Part shown: positions 1-64,000 of the stretch, piece after piece
Position numbering within the stretch: position 1 is the first letter of the stretch
Layout of the letters: each line of letters starts with the position of its first letter
Origin: Heterodontus francisci
Lineage: Eukaryota
Reading direction: 5' to 3'
DNA length: 64,000 bases
Assembly: GCF_036365525.1 (NCBI RefSeq)
Contig: NC_090377.1
Span: 100,247,141-100,311,140, forward strand
Position numbers and translations under genes: made by a program
Notes under the pieces: model-generated
Seen by the model: the letters and a program-made list of their open reading frames with translations, nothing else
The model's database searches: none
Told to the model about the DNA's origin: nothing

Positions 1-69
1 CTGTACCATTGTTGTTTTTGGTGCTTAGGTTGATGTCGGGTGGTTCTTCTGGTTTTATTCTTCTTCATC

Positions 70-406
70 TTTTCTGTAACGGTTTTGTACAACTGAGTGG
101 CTTGCTAGGCCATTTCAGAAGGAAGTTAATAGTCGTGCACATTGCTGTGTGCCTTGAGTTGCATTTAGGCCAGACCAGGTAAGGACAGCAGATTTTCTTT
201 GCTAAAGGACATTAAAGTGAACCAGATGGCTTTTTACGACAACTTGGTAGTTACATAGTCACGATTACTGAGACTAGCTTTTAATTCAAGATTTATTAAT
301 TAATTGAATTTAAATTCCTACAGCTGCCATGCTTTGAACTCGTGGCCCCAGAGCATTAGTCGGTGTCTCTGGATTACTAGTGCAGTAACATTACCACTAT
401 GCCATC
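70..406 (-). mobile_element. tRNA-headed retroposon 5' segment (SINE head or LINE 5' UTR), decayed
   Basis: The minus strand begins GATGGCATAGTGGTAATG (A-box-like) and continues to GAGTTCAAAGC (B-box-like), followed by non-coding body. The family was not determined. Confidence 0.55.
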
Positions 407-530
407 ATCTTCTTATATTCTCTGCCTCAGCTAATAAAGCCAAGTAGCCCGTATGACTTCTTAACACCTTATCTACCTGTCCAGCCACCTTCAGGAATCT
501 GTTGTCATGCACTCCAAGGTCCCTTTGTTC
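407..530 (-). mobile_element. CR1 LINE ORF2 C-terminal fragment
   Basis: Translates QRDLGVH..LKVAGQVDKV, matching the EQRDLGVQVHKSLKVATQV segment of the CR1 at 26536-27265. Confidence 0.7.
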
Positions 531-1370
531 CCTAAACTTCTCTTGTAGCTGGTGTATGAAGAAGATCATGTCCACGGTAGATCTGATGGCACGGAAACTG
601 CACTCTGTTTCCGGGTACACTCGGTCTGCAAGTAAATGGAGTCTTCAAGTATAATCCTAGCAAAGGCCTTCCCCATGACACTAAGGAGTGTAATGCCCCT
701 GTAGTTGTTGTAGTCCCCTCTGTCACCTTTGTTTTTTGTATAGTGTGATGATTTTCACATCACGCATCTCCCGTGGCCTACTTTCCAGCAGAGAAGGTCA
801 TCAGTGTGCCAATAGATGGGATTTTCCATGCTTGGGCAGTTCAGCTGGGATTCCATCCTTGCTGGGTGCCCTTAGAGTCATAGAGAGATACAGCACTGAA
901 ACAGGCCCTTTGGCCCACCAAGTCTGTGCTGCCCATCAACCAGCCATTTTATACTAATCCTACATTAATCCCATGTTCCCTACCACATCCCCACAATTCT
1001 CCTACCACCTACCTACACGAGCGGCAATTTACCTATCAACCTGCAAGTCTTTGGCTGTGGGAGGAAACCGGAGCACCCGGCAGAAACCCAAACAGTCACA
1101 GGGGGAACTTGCAAACTCTGCACAGGCAGTACCCAGAACCGAATCCAGGTCACTGGAGCTGTGAGGCTGTGGTGCTAACCACTGCGCCACTGTGCTGCCT
1201 TCTGTTCACTAGGTGATCTGTGGCTCGAGCTCCAGTGATGAGGATTCTTCATCTAACTCATCCATGACAGGAAGTTGCGGGAGAGCATCAAGTGCGTACT
1301 GGGAGATGTCTGGCTCACAGGAGTACAGCTCACAGTAGTGTTCAGCCCAGCAGGTCATTTGTTTATTTTT
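531..1370 (-). mobile_element. RTE-clade LINE RT fragment (old), interrupted by a SINE at 873-1199
   Basis: YPETECSFRAIRSTVDMIFFIHQLQEKFREQ, NNYRGITLLS and LPVMDELD motifs are colinear with the RTE copy at 5289-7232. Confidence 0.8.
873..1199 (-). mobile_element. V-SINE / HE1-like tRNA-derived SINE with CR1-type 3' tail
   Basis: Minus strand shows a tRNA head (GGCAGCACAGTGGCGCAGTGGTTAGCAC...GGATTCGGTTC), a V-domain-like core (GGGTGCTCCGGTTTCCTCCCACAGCCAAAGAC) and a CR1-like tail (GGGCCTGTTTCAGTGCTGTATCTCTCTATGACTCT). Confidence 0.85.
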
Positions 1371-2433
1371 GTTGGTGACAATTAACAATCAGATGACAGG
1401 CATTTTCTTGTATCCTGTCCAGAAGGACAAGCCAGCTACTAGTTGAGCTTCCTCTGAATAGAAGCTGCTTTCATGATTTGGACAGATTTGGGCTTTACAG
1501 AGTTAAAAATTGTTAAGAGGAAAAGAAAAATATGGTGCAAAAGTGAAAAACACAGCTTTTAGGAGGCAGGTGCTTTTAAAAGCTGTGTTTGAGCTATACT
1601 CGGACAGTATACTTGAGTAAAAACACACTTAGCAGGAGTGCACTCTACTGCTACAATAATTTACCCTGGTTCTGGCAATTAACTTCGATCAGAATACCCT
1701 TTAGAATGCTATGAAACCTCTGATACAATCACTGCTTTCTAAATTCAAAAGGATAATGGTTTTCTATTGAATATCCTGGACCATCTTTAATGGAAATATA
1801 AAAATGTATTCAGATAAAATATCTTTGAATATGAGACTTCTGGCCTGCCGGCAAACCATTTGTTACTTTGATTGAAAGCAATAAAATGATTTGTTGAATC
1901 ATGGTGGTATTTTATTCACCTGTGATTTATGAGACTGAAAATCCATTTTTTCAGGAGTCAACATGCAATGTTCCTGAGTGTACACACCAGTGTTATTGTG
2001 CTTTAGAAATATGGCAACAAATAATATTTGAATATCAATAAATTTGGTTAAGTGGAGTGTGGTAGATCTGAAATTAAGTCTTTTTCATTTTCTTAAGGAA
2101 ACAATGCTTTCACATAGGGCAGGATCGATCAGTCTTACCTTTTCTAGTCACATATAGGCCAGAGATAAGAAACAATAATGCTTGCCCTTCCAGCCATATG
2201 ATGTTCTCCTACTGTGAGCAACAAACCTACAGAGCAGAACAGGGAGAGTATTTCCTTCAAAGGAATAAATCAATGACTGGTTTAGATGGTGCAATACCTG
2301 CAATGACTGGTAACCATAATAACTTAGATAGTCATGGGCTGCAAGAAATAGGCTCAAGTGCCAAAAACACTCAACTTTACCTTTTGCTTTTATCAGATAT
2401 ATGCAGTTTCTGTTCTCCCCTGTTCTGATTTGT

Positions 2434-3247
2434 AGGGTAATTTTAACCCCAGAAAAGGGTAGTGTTGAGACGGGTGGGAAGTTAAAATGTTAAAAATCTG
2501 AAGCAGGAGCCTAACCTTCCACTTCTGGATTGGTATGAGGGGGGCAGGTGATTAATCCACTCTCAGGAGGTGGGTCGGCCACTGAAACCTTTTAAAGAGG
2601 CTGCGTCACTCCATTTTAACAGTGATTCTATTTTTAACCACAGTCGCCCAGGCCTCAGGAAACCCAGCAGGTAAAAGGAAGCAAGAAGGGCCAGATACAT
2701 CAGGTAAATGTTGTTACAGCACTTCCTTTGGGCCAGGAAGATCTGGAGTGTTTCCTTCAGGGCCAACAAGCTAACCTGTAAAACCATCCCACAACCATCT
2801 CCATGATCTCCCCCCGAACTCCCATGATCATCGACTTCAGCCTGCAATCACTGATCTCCCCCGTTTGTGACCAATTCGTCTCCCCCAATCTCTTGTCGCT
2901 CCTTCCTATCTGTCTCTAAACTCCCTACCTCTACTCCTGATCTCTCTGCCAACACCCCCACCTGCAACCATCCAACCCTCCAAATCTCAGTGTATTCCCC
3001 CCTCCCCTCACTACCCAACTCTTCCCCACCCTTTCACGATCTCGACCCCAAGAAGCACAGAACCTTCCTGATCCTGGTTTGTGGCCTTTTCTAAAGCATT
3101 CCCTACCCAACAGGGAGCCAAGCCTGTCAATCACGCTGCTTCCAGGCAGGGAACCTGTTAAAAAAACACACAGACACACACCCCATGGTATCAAAACTCC
3201 AGTGTTTGGCCAACCAGAATTCCTCCCCCCACTTTGAAATCCCACCC
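2434..3247. mobile_element. Putative non-autonomous DNA transposon (MITE-like)
   Basis: Starts AGGGTAATTTTAA and ends TTGAAATCCCACCC (degenerate inverted termini). It is a non-coding, GC-richer island in AT-rich DNA. Confidence 0.4.
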
Positions 3248-5288
3248 TCTCCAGTAAATAAGAGGGCCTTGCACTTTGTTCACTGTCAGTGTTCGGAGTG
3301 AGATTTTTGCTGAAAAAGAACAAGACAGATCGCAAAACTAATTTTTAGGAGAAAGGTTGATTTAAAATAGGTACTTTTTAAAAACTATATTCATGACTTT
3401 CACTACAATTGAATGAAACCTAATAGGTCTCTGTTTATATTTTTCATTTCTGCTCATAACCAAAATAGCAGCTCAGCTTTGCTATACCATTTTGCAGCAC
3501 TTGTCAGGAAGAATGTATTATTTATATTTTTGATTTTATCAATAATATTCCTTCCCTGGACCAGGACTGTGATATTGCCAACTGACAGAGAGAGAGTTTT
3601 GCCAAATAATAATGTTCTTCCCTAGACTGAAATATACCCTGGAGTGGTGGAACTCAGTGCAAATAATCTTCGACTGGTCTTGTCTCATTATGTTAAATAC
3701 ACTCTGTTCCTATCACATGCAGCATCAAAGCTGTACTCAGTAGTCTAGGGTTACTGACTCCAAAGGAATATTTATTGATGTAACTGAAGGTCTAGAATCA
3801 AGTGATAAATTTCAAATGAGAAAGCTCCTACACAGTTTTCTTTTAAATTAAAAAATCTAATAAAAATACAAGATGTAATGGGCTCTCAGAATTTTGTGTA
3901 ATAAATGAGTTTATCTAAGCAATTCTATTGTATTGCTGTCTTACAACACACAGCAAGATAATGCAATATTGCTATGTTTATATTGTACACCAGCTGCAAT
4001 ATACATTTTGTGTTGATGCGATGATGCATCGATAATGCTAAATATGCAGTAAAACACAGGAGTAATGTTTGTGGATTGTGAATTCTGACAAGCAGTGTGA
4101 AAACTGCTTTGTCTTCACATGGCTGCAGTCTAACTCCAGTCATTGTAAATTAAACTGTTTTAAACCTTTTCCTCTGCTGATCCAGGCTCTGAGAAAGCAT
4201 ATTACCACAATCATGTCAACATACAATAAAAAACAGACTGGAAAAGACCAACTGACCCATTGAGTATGTCCTAATCATCTGCGTTGCAACTAGGCAACAT
4301 GACCCCCAACACTCTTTGCCCACCAGCAGCCATTTCCGAGGTGGGCTTGCCAGGGTCCGCAGAAATGGTGAGTGGCAAGCACGACCAAACAAGTAACGTG
4401 GCTTCTGATCACAGTGGCGTGCTTTCTTTCATACAATATCGTGCACAACATGACATACTGTGAATGGGTGGCTTCTAAAGAACCTAAGGGTGAGGTAAAC
4501 ATTCGCCATCTCATTGTCGTGCCACTGGGAATTCTACTGCCACAGATGTCATTAGGAAGAATACCATAAACATTTGCCAACGTGAGATTTTTCGATGTCT
4601 CTTTTTAGATGATTGAGTGCAGGTGTGTGCAGAAGGTTCCAGAGCCTGTTTCCAGCAAGAGTTACAGATGCTTGTCCAAGGCCTGACTCAAAACTTGTGG
4701 GTGTAATTGAGCGGGAATCCAATGGAACTGAGTACTGCTGGATTTTTATTCTTTTTCTGTCTCATTACTACCCAAACCTGGATTAGGAGTAAGACAAAAA
4801 TCATCTCCAGTTTTCCTTTAAATCCAGTAAAAGCAAGGATTCCACATAAAGTTGAATTGTGCAGGTAAATATATAGCTAGAACCTGTTTAATCAAAAATC
4901 AAGAAACAACTATCCAAGCCTTCGTGCATCTATGTGTAAACCACTTCCTTTCTTGATGCTATGAATTACATGCTCCTTCATTTTTTATTGCTGATTAACA
5001 TTCCTGAATATGTTTTCCTTTTCTCTGTGACCTTTAATGGGCTTTTGATGTTGAACCTATTTGAGGAACTGTCTGTCGCTGCTGTCAGTATGTCATATTC
5101 AACACAAGATCTAACTGTTCTGGGAATGATGCTCTTGTATTTAAACCATTTCAGAAAAAAAATATTGTCAAAAGAAAAATGTAATCCACAGGAATATTGC
5201 CTCTACGCACCCCGCCCCCACCCCCCAATACCCGACGCATCAGAACACAATAAAAATCTTCTAGGTCATGCATGGAAAATATTACTTA

Positions 5289-7232
5289 TCTTCTTCTTTG
5301 GCCTCCTTATCTCGAGAGACAATGGGTAAGCGCCTGGAGGTGGTCAGTGGTTTGTGGAGCAGCGCCTGGAGTGGCTATAAAGGCCAATTCTAGAGTGACA
5401 GGCTCTTCCACAGGTGCTGCAGAAAAATTTGTTTGTCGGGGCTGTTACACAGTTGGCTCTCTCCTTGCGCTTCTGTCTTTTTTCCTGCCAACTGCTAAGT
5501 CTCTTCGACTCGCCACACTTTAGCCCCGCCTTTATGGCTGCCCGCCAGCACTGGCGAACGCTGGCAACTGACTCCCACGACTTGTGATCAATGTCACAGG
5601 ACTTCATGTCGCGTTTGCAGACGTCTTTAAAGCGGAGACATGGACAGCCGGTGGGTCTGATACCAGTGGCGAGCTCGCTGTACAATGTGTCTTTGGGGAT
5701 CCTGCCATCTTCCATGCGGCTCACATGGCCAAGCCATCTCAAGCGCCACTGACTCAGTAGTGTGTATAAGCTGCGGATGTTGGCTGCCTCGAGGACTTCT
5801 GTGTTGGAGATACGGTCCTGCCACCTGATGCCAAGTATTCTCCGGAGGCAGCGAAGATGGAATGAATTGAGACGTCGCTCTTGGCTGACATACATTGTCC
5901 AGGCCTCGCTGCCATAGAGCAAGGTACTGAGGACACAGCCTTGATACACTCAGACTTTTGCGTTCCGTGTCAGTGAGCCATTTTCCCACACTCTCTTGGC
6001 CAGTCTGGACATAGCAGTGGAAGCCTTTCCCATGCGCTTGTTGATTTCTGCATCTAGAGACAGGTTACTGGTGATAGTTGAGCATAGGTAGGTGAACTCT
6101 TGAACCACTTCCAGAGCGTGGTCGCCAATATTGATGGATGGAGCATTTCTGACGTCCTGTCCCATGATGTTCATTTTCTTGAGGCTGATGGTTAGGCCAA
6201 ATTCGTTGCAGGCAGCCGCAAACCTGTCGATGAGACTCTGCAGACACTCTTCAGTGTGAGATGTTAAAGCAGCATCGTCAGCAAAGAGGAGTTCCCTGAT
6301 GAGGACTTTCCGTACTTTGGACTTCGCTCTTAGACAGGCCTGCCCCCTGATCTTGTGTGGAGGAAATTCCTTCTTCTGAAGACTTGAACGCATGTGAGAG
6401 CAGCAGGGGGAAGAAAATCCCAAAAAGTGTGAGTGCGAGAACACAGCCCTGTTTCACGCCACTCAGGATAGGAAAGGCGTCTGATGAGGCGCCGCTATGT
6501 TGAATTGTGCCTTTCATATTGTCATGGAATGAGGTGATGATACTTAGTAGCTTTGGTGGACATCCAATCTTTTCTAGTAGTCTGAAGAGACCACGTCTGC
6601 TGACGAGGTCAAAGGCTTTGGTGAGATCAATGAAAGCAATGTAGAGGGGCATCTGTTGTTCGCGGCATTTCTCCTGTATCTGATGAAGGGAGAACAGCAT
6701 GTCAATGGTCGATCTCTCTGCACGAAAGCCACACTGTGCCTCAGGGTAGACGCACTCGGCCAGCTTCTGGAGCCTGTTTAAAGCGACTCGAGCAAAGACT
6801 TTCCCCACTATGCTGAGCAGGGAGATTCCATGGTAGTTGTTGCAGTCACCGTGGTCACCTTTGTTTTTATAGAGGGTGATAATATTGGCATCGCGCATGT
6901 CCTGAGGTACTGCTCCCTCGTCCCAGCACAGGCATAGCAGTTCATGTAGTGCTGAGAGTATAGCAGGCTTGGCACTCTTGATTATTTCAGGGGTAATGCT
7001 GTCCTTCCCAGGGGCTTTTCTGCTGGCTAGAGAATCAATGGCATCACTGAGTTCCGATTTTTGTTGGCTGTACGTCCAGCTCATCCATGACTGGTAGAGG
7101 CTGGGCTGCATTGAGGGCAGTCTCAGTGACAACATTCTCCTTGGAGTACAGTTCTAGATAGTGCTCAATCCAGCGGTCCATTTGCTTGCATTGTTCAGTG
7201 ATTATGTCCCCTGATTTAGATTTGAGGGTGGC
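5289..7232 (-). mobile_element. RTE-clade (BovB/Expander-like) LINE, 5'-truncated, relatively young
   Basis: RT motifs APGKDSI, NYHGISLLSIVGKVFAR, QCGFR, FIDLTKAFD, GVKQGCVL and LLFADDAAL. C-terminal CSTCGRACHSRIGLYSH zinc motif and (GAA)n-type tail. Few frameshifts or stops; CpGs retained. Confidence 0.95.
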
Positions 7233-7640
7233 ATAGCAACATAAGAAATAAGAACAGGAGTAGGCCATTCAGCCCTTTGCCCGCTCCGCCATTCAATATG
7301 ATGGTGGCTGATCTTCTACCTCAATTCCACCTTCCTGCACTGTCCCTATATCCCTTCATTCCCATAGTATCCAAAAATCCACAAATCGCTATCTTGAATA
7401 TGGTCAATGACCGAGCATCCACACAATCTGGGGTCAAGAATTCCTAAGATCCACAACCCTTTGAGTGATGAAAATTCTCCTCATCTCAGTCCTAAATGGA
7501 AGACCCGTTATTTTGAGATCGTGACCCCTAGTTCTAGACTCCACAGTCATGGGAAACATCCTCCCAGCATCCACTATATCATGCCCTTTAAGAATTTTGT
7601 TTGTTTCAATGAGATCGCCTCTCATTCTTCTAAATTCCAG
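7233..7640 (-). mobile_element. CR1 LINE 3' end
   Basis: MRGDLIETNKILKG..RTRGH..FITQRVV, followed by the CR1 3' UTR ending GAATGGCCTACTCCTGTTCTTATTTCTTATG. Confidence 0.9.
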
Positions 7641-7665
7641 GCAATATCAAGAGTGGTATTGAAGC

Positions 7666-8743
7666 AAGGTAGCAAAGTCTGCTCATTTTGTAGCTCTGTC
7701 ACTATTTTTGATGCATTAAAATTTTAAAAGGAAAGCTGAAATCCTAAATTAAACTTTTAAAAAGACAGCTGTTAAGATGGCCACAGCAATTTGCATTGAA
7801 ATACCTCACATTACAATGTATCGAGGTGGAGACGTATGTCTGAATAGCCCTCATCCAGAACAATGGCTTGAGCAGTTTGAATGCTACCTGGTATTGGTTT
7901 CATTAGCAAGACATTCAAAGCCATCTTGGAACATTAACACTAGTGGAGACGAACCTCAAGGGGATAATCATTGAAACAATAAAATCTGAGAATGATAGGA
8001 ATTCTTAGACTTGGATCTCATTAAAGTGCAAAAGAGAATACACTGGGAGAATCATGTGACAGTCTCCCCAGTCTGTATGAAAACTTGGAGTTTCTTTTAA
8101 CCACATCAGACAAGCTTTGAGTTCTAACCTGTGCAGGAGCCCAGTGGTCTCTCTCTCTCTCTCTCTCTCTTTGCAGGTAACACTAAGTTTCAAATGCTGT
8201 CTGCAGACTGCAAAACATCTAAGTGTACCATTGCTGAAGATGGAGACTCTGGGAGAAAGCCATCTACATCACTGTCTCCAAGAAAAGCCTGAACCAGGTG
8301 GCCACCTCTACTAGCCACCAATTTCAGGACCACAAATTCAGCCAGAAGACAACTGAATTACCAGACTTCACAGACTGTATATTATTCTATTTGTTCTGAA
8401 CTCTAATCCAACCAATCTATTCTTCATCACTCTCTAACCTATTTGTATGTGTTTGGTTTGCTGTGTATGTGCTTGTGTGCATGTGAGTGAGAGAAAGTTG
8501 GAGCATTGTTTATTATTTTTACTTAGATTGGCTTTTGATTTTAAGTGCAATCAACTAACCTCTTTCTTGTTTAAACTCAAGAAAACCTGTCTAATTGCTT
8601 CTTTTATGATAGCACATAAAGGGTTAAACACTCACTGAATTGATAAGCACATCCATTGTTTAAAAGAAATAAACCATGTTGCGGTCAAACAAGGAGAGGG
8701 ACAAGAGGGCAGCCCTTTGACCCCTCCTCACCTGATTGTAACA
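7666..8743 (+). mobile_element. Gypsy-type LTR (left boundary approximate)
   Basis: Ends CCCCTCCTCACCTGATTGTAACA, similar to the reverse complement of the terminus of the solo LTR at 17571. AATAAA precedes the end, and there is an internal (CT)n tract. Confidence 0.6.
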
Positions 8744-9098
8744 AGCACGTGCACATACTTAACAACATGACATGTCTCAATCACTGTTTTACACCTGTTC
8801 AAAAACATTTGCAGTTAAGTCACGCAACTTTATACCATGAACAGGCTCATCTCCATTTTTTGTAATACCTGCGTCATGGATGGTCTACCAATGTATGTGC
8901 GCCTTAACAGAGCCACTTCCCCATTTCCAATGAACCCATTAAGCGGACAGATTTGGATTTTACTTTGAAGGGGCACTGTGGTAGATTTCACCTTCACCAC
9001 TTGAGTAGAGTGGATCTCCCATCCGTTGCAGAACACACCCAAGTGCGGCAGGTGAAAATGACTCCCACTATTTTTAAGAACATGCTTACTAGACTTTC

Positions 9099-9410
9099 TG
9101 GGCTGGACTTTGTTGGACGTCTGATGTCGGGCTCTGTGGCGGTGAGGGCACCAGCCCGCCATGGAGCGCGACGCTGTGATTGCCGGGCCCGATGTTCCTG
9201 GCGGCGGCGAGGCTCCGTCGTGGCACCCCACCGCTTGGCGACGGGACCCAACTTTAAATATTTAAATAAAGGATAGACATATATTTACATACATTTTACA
9301 GCGATCTTGCTGTCTGTTCACAGCCTTCCGTGCGACGGCTGGCACTCATGCGCCTTCACTTTCCGTCCAGGGAAAGCTGGTGCCACCGAGGCGGGGAAGG
9401 TCGGGGGGCT
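9099..9410. mobile_element. CpG-rich MITE-like fragment
   Basis: Begins GGGCTGGACTTT, the same terminal type as GGCTGAATTTT at 22267. Rich in CpG. The right end abuts Gypsy pol. Confidence 0.45.
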
Positions 9411-11220
9411 CTTGCAGGAAAAGGTTCCAGGAATTTTTCCTTCATGTGCTGTGACCCGAGCAATGTCTAAACAAGTTCCATTGTCGGAGGTCAAATTGGC
9501 ACCACAGACAGATAGCCAAATATCTGAAACTTTCTTTGGGGATTTGGATAATCCAAAGGAAATGTTTAGTAAGTCTTCTCTGATCAAGGCTCAGCAAGCT
9601 GATCCAGAGTTAAATAAAGCGGCACGATCAGCTCTAACTGAAGCTCAAGCAAAGGGAGTTCCGGAAGGCTACTATATTAAAAATGAGATTCTGTGAGGAA
9701 GTGGAGACCTCACAGACCTGTGGATGAAGAATGGACAGTAGTTCACCAGATAATGTTACCACCCAAGCATTGCCAGGAAATATTAAGGATTGAGCATGAA
9801 ATTCCTATGGCGGGACTTTTTTTTATATTCATGGGATGTGGCCATTGCTGGCTAGGCCAGCATTTATTACCCATCCCTAATTGCCCTTGAGAAGGTGGTG
9901 ATGAGCTGCCTTCTTGAACCACTGCAGTCCTTGGGGTGTAGGTGCACCCACAGAGCTGTTAGGAAGGGAGTTCCAGGATTTTGACCCCAGCAACAGTGAA
10001 GGACCAGCGATATAGTTCCAAGTCAGGATGGTGTGTGGCTTGGAGGGGAACTTTCAGGTGGTGGTGTTCCCATGCATCTGCTATGTAGGGATCCGGAAGA
10101 CCCAATCACATATAAGTCGACATTTCTACTGGCTGGGTCTTTCCAAGGCCGTGGTGCAGTTTTGTAAAACATGTCATATGTGCCAGATTGTGGGAAAACC
10201 ACGACCTGCCATAAAACCGGCCCCTCTAATTCCCATACCAGTTTTGGGGAACCATTTAGTAGGATGTTGATAGATTGTGTGGGACATTTACCCAAAACAA
10301 AAGTGGGACATCAATATATACTCACGATTATGGATATGGCTACTCGGTTCCCAGAGCCCATTGCCTTGCGAACAATTTCTGCTAAGGTAGTGGTAGAAAA
10401 GTTAACTCGGTTCTTCACTAGATATGGATTACCGATTGAGATTCAGTCGGATCAAGGTTCTAATTTTATGTCTAAAATTTTTCAGGAAGTTATGAGTAAT
10501 CTGGGTATAATACAGTTAAAGTTTTCAGCCTACCACCCACAGACACAAGGGGCTTTAGAACGGTACCATCAGACCCTCAAAATGATGATCAGGGCATACT
10601 GACACAAATATCCCCATGACTGGGATAAAAGGTTGAAATTTATTTTGTTTGCCACTAGGGATTCACTAATGAGTCTACCGGTTTTAGTCCTTTTGAATTA
10701 GTTTATAGACATGAGGTAAGAGGTCCTTTAAAACTAATCAAAGAAAAGTTTTTACAACAGAGGGACGAATCTTCTGTGTTAGATTATGTATCCGTGTTCC
10801 GGGAACAGCTCACGTGAGCCTGCAAAGTGGCTCAGGAACACCTGAAAGCTTCCCAAACAACCATGAAGAGATGGGTAGACAAACATGCCAAGATCTGAAC
10901 ATTTCAACCAGGGGATGAGGTGTTAGTATTATTGCTTTTACAGGGTGAACTGCTGAAAGCACGGTTCCGTGGTCTATATAGAGTAGTCAAAAGAATTGGT
11001 GAAGTAAATTATTTGATTGATACCCCAGATCACCAGAAAAAGAATCAGCTGTGTCATATCAATATGTTGAAACAATATCATCGCCGGGAGGAGGATAAGC
11101 AAGCACGGGCATGTCAGGTGGTAGGGACAGTGAAGGATGAGTTAGTGAGGATGAGGCAGAAGAAGGCCTAGAAAATTCTTAAATTGAACCTCTTACTATC
11201 CGGTTAGCTAATACTGAATT
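9411..11220 (+). mobile_element. Gypsy/Ty3 LTR retrotransposon integrase region, pseudogenised
   Basis: AVTRAM, LIKAQQADPEL, zinc-binding H..GHVGIRKT..HFYW..CKTCHMCQ, catalytic IDCVG, IQSDQGSNF and SAYHPQTQGALER, and GPY-like C-terminus (RFRGLYRVVKRIGEVNY..CHINMLK). Stops and frameshifts are present. Confidence 0.95.
9817..10082 (-). mobile_element. LINE 3' tail (same family as 14400-16405) inserted in the Gypsy integrase
   Basis: Reverse complement of the tail at ~16150-16400, with poly(A). Removing it rejoins GGAC|ATGTAGGG (G-H-V-G). Confidence 0.9.
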
Positions 11221-11619
11221 ATTAGGGATTATTAATTATTATTAATTAATTATTAATTATTTATGATTATTCACCTCATCTACTCCATGTGGTACCAGGT
11301 TCCACATTCTAAATACTTGCTGAGTAAAGAAGTTTTTCCTGATTTTCTTATCAGATTTATTAGTTACTAACTTACATTAATTAATATTAACTGGGTACAC
11401 ATTTAAATATATGTTGTGACCTGTGGAGAAGTGGAACTAGAGAGACAGGGCACTCCTCCTGCCTTGGTTGTAACATGACCAGAAAATTAGATAGGATTAT
11501 ATAGCCCCTCTCTCCATTGCACTGCCATAAGTTAGATAAATGCATCATTGCATGATGCCATGTATACCTTACCTTCTTGGCTATCAGTGTATCACCAGTT
11601 TGCTTCCCAAAATTAACTT

Positions 11620-12135
11620 ATATAGAATGACATAACATTTATAGCACAAAAACAGACCATTCTATCCAACTGGTCTACAGCAGCATTTTTGCTCTACATG
11701 AACTTCCCCCCACTCTACTTCATCTAACCCTATCAGCTTTACCTTCTATTCCTTTGTCCCTCAAGTATTCATGTAGCTTTCCCTGAACTGCATCTATGCA
11801 ATTCACCTCATCTACTCCATGTGGTACCAAGTTCCACATTCTAAATGCTTGCTGAGTAAAGAGGTTTTCCCTGATTTTCTTATTAGATTTATTACTTACT
11901 AACTTACATTTCTGACCCCTAAGTTTAGGATTCCCTCACAAGCAGAAGTCTTTCCTCTACATCTACCCTATCAAACCCTTCATAATTGTAAACACCTCTG
12001 TTAGGTCACCCCTATGTCTTCTATTGTTCGTGAAAAGAGCCCTGTCATTTCTAGTGTCATCCTTGTAAACCTTTTTTGCACCTTCTATAGTGCCTCTATA
12101 TTCTTTTTGGAATATGGAGACCAGAACTGAGCATA
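11620..12135 (-). mobile_element. CR1 LINE 3' remnant (old)
   Basis: Decayed reverse complement of QFWSP..IEALEKVQKRFTRM plus 3' UTR. Confidence 0.7.
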
Positions 12136-12594
12136 GTGAGCCTCATGGAATATCGAAAGCAGACCTGAAATTTGTAACAGTGTTAAACGATTTGAAAAGT
12201 TAAGGAATTCTTTTGTGTCACTCTTTCTCCAGGTCACTAATGTGCATTAAATGTTTGTTTAAGGAAAATCAAGATCGGAATTAATCTTCTGTCTTGAGTG
12301 TCTGAAGCAGATTTCTGCAAAATAGAGCCCAGCAATATCCCACTGCAGTTCATAAACTAATTCATATTAAATGAGTGTGTTTGATATTATGACAACTGCA
12401 TTACACAGCACTAATATAGGATATGAACTTATTCCAAATTTCCCTGTTTTTCCCAAATGATATTAATGTTTGTGAAGAGTTAAAGGTATTTCTAATCCCT
12501 TTAGTATCAGGGATTCAAACACTCACTCTGATGGCATAATAACCATAGGTCAAATCCGGCTCATAAAAGCAATAATTTAATCAACAAAATTAAT

Positions 12595-13359
12595 GCGCAG
12601 ATTTTGTAGTCAACAGGAAAGCAATGACGCTCTCCGCTGTCCTGGAAGAAAGCAGCCTACAAAGATCTAGTGATCTCTGTGGCATGGACTTTCCCTTTCC
12701 CATCAGCAATTGAAATTTGATGCCAAGTCAAGATCTCCTGCTGTGCAGCAGCAGTGATGGCAACAAGCAGGGTAAGCAGCCAATCACATTGAAGTATTCT
12801 CACAGACAGCAAACCAGGAGGTTAACAAAACTGAATACCTTTACTTTTAATTTAACATTTCAGATAGCGAAATAAATTATGATTGGGTTAAGATAGAAGC
12901 TAAAATAAAGATAAGCAAACTTAATTTTTAAAAAGTGTAATTTTTTATCATAATGGAGAAATTCCACCAATATAAAATTAGCTTTTCAGGGCCACTGAAG
13001 GTGTTTAGCAGTAATTATGAACTTAGTATGCTGTTAAAAACCAAGTGACACTTTATTCAACAAGGTGTAACTATTTCAAGGTTTTGTACAGTGAGACTAA
13101 CAGCATAAGAGTGGAATTTATCATCAGTTCAAAGACTGATTGCACTCTTTGGGGCTGGGGGGTGGTTTGGTGGTGGTGGGGTGCCATAAAGGTGCACTTT
13201 CCGGTGAAGCTGGAGAAGTCTAGAATCACTGACAGCAAGTTCTGAATTTCCACATTATTCTGTGCATGTGTGGGCTCCCAAAGTGGCTGTCAGTTTCAGT
13301 AGAGTATTGACAGCGAACGCTGATAATTTTGTCATCATTACCTCTGCAAAATTCAGGCC
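12595..13359. mobile_element. Putative MITE-like element
   Basis: Degenerate inverted termini GCGCAGATTTTGTAG ... CTGCAAAATTCAGGCC; non-coding. Confidence 0.4.
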
Positions 13360-13475
13360 ATTATATTATAATGTTTCATTTTTACAGGTGTTTAAATAGC
13401 TAGGTATTGAGAGGAATAAGACTACACAGACATCTCCCCCATCTCCCATTCAAAATAGCTGTCTCACCTTATAAT

Positions 13476-13970
13476 ACTTGTATTTATTTAGCACATTTAA
13501 TGTAGAAAATAAGTCCCAAAACATTTTAGAGGTGTAAGGAAAAATTACATTTTGAGCCAGAAAAAGGAAATATTAGGAGGTGTGATGTAAATATTGGTCA
13601 AAGAACTGGATTTTAAGGAGGTCATAAAAGAGGAAAGGCAAAGTGATTTAACCAGGGAATCCCAGAGCATGGAGCCTAGGTGGCTTAAGGCAAAGTGCCA
13701 ATGGTGGGACAAAGGGAGGGGAGGGGTTCTGGTCAGTCACAAGAAGTCAGAATAAGAGAAGGAGGGAGTTTTCAGCATTGGAGGGCTGCAGGAAGTTACA
13801 TAAATAGAGAGGGGGGAATCCATAAATCGATTTCAATATGAGAACGATAATTTCAAATTTGAGTCATGGAGGCACTGAGAACCAATGTAGGCCAGAGAGG
13901 ATAGGGATGAGCAGCACTTGGTGTGAGTTAGGATACAGGCAGCAGAGTTTTGGATGAGCTGAAGTTTACA
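13476..13970 (-). mobile_element. L2-like LINE 3' remnant
   Basis: KLQLIQNSAACILT..IGSQCLHDSNLKL resembles the L2 ORF2 C-terminus. The tail TAAATGTGCTAAATAAATACAAGT is similar to the Deu-SINE tails in this window. Confidence 0.6.
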
Positions 13971-14399
13971 GTGAGTTTCCACAGATGGCATTTCCATTGT
14001 TTCACCTTCACACAAAGCAATGTGTTCCACTGTGTGTAGTGCCCTTAGAACCATCAATCCCATTCCTAACATGGGATTCATGGTAAGTATTGACTACAAA
14101 GTGAATATCTACAGATATATGCTGATAAAGCATAGTGATAGAAAGTAACAAATGAAAGAAAGGTAAGAAGGAAAAGCAACAAGTAAAGGGAGATGATAAA
14201 AAAAGAGAAACAAATGTTCACATTTTTTGTTATGCAAAAAATCACTTGTCTAGTTCCCAGTGCAAATAACTTAATATTATTTAGTGTTATTTACTCTGAC
14301 TCGATGACAGATAGCACATTAGTTGTGCATGAATCCATATACAACTTCATTGGTAATTGCTCACTTATAGCCACACTCAGCTCTTTGCATAAACAGGTA

Positions 14400-16405
14400 C
14401 TGATATTCAGTGCCAGGAGACAGTGCAGTGAGCATGCTTGGAACAGCAAGAGGCGTACCTACAAATGAGGTGCTAACCTGGTGAAGCGACAACATAGGAC
14501 TACGTGCATGCTGAGCAACGGAAGCAGCATGCTGTAGATAGAGTTAAACGATCTCACAACCAAAAATCAGATTGAAGTTCTGCAGTCCTGTCACATCCAG
14601 TTGCAAATGGTGGTGGACAATTAGACAACTAATGGGAGGAGGCGGCTCCATGAACATACCCATCCTCAATGATGGGGGACCCCAGCACGTTAGTGTAAAA
14701 AACAAGACTGAAGTGGTTGCAACCATCTTCAGCCAGAAGTGCCATGTGGCTGATCATCTCGGCCTCCTCCTGAGGTCCCCAGCATAACAGGAGCCAATCT
14801 TCAGCCAAGTCGATTCAGTCCATGTGATATCAAGAAGGATCTGAGTGTACTGGATACAGTATAGACTATGGGTGCTGACAACATCCCGACTGTAGTGTTT
14901 GACATTTGTGCTCCAGCACCAGCTGCACCCCTAGCCAAGCAGTTCCAGTATAGCCACAACACTGGCATCTACTCGACAAACTGGAAAATTGCCCAGGTAT
15001 GCACCGGTCACAAAAAGCAGAACATATGCAATTCAGTCAATTACCACTCTATCAATCTACTTTCAATCAACAGCAAAGTGATGAAAGGTGTCGTCGACAG
15101 TACTATCAAGCTGCACTTACTCATCAATAACCTGCTCACCGATGCTCAGTTTTGGTTCCGCCAGGACCACTTGGCTCCATTTCTTATTACAGCCTTGGTC
15201 CAAACATGGACAGAAGAGCTAAATTCCAGAGGTGAGGTGAGAGTGACTGCCCTTGGCATCAAGGTAGCATTTGACCATGTGGGGCATCAAGAAGCCTGAG
15301 CAAAATTGAAGTCAATGAGAATCAGGGGAAAACTCTCCATTGGTTGCAGCCATAACCAGCACAAAGAAAGATGGTTGTGGTTGTTGTAGGCCAATCATTT
15401 CAACCTCAGGACACCACTGCAGGAGGTTCACAGGGTAGTGTCCTAGGTCCAACCATCTTTGGCTGCTACATCAATGATCTTCCTTCCATCATAAGGTCAG
15501 AAGTGGGGATGTTTGCTGATAATTGCAGTGTTCAGTTCCATTCATAATTCTTCAGATAATGGAGCAGTCTGTATTCGCATACAGCAAGGCCTGGACAACA
15601 TTCAGCCTTGGGCTGATAAGTGGCAAGTAATATTTGTGCCACACAAGTGCCAGGCAATGACCATCTCTAACAAGAGTGTCCAGCCACCTTTTATTGGCAT
15701 TAAATGGCACTGTCATCACTGAATTCTCCACCATCAACATTCTGGGGGTCACCATTGACCAAAAACCTAACTGAACGAGCCACATAAATACTGTGTTACA
15801 AGCGCAGGTCAGAGGCTAGGAATTCCGCACTGAGTAGCTCACTTCCTCACTCCCCAAAAGCCTTTCCATGATCTGCAAGGCACAAGTCAGGAGTTTGATG
15901 GAATACTCTCCACTTATCTGAATGAGTACAGCTCCAACAACAGTCAAGAAGCTTGACACCATCCAGGTGCCTGTTTGATTGTCACCACATCCATTACCTT
16001 AAACATTCACTCCCTCCACCACAGGCGCACAGTGGCAGCAGTAAGTACCATGCACAAGATACACTGCAACAACTTGCTAAGGCTTCTTCATCAGCACCTT
16101 CCAAACTTGTGAGCTCTGGTGCATAGAAGGACAAGGGCAGCAGGCGCATGGGAACATCACTAACTGAAAGTTCCCCTCCAAGTAACACACCATCCTGACT
16201 GGGAAATATATTGCTGTTCCTTCATGGTTGCTTAGTCAAAATCTTGGAAGTCTCTAACTAAGAAAACAGTTGGAGTAATTTTGCCACACAGAGTGCAACG
16301 ATTCAAGAAAGTGGCTCACCATCACCTTTTCAAGGGCAATTAGGAATGGACAATAAATGCTGCCTTTGCCAGCGCCACTCACATTCCACATGCGAATAAA
16401 ATAAT
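14400..16405 (+). mobile_element. Non-LTR retrotransposon (CR1/L2 group) RT and 3' end, decayed
   Basis: MGADNIP, WKIAQV, NYHSINLLS..SKVM, QFWFR, IKVAFDHV, QGSVLGPTIF, MFADN (RT domain 5) and WADKWQV. The 3' UTR ends GAATAAAATAA. Confidence 0.9.
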
Positions 16406-17570
16406 AACTCTACTTACAGATTGGTTGTCCCATTTTATCAGTATTTTCTATTTTTAGCACCACTTCGGAGTGATGTCATAAAGTGCAGCTTGTGAATATT
16501 TAGAAGATATTTTGATTGCATAAATAGCATAATTCTATGCTGTGCAGTTTTCCAGCAACCTTGAGGGATGCTGTGTTTGCACGAGTTGCTGATCCAACAA
16601 TCTGTGACATTTTAACGAATGTAATGCTTGTTAATATTTTGTGCATGTCTTATGGCACCCAATCCAAGCTAGGTAAAGCAATCCCTGGACAGGCATAAAG
16701 GAGTCCTAACACATGGCAGTGTAATTCCAAACAGAAGGCACTTTGCCATCACTTTATTGCATGATTGTATCATATTTTTAGTCATTATTTAGGAAAATGC
16801 TGCAACTCTGTCATACCATGTAGATTTAGTTCATAATTTGTGATCATGACTGCCAAATTTAAAAATAACACAGAACATTACGTTGCATAGGCTATGAATC
16901 CCAGGCGATACTGGTAGCTAAATTACAAGACATATCTAGAATTTAATGGAAGCAATCAACTGGAAAAAGAAGAGTTGTTAGAATTATTGCAGTCTGTTTT
17001 GAAGTGTTGCTAGGGTGATGACTGGCCAATGGCTTCAGTTAACCCATAAGTGCTGAATTTCCCTTCTAGTAATCACATTTGGCTCTAATATATAATGGTG
17101 AATTGAAGAGACACTGTTTTATAGCAATAGTGGTGTTAAACCAACTAGGTATAATAGGAAAATGCTATACAGACGACTTTTAAGATATTACAGAAATTTG
17201 TAAAAAGATCTTTGATGGAAAATGTGAGAAAGTAAAGTTGAAGAGAAAAACAGTGATAATATTCTCTCAATAATTAGATCTAAAGATTGTTATATATATT
17301 TACACATATTGATAAGTAAATGAACTAATTATACTGACAGATGATTTTGTGATTGGTTTCAACTGTATTGGAGTCCCTATTGAAATATAATTCTAGACTG
17401 CATATCTACTAATGAAATCTCAATTCTTCACTTTTCTGGCTCTGTTTCGACTATTCATCTCCTTGCAATGTGTCCCCATTCCTTCTAAAGCCTCTTAAAT
17501 TTCTCTAACCATATTGCTGCTCCTTTCATTGTTAATATACCAGCTGCAATTGGTATGAACTTCTCGTTAT

Positions 17571-18444
17571 TGTTACGACCAGGTGAGAAAGAGGTCTAGG
17601 GTTCCCTTTTAGCCTTCACCTGGTCTTATTGTATCAGGGTTTAAATTTTAAACACACCGTGTTTTTAAGCTCCCTCTTGGTGAATCCTTGTTCACCGCTT
17701 TCCAAATATAAGGCAAAGAAATCAGCACAACAGGCTTTCTCAGGTTTAAAGAAGAAAAGTGAAATTTTATTAAACTTAAACTCTGATTTGGTTAACACCT
17801 ACAGATACATGGCATGCCAAAGCTAGCATGCATTTGCAATAGACATATACAGATAGGGACAGATAAAAGCAGAAGAAATAAAGTGGAAAAGTTTGAGGCA
17901 ATATCTGAAGAGATTTTGTTACGTGTCTTCGAGCTCACTGTAGAGTCCTTGCTTGTAGTTAGATCTGGCTTTTCATTGGGGCCCAGTATTCTTCTTAAAC
18001 CTTGTTCACCATAGGAGACTTTTCTCTCTTGGGCTTCATGTGACTTCAGTGGATTTTTGAGTTCTGTCAGAAAGAGATGGGAGCAGACAGGAGAGGCTGT
18101 GGCAAGTCAGCCAGGAGAGTTCTTCTCAGTCCAGCAGCAAAAAGCTTTCTGCCAGTTCAAACACTGTCTCTCCAATTTAAAACTCTCAGTTCAAATTCTG
18201 CAGCAGCCAGTTAGTCATGTGATTAACTGGTCTGACCATATCTATTTGTGGATTATTTTTGAGCGGAGGATAGCTCCTTTGTTCCGAAACACTGTCTGTT
18301 AATATGCAAAAATGTTTTTCTAGCCAAGGGCCTGGCAACCGCTTGTAACAGGCCTTCTCTTCTTCCCAGCAACAATTTGAAATTTAATGTCCATGTGGCA
18401 AAATTAATGTGCCTGATCCATGGCAGGTGGGGGCCTGCATGACA
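17571..18444 (-). mobile_element. Solo LTR (Gypsy-type) with 4-bp TSD TTAT
   Basis: TGTTACG...CATGACA termini. TTAT at 17567-17570 and 18445-18448. Confidence 0.85.
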
Positions 18445-18747
18445 TTATTAACAGTGCTTGTAGTTATTACTGAAACATATATAAGAATATAAAGGCCTTC
18501 AAATTACCATGAGCAAACATCAGTGTACAGTGCTTAATGTGCTTGTATGCCAAGCTCTTGCTTCCCATTTTGTTGCAAACACAACTTTTTAAACAACAAG
18601 CCAAGGAATTTTATGTATATGAATGTGTTAAACATTTGCACACTGATAATTGCAGAGAGTAAGTTCAAGGCCAAAGAATGGAATAAAAAGAGGACATTCA
18701 GCCTGTATTTTTAAAGACCCTGCATAATTTACTCTTTCATAAACTCT

Positions 18748-19604
18748 TGTTATGATCCTGTTGCTTTTTATTATGGGAAATATGTGGTGTGTCTTTACGA
18801 CAGAAAAGGATCAGTACTGCTTTAAGACAGCCAGCTTCAGAAAGTGAATTTTGGTTGCCCCGGATACAGCCATTCAGAGACCGAGAACAGAATATACAAT
18901 GTTGCAATTGACTTTTGAAACTAGCTGAAAAACTGGCTTTTGCAGAGACAGTTGAGAGACACAGACGCAGACACAGACTGTTGTGCCAGCATGTACTGAA
19001 GGAAATAGGAGCTCTCTCCCTCGGTCTATTTAAACCCTATTTATTATACTCTGAGAATTCTGAAAAGTCAAGCCAGATTAATTCTTAAAAAAGAAGTGTT
19101 GATCGGTGTTCATCGCTGGAAAAGGAAGAGTGGCACTTCGGCTGCTGAACTGGACTGCTGGGTTTCCTATGGTTGAGGAACTTGTTTTTTCCCATCGGAC
19201 AACTGCAAAGACTTCAAGCAACCTTGGACCATTTCTACATGGAAGATTCCATTTCGGCTGGAGCGTAAATCTGCAAGGATTTTGTTACTTCTATTTTTAA
19301 CTGTTGTTTTATCTTAGTAGTGTTTAAGATTTTTTTTAGTTTTTTCTAATGAACTGTTAATTTGTTAATATCTAAAGATACCTGGTTTGGTTCGCCTCCT
19401 TCGGAGTGGAGGGGGGGTGGGGGTGGGGGTGGTGTTAATAGATTGTTCAATTCGGCTGTGGCTTTCTTTAATTTGGAAAGTTTAAAGTGATATGTTATGT
19501 GATCTGTGGAGTGACGGGACTGAATTGACAGCGCGTTGTTCCCACCACAATCAGAATCATATATTTTGATTGGGGGCTTTGTCTTGAGCAGTCGTGTCAT
19601 AACA
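18748..19604 (+). mobile_element. Solo LTR with 4-bp TSD CTCT
   Basis: Perfect 8-bp inverted termini TGTTATGA...TCATAACA. CTCT at 18744-18747 and 19605-19608. Orientation is tentative. Confidence 0.85.
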
Positions 19605-19694
19605 CTCTACCTTTGCTTTTTCTGCCTCACATTAAGGTAATTGAGTAAAAGTCCAAAATATATATCTAGCCTCCTTTAATCAACCTAGTTCAGA

Positions 19695-19890
19695 AGAAAA
19701 AACAGCAAATACTCTAAATCTGAAATAAAAAAACAAAAATTGCAATTGATGTGCATAGAAAGTGAAAAAAACAGCTTAATATTTCCATTCTCAAAACTGA
19801 TAAAGGCAGTTTACCAGAAACATAAGCCTAACACTTCCCAATATAGATGCTGAAAAAGTGCTGCTTTTTCCTGGAAATTTCTTATTTAAA
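19695..19890. mobile_element. Decayed Penelope-like remnant with degenerate hammerhead core
   Basis: CTGATAAAGG..CCAGAAAC at ~19797-19821, followed by AGATGCTG. Resembles the repeat ends of vertebrate Penelope-like elements. Confidence 0.35.
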
Positions 19891-20469
19891 CTGTTTTATA
19901 TGTCAGTATAAGACCTACTACATGCAATTTAGGGTACAGTGTGACAGGCCATAGTTAATATTTCTACTTGTGAGCTGATCTTAACCCACTTGTGGCTCCT
20001 CCAGTTGTGGATGAGCTAGTTTGCCTTATTCGAGGTGCTAGTTACTCTATATCATGGATTTCTGACAAGTTGTGACATGTCCTGATGAGTGAAGACAGAA
20101 TCATTAAGGAGGTAAGTATTTGAGGTGCCACAGTATAATAGTCTGTGGTTCATGGTGCATTCTCCTGGCATCCGATCACCCTGTTAGAATGTCCTTCAAG
20201 GCTAGAAACGGGGACAGGAGTGGCAGTGGAGGTGCGGGGGGCCAAAACATTGCTGTGGACGCGCTCGCCTGGAAACCTGACGTGACGTCGGTTCTGGATT
20301 TTGCCAGCGGCGAATGAACAGCAAGTTAGAATACATTTACATTGAATTGAAGCCAATTTTGTCACACCTTCTCCCCAGCTATTTAATGATGACACCACTG
20401 CCACAGGAAGGCAGCCATGGTGAGCAGTGGAGAGGGGAGGAAGGGAGAGCAGAGGCCATTGTTGGGCTG

Positions 20470-21035
20470 TGGTGCTGTGATCTCAGCAAGGGTGGGTGCA
20501 GTCTCAGGTGCTGGGATCTCTGTAAGGGTGGGCACAGTCTTGGGTGCTGTGATCTCAGCAAGGGTGGGCACAGCCCCAGGTGCTGGGATCTCGATAAGGG
20601 TGGGCACAGTTTTGGGTGCTGTGATCTCAGCAAGGGTGGGTGCAGTCTCAGGTGCTGGGATCTTTGTAAGGGTGGGCACAGTCTCGGGTGCTGTGATCTC
20701 AGCAAGGGTGGGCACAGTTTCGGGCGCTGGGATCTCTGTAAGGGTGGGCACAGTCTCAGGTGCTGGGATCTCGATAAGGGTGGGCACAGTTTCGTGTGCT
20801 GTGATCTCAGCAAGGGTGGGTGCAGTCTCAGGTGCTGGGATCTTTGTAAGGGTGGGCACAGTCTCGGGTGCTGTGATCTCAGCAAGGCTGGGCACAGTCT
20901 CAGGCGCTGGGATCTCTGTAAGAGTGGGCATAGTCACAGGTGCTGGGATCTCCATCAGGGTGGGCACAGTCTCGTGTGCTGTGATCTCAGCAAGGATGGA
21001 CGCAGTCTCGGGTGCTGGGATCTTTGCAAGGGTGC
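20470..21035. repeat. 36-bp minisatellite, ~16 units, with 180-bp higher-order period
   Basis: Unit GGTGCTG(T/G)GATCTC(AGC/TGT/GAT)AAGGGTGGGCACAGTCTC(A/G). The 60-mers starting at 20641 and 20821 are identical. Confidence 0.95.
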
Positions 21036-21309
21036 AGCAAGGCACTCATGCATCCTCAGGAGTAAGTAGTAACAGGAAGGTCCTAAGGCAAGATCATGTC
21101 TCCCACGACAGCACGCAGGAGGTGCAGAGAATAGCTGGCCCGGGTCTCATACACCCAGTCTTTGTGGACCCCCTTGCCATGCAGCAGCGGCTCAGCGGGA
21201 GGGAGGGCCAAGATCTGGCCAGCCCCGCCAGTAAAGCTCTAATAGAGTGGCAGCAGCAGCAGCCACGCCAAGAAGGGCCTATCCTCAGCAGAGAGTGGAC
21301 TTGTCTGAA

Positions 21310-21724
21310 CTAGCTGCAAATGTCCAGCAGTGTCAGCGAGGACTACGGCTCTCCAGGGAGGCCATTATTGACTTATGCGCCACGCTGCAGGACAACCTAT
21401 GACTCATGTCCGTGACCCTGAAGATCACTGTGGCACTCAACTTCCACGCATCTGGCTTTTTCCAGGGATCCACTGGGGACATGTTTGGGGTCTCCCAGGC
21501 AGCTGCCCATTGCTGCATCAAGGAGTGACCAATGCCCCACTCGATAGGGCTGGCAACTATTGTGTTACCAGACCAACCCTGGCAGTCAGGCGGAGAGGGT
21601 CATCGGCTTGGGAGCTATTGCTGGATTCCCCCAGGTGCAAGGTGTCATTGACTGCATGCATATGGCCATCAAGGCTCACACGGAGTAGCCTACTGCCTTC
21701 ATCAACAGGAAAGGCTTCCATTCG
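21310..21724 (+). pseudogene. Harbinger (HARBI1-like) DDE transposase, N-terminal half
   Basis: CQRGLRLSREA, LKITVALNFHASGFFQGSTGDMFGVSQAAAHCCI, AGFPQVQGVIDCMHMAIKA, FINRKGFHS. Confidence 0.9.
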
Positions 21725-21841
21725 GATATGGGGATAGTGTGGGAATATGGCGCTGAGGTAGACAATCAGCCAAGATCTAGCATGGCGGAGAAGGCTTGAA
21801 GGGCTGAATGGCCTACTCTTGCCCTTATGTTCCTATGTTCT
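21725..21841 (+). mobile_element. CR1 3' UTR fragment
   Basis: GGATATGGGG...GAAGGGCTGAATGGCCTACTCTTGCCCTTATGTTCCTATGTTC. Confidence 0.8.
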
Positions 21842-22649
21842 GTGCTGCTGACACCAGAGGCTCGACATCAGCCTGGGACTCAGCATGGGCCAGACCTCCC
21901 ACAGTCCTCTGACTGTCTGTGGCCTCAGCTGTCTCAGCCTCAGCCAGCTGCCTGGGTGCTTTTGTGGTGTCGTCATCAGCTTGTGACCCTGAATCTAAGC
22001 CTGAGCACATTCCCATTGATATGAAAATATCTGTGCGGGTGGAGGATGCAGGGGAATGATGTGACGGTGCATCCTCCGACTGTTACTCCTCCTCCTCAGA
22101 GGTTGATGGCAGTGCCCCTGCTCCAGTGGCTGAGCTTGGCTCCGAAGTGCCATATCCTGCAGGAGAGAATGCAAACATTTGTGGATTAGGTTGTTCAGAT
22201 CGCCTCATGCCAACCAAGTGTGATGTGGATCTCTGGAAGTGTGGTGGAGGAGACATGAGCACAATAGGCTGAATTTTGTTATGAAGATGAGGGTCCTGGT
22301 GGCAGGCTGGAAGGTTGGCTCCACTTTGTAATTACACTGCCTGCCAAACCTTTAAAAGATGAGCTCCCATCTCCAAGAGCTGCCAGCCAGTTGGAAGGGC
22401 TGGCAGCTCTGCAGTATCGGCAGCACCATGGGAGCAAACCCCAGGAGAGGTGAGTGGGGTCGGGGTCACTGAGCCCATTCAGGCAGGGCCCAATGATGAG
22501 GAGGAGTGTGGGGTCAGTGAGGGTGGGGGACATCATCCTGGAGGGGGTGCAGGGTGGTGATTGCTGCCGAGGGGGTCCTCAGGGAGCCCTGGATTGCCCC
22601 AAAGGAGGGAGACCCCCCTCCCGTGACCAAGCTAGAAGGCCGCCAGGTT

Positions 22650-23416
22650 CCAACAAAGAATGCAGTTATGTTTTACAGACCAAGTAATTACAGAACCAGG
22701 AAAACAAGCTGTAAAAATAATGATAGCAATTGGAAATGAGGGATTTACACAGAATCAATACCTCTGGATTATCTGAACAGGACAAGAAAGATCCCACAAA
22801 GATATGGAAAGTGCTGGAAGGTCAACTCCGATTATGAGTGAATTTCAGAATTCTCCACCTGGAATTGATGTCCTGTAGGCAACAGCCACAGGAATCAATA
22901 GACCAGTTTGTCAGTAGATGCCATAGTAAGGGCAATGAATGTGGCTTCTCAGAAACTCAGCTGTCAGAGCGACTAATGGAGTTGGTGATTGTTTCAACAC
23001 CCATTGAAGCATTTCAGAAGGACCTCTTGGGGAAAATGAAAGGTCACAGCATCGATGCACTGATGGAAGATGGCAGGAAACATGAAGCCATTGTAGCTGG
23101 ACAACAGCACCTACAAGCACTAGGTGCAGCCAACAGTATCGGCACCATAACCAGGTTTAAAAAGGCAAGCAAGCTGTGTGGTAAATGTGGTAGGTCCCAC
23201 ACATGGCAAAATAGCCCTGCATTTCGAGACCTATGGAAGCGTGCAGTGCAAAAGGACACTGGACCTGCTTATGCGGGAATTCTGGCTCCGAAGACACAGC
23301 CAGAAATAATGGTCAGTTGCAAACAAACAGACAATAGGGCAACAGCAGCAAGGAAAGTGCCAGACACAGGTGTAAACGCAAGCCGATACACGAAATCCAC
23401 GGCAAAACAGACCTGA
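22650..23416 (+). pseudogene. Gypsy gag (capsid plus degenerate zinc knuckle)
   Basis: QQRMQLCFTD..IMIAIGNEG..DPTKIWKVLE, RQQPQESIDQFVSRC..ECGF (retrotransposon gag motif), CGKCGRSH knuckle. Confidence 0.85.
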
Positions 23417-23499
23417 GGCAAGACTCAAGAGAGAAGTAATTCTCAGTGAGAAGACAACTAAGCATTCCACATTGTGAACCTGACACATCATGTTGATGA

Positions 23500-23850
23500 A
23501 GTCAAACAACTGGATGCTTCAGCCACTTTCAGCATCATGTGCCCAAAGAAAGCTGGCAAACATACACTCAGGGTCAAGATTGACACTAGCTCTAGTGCAA
23601 ATATCCTCCCAGTCTGAATCCTCAAAGATATGTACTGGAGTCATTGGAAATCAATGATGCAACTGACAACTGCCAAACTATCTGCATACAATGGGCCTCC
23701 CATCCCTTGCAGTGGCACATTAACAATGCAATGCAGATATTGCAAGTTGACATGGAAACCACAAACGTTCTACCTAGTAGACACGAGCAGACCAGCAGTG
23801 GCAGAGCTACCAGTGTGTAAGGACCTCAATATCATACCATCCACAAGAGC
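23500..23850 (+). pseudogene. Retropepsin-type aspartic protease
   Basis: Frame +2 reads LRVKIDTSSSANILPV*..KLSAYNGPPIPCSG..FYLVD..LPVCKDLNII. The DT(G>S) active-site motif is present, with one in-frame stop. Confidence 0.85.
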
Positions 23851-23909
23851 AGTGCCAAGGGGAAATCTCCAAGGACCAGAACCCACTTGCAGACTCTGAC
23901 CAGCATCAA

Positions 23910-24317
23910 ATGGTGCAACAGCACAACTATGCCGTTCCTTCTCTTCTGCTCTCTAGAGAACTGCCAGCACCATAACAAGCCAGAACAGGTATCTCCATGA
24001 GACCAAGTACTCTTCCCCCAACATACCCTCAGCTTGAGCCCAAACCTTCAGACGTGGAGGATGAGGAGAGGCGAAGGACATGCAATGTCCTGAAGAGGCA
24101 GAGGAGGAATGAGTTGAAGCGTTGTCTGTTGGTTCTTCGGGAAGAGATGCCGGAACTTTCCAAGAATGGCAAGGCCTCCATTTTGAGACAAGCAACAGAG
24201 TATGTAAACAGGCTGAAGGCAGAACAACAGAAACTGAATGCAGAGAGGGAGAAAATTCAGAAAGAACAGCAACAGATGAGATGTGAATTCCCCGAGCAAG
24301 AGTTGTCAAACCACTGA
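23910..24317 (+). pseudogene. myc: Captured Myc-family C-terminus (QHNYA motif, NLS-like segment, bHLH-leucine zipper), N-Myc/c-Myc-like
   Basis: Frame +3 reads MVQQHNYAVPSLLLSRELPAP*QAR..PKPSDVEDEERRRTCNVLKRQRRNELKRCLLVLREEMPELSKNGKASILRQATEYVNRLKAEQQKLNAEREKIQKEQQQM. Compare N-Myc [55 protein letters not shown], and c-Myc RRTHNVLERQRRNELKR. One stop at 23973-23975. Confidence 0.93.
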
Positions 24318-24437
24318 GACGATTTATGGACTTCTGAGCCTCTATACCTGCAAACCCCACAATCTTTATCCATGTGTAAATAATTTTGATGTTATCCAAT
24401 GTTATGTGTTTTGCTTTTAGCATACGAGACCTCTTTT

Positions 24438-24450
24438 GAAAGAAGGGGAA
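24438..24450 (+). other. Polypurine tract
   Basis: GAAAGAAGGGGAA immediately before TGTTG. Confidence 0.85.
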
Positions 24451-24708
24451 TGTTGTGTGATTGCCTTTAAGAGTGATGTCCCTTTAAGATCTTAGTATGC
24501 TAATGAGCCAAGTGCCAGTACTCAGTCATGTGGCCACAAGCTTGCATCACTCTGTAACTGTAACACCAAGAGGCAGCTTCTGTAAATAGTTAGCTCTGTG
24601 CTGTATGTAATAGTTAGCTGTTACTAAACCTGTTTGAGATCTTCAACAACTGAACTCCATGCATATCATTTATGTTGCATCAGACAATATAAAAAGCTTC
24701 TCATTACA
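24451..24708 (+). mobile_element. 3' LTR (~258 bp) of the Gypsy-myc element
   Basis: TGTTGTG...CATTACA directly after the PPT, followed by GGTT. Confidence 0.8.
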
Positions 24709-25424
24709 GGTTTTATCTGGTGGTGTTTCCCAGTGGTGGTGGGACCCTCTGCCTTCCATTAAATTGAAGCGGAGGTGGGAAGAGGCTCTTAAATGGCCAT
24801 TAATTGGCCACTTTAGGGCCTCAATTGGCCTGGGTCGGGAACACTGTCCTTGGCCTTCCCTGCCCTGGAATAAATTGGAAGGCGTCAGGAAGGCGACGTG
24901 CACTCCACTCCCTGACTTGCGACACAATTTTCTGGGGCCCACCCACTTCTGTTCTTGTCTGGAGGGAACCATTAAATTCAGTCCAGTGTCTCCTTACTCT
25001 CTTGTGCTCAGCTGCCCTAGGCACCCACTAACTCCAGGACCTCCTCCTCTGCCGGTATCAGAGGATGCACATCAGGGGCCCCCATCGCCAATCCTTGTTT
25101 TCTTCCTGCTGTTATGGGCCTATTTCTCCTGCAAGCGGAAGGAGAGACACAGTTAGACGTTGCACGAAGAGCAAGTGGACACTAGTGGCAGCCACTCGTC
25201 CCCTGATGGGGTCTCCCAAATGGCTCCTCCTCATGTCCGCTCTCAGGGGATCTATTGGGGTTGAAAGAAGGTGACCTGTCGCTGGCATGCAGCCATGTGT
25301 CTGCCAGGATGTGCTAATGCCTCACTGCCATGCCACCACCTTTGTGGCCACTCCCTCCCCATGTAGCACTCCCTCCCGTGTAGCCACATACAAGTCCCAA
25401 AGAGGAGATAGGTATGGATGACTC

Positions 25425-25630
25425 ATGCTATTACTCTTGCGGCACTGGACCCTGTTCCCGCAGATGACCCCGCAGCTGCTGACCTCCTCTGCAATCTCCA
25501 TCGAGGCTTGCTTCGTCAAGCGAGAGGATCTCTTCTTGCCATCCCTTGGAAAGTGGACTTCCCACCTTTCCCTTCAGCCTGGTGGAGAATCTCGAGGGAA
25601 ACATTGCTAAGCCATGGGGCCACCTGGTGC
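25425..25630 (-). pseudogene. Harbinger-associated Myb/SANT-like DNA-binding protein, first exon (a probable later exon lies at ~21850-22160)
   Basis: VAPWLSNVSLEILHQA..EVHFPRDGKKRSSRLTKQASMEIAEEVSS..NRVQCRK, read across one frameshift. Confidence 0.8.
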
Positions 25631-25719
25631 GTTGCCTCGGGCATGGTCCCATTTGGCTCCCACACCATCTGTTCAGTTCACAGTCCTGGTGCAGGGGTGC
25701 AGGGACGTCCAGCAGCAGT

Positions 25720-26165
25720 AGTGGGGAAGTCCAGGAGTTGCAGCAGTAGAGGGGGGGGTCCCGCCGCAACAACAGCACTAGAGGGGAGTCCAGCAGCAAC
25801 AGCAACAGTACAGAGGCGGCCAGGAGTAACAACAGTGCTAGAGTCAGGTTCGGAGTAACACCACCAGTAGAGCGGGTCCGGGAGTAACAGCAGCAGCAGA
25901 GGGGGGTCCAGGAGTAACAGCAGCAGTAGAGGGGGTATCCAAGAGTAAAATCAGCAGTAGAGGGGTGTCCAAGAGTAAAAGCAGCAGCAGAGGGGGGTCT
26001 AAGAGTAACAGCAGTGGCAGAGGGAAGTCCAAGAGTAACAGCAGCAGCAGAGGGGTTCCAGGAGTAACAGCAGCAGCAGAGGGGGGTCCAGGAGTAACAG
26101 CAGCAGCAGAGGGGGGTCCAGGAGTAACAGCAGCAGCAGAAGGGGGTCGAGGAGGCAAGCAGCAG
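25720..26165. repeat. 30-bp minisatellite, ~14 units
   Basis: Unit CCAGGAGTAACAGCAGCAGCAGAGGGGGGT with variants. Confidence 0.9.
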
Positions 26166-26535
26166 AGAGGTCCAATAGCAGTCCAGAGTCACTGCATCAG
26201 TAAAAGGTAGCAGTACAAACAGGGCTGGCAGTGCTTTAAAGATGGCGCCAATATCTGTGTTTTCATCAGCTGATGCAGCCGTCAATGTCTCATAGCCCAC
26301 TCCCATCCTGCAATAGGATGGGCTCCGGACCTTGGTTATGTTAATTGGCTGACTGCTATGGGATCGCAATTGGTCAGCCGCGACAGGCTGTTAAAATTCA
26401 GCACATTTGTATAAATATAGTCTGAGCACCACCTTACTTCAGAATTCTACTTTATTACCACAAATGCTATTCTCCCCTGTGAATCATGAGATCACCATGT
26501 TATTCTGCAGTAATAATTTTGTAGAAACCTCTCTT

Positions 26536-27265
26536 CAGTCAGGCTAATGGGAAGATTCTTGGTAGTGTAGATGAGCAGAGAGATCTTGGTGTCCAGGTAC
26601 ATAAATCCCTGAAAGTTGCTACCCAGGTTAATAGGGCTGTTAAGAAGGCATATGGTGTGTTAGCTTTTATTAGTAGGGGGATCGAGTTTCGGAGCCACGA
26701 GGTCATGATGCAGCTGTACAAAACTCTGGTGAGGCCGCACCTTGAGTATTGCGTGCAGTTCTGGTCACCGCATTATAGGAAGGATGTGGAAGCTTTGGAA
26801 AGGGTGCAGAGGAGATTTACTAGGATGTTGCCTGGTATGGAGGGAAGGTCTTACGAGGAAAGGCTGAGGGACTTGGGGTTGTTTTCGTTGGAGAGAAGGA
26901 GGAGGAGAGGTGACTTAATAGAGACATACAAGATAATCAGAGGGTTAGATAGGGTGGATAGTGAGAGTCTTTTTCCTCGGATGATGATGGCAAACACGAG
27001 GGGACATAGCTTTAAGTTGAGGGGTGAAAGATATAGGACAGATGTCAGAGGTAGTTTCTTTACGCAGAGAGTAGTAGGGGCGTGGAACGCCCTGCCTGCA
27101 ACAGTAGTAGACTCGCCAACTTTAAGGGCATTTAAGTGGTCATTGGATAGACATATGGATGAAAATGGAATAGTGTAGGTCAGATGGTTTCACAGGTCTG
27201 CGCAACATCGAGGGCCGAAGGGCCTGTACTGCGCTGTAATGTTCTAATTCTAATTCTAATTCTAT
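26536..27265 (+). mobile_element. CR1 (HER1-like) LINE, 5'-truncated, young
   Basis: Uninterrupted ORF2 C-terminus LYKTLVRPHLEYCVQFWSPHYRKD..RGDLIETYKI..FFTQRVV. Tail (TTCTAA)n. Confidence 0.95.
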
Positions 27266-27899
27266 TTTAATCTCTTGATTTAATTGTCAATTGCATGGTT
27301 TGCATTTTATTGAGACTATAATGTATATTATACATGTTTAATAATGGGAGAGCGTATAGATTCTCACTTATTCTGGGGAGATGACAGTCCGTTAAAATTC
27401 ATTAATAATAAATAAATTAGAATGAATTATAATTGCATGAATTTGCCCCTTGTTGTTTATGATGTTAACTTCAAAAGTGAATTACAACTAATTACTCATT
27501 CCTAATCACCCATAGTTCTACCTGTAATAAATACAATGAGTAATCAATAACTTCAAAACACAGTCTGATCAGCTTTTCCTACTCTCCTATCATTAACATG
27601 AATAATTTACACACATTGACATCAAAAAATGCTCTTTACAATGTGACTGAAAACCTTCATGCACAAACTTAAGTTCCATGAGAAGGGCTGAATCCATTCA
27701 GATAAGTGAGCACATTAATTTATAAGACCAAATAAAGTTTTCAATCAAGGAAACAAAACATAATCAAATAGTTAGAATAATTGTTGGGATATGTTTAGTA
27801 ATGCGCATTGTGGGATCATAATTCACTGTTCATACCATCATCAGGACCCATAATTAGAGGGCCCATCTAGTGCATTGTGTAATCTGAAGGAACCCAAGA

Positions 27900-28352
27900 G
27901 AAAGAAAGAGAGACTTGTATTTATACACTGCCTTTCATGGTCACAGGACATCCCAAAGTGCTTTACAGCTAATGAAGTACTTTTGAATTGTAGTCACTTT
28001 TGTAATGTAGGAGATGCAGCAGTCAGTTTTCACACAGTAAACTCCCACAAACAGCAACGTGATCATGACCAGATAATCTGTTCTTTTATGATGTTGATTG
28101 AGGGATAAATATTGGCCAGGATACCTAGGATAACTCATTGATTCTTTAAAATAGCGCCATGGGATCTTCTAGGTCACCTGAGAGATGGCAGACAGGACCT
28201 CAGTTTAACATCTCATCCAAAAGACAGCACCTCTGACAGTGTAGCCCTCCCTCAGTATAGCACTGGAATGTCAGCCTAGATTTATAAATTCCCGAGTACT
28301 TGAACCCATAATCTTCTGACTCAGAGGCAAGAGTGCCATTAACTGAGCCACA
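27900..28352 (-). mobile_element. Deu-domain tRNA SINE (SacSINE1/AmnSINE-related), full length
   Basis: tRNA head GTGGCTCAGTTAATGGCACTC..GGGTTCAAGT, core GAGGTGCTGTCTTTTGGATGAGATGTTAAAC..GATCCCATGGC, and L2-like tail TATAAATACAAGTCTCTCTTTC. Confidence 0.8.
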
Positions 28353-29601
28353 ACTGCAGTGAGTTGCCATCTGATAAAAGCAATGCAATCTTACTGGAGG
28401 ACAGATCTATCATCTAGGGGCAGTTAGACAGGGATGAAGCAACAATGGAAATTTGACATCAGGACAAGCAAGTAGTACAGATACACAGCTTAGCAAATTG
28501 TACTCTTTACTTCAGGAGTCCTGCTCCAGACACTTGGGCACAAAATCTAGGCTGACATTCCAATGCAGTACTGAGGGAGTGCTGCACTGTCAGAGGTGCC
28601 GACTTTTGGATGAAACTTTAAACCAAGTTTGCCCTCTCAGGTGGATGTAAAAGGTCTGATGTCAGTATTGAAGAAGCGCACCTCCAATTTTGTCCCTCAT
28701 TCAACATCACTGGAATAGATTATCTGGTCATTAGCACAATGTTGATGAGCTGAGGGCACAGATAGGCACATGACAGAATGACACCATTGCTATAACAAGG
28801 CTTAAACAGGGGCAAAAATGGCAGCTCAACATCCCTGGATATAGAGTTTTCAGGCAGGATAGAGAGGGGGATAAAAAGAGGGGGTGTAGCATTATTACTT
28901 AAAGAATTTATTACAACTTTGAGGAGGGATGATATGCTAAATGAATCATCAAATAAGGTCATATGGGTTGAGCTCAGAAATAAAAAAAAAGGGGCAGCCA
29001 CACTGCTAGGAGTGTACTAGAGACCACCAAATAGTGAGAGGGAGATAGAAGAACAAATATGTAGGCAAATTTCTGAGTGCAAAAACAATAGGGCAATAAT
29101 AATTGGAGATTTCAATTACCCTAGTATCAACTGGTTACAAACAGTGTGAGGGGCACAGAGGGCACAAAATTCTTGAACTGCATTCAAGAGAACTTTATAA
29201 GCCAGCATGTATCAAGCCTGATGAGTGTGGCTGCAATTCTAGATTTAGTCTTCGGAAATGAAGCTGGGCAAGTGGATGAAGTAGCCGTGGGTGACCATTT
29301 TGGAGATAGTGACCATAGTACTGTTAGATTTAGCATTATTATGGAAAAGGACAAAGATAGAACAGGAGTAAAAGTTCTAAATTGGGGGAAGGCAAATTTT
29401 ACGAAGCTGAGAGGTGATCTGGCGAAAGTGGACTGGATACAGCTACTTGAAGGAAAATCAGTGGGAGGCATTCAAAAGTAAGATTCTACGTGTACAGTGT
29501 AGACATGTCCCCACAAAGAAAAAGGGTGGTACTGCCAAATCTAGAACCCCCTGGTCATCTGGAAGCATACAGGCAGAAAACAAAAGACAGTCGCAAAAAA
29601 C

Positions 29602-30193
29602 TTTTTTTTTATTCATTCATGGGATGTGGGCGATGCTGGCCAGGCCAACATTTATTGCCCATCCCTAATTGCCCTTGAGAAGGTGGTGGTGAGCTGCCTT
29701 CTTGAACCTCTGCACTCCATTTGGGGTAGGTATACCCACAATGCTGTTAGGAAGGAAGTTCCAGGATTTTGACCCAGCGACAGTGAAGGAATGGCGATAT
29801 AGTTCCAAGTCAGGATGGTGTGTGACTTGGAGGGGAACTTGCAGGTGGTGGTGTTCCCATGTATTTGCTGCCCTTGTCCTTCTAGTTGGTAGAGGTCGCG
29901 AGTTTGGAAGGTGCTGTCTAAGGAGTCTTGGTGCATTGCTGCAGTGCATCTTGTAGATACACATTAACATCCCACTCAGAAGAGTGTCTGCAACATTCGC
30001 AGACCTCCAATCCTCTGGTACCTTGCCTGTATCTAGTGAGGATTACACACTGCTGCCACTGTGCGTCAGTGGTGTAGGGAGTGGATGTTTGTAGATGGGG
30101 TGCCAATCAAGTGGGCTGCTTTGTACTGGATGGTGTCGAGCTTCTTGAGTGTTGTTGGAGCTGCACCCATCCAGGCAAGTGGAGAGTATTCCA
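29602..30193 (-). mobile_element. LINE 3' end (14400-16405 family) nested in CR1
   Basis: Poly(A) plus GSKSWNFLPNSIVG..RFKKAAHHHLLKGN. Confidence 0.9.
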
Positions 30194-30579
30194 CTTAATA
30201 CTTTAGAAAGCCTAGAGGAGTATAGATAGTGCAGGGGTGAAGTAAAAAAGGAAATTAGGAAAGCAAAGAGAGGACATGAAAAAATATTGGCGTGGATGCA
30301 TAATGAGTACTTTGTCTCTGACTTCACAAAGAACAGGGATAATGCAGACATTGTGGTTAAAAAGGAAGAGTGTGAAGTATTAGATACTATAAGCATAATG
30401 AGAGAAGAAGTACTGGAGGGACTGACATACTTGAAAGTGGATAAATCACCAGGGCTGGATGGCTGTATCTCAGGCTGCTAAAGGAAGCCAGGGAGAAAAT
30501 AACGGATGCTCTGAGGATCATTTTCAAATCCTCACTAGATACAGGCAAGGTACCAGAGGATTGGAGGTCTGCGAATGTT

Positions 30580-30806
30580 GCAGACACTCTTCTGAATGGG
30601 ATGTTAATGCAGCATCGTCAGCAAAGAGGAGTTCCCTGATGAGGACCTTCCGTACTTTGGTCTTAGCTCTAAGACGGACAAGGTTGAACAACCTGCCATC
30701 TGATCTTGTGTGGAGGAAAATTCCTTCTTCTGAAGACTTGAACGCATGTGAGAGCAGCAGTGCGAAGAAGATCCCAAACATTGTAGGTGCGAGAACACAG
30801 CCCTGT
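30580..30806 (-). mobile_element. RTE internal RT fragment embedded in CR1
   Basis: QGCVLAPTMFGIFF..LLFADDAALTSHSEECLQ, homologous to ~6240-6452. Confidence 0.9.
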
Positions 30807-33594
30807 GTATACAATAGAAAAGCAGGGATGTAATGCCAGAACAGTATAAAACTCTGGTTAGGCCACAGCCAGAGTATTGTGTATAGTTCTGGTCACCACA
30901 TTACAGGAAGGACATAATTGATCTGGAGAGAATGCAGAGAAGATTTTCAAGAATGTTGCCAGGGCTTGAAAATTGCAGCTATGAGGAAAAATTAGATAGG
31001 CTAGGGTCACTTAATTGAGGTGTACAAAATTATGAGGGGCCTAGATAGAATAGACAGGAAGGACCTGTTTCCCCTAGCAGAGCGGCCAATTACCAGGGGG
31101 CACAAATTTAAGGTGATTGGCAGAAGGATTAGAGGGGACATGAGGAAAAACTTTTTCACTCAGAGGGTGGTGGGTGTCTGGAATTCATGCCCAGATCGGT
31201 GGTGGAGGCAGAAACCCTCAACTCATTTAAAAGGTACCTGGATCTGCACCTGATGTCCTGTAACCTGTAAGGCTACGGCCCAGGTCCTGGAAGGTGGGAT
31301 TAGAATGAGCGGTTAGTTTTTTCATCCAGCGCAGACACGATGGGCTGAATGGCGTCTTTCTGTGCCGTAACTTTTTTATGGTTCTATGGTTGTTTGTGGG
31401 ACCTTGCTGTGTTAAAATACATATCGAAAGTACTTCATTGGCTGTAAAGCACTTTGCTACCTCCTGAGGTTGTGAAAAGCACTTTATAAATGCAGTTTCT
31501 TTTCTTTCCAATGATCCGAAGCAGGATGGATCCTCTGGGTCTATCACAGTTCCTCAGAGATAATTTCATAATGAGTTTTGTTTAAGAGGGGTTTGCACCA
31601 CTATTAGTCATCATTTTAGTAGCATCAACATTAATCAAATTAAAATTAAGGTCACTGGCTGCCTGCAGCTATATTGTAATCTGCAGGAAGCTGCTCAACG
31701 TATTGTTTGAACTGTCCTAATTCTGTCAGTCCTTCCTCAATAAAATAATGTTCCACACCCAGGTCATTATAATAAGTAAAACATACAGACATTTACATGT
31801 TTTCACTGCAGTAGTTGCTTGTCATTTATTTCTGTTCTTGGAAAATGTTGGGAAAAGAGTACAGTCTTGGTGAAGATGTAGAATGGAGTGTGAAATTTCC
31901 ACTGATCAAGACTAAACATTTACTGGATTTAAGGGGACTTACCACCAGTTTGAGGGAGAAAGAAAGTTTAGAAGAGATAAATATAATTTTGACTCATGAA
32001 ATATCATGATGGCATTTCATAACAATGTCGTATGTAGGAGAAGAAACATATTTTTCACTATTCTATCGAGCTAACAGTGCTCCTTTTAAGACTAAACAGT
32101 GTTCAGTTCTCATGCTGTGTTCCCAGTTAGAAATGAGCATTGGTTGATACATCATATACAATGGGCAATATCCTTCATTATATTTCATTCTATTTCTTCA
32201 CTCTTGATAAATATAGTCTGCTGGATCCTTGGCATTGGATTTCATAGGATTCAGACAACATTGTAAAGTAAATGAACAAAGATCATGAGCCACTTTTACT
32301 CCCAAGAATAAATGGCCAAGAATGAGGGATTGCCTGGTACGAAGGTCAGACACGAGTGAGATTTCAGTGAAAGAGGTGCTTATGGATAATACACAAAAGA
32401 AAGATCTTGAAGTAGAGATGGGAGGCGGGTGAGGTGCTCAAATAAGAAAACGAGATAGAGGAATAGGGGGAAAATTGAAGTGAGATTTTGATATAAACAT
32501 CACACCATCACCAAGGTTGGGAGACATCGTGCAACATGTGAGGTAGCTTTGTGAGGGAAAAGGTGTTGTATGCGAAGAGCTAAACATCAGTCCAGCTCAG
32601 CTTGTCAGAATATTCATCCAACAGAGAGATCACGGATGAAAATGCATTTTTTATTTTGCAGGGTGATGTGGAAGGGGGGTGGGGGGGGGTGGTGGCAAAG
32701 AATTATTGGGCAGCAAGTTAGTGGAAAGTTGACTGGGAGTGATGAAGAGAGTGAGGGAATGAAAGGTAAGGAATTGGAAAAGGGTGAAGGTAGAAAGAGA
32801 TGGGCAGAGCAGCAAGGATGATCCATCCTTAGGTACACCGAGTGGAGCAGGACTATAATAATGCAGTCACATCAGCTCAACTGGAGTCAAGCTGCAGGCG
32901 AAAGGGACAGTTCAGCCAGGAGAAGCCTGGAGAGTAATATTGGTGTTGAGCATGAGATGTCATCAAACTTTGGACACACTTGCTGAAGAATCATGCCATA
33001 GAATTTTGTCGAGGTGGCCACAGAAATAGGCCTCGCGATGCTGTAGGATTCTAGGGCTTGAATATGACCGTTAGAATGCAGAAAGATCCATATCTAAATA
33101 ACATTTCATCACATATTGCAGTTGAGGAACAGTATCACAATCGCTGCACACAGAGAAGTACATTAAATAAATGAAACATTCAGGACTCATTCCAAGCTCA
33201 ATAAAAACAGAATTTTACATTCAATTAACTAACAACATCTTGCCCCGCTTCTAAACTATATAGTGTAAAGATCATTTGCCACCTGTTAAATGAGGTTTGC
33301 AGACAGCTTCTGCTTCACTTAAGAGTAAGTCCCTGATGTGATGAAGTTTGATCTTTATACAGATATATTGCTCTGTTGCTCTGAATTACTCATTTATATC
33401 AGTTTTATGTTCAGTCACAGTGCAACTCAGTGAAGTGAGGTGAGCATGTACCATTTGTCTCATACTCTGTCACAGTAATCGTCCCTTATGGTTATAGTTG
33501 CTTTGTTTTAAAAAGATGTGAATAAGCTGGTGGGCCACTTTCAGCAGTCATTGCCTTGATTTTATACTGACCAGTGCAGGTATGAATTGGCTTT

Positions 33595-33785
33595 CACAGA
33601 ATCATAGAATTGTTACAGCACAGAAGGAGGCCATTCAGCTCGTCGTGTCTGTGCTGGCTCTCCGAAGGAACAGTTTAACTAGTGCCACTCCCCTGCCTTT
33701 TCCCATAGTTCTGCACTTTCTTCCTTTTCAGATAACAATCCAATTCCCTCTTGAATTCCTTGATTGAACCTGCCTCTACCACTGT
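33595..33785 (-). mobile_element. CR1 3' tail fragment
   Basis: CACAGAATCATAGAATTGTTACAGCACAGAAGGAGGCCATTCAGC. Confidence 0.75.
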
Positions 33786-34010
33786 GCTGCCCTCAAAAGA
33801 ACACCCTGCTGAAAATGGAAATATTTCCTTTGTTTATAGTGCATATCTGACTGTGGTGCTCCAGCAGCACAAATATTTCTCGATGCAGAGTGCCTGCAAT
33901 CCCCCTCATCCCATAGCACTGAAGGCACCACAACACCAGTGACAGATGCTGATAGAGGTGGTGGACACTGCCTGGCACCATTGCTCTTACAGCTGTAGAC
34001 TACCTGAGTG

Positions 34011-34207
34011 AAACATAGAAACATAGAAAATAGGAGCAGGAGTAGGCCATTCGGCCCTTCGAGCCTGCTCTACCATTCATTATGATCATGGCTGATCATT
34101 CAACTCAGTAAGCTGTTCCCACTTTCCCCCCATATCCTTTGATCCCTTTCGCCCCAAGAGCTATATCTAAATCCTTCTTGAAAACATACAATATTTTGGC
34201 CTCAACT
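34011..34207 (-). mobile_element. CR1 3' tail fragment
   Basis: (AAACATAG)n AAAATAGGAGCAGGAGTAGGCCATTCGGCCC. Confidence 0.85.
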
Positions 34208-34469
34208 TTGGCCCATCTTTGTGGGTAGGAAAATGGTCCATGCCCAGAAAATAAGCTAGACTTTGAAACAATGCACTCTTTTTGTGTTGCTGATGGAGTT
34301 TTCAAATCAGAACTGCAAGGCAAACAAGGCAGGCTAAGCACCGAGAGTCAACATGCTTGCATTTCAAATACTTCTCTGTGATCAGGGGGTTTGTTTACAG
34401 ATTACTAAGGTGTCTCACCAGGTTTTACTCTTGTACTATATGCAATGATGATGCCATTTGTGCATAATG

Positions 34470-34610
34470 AGACAACAATCACTGACAAACATTGCCAATC
34501 ACAGACTGAGGTCACCAATCAGAGAAACACGTCATCAATTACAGACACACATCACCAATCACAGACACACGTCATCAATTACAGAGCCACGACACCAATC
34601 ACAGACACAC
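34470..34610. repeat. Detached left edge of the 20-bp satellite
   Basis: CACCAATCACAGACACAC-type units of the same family as 37250-51745. Confidence 0.85.
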
Positions 34611-37250
34611 ATAGGAACATAGAAGCAGGAGTAGGCCATTCAGCCCATCGAGCCTGCTCCACCATTCAATACGATCATGGCTGATCTTCCACTTCAATAC
34701 CTTTTTCTCACACTATCCTCATATCCCCTTATGTCATTTGTATTTAGAAATCTGTCAATCGCTGCTTTAAACATACTCAATGACTGAGCTTCCACAGCCC
34801 TCTGGGGTAGAGAATTCCAAAGATTCACAACCCTCTAAGTAAAGAAATTTCTCCTCATCTCTATACTAAGTGGTTTCTCCCTTACTTTGAAATTGTGTCC
34901 CCTGGTTCTAGACTCCCCAACCAGGGGAAACATCTTACCTGCATCTACCCTGTCTATCTATTTAATTATTTTGTAGGTTTCAATGAGATCACCTCTCATT
35001 CTTCGAAATGCTAGAGAATACAGGCCCAGTTTCCCCAATCTTTCTTCATAGGACAGTCCCGCCATTCCAGAAACAAGTCTGGTGAATCTTCGTTACACTC
35101 CCACTACGGCAATAATATCCATCCTAAGGTAAGGGGACCAAAACTGCACACAGTACTCCAGGTACGGTCTAACCAAGGTTCTGTACAATTGAAGGACAGG
35201 AAGGACAGGAAGCTAGGAAAAGCTGGAGGGGTAGCTCTGTTAATTAATGATGGTATTAGTGCAATAGAGAGGGATAACCTAAGTTCAGGAGACCAGGATG
35301 TAGAAGCAGTTTGGGTAGAGATGAAAAATCATAAAGGCAAGAAGTCACTTGTGGGAGTGGTGTATAGACCACCTAACATTAACCACACTGTAGGATGGGG
35401 TATAAAGGAAGAAATAATGGCAGCTTGTCAAAAAGGTACAGTGATAATTATGGGGGATTTTAACCTACATATGGATTGAAAAAATCAGATGGGCAGAGGT
35501 AGCCTAGATGAGGAGTACATAGAATGTTTTCGGGATAAATTTCTTGGAACAATACATTCCGGAGCCAACCAGAGAGCAGACTATACTAGACCTGGTATTG
35601 TGCAACGAGATAAAATTAATTAATAACCTCATAGTTAAGGTGCCCTTAGGTAGCAGCGATCATAATATGATTGAATTTTACATTCAGTTTGAGGGAGAAG
35701 AGTGGGTCCAAGACTAGTATTTTAAACTTAAACAGGGTCAGTTATGAATGCATGAAAGCAAAGCTAGTTAAAGTGAACTGGCAAATCAGGTTAAGGGTTA
35801 GGTCAATTAAGATGCAGTGGCTGACATTTAAGGGGATATTTCAGAATACACAGAACAGATACATTTCAACGAGAAAGAAAAATTCCAAGGGTGGGACCTG
35901 CCATCCATGGATAATTAAAACAGTTAAAGATAGTATTGCTAAAGGAATAGAGTATAAAAGTAGGGAAGTGTTGTTGCAACTGTACAAGGCACCTGGAGCA
36001 TTGCGTACAGTTTTGGTCCGTTACTTGAGGAGGTATGTAGTTGCTTTGGAGGCAGTTCAGAGAAGGTTCACTAGGTTGATTCCAGAGATGAGGGGTTTGT
36101 CTTATGAAGAGAGATTGAGCAGTTTAGGCCTTTACTCTCTGGAGTTTAGAAGAATGAGAGGAGATCTAATTGAGGTATATAAGATGATTAAGGGGATTGA
36201 CAAAGTAGACATAGAGAGGATGTTTCCTCTGGTGGGGCAATCTAGAACAAGAGGTCATAGTTTGAGGATAAGGGGTAGCAGATTTAAAAGAGAGATGAGG
36301 AGAAATTACTTCTCTCAAAGGGTCGTGAGTCTGTAGAATTCACTACCCCAGAGTGCAGCGGATGCCAGGACATTGAGTAAATTTAAGGAGGAGATAGACA
36401 GATTTTTAATTAGTAAAGGGTTGAAGGGTTATGGAGAACGGGCAGGAAAGTGGAGTTGAGGTCGAGATGAGATCAGCCATGATCGTATTGACGGGGCTGA
36501 ATTGCCTACTCCTGCTCCTAGTTCTTATGTTCTTGTGTTCTAAAAGCCTATAATTGCGCAAAGGTGGGAGACAGGTCAGAAGATTGGGCAGCATATAAAA
36601 AACAGCAGAGAATGACTAAAAGGTTGATAAGGAAGGTAAAATTAGAGTACAAGAGAAAGCTAGCGAGAAATATAAAGACAGATAGTAAGAGTTTCTAAAG
36701 ATATTTAAAAAGAAAAGAGTTAACAAAGTGACCGTTTGTCCTATAAAAGGTGAGTCTGGGGAATTAGTAATGGGTAATATGGAGATATTTTGCATCGGTC
36801 TTCGCTACTGAGGATACAAGTAACATCCCAGTATTAGTTGCAAGTCAGGAAATGGAAGGGAGGGAGGAACTCAAGAAAATTACAATCACCAGGGAAGTGA
36901 TATTGAACAAATTGTTGAAGCTGCGGGCTGACACGTCCCCAGTTCCTGATGGACATCATCCTAGGATGGTAAAAGAAGTGGCTAGTGAGATTGTTGATGC
37001 ATTGGTTTTAATTTTCCAAAATTTCCTAGATTTGGGGAAGGTTATATTAGATTGGAAACTAGCGAATGTAACTCCTTTATTCAAAAAAGGGAGACAGAAA
37101 GCAGGAAACTACAGGCCAATTAGTTTAACATCTGTCTTCAGGAAAATGTTAGAAGCTATTATTAAAGTTGTTATAGCAGGCCTTTTCGAAAAATTCAAGG
37201 TAATCAGGCAGAGTCAACATGTTTTTGTGAAAGGGAAATCATGTTTAACA
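34611..37250. mobile_element. CR1 LINE with inverted 5' part (3' end on - at 34611-35190; endonuclease-RT on + at 35191-37250)
   Basis: Minus strand carries LYRTLVRPYLEYC through the tail. Plus strand carries KDRKLGKAGGVAL, VYRPP, MGDFN, SSDH, NYRPISLTS and QHVFVKGKSCLT. Confidence 0.85.
35936..36540 (+). mobile_element. Second CR1 3' end nested inside the CR1
   Basis: IAKGIEYKSREVLLQLYKA..MRGDLIEVYKM..YFSQRVV plus tail. The host CR1 resumes at 36541. Confidence 0.85.
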
Positions 37251-40200
37251 ATATCACATATCATAACAATATCATATCACAGACACACATCACCAATCAC
37301 AAATGCCCATCACCAATCAGAGACACACATCATTAATCACAGACACACATCACCAATCAAAGACACACATCAACAATCGCAGACACATATCACCAATCAC
37401 AGACAAATCACCAATTTCAAACACACGTCCTCAATCCCAGACACACACCATCAATTACAGGCAGACATCATCGATCACAGAGACACATCACCAATCACAG
37501 ACACACATCATCAATTACACCCACTCATCATTAATCACAGACACGTCAGCAATTACAGACACACGTCATCAATCATAGACACACGACCTGAATCACAGAA
37601 ACACGTCATCAATCACAGTCACACATCAGCAATCACAGACATACATCACAAAGCAGTCACACATCGCCAGTCACAGTCTCACATCACAAATCACAGACAC
37701 ACCTCATCAATTACAGAAACACGTCATCAACCACTGTTACACATCGACGATCACAGGCATACATCACAAACCAGTCACACGTCAGCAATGACAGACACAC
37801 GTCATCAATCACAGACACATGTCACAATTACAGACACACATCATCAATTCCACACACACGTCCTCAATCACGGAAACATGTCATCAATCACAGTCACACA
37901 TGTCACCAATCACAGTCACACATCATTAATGACAGACACACATCATCAATCCCAGTTACACATCACCTATCACAGACATAGATAGAAATAGTCACACATC
38001 ACCAATAACAGGTACATGTCACCAATCACTCTAACACATCACCAATCACAGACACACAGCACAAATTACAGATGCACGTCATCAATCATGGACACACGTC
38101 AATAATCACAGATGCAGAACACCAATCACAGTCACACATCATCGATGACTGACACACATCACCAATCAGACACATATCACCAATCACCGACACACTTAAC
38201 CAATCACAGACACACATCACCAATTACAGACACACATCATCAATTCCACACACACGTCCTCAATCACGGAAACATGTCATCAATCACAGTCACACATGTC
38301 ACCAATCACAGTCACACATCATCAATGACAGACACACATCATCAATCCCAGTCACACATCACCTATCACAGACATAGATAGAAATAGTCACACATCACCA
38401 ATAACAGGTACACGTCACCAATCACTCTAACACATCGCCAATCACAGACACACAGCACAAATCAAAGATGCACGTAATCAATCATAGACACATGTCACCA
38501 ATCACAGACGCAGAACACCAATCACAGTCACACATCATCAATGACTGACACATCATCAATCAGACACGTGTCACCAATCACAGATGCACATCATCAATCA
38601 CAGACACACATCAACAATCACAGACAAACATCATAAATTACAGACACACATCATCAGTTAGAGACTCACGTCATAAATCACAGACACACACAACAATCAC
38701 AGACACACATCATAAATTACAGACAAACATCATCAATTAAAGGCTCAGGTCATAAATCACAGACACACATCGCCAATCACAGACACTCATCAATTACAGA
38801 CTCATGTCATAAATCACAGACACATCATCAATCAGAGACAAACACCATCAATTACAGACTCACATAATCAATCACAGACACACACCACCAATCACAGTCG
38901 CACCTCATCAATCACAAAGACACATCACCAATCACAGACACACATCACCAATCACAGACACACATCATCAATTACAGACTCACGTCATAAATCACAGACA
39001 CACATCATCAATCAGAGATACACATCATCAATCAGCGACACACATCATCAATTCCAGACACACAACATCAATCAAACACAGACACACATTATCAATCACA
39101 GACACAGATCAATTACAGACGCATGTCATAAATCACTGACAAACATCATCAATCAGAGACAAACACCATCAATTCCAGACACACATCATAAATCCCACAC
39201 ACACGTCCTCAATCACGGAAACATGTCATCAATCACAGTCACACATTGCCAATCACAGACACACATCATCAATGACAGACACACATCATCAATCCCAGTC
39301 ACACATCACCTATCACAGACAGAGATAGAAATAGTCACACATCACCAATAACAGGTACACGTCACCAATCACTCTAACACATCGCCAATCACAGACACAC
39401 AGCACAAATTACAGATACACGTCATCAATCATAGACACACGTCAATAATCACAGACGCAGAACACCAATCACAGTCACACATCATCGATGACTGACACAC
39501 ATCACCAATCAGACACATGTCACCAATCACCGACACATTTAACCGATCACAGACCCACATCAATCACAGACACACATCATCAGTCAGAGACACAACAATT
39601 ATAGATACACATCATTAATCACAGACACATGTCACCAATCACAGACACACATCATCAATTACAGACACACGTCCTCAATCACGGAAACATGTCATCAATC
39701 ACAGTCACACATTGCCAATCACAGACACACATCACAAATCACAGACACATGTCACCAATCACAGTCACACATCATCAATGACAGACACACATCATCAATC
39801 CCAGTCACACATCACCTATCACAGACATACATAGAAATAGTCACACATCACCAATAACAGGTGCACGTCACCAATCACTCTAACACATCGCCAATCACAG
39901 ACACACAGCACAAATCAAAGATGCACGTAATCAATCATGGACACATGTCACCAATCACAGACACAGAACACCAATCACAGTCACACATCATCAGTGACTG
40001 ACACATCACCAATCAGACACATGTCACCAATCACCGACACATTTAACCAATCACAGATGCACATCATCAATCACAGACAAACATCATCAATTGCAGACAC
40101 ATCATCAATGATAGACACACATCATCAATGATAGACACATCATCTATCACAGACATACATCGTTAAATACAGACACATATCAATCATAGACACACATCAT

Positions 40201-43200
40201 CAATTACATACATACACAGCAATCGCAGACACACATCGTTAATTACATACACAGCAATCGCAGACACACATCAATCGCAGACTCACATCATTAATTACAG
40301 ACACACATCATCAATCACTGACACATCATCAATCGCAGAGGCACATCATCAATCGCAGATGCACATCATCAATCACAGATACACATCATCAATCACAGAC
40401 GCATCATTAATTACAGACACACATCATTAATCACAGGCACACATCAACAAGCACAGACACATGTCATCAATCACAGAACCACATCACCAATCACAGACTC
40501 ACATCACCAATCACAGACTCACATCACCAATCACAGCCACACATCATCAGTCACAGTCAGACATTATCAATCACAAACACACACCATCAATTACAGACAC
40601 ACATAATCAATTACAGATATACAACATCAATCAGAGACACATAATCTCAATCACAGACACACATCACCAAAGACACACATCACCAATCACACATGCACAT
40701 TATTAATCACTGACAAACATCATCAATTACAGGCACACATCATCAATGACAGACATACATCACCATTCACAGACACACATCATTAATTACAGACTCATCA
40801 TCAATCACAGACACACATCATCAATTACTGATACATATCATCAATTACAGACACACATCATCTTGACAGACACAGGTCATCATTCACAGACGCACATCAT
40901 TAATTTCAGACACAGATCATCAATTACAGACGCACATAATCAATGACAGACACACGTCATCAATCACAGATGCATCATCAATCACAGACAAACTTCATCA
41001 ATTTCAGACACACATCATCACTCATAGACACACATCATCAATGTCAGACACTCGTCATCAATAGCGGACAGACATCATCAATCAGAGACAAACGTCATCA
41101 ATTTCAGACACACATCATCAATCAGAGACACACATCATCAATCAGAGACACACATCATCAATCACAGACACACGTCATCAATCACAGACACACATCATCA
41201 ATCACAGACACACATCATCAATCACAGACAAACTTCATCAATCGCAGACACACATCATCCATCAAAGACACACGTCATCAATCACAGACAAACTTCATCA
41301 ATCACAGACACACATCATTAATCACAGAGACATGTCATCAATTACAGACATACATCATTAATCACAGACACACATTGCCAATTACAGATGCACATCATTA
41401 ATTACAGACACACATCAGCACTCACAGACACACATCATCAATTTCAGACACACATCATCAATCACAGACAAACTTAATCAATCACAGACACACATCATTA
41501 ATCACAGAGACACGTCATCAATTACAGACACACGTCATCAATTACAGACACACATCATCAATTACAGACACACATCGTCAATGATAGACACACATCATTC
41601 AGAGACACGCATCATTAATTACAGACAAACATCATCAATCACAGACAGACAGACATCATCAATGACAGACACACATCAACATTTACAGATCCACATCATC
41701 AAACACTGACACACATCATTAATCACAGACGCATCATTAATTACAGACACACATCATTAATCACAGGCACAGGTCATCAATCACAAACACACATCATGAA
41801 TAACAGACACACATGATTAATTGCAGAGACACCTCGTTAATTACAGACAAACACATTCAATCACAGACAAACATCATTAATCACAGACACAGATCATCAA
41901 TCACAGACACACATAATTAATTACAGACACACATCATTAATCACAGGCACACATCATCAATCACAAACATCATTAACCACAGCCACAGATCATCAATTTC
42001 AGACACACATCATCAATCACAGACACACATCATTAATCACAGCGACACGTCATCAATCGCAGACACACGTCATCAATCACAGACACACATCATCAATTAC
42101 AGACACCCATCATCAATCACATACAAACATCATCAATTTCAGACACACATCATCAATCACAGACACACATCATTAATCACAGAGAAACGTCATCAATCAC
42201 AGACACACATCATCAATCACATACAAACGTCATCAATTTCAGACACACATCATCACTCAAAGACACACATCATCAATCACAGGCACACATCATTAATTAC
42301 AGACACACATCGTCAATCACAGGCACACATCATTAATTAAAGACACACATCATCAATCACAGACAGACGTCATCAATTTCAGTCCCACATCATCATCCAC
42401 AGGCACACATCATTAATCACAGAGACATGTCATCAATCGCAGACACACATCATCCATCAAAGACACACATCATCAATCACAGGCACACATCATTAATCAC
42501 AGAGACACGTCATCAATCGCAGTCACACGTCATCCATCAAAGACACACATCATCAATCAGAGACAAACATCATTAATTACAGACACCACATCACCAATCA
42601 CAGGCACATATCATCAATCACACACACATCACCAATCACAGACGCACATCATCAATCACAGACACACATCACCAATCACAGACACACATTACCAATCACA
42701 GACAAACATCAGCAATCACAGATACTCATCAGCAATCAGAGACACACATCATTTACTTCAGACACACCTCATTAATTACACAGACACCATCAATCACAGA
42801 AACACATCGTCAATCGCAGATGCACGTCATCAATCACAGATACACATCATCAATCACAGCCACACATCACCAATCACAGTCAGACATTATCAATTACTGA
42901 CACACACCATCAATTACAGACACACATAATCAATTACAGACATACATCATCAATCAGAGAGACACAACCTCAATCACAGTCACACATCACCAATCACAGA
43001 CAGACATCAGTAATTACAGACACACATCATCAATTACATACAAACATCATCAATTTCAGACACACATCATCACTCAAAGACACACATCATCAATCACAGA
43101 CATACATCATCAATCACAGACACATATCATTAATCACAGAGACACGTCATCAATCGTAGACGCATATCATCCATCAAAGACACACATCATCAATCAGAGA

Positions 43201-46200
43201 CAAACATCATTAATTACAAACATTCATCATCAATTACAGACACCACATCACCAATCACAGGCACACATCATCAATCACACACAAATCGCCAATCACAGAT
43301 GCGTATCATCAATTACAGACCAACATCACCAATCACAGACACACATCATTAATTACAGACACACATCGTTAGTTACAGACACACATCATCAATCACAGAC
43401 AAACACCAGCAATCACAGGCACACATCATTTATCACAGATACACATCAATCAGAGACAAACATCATTAATTACAAACGCAGTTACCAATCATAGACACAC
43501 ATCATTATTCACTGATACACATCACCAATCACAGACACAGATCGTTAATTACAGACACACATCACCAATCAGAGACACACATTACCAGTCACAGACACAC
43601 ATCAGCAATCACAGACACAACTCATTAATTGCACAGACACCATCAATTACAGAAACACATCGTCAATCGCAGATGCACATCATCAATCACAGTCAGACAT
43701 TATCAATTACAGATGCACACCATCAATTACAGACACACATAATCAATTACAGACATACAACATCAATCAGAGACACTCAACCTCAATCATAGTCACACAT
43801 CACCAATCACAGACACACATCATCAATTACAGATGCACATCATTAATAACTGACAAACATCACCAATCACAGACACACATCAGTAATTACAGACACACAT
43901 CATTAATTACAGACACTTCATCAATCACAGACACACATCAGAAATTACAGACAGATATCATCAGTTACAGACACATAATCGATGACAGACACGTCATCAT
44001 TCACAGACACACATCATCACTCACAGACACACATCATCCATCACAGACACATGTCATCAATCACAGACAAACTTCATCAATTACAGACACACATCATCAA
44101 TCACAGACACACTTCATCCATCAAAGAGACATGTCATCAATCACAGATGCACATCGTTAATTACAAACGTCATCAATCACAGACAAACATCATCAATTTC
44201 AGACACACCTCATCAATCACAGACAGACATCATCAATCACAGACACGTCATCATTCACAGACACACGTCATCAATCACAGACACACACCATCAATCACAG
44301 ACAGAAATCACAAATCACAGACACACATCATCAATCACAGACAAACATAATCAATTTCAGACACACATCATCAATCACAGACAGACATCATCAATCACAG
44401 ACACGTCATCATTCACAGACACACGTCATCAATCACAGCCACACACCATCAATCACAGACAGAAATCACAAATCACAGACACACATCATCAATCACAGAC
44501 ACACTTCATCCATCAAAGAGACATGTCATCAATCACAGACACACATCGTTAATTACAAACGTCATCAATCACAGACAAACATCATCAATTTCAGACACAT
44601 CATCAATCACAGACAGACATCATCAATCACAGACACGTCATCAATCACAGACACACATCATCAATCACAGACAAACATCATCAATCACAGACACGTCATC
44701 ATCCATTAAAGAGACATGTCATCAATCACAGATACACATCGTTAATTACAAACGTCATCAATCACAGACAAACATCACCAATCACAGACGCACATCATCA
44801 ATCACAGACACACATCACCAATCACAGACACACATTACCAATCACAGACAAACATCAGCAATCACAGATACTCATCAGTAATCAGAGACACACATCATTT
44901 ATTTCAGACACACCTCATTAATTACACAGACACCATCAATCACAGAAACACATAGTCAATCGCAGATGCACATCATCAATCACAGAACCACGTCACCAAT
45001 CACAGCCACACATCACCAATCACAGTCAGACATTATCAATTACTGACACACACCATCAATTACAGGCACACATAATCAATTACAGACATACATCATCAAT
45101 CAGAGAGACACAACCTCAATCATAGTCACACATCACCAATCACAGACAGACATCAGTAATTACAGACACACATCATCAATCACATACAAACATCATCAAT
45201 TTCAGACACACATCATCACTCAAAGACACACATCATCAATCACAGACATACATCATCAATCACAGACACACATCATTAATCACAGAGACACGTCATCAAT
45301 CGTAGACGCACATCATCCATCAAAGGCACACATCATCAATCAGAGACAAACATCATTAATTACAAACATTCATCATCAATTACAGACACCACATCACCAA
45401 TCACAGGCACACATCATCAATCACACACAAATCGCCAATCACAGATGCATATCATCAATTACAGACCAACATCACCAATCACAGACACACATCATTAATT
45501 ACAGACACACATCGTTAGTTACAGACACACATCATCAATCACAGACAAACACCAGCAATCACAGGCACACATCATTTATCACAGATACACATCAATCAGA
45601 GACAAACATCATTAATTACAAATGCAGTTACCAATCATAGACACATATCATTATTCACTGATACACATCACCAATCACAGACACAGATCGTTAATTACAG
45701 ACACACATCACCAATCAGAAACACACATTACCAGTCACAGACACACATCAGCAATCACAGACACAACTCATTAATTGCGCAGACACCATCAATCACAGAA
45801 ACACATCGTCAATTGCAGATGCACATCATCAATCACAGATACACATCATCAATCACAGTCAGACATTATTAATTACAGACGCACACCATCAATCACAGAT
45901 ACACATCATCAATCACAGTCAGACATTATCAATTACAGACGCACACCATCAATTACAGACACACATCATTAATTACAGACACTTCATCAATCACAGACAC
46001 ACATCAGAAATTACTGACAGATATCATCAGTTACAGACACATAATCGATGACAGACACGTCATCATTCACAGACACACATCATCACTCACAGACACACAT
46101 CATCCATCACAGACACATGTCATCAATCACAGACAAACTTCATCAATTACAGACACACATCATCAATCACAGACACACTTCATCCATCAAAGAGACATGT

Positions 46201-49200
46201 CATCAATCACAGATGCACATCGTTAATTACAAACGTCATCAATCACAGACAAACATCATCAATTTCAGACACACCTCATCAATCACAGACAGACATCATC
46301 AATCACAGACACGTCATCATTCACAGACACACGTCATCAATCACAGACACACACCATCAATCACAGACAGAAATCACAAATCACAGACACACATCATCAA
46401 TCACAGACAAACATAATCAATTTCAGACACACATCATCAATCACAGACAGACATCATCAATCACAGACACGTCATCATTCACAGACACACGTCATCAATC
46501 ACAGCCACACACCATCAATCACAGACAGAAATCACAAATCACAGACACACATCATCAATCACAGACACACTTCATCCATCAAAGAGACATGTCATCAATC
46601 ACAGATGCACATCGTTAATTACAAACATCATCAATCACAGACAAACATCATCAATTTCAGACACATCATCAATCACAGACAGACATCATCAATCACAGAC
46701 ACGTCATCAATCACAGACACACATCATCCATCACAGACACACACCATCAATCACAGACAGAAATCACAGACACACATCATCAATCACAGACAAACATCAT
46801 CAATCACAGACACGTCATCATTCACAGACACATGTCATCAATCACAGACACACACCATCAATCACAGACAGAAATCACAAATCACAGACACACATCATCA
46901 ATCACAGACACACATCATCAATCACAGACACACTTCATCCATTAAAGAGACATGTCATCAATCACAGATACACATCGTTAATTACAAACGTCATCAATCA
47001 CAGACACACATCACCAATCACAGACACACATTACCAATCACAGACAAACATCAGCAATCACAGATACTCATCAGCAATCAGAGACACACATCATTTATTT
47101 CAGACACACCTCATTAATTACACAGACACCATCAATCACAGAAACACATCGTCAATCGCAGATGCACATCATCAATCACAGAACCACGTCACCAATCACA
47201 GCCACACATCACCAATCACAGTCAGACATTATCAATTACTGACACACACCATCAATTACAGACACACATAATCAATTACAGACATACATCATCAATCAGA
47301 GAGACACAACCTCAATCACAGTCACACATCACCAATCACAGACAGACATCAGTAATTACAGACACACATCATCAATCACATACAAACATCATCAATTTCA
47401 GACACACATCATCACTCAAAGACACACATCATCAATCACAGACATACATCATCAATCACAGACACACATCATTAATCACAGAGACACGTCATCAATCGTA
47501 GACGTACATCATCCATCAAAGGCACACATCATCAATCAGAGACAAACATCATTAATTACAAACATTCATCATCAATTACAGACACCACATCACCAATCAC
47601 AGGCACACATCATCAATCACACACAAATCGCCAATCACAGATGCATATCATCAATTACAGACCAACATCACCAATCACAGACACACATCATTAATTACAG
47701 AGACACATCGTTAGTTACAGACACACATCATCAATCACAGACAAACACCAGCAATCACAGACACACATCATTTATCACAGATACACATCAATCAGAGACA
47801 AACATCATTAATTACAAACGCAGTTACCAATCATAGACACACATCATTATTCACTGATACACATCACCAATCACAGACACAGATCGTTAATTACAGACAC
47901 ACATCACCAATCAGAAACACACATTACCAGTCACAGATACACATCAGCAATCACAGACACAACTCATTAATTGCGCAGACACCATCAATCACAGAAACAC
48001 ATCGTCAATTGCAGATGCACATCATCAATCACAGATACACATCATCAATCACAGTCAGACATTATCAATTACAGACGCACACCATCAATTACAGACACAC
48101 ATAATCAATTACAGACATACAACATCAATCAGAGACACTCAACCTCAATCATAGTCACACATCACCAATCACAGACACACATCAGTAATTTCAGACACAC
48201 ATCATCAATCACAGACAGACATCATCAATCACAGACACGTCATCATTCACAGACACACGTCATCAATCACAGACACACACCATCAATCACAGACAGAAAT
48301 CACAAATCACAGACACACATCATCAATCACAGAGGCACGTCATCGATCGCAGACACACGTCATCCATCAAAGAGACATGTCATCAATCACAGACACACAT
48401 CATTAATTACAGACACACATCATCAATCAGAGACACACATCATCAATTACAGACACATCATCAATCACAGCCAGCTATCATTATTACAGAGACACGTCAT
48501 CAATCGCAGATACACATCATCCATCAAAGAGACACGTCATCAATCACAGACACACATCGTTAATTACAGACACACATCGTCAATCACAGACAAACATCAG
48601 CAATCGCAGATACACATCATCCATCAAAGAAACACGTTACCAATCACAGACACACATCGTTAATTACAGACACACATCGTCAATCACAGACAAACATCAG
48701 CAATCGCAGACACAGTTCATCAATCACAGACACACGTTACCAATCACAGACACACATCGTTAATTACAGACACACATCGTTAATTACAGACACACCTCAT
48801 CAATCACAGACAAACATCAGCAATCGCAGCCACACATCAATCGCAGACAGACATCATTAATTTCAGACACACCTCATTAATTACAGACACACATCATCAA
48901 TCACAGACGCTCAATGTCAATCCGAGATGCACATCATCAATTACAGATACACATCAATAATCAAAGACACACATCATCAGTGACGGACACACGTCATCAA
49001 TGGGAGACACACATCATTAATCACAGACAAAATATCAATTACAGAAACACATTACCAATCACAGACACACTTCACCAATCACAGACACGCGTCATTAATT
49101 ACAGACACACATCATCAATCACAGACAAACATCAGCAATCGCAGAGACACATCATCAATCGCAGACTCACATCATTAATTACAGACACACATCATCAATC

Positions 49201-51745
49201 ATAGGCACACATCGACCATCACAGATGCATATCATCAACCCCAAACACATATCACCTATTACAGACACACATCATTAATTACAGACATACATCATAAATC
49301 AGAGAGACACATCATCAATCACAGAGCATCATTAATTACAGACACACATCATTAATCACAGGCACACGTCATAAGTCACAGAACCACATCACCAATCACA
49401 GACATACAACACCAATCAAAGCAACACATCATTAAATACAAACACACATCATCAATCACAGGCACACACCATCAATTACAGACGCATCATCAATCACAGA
49501 GACACATCATCAATCACAGACACACATCATTAAATATAGACATTCATCATTAATCACAGACACACGTCACCAATCACAGGCACACATCATCAATTACAGA
49601 CGCATCATCAATCACAGAGACACATCATCAATCACAGACACACATCACCAATTACAGACACATCATCAATTACAGACACACATCACCAATCACAAACACA
49701 TATATTTAATTACAGACACACATCATCAACCACAGACACACATCATTCATCACAGACGCATCATTAATTACAGACACACATCATTATTCACTGACACACA
49801 TCATTCATCACAGACACAGATCATTAATTATAGACACATCATCACTCACAGACACACGTTATCAATCAGAGACAAAATTCATCAAATACAGACACAAATC
49901 ATCAATCACAGACGAACGTCATTAATCACAGGCACACATCATCAATCACAGACACGCATCATCAATCACAGGCACACATCATCAATCACAGACACGCATC
50001 ATCATTCACAGACACAGATCATTAAATACAGACATACATCATTAATCACAGACACACGTCATCAATCAGAGGCACACATCATCAATCACAGACACGCATC
50101 ATCATTCACAGACACAGATCATTAAATACAGACAGACATCATTAATTACAGACACAATTACCAATCACTGACACACATCATTAAACACAGACATATTATC
50201 AGTTACAGAAAAACATCACCAGTCACAGATACACATCACCAATCACAGACACACGTCATCAATCACAGGCACACATCATGAATCACAGCCAGAAATCATC
50301 AATCACAAACACACATCATGAATCACAGACACAAATCACCAATCACAGCCACACATCAATCACAGCCACACATCATCAGTCACAGACATACATCAGCATT
50401 AACAGACACATATCACCAATCACAGCTACACATCATCAATCACAGTCAGACATCATCATTCACAGACACACATCATTAATCACAGACTTATTATCAATTA
50501 CAGAAACACATCACCAATCACAGACACACATCTTCAATCACAGATACACGTCATCAATCACAGTCACACACCATCAATCACAGACAGAAATCACAAATCA
50601 CACACACATCATCAATCACAGACACACATCACCAAGCACAGACACACATCACCAATCACAGACACACATCATCAATCACAGACACACATCATCAATCACA
50701 GACACACATTACCAATCACAGACACACATCATCAATTACGGACACACATCATCAATCACAGACACACATCATCAGCTACAGACACACATCATCAATCACA
50801 GACACACTTCATCAATCACAGACACACATCATCAATCACAGACACACATCACCAATCACAGACACACTTCATCAATCACAGACACACATCATTAGTCACT
50901 GACACACATTATCAATTACGTACACACATCATCAATCACAGCCACACCACATCAATCACAGACACACATCACCAATCAGAGACACACATCATTTATGACT
51001 GACACACATCATCAATTATAGACACATCATCATTTACAGACACAGATCATTAATTACAGACACACATAATCAATCACAGACACACATCATCAATCACTGA
51101 CACATATCATCAACTCCAGACACACATAATCAATTACAGACACATGTCATCAATCACAGACACACATCATCAATCACTGACACATACCATCAACTACAGA
51201 CACACATAATCAATTACAGACACATTTCATCAATCACAGACACACATTATCAATCACAGACACACATCACCAATCACCGACACAGATCATCAGTTACTGA
51301 CACACATTATCAATTACGGACACACATCATCAATCACAGACACACATAATCAGTTACAGACACACATCATCAATCACAGACACACATCATTAAAGACAGA
51401 CATACATCATCAATCAGAGACACACATCATTTATGACTGACACACATCATCAATTATAGACACATCATCATTTACAGACACAGATCATTAATTACAGACA
51501 CACATAATCAATCACAGACACATATCATCAACTACAGACACACATAATCAATTACAGACACATGTCATCAATCACAGACACACATTATCAATCACAGACA
51601 CACATCACCAATCACCGACACAGATCATCAGTTACTGACATACATTATCAATCCACACGCACATCATCAATCACAGACACACATCACCAATTATAGACAC
51701 AGATCGTTAATTACAGGTACGTATCATTAATCACAGACACACGTC
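37251..51745. repeat. ~14.5 kb satellite, ~20-bp monomer CATCAATCACAGACACACAT
   Basis: Continuous diverged tandem units, A/C-rich on the + strand, with ~2.1-2.2 kb higher-order duplications. Confidence 0.98.
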
Positions 51746-52339
51746 TCCAATAATGCGCTCTGTTAAATCCGATTATAAAGTCATGATAAGTAATGAACTT
51801 GACTAATACTGAACTTGAGTAATAATAATATCGTGAATAGTAAAGAGGTGCACTGCAATCATTTAATTTGCATAAGCTATTGTCCTATCTCCAGTTTAAT
51901 TCATATGCACAGTCTTTGATTTGCTCCCACTGTGGCCTAATCAATATATTATGGGGAATGACAATGGCAGTGAGCAACTAGTCATGGAAGCATTTCTCAT
52001 ATTCCATCCTGGGCGGTCTCTTGATCCAGGCAGATCATGGCTTTGTAGGAAGCAAATCTGGCAAAAAAATTTACTCAAATAACAACAACTTAACTGACAA
52101 CATGCGGCCAGGAATGTGGAATTCCTTGACCAGCACAGGGTTAGAATATAATCAACACCCTTATACAAGAATCAGTAAATGAAAAGGATGCTGATCACCA
52201 TTAGGTCAATAGAGGCACTGGATGACTGAAACAATAACTGTTGCCAAACTGAGCACCCTGCTGTATTCCTGAGTTATAATGCCAGGTTAATGCATATATC
52301 ATGGTGATTATTTAATTAATGAATCACACTCAAGAATCA

Positions 52340-54212
52340 CGTATGGCAGGCCAGATTGTGTTTTTGGACTGCAGTATGTGGGAGTTTGTGGGCCGCAAGT
52401 CTGTCCCGAGCAAACACATCTGCAGTGTATGTGTCTGTCTCAGATCTTTCCAGCTTGGAGTGATTGAGCTGGAATGCAAATTGAAGACACTCCACCATAT
52501 GTGGAGGGGAGGAGTATCTGTACTGTTTGCTGCGTACTTCAGTCACCTCTTAGAGAGGTGCAGGTTCAGAATTGGGTTAGTGTGACCGATAGTAAGGGGA
52601 ACCCAGGTGAGAGATACAGAATGAAGATCTACAGAAACTGATACTATCCAAGAGACACATGTGCTTTCTGCCTGTGAGAATAAAGATAAAGACTGTTGGA
52701 AAGGCTGTCAGAATGATGACCATGGTAGCTTGGAACAGGAGGCTGTCCAAAGTGAGGAGTAGGGGGTAGCGTAATGTGGTAGTTGTAAAGGTGTCAATAA
52801 TTAGAAAGACAGATAGCATCCTTTGTAAGCGGGATCGAGAGTGCAACATTATGTTTACCTAACTGATGCCTGGGTGAGTGCCATCTCGAACCGACTTGAA
52901 AAGATATTGAAGAAGAAGGGGACTGATCTAATTGTTGTGGCCCATGTTAAGACCAACAACATAGGAAACATTATGCAAGAGGTCAGAGAATACCAGGATC
53001 TAGGAGCTAAATTTAAAAAAAACAGCACCTCAAGTGTTGTAAACTCTGGATTATTACCCGAGCCACATGTAAATTGGCATCGGTAAACAGATTAAGAAGA
53101 TGAATATGTGGCTGGAATGTTTTGGAGAAGAGGGATCCCAAATCACAGGACATTGGCACCAGTACTGGGACAGGAAGGAACTGTACCACTGGAACAGGAT
53201 GCACCTGAACTGGGCTGGGACCAGGGTCTGAGTAGAAAGGATAAATAGGGAGGTCACAAGGACTTTAAACTTGTGACTGATTGGGGGAGGGCTCAGATGG
53301 AAAAGGTACTAAAAAATAGTTGTAAACAAACAAAAAGGAAGAGCGTAGGATAACAGTCAGAAATTGTGCTTGAGGCACTACAGGTAAAGGGAAAAGTAAA
53401 AGATGTAATTAAATCAGAAGAAATGTGTGAGAAAAGTAACATTAGAGCTGAAAGACAGGTTAGGGTATATGGCCCAAATAAGGGTTCTTTGTACAAATGC
53501 ACAGAGTATCAGGAACAAGTTGAATGAATTGCAGACACAAATTCAACTTGGAGAATATTGCATGGTAGTTATTACTAAGACATAGCTGCCCAGGACGGTC
53601 AAGAGTGGGAACTAAATATACCAGGTTGTAAAGTCTACAGAAAAGGTTGGAAAATGGTAGAGGGAGGACTAACCTCAGTGATTAATGATGAAATCACTTC
53701 AATGATAAGAGAGGATATAACAAGAGGTAAGCAGCCAGTGGAGACTTTATAGATAGAATTAAGAAATAAAAACCATTTAAGAGTGTCGTGGGAGTTATGT
53801 TTAGGCTCTGTGGTAGCAGGCGTGAAGTGATAGATTGTATAAATCCAGAGATTAGCCAAGCATGTAACAAAAGCAGAGTGATTTCAATGAGGGATTTTAA
53901 CTTTCATGTTGATTGAGATAAGCAGATTCGTACATGTCAGAAAGGCAGTGCATTTCTTGACTGTGATCAGGATAGTTTTCTGCAAAAATATGTCCTACGT
54001 CCAACAAGGGGGCATGCCATATCAGATTTAGTCAAAAGTATTGAACCGGATTAGTGCATTAATATTTATTTAGTAGTGATCATAATATGATTGAGTTCAA
54101 ACTAGTGTTTAAAGGGAGAAATCTGAAACAGCTACATAATTCTAAATTTAGGCAAGGCTGACTTCAATGCGATTAGACAGAGACTGTCCATAATAAACTG
54201 GGCAAATCTGTT
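52340..54212 (+). mobile_element. CR1 LINE 5' part: ORF1 (zinc finger/coiled coil plus SGNH esterase) and ORF2 endonuclease, decayed
   Basis: MAGQ..CSMWEF..HICSVC..ELE..L; esterase-like VVAHVKTNNIG, SGLLP and HLN; ORF2 start NAQSIRNKLNEL, with DFN and SSDH. Confidence 0.85.
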
Positions 54213-56660
54213 AATGGATAATTTGCCCCTTCTATGGAGGCCTAGTGGTGTTTTACAGGCTGCACTGCACCACTAGCCACTTCCTGTGCAGCATTCCATC
54301 AGGAAGCGGGTGCCCACATGGGCATTTCCAGTGGGTACTGGAAGTTTGTGAATCAACGCAATCCTGACATCAGACAACCCACCAGGATACAAATTTGGAT
54401 TATGCAGGTCAAGGCAATGAATTCATACATCACGTACCAAAGATCAGGCATCCTGTTGCCAGATGGACCATGAACCAGGGCTATTTAAAGAGACATTCAA
54501 CAAGTTGCAGGTGAGATGCTTATGACTAGCTTTATCTTAGATTAAGTTTGTGGAAGCACTGTGCTGGGCTTTTGGTTGTTTGCAGTTGTTTTTTTGGCAG
54601 TTGGTGGTTACAGTCAGGGAGAACAGATGCACACTTGACCCAGGTATGGGAGCAGTTGTTGCAGAGGATGCAGAGAGGGGAAGCTCTACGAGGAGCGTGG
54701 AGTAGGAGAGCTCTCCACAGAAGGCTCTAATCACTAAGGGTTTTCAGACAGCTGGTATCCTACCTTTATCTAAGGAGCAGTGCCTGTGCCACCTCCTGTA
54801 ATCCAACCTAAAATGTCACACCAGGGCAAGGCCAACCCTGCCAGTGCCCATCAAGGTCACCGTTGCGCTCAACGTTTATGCCTCCAGTTCCTTCCAGCTG
54901 GAACCGGAGGCACTGCAAACATTTCTCAGTATATATTCCTTTGCAGCATTTGGGAGACGATGGAGGCCATATATGGCAATCATCTTCTCGCTCTGAAGGG
55001 ACAAACAGGTTGAGAGACCACATGGCTTTGCCAGGATAGCGGAATTCCCAATGGTAGAGGCACAATTGACTGCACCCATGAGGCTGTGCGGAAGAGCTAC
55101 AGGAAACACATGGGGTTCCATTAAATAGCAGTTGGTGTGCGACTACACCAAGATCTTAATCTCAATGAATGCTTATTGTCATGGCAGCAGCCACTATGCA
55201 TTTATTCTGTGCCAGTTGGCCCTCCCTTCATCCCTAATTCGCCTCTCCTAGAAGAACAGGAGGCTGACAGCTTGGGGATAAGAGTTACTTCCTTTGTACA
55301 TATCTGATCATCCCCTTCCATTATCCCACAATGTGAACGAAATAGGCCTTCAATGAGAGCCACGGAGCCACTTGCAACATCGTGAAGCAGTCAATCATCT
55401 CCTGAAACAGCAGTTCCATTGCCTTCACAGCTCGGGTAGAGCACCGCAGTACAGTTCAGAGAGGGCCTCCAAGTTGCTGGTAGTCTCTGCGTCCTCCACA
55501 ACCTCGCCATTATGAGGGCACAGCCATTACCTCCAGGGATCTGGAGTCTAACTCAGGAAGAGGAGGAATAGGAGCAGATTGGGAGGAGGCATACAGGTCA
55601 CCTTGAAACTGGATGGGCTGTCAGAGAGTGCATTATGAGGCTCTTCTCCCACTGAGTCAACTTCCACAGACCAATGTGGGCCCACCATTCCCCACCATAA
55701 CATCCATTTTAGAGGCTCATCACAGCATTCCCTGGGCCACCATCCAACAATCAAATCCACCAACAAAGACCTTCACGTAACACCTTTATCCAACAACACA
55801 TCCAATTATTCAAACAAAAAATGACAGTGACATAAGGCTATCTGTCAGTGCACTCAACATCTCTGTGTGCATCGTCATAAGTGTTCTCCTGTCGGCCACC
55901 CCATCTAAGTCCTCATCTGAGATCCCTGTAGCAAAACTTACCTGCAACCTCACCCTCTGGGGAGCTATCACATGGGCTACCCTTTCTGCTGACCTAGTTG
56001 CAGCCCACTCGTGCCCAGTTACTCACCACGTGCTGATCTCAACATTATGCTAGCCTCCAAGGTATCCCCAGTGACAGTATCTGTGATGGTGGCTGGGAGT
56101 GTCCGATCAAGTAACTGTGCCTCCTCATCACTGTCGGGGGATTTGTCTTTCTCTTCCTCCTGGCTGCATTGGGGCTGTCCAGGTGGCAGTTCTTGGGTAT
56201 CTGTAAGCATAAAAGCAGAAGGGGAAGGTTGGGTTGTGGGAGATAGATGGGGAGGAAAGCAGGAGGTCCATGGTTCCACCATCTACAGATTTTACTTCAC
56301 GCCACATCTCAGGATGAGGGTAATGAGAGAATTCAGAGAGGGCATAAGGCAGTAATTTCTCATCATCCTGATACTGGATGCCATGGGGTCTGTTGCTGCC
56401 AGCCCCAGGATTCAAAGCACCATCTCCTCGGTGGGGAGAGAGAGGACTCAGCGTGCTGTACCCCGGCTGGGTTTGCTCGGTCTTTCCTGTGTTGTAGGCA
56501 GCCTTCTCCTGCAAGAGAGGGGGCAGAGCGCCAGTGATGGTGTTGTATTGCATTTGGGTAATGTGCCTGTGTGGGTGAGGTGGAGTTGGTGAACGTTAAC
56601 GCTGAGTCCTGAGCGCTGGTGAGTGCTATTGGTTGAGTGAAGAGGGTGCACCACTGCCAG
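54213..56660. mobile_element. PIF/Harbinger transposon remnant within the CR1 (transposase on + ~54620-55520; Myb/SANT partner remnants on - ~56000-56515)
   Basis: LPVPIKVTVALNVYASSSFQ, GFARIAEFPMV, GFH, LVCD, AFNESHGATCNIVKQSI and LKQQFHCL. On the minus strand, QEKAAYN..SPTEEMVL. Confidence 0.8.
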
Positions 56661-56689
56661 CTTTTGGAATTCTTATAACTACACATTTA

Positions 56690-57585
56690 ATTTCCCAAAA
56701 CTAAAAGTGACCTCTAAAATATTAATATAAACCATGAACCTGGTGATCATAACAAGATAGAAGCATAACAATTACAAAGAAATATCAATGGATTAAGTGG
56801 CAAATGGATTTCAATGTGAGCAAATGTGAGGTCATCCACTTTGGACCTAAAAATGCAAGGTACCTTCTAAATGATGAAAAGCTACAAACAGTAGAGGCCC
56901 AACTAGACTTGGGGATCCATATCTATGAATCATTAAATCTCACGGATAGGTACAGGAAATAATCAAGAAGGTTAATGAAGTGCTGGCCTTTGTTTGTATA
57001 GGGATAGAATACAAGGGGATAAAAGTTATGTTGTAGTTATACAAAGCCCTGGTTAGATCACACCTAGAGTACTGTGAGCAGTTCTGGGCAGCACACCTTT
57101 GGAAGGATACATTGGCCTTGGATAAAGTACGGCTTTTCCTTTACCAGAATAACACCTTGACTCCGAGGGCTAAATTAAAAGGGGAGGTTACTCAAACTAG
57201 AGTTGCATTTCCTGGAATTTAGAAGATTAAGGATGTGATTTGAACAAAGTTTTCAAAATATTAAGGAAACCTGATAGGGTGGGTAAAGAGAAACTCTTTC
57301 CATGTTTTGAGCAGTCTAGAACTAGGGGACAAAGCCTAAAAATTAGAACCAGGAGTGAAGTTAGGAAACACTACTGCACACAAAGGTTGATAGAATTTTG
57401 GAACACTCTTCCCTATGTTGCAGGCAACCTTCTCTGAGATTGACAGATTTCTGTTCACCAATAGTATTAAGGGATATGGAGCAATGGTGGATATATGGAG
57501 TTAGGTCATAGATCAGCCATGATTTCATTGAATGGCGGAACAGGCTCAAAGGGCTAAATGGCCTACTGCTGTTCCTATGTTCCTA
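56690..57585 (+). mobile_element. CR1 LINE RT C-terminus and 3' tail
   Basis: WQMDFNVSKCEVIHFG, LVRSHLEYCEQFW, SRTRGQSLKI; tail GGCCTACTGCTGTTCCTATGTTCCTA. Confidence 0.85.
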
Positions 57586-57847
57586 AAAGAGACTTAAAAT
57601 GGATAGTAATTTTCATGAAAGTTGTCCATCCCACTTTTTCCTTTCAATAATGTTCCACCTTAAGCATTGTTTGGATTTCACTTTTATCTCACTTAATGGT
57701 ACCAACTTACTTTTTAAACGGTGGAGATTAATTAAGTAAAATTTATTGTATCTGCTCCTTACAGCCATTTGAATTTTGACCCAGTTAGGAACCAGGTCAC
57801 CGTTTGTCTCTTGTTCCTCATAGTACAAAACAGTCTATCAAAAACAA

Positions 57848-60800
57848 TTTTTCCAAAAAATATAGTTTATAAAATTTTGTAAAAAAATTACAAAATAATT
57901 CAAAATGGACATTTCAAAAGTGCAATAAAGATCATTTCCTTTTGATGCAGAACTACTCTTGCCATTCCATTTTATATACAATGTCCAATTGCCAAAAAGA
58001 TTCTCTAGTGCATACAGACTGAGAGGTTTTACATGGATTTCAGCCCCTCGGTATACTATGGCAGGAGGACCTTACATAGTGGCTTTTCTCATTGAGCCTT
58101 TGCAGCGGCTGCCCCAAGTTTAGTGCATCCCGCAGCATGTAGTCCTGGACCTTGGAATGTGCCAGTCCGCAACTCTTGGACAGCTCTTTGCACTGGAAGA
58201 CCAGCAAGTTTCGGGCAGACCAAAATGTGTCATTCACTGAGTTGATGGTCCTCCAGCAGCAGTTGATGTTTATCTTGGTGTGCGTCCCTGGGAGCAGCCC
58301 GTAGAGCACTGAGTCCTGTGTTACAGTGCTGCTTGGGATGAACCTCAACAAAAACCACTGCATCTCTTTCCAACCTGCTTTGCAAAGGCACATTCCAGAA
58401 GGAGATGGACGACATTCTCTTCCCCATCACAGCTGCCTTGAGGACAGCATGCGGTGGTGCTGAGACTCTTGGTGTGCACGAAGGATCTGACAGGGAGGGC
58501 CTTTCTCGCCACCAGCCAAGCTACGTCTTGGTGCTTGTTTGAAACTTCTGGCGATGAGGCATTCTGCCAAATGCGTTTGACAGTCTGCTTGAGGAACCAA
58601 CCGACAGGATTCAGCATCTCCTTTTACACTGCCTGTTGAACTTGTAGTCAAAGATGTTTTTCTGCACAAACCTTTCCACGAGGGGTAGGTGGTGCGGGAT
58701 GGTACAACTGAATGGAACGATCCACGGCAAAGTGGTGAGACCCATCTTTCGCAATACCAGGGACAGATAGAATCCCAGCACATAGTGACACTTGGTGTTT
58801 GCATACCGGGGGTACCAAAGGTGGCCATCAGGATGAAGGCAACATTGGGTATGTTTTTCCTCCTTTATCTAGAAGTTTGCACATCGTGTCCCTGGGGGCA
58901 CAGTCCATTTCCGATTTCTAGATAAAACGAAAGATAGCTTGGCTGATCGCCACAGCACAGGAATGGGGTGTGGGCCAGGCCAGCGCCTCCTACAGTAACA
59001 TCGTGAGTGCCTCGCACCTGATGGCTAGGTTCTTACCTGCAATGAAGAGGGAGCATCGTTCCCACATAACCAATTTCCAACTCACCATGGCTGTTCGCTC
59101 CTTCCAGTTTTTGGCGCACGCCCCAGCCCCTCCGAACCATATCCCCAACATCTTCAGGTGGTCTGACCTGACGGTAAAGGGGACAAAGGATCGGTCGGCC
59201 CAGTTCCCAAAGAACATGGTTTCATTCTTGCCGCGAGTTTCTTTGGCTCCCAAGGCCAGTTCGAACTGGTCACAGATGGTCATCAGCCTGCGAACAGACT
59301 GCGGATCCGAGCAGTAGACAGTGACGTTATCCATGTACAGGGAGGCTTTGACCTGAGTGCCTCCGCTGCCTGGGATTCTCACCTCTCTTATGCCTGTATC
59401 CTTCCTGATGGACTCAGCAAAGGGTTCAGTACAGCAAACAAATAAGGCAGAGAAGAGAGGACAGCCCTGCCTGACTCCAGATTTGATCAGAAAACTTTCC
59501 AATTCTCACCCATTGATTGAGACTGAACTACTGATGTTTGTATAGAGCAGTTGGATCCAATTGTGGATTCCCTCCCCAAACCGCATTTTGGAGAGCACGC
59601 CCATCATGTATCTGTGTGATATTCTGTCAAAGGCCTTCTTCTGGTCCAAGCTAATGAGGCAGGTGTCCACCCCCCTGTCCCATACATAGGCGATCGTATC
59701 TCTGAGTAGCGCGAGGCTATCAGAGATCTTCCTGTTGGGTACAATACATGTCTGATCAGAGTGAATCACCAACTCCACAGCAGACTTGACCCGATTGACA
59801 ATGACTTTGGACAGAATTTTGTCATCCACATTAAGCAGTGAAATGGGCCACCAATTTCTGATTTCCTCTCTCTTCCCCTTCTGCTTGTAGATGAGGGTGA
59901 TGATGCCTTTCCTCATAGATTCTGACAGGCTGCCGGCCAGAAGCATACTCTCATACACTTCCAGCATTCTGGGCCGATCCAGTCCCACAGAGACGAATAC
60001 AACTCGACTGGTAAGCCGTCACTTCCGGGAGTTTTACTCATCTCGAAGGACCTGACGGCCTTTGTCAGCTCAGCTCGTCCAGAGTTAACAGTTTGTCCAG
60101 ACTCTGCCCTGTACTGTCAGCTAAGAACTCTGAGATAGGGGATAGGCAGGACTGGGAGGCTGTGATGTCTGTGGTCTTCACATTGTATAGCCTGGCATAA
60201 AATGATTTGCTGATCCTTAGTATGTCAGACTACGATGATGTTACTGAGCCGTCTTCTCCTTTCAGGCTGCTGATCACAGAGTTCTCTCTGTGTACCTTTT
60301 GGAAGAAGCATGGGCACGTCTCATCCTGCTGAACGGAGCGGACTCTGGACTGGAAGATGATCTTGGAGGCCTCTGCAGCAAAGAGTGAGGCCTGCTGGCT
60401 CTTCAGCTCTTGGAGATCCTCCTTGACAACGACCCCCATCGACTGCAGCAGCAGCAGATTCTGCATGCTTTTCTGGAGTCGGGACATTTCTCTCTGTCTC
60501 TCAGCCTCTGAACACCTTTGAGGATGAAGAACCTGTTGCGGTTCACCTTGATCGCTTCCCACCAGTGAGTCAGGCACTCAAAAAAGTCTTTCACAATTTT
60601 CCCACCTTTGTAATTCCTTTTGAGTTCCTCAATGTTCTCTGGGGTCAACAATTTCACATTCAGCTTCCAAGATCCCCTGCCAACCATCTGATCTTCCTGT
60701 AAGTGACAGTTGGCCAGTAGGAGGCAGTGGTCAGAGAAGAACATTGGCTTGACATCAGTGGATCTGACCATGAATGCATGGGACACAAACAGGAAGTCAA

Positions 60801-62620
60801 TCCTAGAATGGCCAGACTGGTCTGGTCTTGATCAGATGTATCTACGCTGTGCTCCGTCTGCAGGGTTGCTGAAGACGTTGTGCAGCTTGGCATCTTTTAC
60901 TGTTTCCATCAGGGGTCTGGACATGGTGTCGATTTGACTGTCGGCGTGCAAATTTGTCCAGCTGCATCGATGATGCAGTTGAAGTCACCGCCTAGAATGA
61001 CCGGCCTGGACATTGCCAGCAGCGTTGGGAGCTGCTGGAGGGCGGTCAGCCGCTCGCTGTATTGAACCTGGCTGTACATGTTGATTACAGGAGCGGAGCA
61101 TTTTTGTGCATTACGCCTGCTGTAAGGAGACGACCATCCACCAGCTCCTTAACTTTGAAGATGGTGAAGTTGCCTCCACGCAGCAGAATACCCAGGCTAG
61201 AGGAACAGGAATCATTTCCCCCTGACCAAATGGAGGGCCCTTGGGACCCCAATCGCAACCATTGCCTGTAAGTGCTGAGGTGCGGTATTCCACACCCCTC
61301 CAGAAACAGTAGGTCGGCTTTGACCTTGGCAAGGTACCCCATGGTCGAAACACATCGTGTAGTAGACTCAATGCTGTGCACATTAATGGAAGCAATCTAT
61401 AAACCCATTAAAACTGAATGTTGCTTATCACACCAGATGTCGTTATTAGTCCCAGTCCTTGGGTATGTTCGCAAACTGTTTCACAGTTGTTGGGCTCAGT
61501 AAACTGTCCTGGTCACTCATGGGGGGTTTGTTCTGCTGCGGTGACATTGGGGCGGGGTGGGGGAGGTTCTCCTGCAGGCAGCAAGTTTTGGACTGTTCTC
61601 TGCTGGTGGAGTCTTTCCCCTTTGTTCCTTCTCGAGGACATTGCTGCTTCCGGTTTCCTGGAGCAGTGGTGCGCTGGGCTTCTCGCTGCACTCTGCACTT
61701 TGGAGTTAGGGTTCACTGGGCCCATCATTGCATCCAGTGTTTCGGAGCTGAGGGGACCATCTCGTTTGCGTTCTGCCACTTCTTTTGCTGGCGTCGTCTT
61801 TCCTGCCCTTTCTCATCCGATGAAGAGCAGCTGCTGTAGTTGGTCTCAGACATGAACCTCCTCTTGCCATTGGCTTAAGTGGTGGCCTGTTCCCTTTTTT
61901 GGGTCTTTTTCTTTGTGGTTTTCCTGTTAACCACTTGCCACTCACCCGGTTGTTGCTCTGCTGACTCCTGTTCCATTGATTCTGTCTGCTGAGGAGGAGG
62001 CTCCGGGCACAGGATCGGTGTTTGGCAGCTCGCTGCAGCTCCCTCTCCTTTCTTCTTCTTGTCTTCCTTCGACAAATTTTGCCTCGCTGGGGGGCTTGGT
62101 GGGGGGAGGGTTGCTGGTCTCCTCCGCAGCACCAGTCACATTCACCGTTCCTTCTTTCTGCCTCTTCTTTGGTTCTCGTTGCCTGTGCATAACTGAAGCA
62201 GTACTTGGGGCAGGTCTTGTAGAGGTGGCCTGCCCCACCACACAGATTGCAGCACTTAATCTGCTTGCAGTCCTTTGTCTGATGGCCTTCCTGCTTACAG
62301 TTCTTGAGGACAACTGTGCTGCAGTTGGCCACCACATGACCAGATTTGCAACAGGTAAAACAAACTCTGGACTGCCCCGCGTAGACCAAGTAGCTCCAAC
62401 TTCCTCCGAAAGTGAAGCTGGAGGGAGGGTGGAGGATGGCTCCATTGGCCACCTTCAAGGTCACCTTGATCTGCTGTTTGCTGGTTCAAATCCCGAATGG
62501 GTCCTTGACCTCAGTGCTGCTCCTGGTCATCTCGACGTGCCTGGCGAGGGAAGTCAACACATCTACAACAGGAATATGGGCATTGTAGAGGTGGATGGTC
62601 ACCACCCAGTTCTGTTGTGA
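57848..62620 (-). mobile_element. Tx1 (L1-clade) LINE, near full length, decayed
   Basis: ORF1 with three CCHC knuckles (CFTCCKSGH..C, CKQEGHQTKDC, CNLCGGAGHLYKTC). APE motifs ILGGDFNC and FSDHC. RT motifs NWWPISLLNVDDKILSK, LDQKKAFDRISH, GVRQGCPL and LYMDNV. C-terminal CPQGSCDGEENVVHLLLEC. AT-rich 3' UTR. Confidence 0.95.
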
Positions 62621-62647
62621 CAACAGCATCAAAAATATTTTCTTTAT

Positions 62648-62938
62648 GTTTTTCTAAAAATATACTTTGTTCATAAAAATCTGTAAATAAATACATTCCA
62701 AAACAGTTCCAATTTGACGTTCCAGAAAGTGCAAAATAAATCAGTTTCCTTTGATACAGAACGCAAGTTTCCTCACAACCCTTGTCATTCCATTTTACAT
62801 GCAATGTACAATTGCATCACACAGCAAAACCATATTTTGGTGCATACAGCCGGAGGGGTTTTACATGGGTTCCAGCACCGCGCCCCCGCCCCCACCCCCA
62901 CCCCGGTATGTTATGGCGGGAGGTACTTACACAATGGC
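62648..62938 (-). mobile_element. Tx1 3' UTR copy 2
   Basis: Colinear with 57848-58085. Confidence 0.85.
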
Positions 62939-62960
62939 AGTGAACAGCATCAAAAAAAAT

Positions 62961-63133
62961 GTTTTCCAAAAATATACTGTGTTCATAAAAATTTGCAAAA
63001 ATACATTACAAAACACTTCAAAACAGTTCGTATTTCACATTTCAGAAGTACAATAGAGATCAGATTTCCTCGACACAGAAAACATGAAGTGCCTCACAAT
63101 TCTTGCCATTCCATTTTAAATGCAATGTAAAAT
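62961..63133 (-). mobile_element. Tx1 3' UTR copy 3
   Basis: Colinear with 62648-62812. Confidence 0.85.
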
Positions 63134-63631
63134 TATAAGCAGTTCACACTCAGGTTAAAAAAATTGTGTTTTTGTTTTTGTTCCTATTTCCTGTTTCTAT
63201 TTAACGTGTAGCACAATAATATCATTATAGCTCATGACACAAACATTCCAACAGCAGAGAATGGCTTCAAAAACCTATTGAAGAAGATGAGTAAGCAGAT
63301 TCAATAGTTTTTCCTTGCCAGTATCATAGATGTGTCAGTGATTCAGTACAAATTAACACTCGGAGGAAACATAATGCTAATTCCTACCAGAGATGGAAAA
63401 TTCTCATTGGTTTTACTCTGCATCTGGCCTGTACTGCACGTGACCCCAAGCTTGCTGGTGACACAGGGTTGACACAGTGGAAAAAAATCCTTTCTCCAGC
63501 ACTGAAATCTATTTCCTTGAACACCAAAAATAACCAAATGATGCCAATTGATCTATGTTTTACCAGGCAACTGGCAGGGCTGACAGAAAAATAAAGAGCA
63601 GGTGGATTCCCACATGTAAAGGAAAGATCAC

Positions 63632-63791
63632 GTGCTGAATTTTATCACAAGGTAGGAAGTCCCGCCACCGGGACTAAAAGTGGGTCCCAAGCCTGTGCTG
63701 GTGGACGGCGGGATCGCGGGTGTGATTTTACCGGCGGCAGCCAATTAAGAGGCCGCCACCAGCACTGCCGTCCAATTGAGGATGGCGGCCT
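63632..63791. mobile_element. Harbinger-type/MITE terminal fragment
   Basis: Begins GTGCTGAATTTTA, the reverse complement of the terminus at 26392-26405. CpG-rich subterminal GCCAATTAAG motif. Confidence 0.55.
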
Positions 63792-64000
63792 GAACATAAC
63801 ATAGGAAATAGGAGTAGGAGTTGGCTATTTGTCCCCTTGAGCCTGCTCCACCATTCTATAAGATCATGGCTGATCTGATTGTAGCCTTAACTCCACTTTC
63901 CTGCCTGCCCCCAATACCCCCCGCCACTTGATAACCCTTGATTTCCTTGTAGATCAAAACTCTGTCCAACTCAGCCTTGAATATCGTCAATGACCCAACC
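63792..64000 (-). mobile_element. CR1 3' tail (continues beyond the window)
   Basis: GAACATAACATAGGAAATAGGAGTAGGAG..AAGATCATGGCTGATC. Confidence 0.85.

Follow-up and report, generated by a model that had tools for sequence, protein, structure and literature searches.

A dispersed Gypsy-type LTR retrotransposon family with part of the host mych gene in place of most of pol

The window element and its family

The 64-kb stretch of DNA analyzed here (the window) contains, on its forward strand, the remains of an LTR retrotransposon that carries Myc-family sequence. The parts of this element, in window coordinates, are as follows:

22647 to 23461 (+): decayed gag, truncated at its 5' end, with a CCHC-type region near 23171 to 23270; homology to other copies begins at 22647, and the gag-pro relatives are Gypsy-order polyproteins
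23462 to 23846 (+): decayed aspartic protease region with the catalytic motif at 23582; 79 to 88% nucleotide identity to 18 pol-bearing copies of the same family until ~23847
23847 to 24289 (+): captured part of the last exon of host mych, with the QHNYA box, an NLS-like motif, the basic region, the HLH (24069 to 24218) and most of the zipper; 83% nucleotide identity to the host gene L037 (G000:C16) versus 69% over 101 nt to MYC, with Pfam HLH and PDB c-Myc matches
24290 to 24437 (+): remnant of the parent integrase C-terminal tail and 3' untranslated region; 76 to 78% identity to the pol-bearing elements L119 and L121 from 24300, with the same terminal integrase motif in an alternative frame
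24438 to 24450 (+): polypurine tract (PPT), recognized by its sequence; a purine-rich tract precedes the 3' LTR in 30/30 copies
24451 to 24708 (+): 3' LTR of 258 nt, TG...CA, at which the family homology stops; copies elsewhere have this LTR at their 5' end, and the pol-bearing parents have it too (73 to 82% over long matches)

The gag, protease motif, PPT, and TG..CA LTR that the initial annotation had placed on one strand are all present, on the + strand. The 113-aa frame at 23976 to 24314 matches Pfam HLH (E value of 1.2e-7) and, in the PDB comparison, c-Myc chains at an E value of 1e-15 versus 4e-5 for Max. Thus, the earlier identification of a Myc-family bHLH-ZIP segment stands, but the boundaries given for it (23910 to 24317) do not; the host-derived DNA is 23847 to 24289, and it stops before the host stop codon. 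The AT-rich stretch that had been called UTR-like is not a myc UTR, since 24300 to 24450 is the end of the parent integrase and the 3' region. The window element contains neither RT nor RNase H nor an integrase core, and poly(A) is likewise missing, which bears out the initial annotation if its "integrase" is read as the integrase core; the remnant at 24300 to 24450 is integrase tail. The window gag and protease fragments have no Pfam match. No 5' LTR, primer binding site (PBS), leader, or gag start belonging to this copy is found anywhere in the 64-kb window, and its protease and myc parts are in different frames because of private indels. The window element belongs to a dispersed Gypsy-type LTR family whose pol has largely been exchanged for mych, and it is itself decayed and 5'-truncated.

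Several other repeats lie near the element. It is flanked by fragments at 21235 to 21734 (+) and ~25320 to 25580 (-) that resemble a Harbinger-type transposase and a Myb/SANT partner. The only Pfam match is a sub-threshold one to Plant_tran (E value of 0.0011), and the other frames have no match; the element may have inserted into a DNA transposon. Small arrays of a 36-bp unit (20471 to 21034) and a 30-bp unit (25710 to 26170) lie beside the element region, and a 14.5-kb array of a 20-bp unit (~734 copies, strong strand skew) occupies 37271 to 51742. A 217-aa open frame at 26525 to 27178 (+) has no Pfam match and resembles the C-terminal end of a CR1/L2-type LINE ORF2.

When window positions 23700 to 24720 were used to search the genome (G000, 6.0 Gb), 6,752 first-look candidates were obtained, of which the best 40 were scored. 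(Throughout, 40 candidates were scored per search unless stated, and first-look candidates are not copy numbers.) Besides the window, the 40 comprise 39 further places, distributed over 21 contigs and with 81 to 84% identity, and the junction between protease and myc is spanned in 38 of the 39. The myc segment as a query gave 2,819 first-look candidates, and 40/40 scored were true matches. Direct reading of 76 loci, in four sets, found mych-derived DNA in every one (30/30, 6/6, 20/20, and 20/20). Sampling favors copies that resemble the queries: short copies were picked because they resemble the window, long copies because they resemble either host exon 2 or one integrase tail, and L041 to L046 partly for long open frames; the frequencies of groups among the loci read are not genome-wide. 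The family has probably been copied across the genome thousands of times.

All six of the short-form copies that were extended have a 5' LTR. The element length is ~2.9 to 3.5 kb, which leaves no room for pol. LTR pairs in the extended copies are 85 to 92% identical, and in four of the six a PBS-like motif, which we read as tRNA-Leu-like, directly follows the 5' LTR. The flanks differ between copies, and the copies have individual target site duplications (TSDs) of 5 bp; among 10 two-LTR copies (a tally that leaves out L002, whose 5' LTR is truncated), four have an exact TSD, three have one with a single mismatch, and three are poor or unresolved. Paired TG..CA LTRs, a PBS, a PPT, and a short TSD place the family as a non-autonomous derivative of a Gypsy/Metaviridae LTR retrotransposon. 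The initial annotation had proposed such a family and had named dispersed copies with the same junctions, together with paired LTRs and distinct TSDs, as the marks of one that transposes. These are what we found, along with the pol-bearing parent family described below.

All of the copies read are old and decayed. K2P distances between paired LTRs are 0.07 to 0.16 (13 near-full pairs). At the pedigree mutation rate published for the epaulette shark, 7e-10 per generation (PMC10587355), these distances would correspond to ~75 million generations, which is implausible, and we do not offer a date. Younger SINE- or LINE-like insertions (LTR-like in L078) interrupt the myc copies L051, L071, L078, L082, and L086, which is consistent with an old family. 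Contigs of two further organisms also bridge element junctions, the protease-myc junction in organism B (X9 record 30 and X5 record 15) and the junction of myc with the integrase tail in organism C (X13 record 7).

The relatives of the gag-pro region are Gypsy-order polyproteins (PR-RT-RNase H-IN) with 35 to 38% identity, the named ones being from sea urchin and bivalve. With a 528-aa relative as the query, we found pol-bearing elements in G000 (best 82 of 45,576 candidates scored). Eighteen of the 20 pol-bearing matches read belong to the same family as the myc elements; they are 82 to 89% identical to them up to the breakpoint and then continue into RT. L117, L119, and L121 match the RT, RNase H, and then the integrase of P0053, in that order, and have the same LTR and no myc. 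One of the three parents read further has a PBS. No env is seen in L119 and L121, in which the 3' LTR directly follows the integrase end. The parent may belong to the Mag/K02A2.6-like clade. Equal-length queries of 431 nt gave 2,819 first-look candidates for myc, 2,171 for the parent RT, and 4,055 for the shared protease, and although these are not copy numbers, they suggest that the defective myc form is about as common as its helper.

Three other searches for the parent were unproductive. No match was obtained with a degenerate pattern for the RT continuation, no longer homologue of the protease plus RT stub was present among 212 candidates, and an integrase-tail DNA query led to myc-bearing copies in 20/20 checked. 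A second, more distant pol-bearing Gypsy family (L103 and L107) has 67 to 69% nucleotide identity to the protease of the myc elements. There are also signs of nested or rearranged parents: an inverted RT copy with 93% identity lies at G000:C14:46906629-46907061, ~9 kb from L119, and L117:2954-3773 is a second RT-RNase H stretch after the integrase.

The donor gene and the capture junctions

All 30 short copies match exon 3 of host mych at 83 to 91% nucleotide identity, versus 65 to 70% for MYC/MYCN where these match at all. Among named proteins, the nearest are mych of elasmobranchs ("myelocytomatosis oncogene homolog") and models that bear the names N-myc-like or myc-like and are labeled Heterodontus francisci. 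A Myc_N search of G000, in which the best 119 of 1,624 candidates were scored, identified three genes that match at the N terminus, and MYCL was not recovered among the candidates scored. One of the three genes, L037 on C16, has two exons that translate identically to the mych protein P0005; the name mych for the donor rests on the database label of P0005, "myelocytomatosis oncogene homolog." A mych gene is also reported from zebrafish (PMC2323570). Host mych and all 69 copies in the DNA tree cluster together (100/100); the base of the cluster is star-like, the branch to the host measures 0.034, and the terminal branches are ~0.08. The deep branches of this tree and of the protease tree are weakly supported, with bootstraps that had not settled. 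Based on nucleotide identity and the tree, we conclude that the donor is host mych and not MYC or MYCN, and the initial annotation's assignment of the segment to a host gene of the Myc family is upheld. Element copies also contain linker residues that are specific to the host relative to the seven other elasmobranch genera sampled, from which it follows that the capture postdates the split from those genera.

The query with host exon 2 gave 948 candidates, and 39/39 non-host matches cover only the last 191 nt of this exon. Myc boxes I and II are therefore absent from the copies and were never captured. Exons 2 and 3 are joined directly, without the 1.7-kb intron, in all 26 long copies (6/6 and 20/20), which identifies the donor as a spliced mRNA. 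The myc stop codon, UTR, and poly(A) are absent from the insert in the loci read. At the 5' capture point, parent and host mRNA have 7 exact nt in common; at the 3' point they agree in 12 of 17 nt, with 8 exact. Both points are in frame; the chance that a random junction has at least 7 nt is 0.0006, and at least 8 nt is 0.0002. Microhomology at both capture points fits double template switching and mobilization in trans.

The most common distance from the protease Asp to the myc QHNY is 354 nt (11 of 30 short copies), and the distance is a multiple of 3 in 17/30, which indicates that myc is in frame with gag-pro in the family. The frame of myc is preserved across all three unbiased junctions, namely the two capture points and the deletion of the short form (P of ~0.04 if frame is random). 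The in-frame junctions of L041 and L042, loci picked for long open frames, were left out of this statistic.

The copies fall into three structural forms. In form A, an RT stub and the exon 2 tail are retained together with exon 3 and a portion of the integrase tail. Form B is without most of the integrase tail. In form C, that of the window, the acidic region is missing as well, along with exon 2 and the RT stub, and the window form has kept only 23847 to 24289 of myc. In the myc tree, form C groups with two form B copies (98/85). In the protease tree, long form A mixes with one parent sublineage and short form C is nearest another, with weak deep support. Net synonymous divergence between A and C is 0.086 in the protease versus 0.025 in myc. 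These comparisons suggest that the myc cassette has recombined into successive helper backbones.

At five sites in exon 3 of host mych (L037, codons 72 to 94 and 140 in the numbering of the frame compared), forms A and B differ from the host (in 0.71 to 1.0 of copies), and form C mostly matches it. Since form C does this although it groups with B copies, later conversion between host mych and the form C lineage, in either direction, is suggested.

Origin of the family and fate of the captured Myc

The sequence of events that best accounts for these observations begins with a spliced host mych mRNA that would have been co-packaged in a particle of the Gypsy-type retrotransposon. Reverse transcriptase would then have switched to this mRNA and back at two short matching stretches, exchanging ~2.9 kb of pol (a stretch that begins ~25 codons into RT and reaches the C-terminal part of integrase) for ~0.72 kb of mych, in frame at both ends and consisting of the last 191 nt of exon 2 and most of exon 3. 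The chimera would have retained the LTRs, PBS, PPT, gag, and protease, and because these were kept, the pol-bearing parent could reverse transcribe it and integrate it in trans in the germ line. By this route the chimera would have been amplified to an abundance like that of the parent, with later internal deletions giving the shorter subfamilies and with the cassette recombining into successive parent backbones. Mobilization in trans had been proposed in the initial annotation; the pol-bearing parent family that it calls for exists, and we infer the mobilization itself. Taken as a whole, the account of capture, mobilization in trans, and a Myc fragment most likely carried as a passenger is, in our judgment, very probably correct.

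Whether the captured Myc mattered to the element was assessed by selection tests and by comparison of functional residues. Net N/S between forms A and C is 0.88 in myc (0.31 to 3.04, an interval that includes 0.31 and marks a low-power test) versus 0.36 (0.16 to 0.70) in the protease; the low protease value may have arisen in the helper. In myc, the non-CpG changes that lineages share number 12 N to 6 S, compared with a neutral value of 2.43. Thus, no purifying selection on myc was detected by these low-power N/S tests. The myc part is free of in-frame stops in only 11/71 copies, and none of the 30 short copies has an open frame through gag, pro, and myc, the longest frame being 394 aa. Host residues at three positions are kept to different extents in forms A, B, and C. 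The lysine of the NLS-like motif, which we assume to function as an NLS, is kept in 20/27, 7/14, and 0/30 copies, respectively; H5 is kept in 15/27, 9/14, and 4/30, and E9 in 10/27, 3/14, and 1/30. R10, R12, and R13 are mostly unchanged across the forms. We consider it the likeliest outcome, with some reservation, that the Myc fragment was a mere passenger, carried within a gag-pro-myc frame that was open. Two observations count against pure neutrality: the three in-frame junctions, which it would not predict, and the presence of changes at the NLS-like Lys, H5, and E9 among only 9 amino acid changes shared by form C (post hoc P of 0.004 to 0.016). A possibility that we view as doubtful but not negligible is that the fragment was expressed and under selection, was kept in frame and passed between helpers, and was stripped stepwise of nuclear import and E-box reading as the family reached thousands of copies. 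If so, the family would be a germ line fossil record of oncogene transduction by a nonviral retrotransposon.

A related explanation has the same origin and another selective story. The founder Gag-Pro-Myc(bHLH-ZIP) protein, lacking transactivation boxes, could have bound Max and acted as a dominant negative in germ line or early embryo cells, and lineages that lost nuclear import and E-box reading would have been less harmful and spread further. In favor of this are the counts of host residues kept at the three sites in the three forms; the host residue at all three is common to 7/7 other elasmobranch mych proteins. By the PDB comparison, H5 and E9 align with H359 and E363 of c-Myc, which are reported to read the E box and whose mutants still bind Max (10.1101/2020.05.04.076190), and zebrafish mych is described as anti-apoptotic in early embryos (PMC3958507). 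However, the sites were chosen post hoc, the H5 change lies in a CpG context, and the ratio of shared changes (9 N to 2 S) is not distinguishable from the neutral 2.43. Moreover, the H/E mutants are themselves reported to be dominant negative when overexpressed (10.1101/2020.05.04.076190), so that the changes need not detoxify the protein. We regard this selective story as rather unlikely.

It is improbable that the captured myc instead favored the growth or survival of the element, or of the cells that carried it, and was retained by selection in the manner of v-myc. The in-frame fusion at all three unbiased junctions and the helper-like abundance would be expected in that case, and per-copy pN/pS to the host has medians of 0.56 to 0.73, but this per-copy ratio takes in synonymous changes on the host branch, and the net N/S is that given above. 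The copies also lack Myc boxes I and II, E9 is altered in 29 of 30 short copies, and few copies are free of stops in the myc part. Of the possible roles, that of a passenger or of a disarmed oncogene appears most likely, not that of a v-myc-like driver.

An origin in which a LINE placed a processed mych pseudogene within an LTR element that later underwent deletions and was amplified is disfavored and very unlikely. The insert is indeed intronless, and LINE-like sequence is common in the genome (presumably including the window frame at 26525 to 27178), but the insert has no stop codon, 3' UTR, or poly(A), pol is replaced rather than interrupted, and both ends share microhomology with the parent. 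A one-off insertion, misassembly, or segmental duplication, to which the truncated window copy without a 5' LTR might have pointed had it stood alone, is refuted, because the same junctions recur at 38 of the 39 other places, because flanks and TSDs differ between copies, and because element junctions occur in the two further organisms.

Relation to known captures and to database annotation

In acutely transforming retroviruses of the MC29 type, a gag-side fusion to spliced myc takes the place of pol, and the virus depends on a helper. The mych family has the same layout. It differs in that it is not a retrovirus, no env is seen, its spread is vertical through the germ line, and the donor is mych. 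We do not place it among the acutely transforming retroviruses, since its backbone relatives are Gypsy-order polyproteins and its myc part does not keep the transactivation domain and the E-box-reading residues; transforming activity would not be expected, because the transactivation boxes are absent and E-box-reading residues are changed. The analogy to v-myc drawn in the initial annotation therefore holds for anatomy and capture route but not for function: the N-terminal Myc boxes are missing, purifying selection was not detected, and DNA-reading residues are changed in the window subfamily.

The mechanism of capture has precedent in LTR-mediated retroposition in animals (Tan et al. 2016, PMC5131818). 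As described there, a partial spliced mRNA replaces internal ORFs, there is microsimilarity at both switch points (median of 6 bp in Drosophila), and the products can be non-autonomous elements. The mych family shows the corresponding features: intron loss, a replaced internal ORF, microsimilarity at both ends, no poly(A), and further rounds of transposition as a non-autonomous element, with dispersed copies that have their own TSDs. In contrast to the retrocopies reported in that study, of which two have more than one insertion site, the mych chimera rivals its parent and has several deletion subfamilies. Its cargo is a proto-oncogene, and the word "oncogene" is absent from the main text of PMC5131818.

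The nearest germ line precedent among the reports compared is the capture of KIT-ligand by a crocodilian endogenous retrovirus (CrocERV29, nine copies), reported together with a capture of nectin3 (CrocERV31, six copies) (Chong et al. 2014, PMC4299795). In these captures, as in that of mych, an LTR retroelement acquired a growth-related host mRNA, the host is a slowly evolving vertebrate, and the capture is fixed in the germ line. However, according to that report, CrocERV29 and CrocERV31 are retroviruses with few copies, and their captured ORFs are intact and under purifying selection, whereas the mych family is a Gypsy element with pol replaced, a partial in-frame fusion, far more copies, and no purifying selection detected. 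Multicopy fragments of host mRNA borne by retroelements are also reported for maize Bs1 (PMC7264820) and the Pxyfem retrocopies of the diamondback moth (PMC9674220), in a plant and an insect host, respectively, and with other cargo. Pxyfem copies are reported to be able to regulate their parent gene through small RNAs (PMC9674220), and copies of the mych element could have fed back on host mych through small RNAs or gene conversion.

Literature searches outside the repeat databases (Repbase and Dfam), journals behind subscription, and supplements on bioRxiv turned up no account of an LTR retrotransposon family that carries myc. The route of capture has been described before; the proto-oncogene cargo in a Gypsy element and the scale are unusual. 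Oncogene transduction is normally known from somatic, dead-end retroviruses, and here it is found in the germ line and in a Gypsy element, with many datable copies, several structural stages, and the donor gene and helper in the same genome. In this system, sequence alone can be used to test how capture junctions form, whether selection or disarming was the fate of the captured oncogene, and by what means a defective element stays abreast of its helper.

The family also bears on annotation. Database models named N-myc-like or myc-like (P0001, P0004, and P0006 to P0009) appear to be copies of the mych element. P0004 and P0007 begin with protease sequence, and P0007 to P0009 carry an RT stub. 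If these models are element copies, any "myc expansion" in sharks that is deduced by counting them would be an artifact.

Follow-up and report, generated by a model that had tools for sequence, protein, structure and literature searches.

The window, a 64,000-nt stretch of the genome of the horn shark (Heterodontus francisci), was found to contain at 22,647-24,708 a copy, dead and truncated at its 5' end, of a non-autonomous LTR element of ~3.15 kb with the order gag-protease-myc. The Myc part of this element family was captured from the host gene mych and fused in frame into a Ty3/Gypsy-type parent element, and the family was probably amplified with the parent as helper. A probability of about 0.9 is assigned to capture, in-frame fusion and helper dependence.

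The element family, its parent and the copy in the window

A query with window positions 23,900-24,400 against the 6.0-Gb genome resulted in 3,237 candidates, and a bHLH-ZIP protein query in 3,875; both figures are unscored first-look totals and not copy numbers. All of the 40 candidates scored for the DNA query matched (84-86% to the window), as did all of the 150 scored for the protein query. The sequence at 24,451-24,708 was also present upstream of gag in 17 of 20 copies fetched with 10 kb. This LTR is 258 nt long with TG...CA ends and is accompanied by a TGGTGGCAGC-type primer site and a polypurine tract. Among 10 copies with both ends, the 5-bp target duplication was exact in 3 and had one mismatch in 4. 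Full window-type copies are without RT and integrase. Relatives of the element's gag-protease are single-ORF gag-PR-RT-RNase H-integrase proteins in Ty3/Gypsy order; RT precedes integrase in all 8 full-length relatives scanned, and the alignment of one of them with parent copies of this genome is colinear. By its structure, the element is a non-autonomous Ty3/Gypsy-type LTR retrotransposon derivative. A segmental duplication and an ordinary processed pseudogene were rejected on the basis of the LTRs, the primer site, the 5-bp duplications, the absence of poly(A) and the presence of parent pol on both sides.

An RT query of the genome gave 25,905 first-look candidates. Stretches of 75-90% DNA identity to a myc-bearing copy were present in 29 of the 30 best RT loci, most of them ending at the capture point. 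In all 16 refetched parent copies pol was present, myc was absent and the LTR was the same as in the myc element. In the parent, about 100-200 nt lie between the end of integrase and the 3' LTR, which would leave no room for env. A query with integrase-tail DNA for parents had fetched 29 loci, 28 with a long myc piece and one with only its last 50 nt; the latter was dropped, and parents were obtained by the RT query instead. The parent family, too, is large, and its LTR age matches that of the myc-bearing groups. A single ORF, two knuckles and a tRNA-Leu primer are features of Mag-like elements, to which the parent may belong; a literature search on these features gave no match.

The copy in the window is composed as follows:

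22647..23420, plus strand: gag, 5'-truncated, linked by P0002 to the full gag-pol proteins P0006-P0047
23530..23846, plus strand: aspartic protease and short spacer
23847..24289, plus strand: captured mych exon-3 sequence (Myc box IV region, NLS, bHLH-ZIP), host codons ~196-353
24081..24107, plus strand: basic region, with triad His to Cys at 24,081, Glu to Lys at 24,093, and Arg retained at 24,105
24290..24437, plus strand: remnant of the integrase C-terminal tail, out of frame after the 169-nt subfamily deletion, then the 3' untranslated part
24438..24450, plus strand: polypurine tract, by sequence
24451..24708, plus strand: 3' LTR, 258 nt, TG...CA, present at both ends of fuller copies and on RT-bearing parent copies

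The copy is cut off at 22,647, and the 5' LTR, the primer site and about 830 nt are missing. Its gag part has stops and frameshifts and, starting at about 23,183, two Cys/His motifs resembling zinc knuckles. In the protease part, the catalytic Asp codon at 23,582 reads DTS (DTG in 26 of 33 window-type copies), a stop is present at 23,615, and one base is missing near 23,835. Pfam searches with the gag and protease fragments gave no match. A Myc-type bHLH-ZIP was recognised at 23,976-24,317 (Pfam HLH, 1.2e-7), the best PDB matches being Myc (1e-15). The myc-derived part at 23,847-24,289 corresponds to 473 nt of host sequence.

The first-pass annotation of this DNA had described a decayed capture of about 135 C-terminal myc codons without MBI and MBII, placed behind a linker. 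Its observations were partly confirmed, and the family proved larger than it had seen. The absence of MBI and MBII holds, as do the frames (protease +2, LQTLTSIK +1 and bHLH +3), the TAA at 23,973 and the loss of the KVV region, where 9 nt are gone after 24,178. LQTLTSIK does read in +1, but is not a linker: it is part of myc exon 3 (83% identity to the host gene in a gapped alignment), so that the myc part is longer than the ~135 codons stated. The indels were also found again: the myc part has lost 16, 4, 1, 1 and 9 nt in five deletions, each present in just 1-3 of 68 copies, and the protease-myc junction is one base shorter than in all 39 other scored junction matches. Judged against the other copies, these deletions and the one-base shortfall are decay, and the earlier view that the window copy is dead is supported. 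The stop at 24,315 occurs in 13 of 49 window-type copies and 24 of 49 stop 12 codons later, and 24,317, the last position of the earlier range, is therefore not where the frame usually ends.

A decayed Harbinger/PIF-like DNA transposon was observed around the element (21,330-21,740 on the plus strand, 25,325-25,573 on the minus strand). Its transposase-like fragment matched Pfam Plant_tran at 7e-4, below the cut-off, and a further stretch (no Pfam match) is assumed to be Myb/SANT-like. Window positions 22,449-22,603 and 24,707-24,894 adjoin each other in locus L038; the LTR element therefore sits inside the older Harbinger-like repeat. Minisatellites of 36 nt and 30 nt with long stop-free frames are present in the Harbinger-like region (20,363-21,106 and 25,724-26,184). 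A C/A-rich array of about 14.5 kb, with a 20-nt unit and a higher-order spacing near 2.1 kb, occupies 37,200-51,700, and a short relative of it is located at 34,430-34,650. Fragments at 26,525-27,200, 28,800-29,500 and 30,200-31,250 resemble CR1-type LINE ORF2; a Pfam search with 26,525-27,175 gave no match.

Donor gene and capture

A Myc_N search of the host genome gave three host-type loci among the scored rows (C5, C3 and C16), with no L-myc locus among them. Element copies showed 83-91% DNA identity to exon 3 of the C16 gene. The c-myc-like locus was rejected as donor with a DNA identity of only 68%. Host C16 exon 3 is 100% identical to a horn shark protein named 'myelocytomatosis oncogene homolog' by NCBI. 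In the tree, the mych group was split from c-, N- and L-myc with 99% support (one L-myc row only), and the C16 product and two element-derived models fell among mych of sharks, rays, coelacanth and ray-finned fish. By DNA identity and tree position the donor is mych; L-myc was ruled out by the NCBI protein name of the C16 product together with the tree. Host mych is located at C16:100.014-100.019 Mb (L059, L112) and has a degenerate N-terminus with an MBI-like EMLPTPPQSP and an MBII-like QDCMWNN. To our knowledge, mych is absent from mammals. A literature search on mych gave no paper on the gene.

In the longer subfamilies, the last ~190 nt of exon 2 are joined to exon 3 exactly at the splice junction (16/16 copies shown), and hence mRNA was the template; the 1.7-kb mych intron is absent from long copies. 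The sequence common to parent and mych is GGATGCA at the 5' switch point (7 nt, as shown in 16 parent copies) and CAAATT at the 3' switch point (6 nt, as shown in 10). The frames agree at both points, with pol L-R-E-D-A against mych L-D-A-V-P at the 5' end and mych R-K-F against integrase S-K-F at the 3' end. By this exchange about 2.2 kb of pol, from the start of RT to the integrase core, was replaced by host codons 116-353. The captured piece starts after the MBII-like QDCMW, so the transactivation region was never taken, and the earlier claim of a captured myc without transactivation boxes is upheld. The junctions give one ancestral frame, gag-protease-Myc(116-353)-integrase tail.

The junctions would have been made by a double template switch of RT in a particle with co-packaged mych mRNA. 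The derivative was probably copied in trans by RT and integrase of the parent, would have kept exchanging its gag-protease half with the helper lineage, and would have been translated through the Myc part. It reached thousands of copies and was shortened by successive deletions to the window type.

The capture mechanism itself is already known, and the junctions agree with the double template switch proposed for LTR-mediated retrocopies. In the LTR-mediated retrocopies of Tan et al. (2016, PMC5131818, in the available part of the text), a host mRNA piece replaces the internal ORF, introns are lost, both LTRs are kept, microhomology of ~6 nt occurs at both switch points, and further rounds of non-autonomous retroposition follow. 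The shark element likewise carries a spliced-mRNA cargo in place of part of an internal ORF, with microhomology at both switch points, and thus belongs among them. It differs in its in-frame fusion at both ends, its several deletion subfamilies and its myc-family cargo, and in having about 3,200-3,900 candidates, whereas the retrocopies described there are present in single or few copies.

Deletion subfamilies, residue losses and age

The comparison covered 25 parent copies and 96 copies with myc, of which 49 were window-type, 33 long-tail, 7 intermediate or short-tail and 7 of other kinds; the compared copies are top matches of four different queries, not a random sample, and the intermediate subfamily is known from 7 sequences and from the lengths of matches. 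Since a tree of 50 copies turned out star-like, with weakly supported internal nodes, the copies were grouped by structure. The protease-to-myc spacing was about 558 nt in long copies (553-562 in 7/16), 429 nt in the intermediate form (417 nt and in frame in L104, with 30 of 39 matches 12 nt longer), and 180 nt in the window type (21 of 40 copies; 179 in the window copy). Following a deletion of roughly 230 nt, 22 of 33 long-tail copies have the integrase tail in the myc frame at 180 nt; the length left by the tail deletion is 132 nt in 23 of 33. Also in frame is a tail deletion of 96 nt, which was measured in a single copy. In the window type, a 169-nt deletion right after the zipper puts the tail out of frame (46 of 47 measured). 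Thus, six of seven fixed junctions are in frame, namely the two capture ends, the tail deletion, the intermediate 429 nt, the window-type 180 nt and the 96-nt tail deletion; the chance of this is about 0.007, rising to 0.018 if the one-copy case is left out. The sole out-of-frame fixed junction lies after the zipper. The intermediate deletion joins two IES stretches, and the in-frame junctions may partly follow from microhomology positions.

Gag-protease has one low-stop frame in all three groups, and no myc frameshift goes beyond homopolymer noise or 2-3 copies, with none shared in a set of 68 copies. The 5' deletions after capture kept the frame, which makes a predicted Gag-PR-Myc product well supported; the proposal of the first-pass annotation that a Gag-Pro-Myc frame runs across the family agrees with these junction sequences. 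The myc part is free of stops and frameshifts in only 4 of 96 copies, and the family is therefore dead.

The His/Glu/Arg triad of the basic region reads the E-box (PMC10437117, available part). Triad Glu was kept in 10/32 long-tail, 0/7 intermediate and 0/49 window-type copies, triad His in 24/30, 2/7 and 3/49, and the NLS Lys in 25/32, 5/7 and 0/47 copies of the same groups. The triad Arg was kept in 47 of 49 window-type copies, and His and Glu together in 7 of 33 long-tail copies. The Glu codon is not in a CpG; Glu was kept in 12 of 45 copies picked without reference to the window, and Glu-less long-tail copies are marked by only two weakly linked sites. Cys at 24,081 and Lys at 24,093 had been noted before and are present, but not as defects of a single copy: window-specific decay was rejected as an explanation for the loss of Glu, His and the NLS Lys, since these losses are family-wide. 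With these Glu counts, neither an intact HNVLERQRR nor the E-box-binding, transcription-regulating mini-Myc once proposed for the ancestral element could be retained, and an intact basic region in the window-type family is refuted at the level of these residues.

At the 13 checked hydrophobic core positions of the HLH-zipper, the host residue was found in 41-49 of 49 window-type copies; the last heptad Leu was kept in 0/49. The window type also lost by deletion the EEIDVV box, which we take to be MBIIIb and which the long-tail form retains. MBIIIb is linked to WDR5 (PMC7226237, available part).

Between the long-tail and the window type, 8 nonsynonymous and 2 synonymous changes were counted, as compared to 2 and 4 long-tail-specific ones (332 and 136 sites). 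Six of the 8 amino-acid changes affect the 49 codons (of 156) at which 9 mych orthologues are invariant (p=0.012) and two affect the triad (p=0.007), with p=0.053 and 0.011 if 10 changes are counted; both tests rest on 8-10 changes that were noticed after the fact. The 0-fold/4-fold ratio of net divergence was 0.29 (CI 0.18-0.53) for gag-protease between parent and window type. Between long-tail and window type it was 0.32 (0.12-0.98) for protease, 0.73 (CI 0.25-5.1) for myc and 1.75 with an unbounded interval for the HLH-ZIP alone. No purifying signal in the myc part was demonstrated by this divergence, the interval being compatible with neutrality. The first-pass annotation had regarded an out-of-frame, neutrally evolving myc as fatal to its view; the frame was found kept, and on neutrality versus constraint the ratio for myc is the one given above. 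In each of the three gag-protease segments, the myc-bearing groups fall together with the corresponding parent sub-lineages, which points to repeated recombination with the helper. Constraint on gag-protease may have acted in the helper lineage, and for this reason its ratio is no proof that myc-bearing RNA was translated.

Median K2P distances of LTR pairs were 0.11 (9 window-type), 0.10 (6 long) and 0.11 (7 parent copies); these medians indicate one period of activity. Of the lineage-specific mych changes, 7 occurred before capture, 4 after it, and 2 were ambiguous. The 7 earlier changes place the capture well after the lineage had left other sharks, and it may have taken place tens of millions of years ago. 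An absolute date was discarded: 7e-10 is a mutation rate per generation (PMC10587355, available part), and the resulting value of about 7.5e7 generations is too loose for use. In two other organisms, contigs (runs X5 and X8) span the family over 22.6-24.7 kb, with the protease-myc junction of the window type among the sequence covered; the burst therefore predates their split from the sequenced lineage. Contigs from three runs guessed to be RNA cover the family, such contigs being unable to give strand, level or full-length transcripts. In protein searches, the horn shark was the only species under whose name element-derived proteins turned up.

Readings of the Myc part

We favour, at slightly less than even odds, a Myc part that was a translated passenger and was disarmed stepwise. 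The open frame was probably kept since a stop just after the protease would hurt genomic RNA or packaging, an argument from RNA stability that comes from retroviruses. A DNA-binding Myc without transactivation domain, dosed into germ cells, would harm both host and element, and the parts acting on chromatin would have been lost in steps, with the triad Glu first, followed by the His, the NLS Lys and the deletion of the EEIDVV box. A frameshift ahead of Myc would have been the easiest remedy for a harmful product, yet none was fixed.

The HLH-zipper may instead have been selected as a decoy for Max, the textbook partner of Myc, or as an oligomerisation handle. A non-DNA-binding HLH-zipper with weakened NLS, fused to or cut from Gag-protease, would have sequestered Max as a dominant negative, which we assume to be comparable to Id, and helped the element to spread in germ cells. 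Consistent with this, the frame was retained through every deletion upstream of the zipper, the hydrophobic core is host-like, and the protease DTG persists in most window-type copies. Deletions took the flanks on both sides and none entered the bHLH-ZIP, the 169-nt 3' deletion beginning within about three codons of the myc end. However, the HLH-ZIP ratio of 1.75 with its unbounded interval gives no purifying signal, 2 changes in 63 HLH-ZIP codons do not differ clearly from 6 in 93 codons upstream, and the last heptad Leu is gone throughout the window type. Internal branches this short (net 3-5% at 4-fold sites) would leave most residues seemingly conserved in any case, and a benefit of blocking Myc is not evident. 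We consider such a decoy unlikely, and are just as sceptical of the wider proposal of a transposon-encoded anti-Myc, by which selection during the burst would have made the cargo a non-DNA-binding, Max-sequestering HLH-zipper or a structural module. Omomyc, a dominant-negative Myc bHLH-ZIP, is likewise a Myc C-terminus with HLH-zipper and without transactivation domain, but its dimers bind E-boxes (PMC7226237, in the part available). At the sequence level such binding is not expected of the window type, where Glu and His are lost, and any action would therefore be by sequestration only.

If the Myc part was a neutral stuffer, a chance filler of packageable length, then the frames and the lost residues would be coincidences of a few master copies in a short burst. 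The myc ratio of 0.73 has an interval spanning 1, a first count within the family gave 8:3 nonsynonymous to synonymous changes (omega about 1.0), and all groups have the same LTR age, which leaves little time for selection. Re-transposing LTR-mediated retrocopies are known without any cargo function (PMC5131818, as far as the available text goes). This would nevertheless require luck twice, for the six of seven in-frame junctions (p about 0.007-0.018) and for the loss of two of three base-reading residues and the NLS Lys among 8 changes, and we regard it as improbable.

A growth-promoting oncogene capture as in avian myelocytomatosis virus MC29, with a Myc part driving germ-cell proliferation and raising transmission, has very little probability. 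MC29 and related myc-transducing retroviruses are replication-defective and helper-dependent and have a short genome with a single gag-myc fusion (PMC13431497, available part); the shark element has the same architecture, with the fusion inferred from the frame. Its earliest, long-tail form still has the EEIDVV box and frequently a complete triad, His and Glu being kept together in the copies counted above. In contrast to MC29, its parent is of Ty3/Gypsy type without room for env, it is inherited through the germ line, and the donor is mych. It carries no transactivation region and, in the window type, no intact triad, and it falls outside the MC29 type of virus. Capture started at codon 116, and DNA-reading residues were lost while amplification continued, by which a growth-promoting role is already largely refuted. 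Overall, the earlier interpretation of the element is partly supported.

Crocodilian ERVs with captured KITLG and nectin3 (PMC4299795, available part) are also ancient vertebrate germ-line LTR elements that were amplified with host mRNA. These ERVs number 9 and 6 copies, with a cargo under purifying selection, whereas the shark element has thousands of candidates, a cargo fused inside pol and no demonstrated purifying signal. In the literature covered, no description was found of the myc cargo, the copy number, the in-frame placement in pol or the family-wide loss of DNA reading; Repbase/Dfam, supplements and most subscription papers were outside the scope, and a repeat-library entry may exist.

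Element copies corrupt annotation, as three NCBI horn shark models are or contain the element. P0152 ('N-myc-like') and P0160 ('myc-like') are element copies, with the element tail and Lys replacing Glu, and with the protease in front in P0160. P0001, the SLC2A10 model of 883 aa, consists of element gag, then HLH, then a sugar transporter, and is either an annotation artefact or a real exonisation of an element copy into SLC2A10.

Oncogene transduction is a textbook trait of infectious retroviruses, and the shark element shows the same event in the vertebrate germ line. It looks like a germline, non-infectious parallel to the myc-stealing cancer retroviruses, in which donor gene, parent element, both switch points and the ladder of deletion subfamilies are all legible in one genome. 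Its thousands of copies are a testable record of selection on a captured Myc when the carrier passes through healthy germ cells, and they suggest that under these conditions the frame was kept and the DNA-reading residues were lost.
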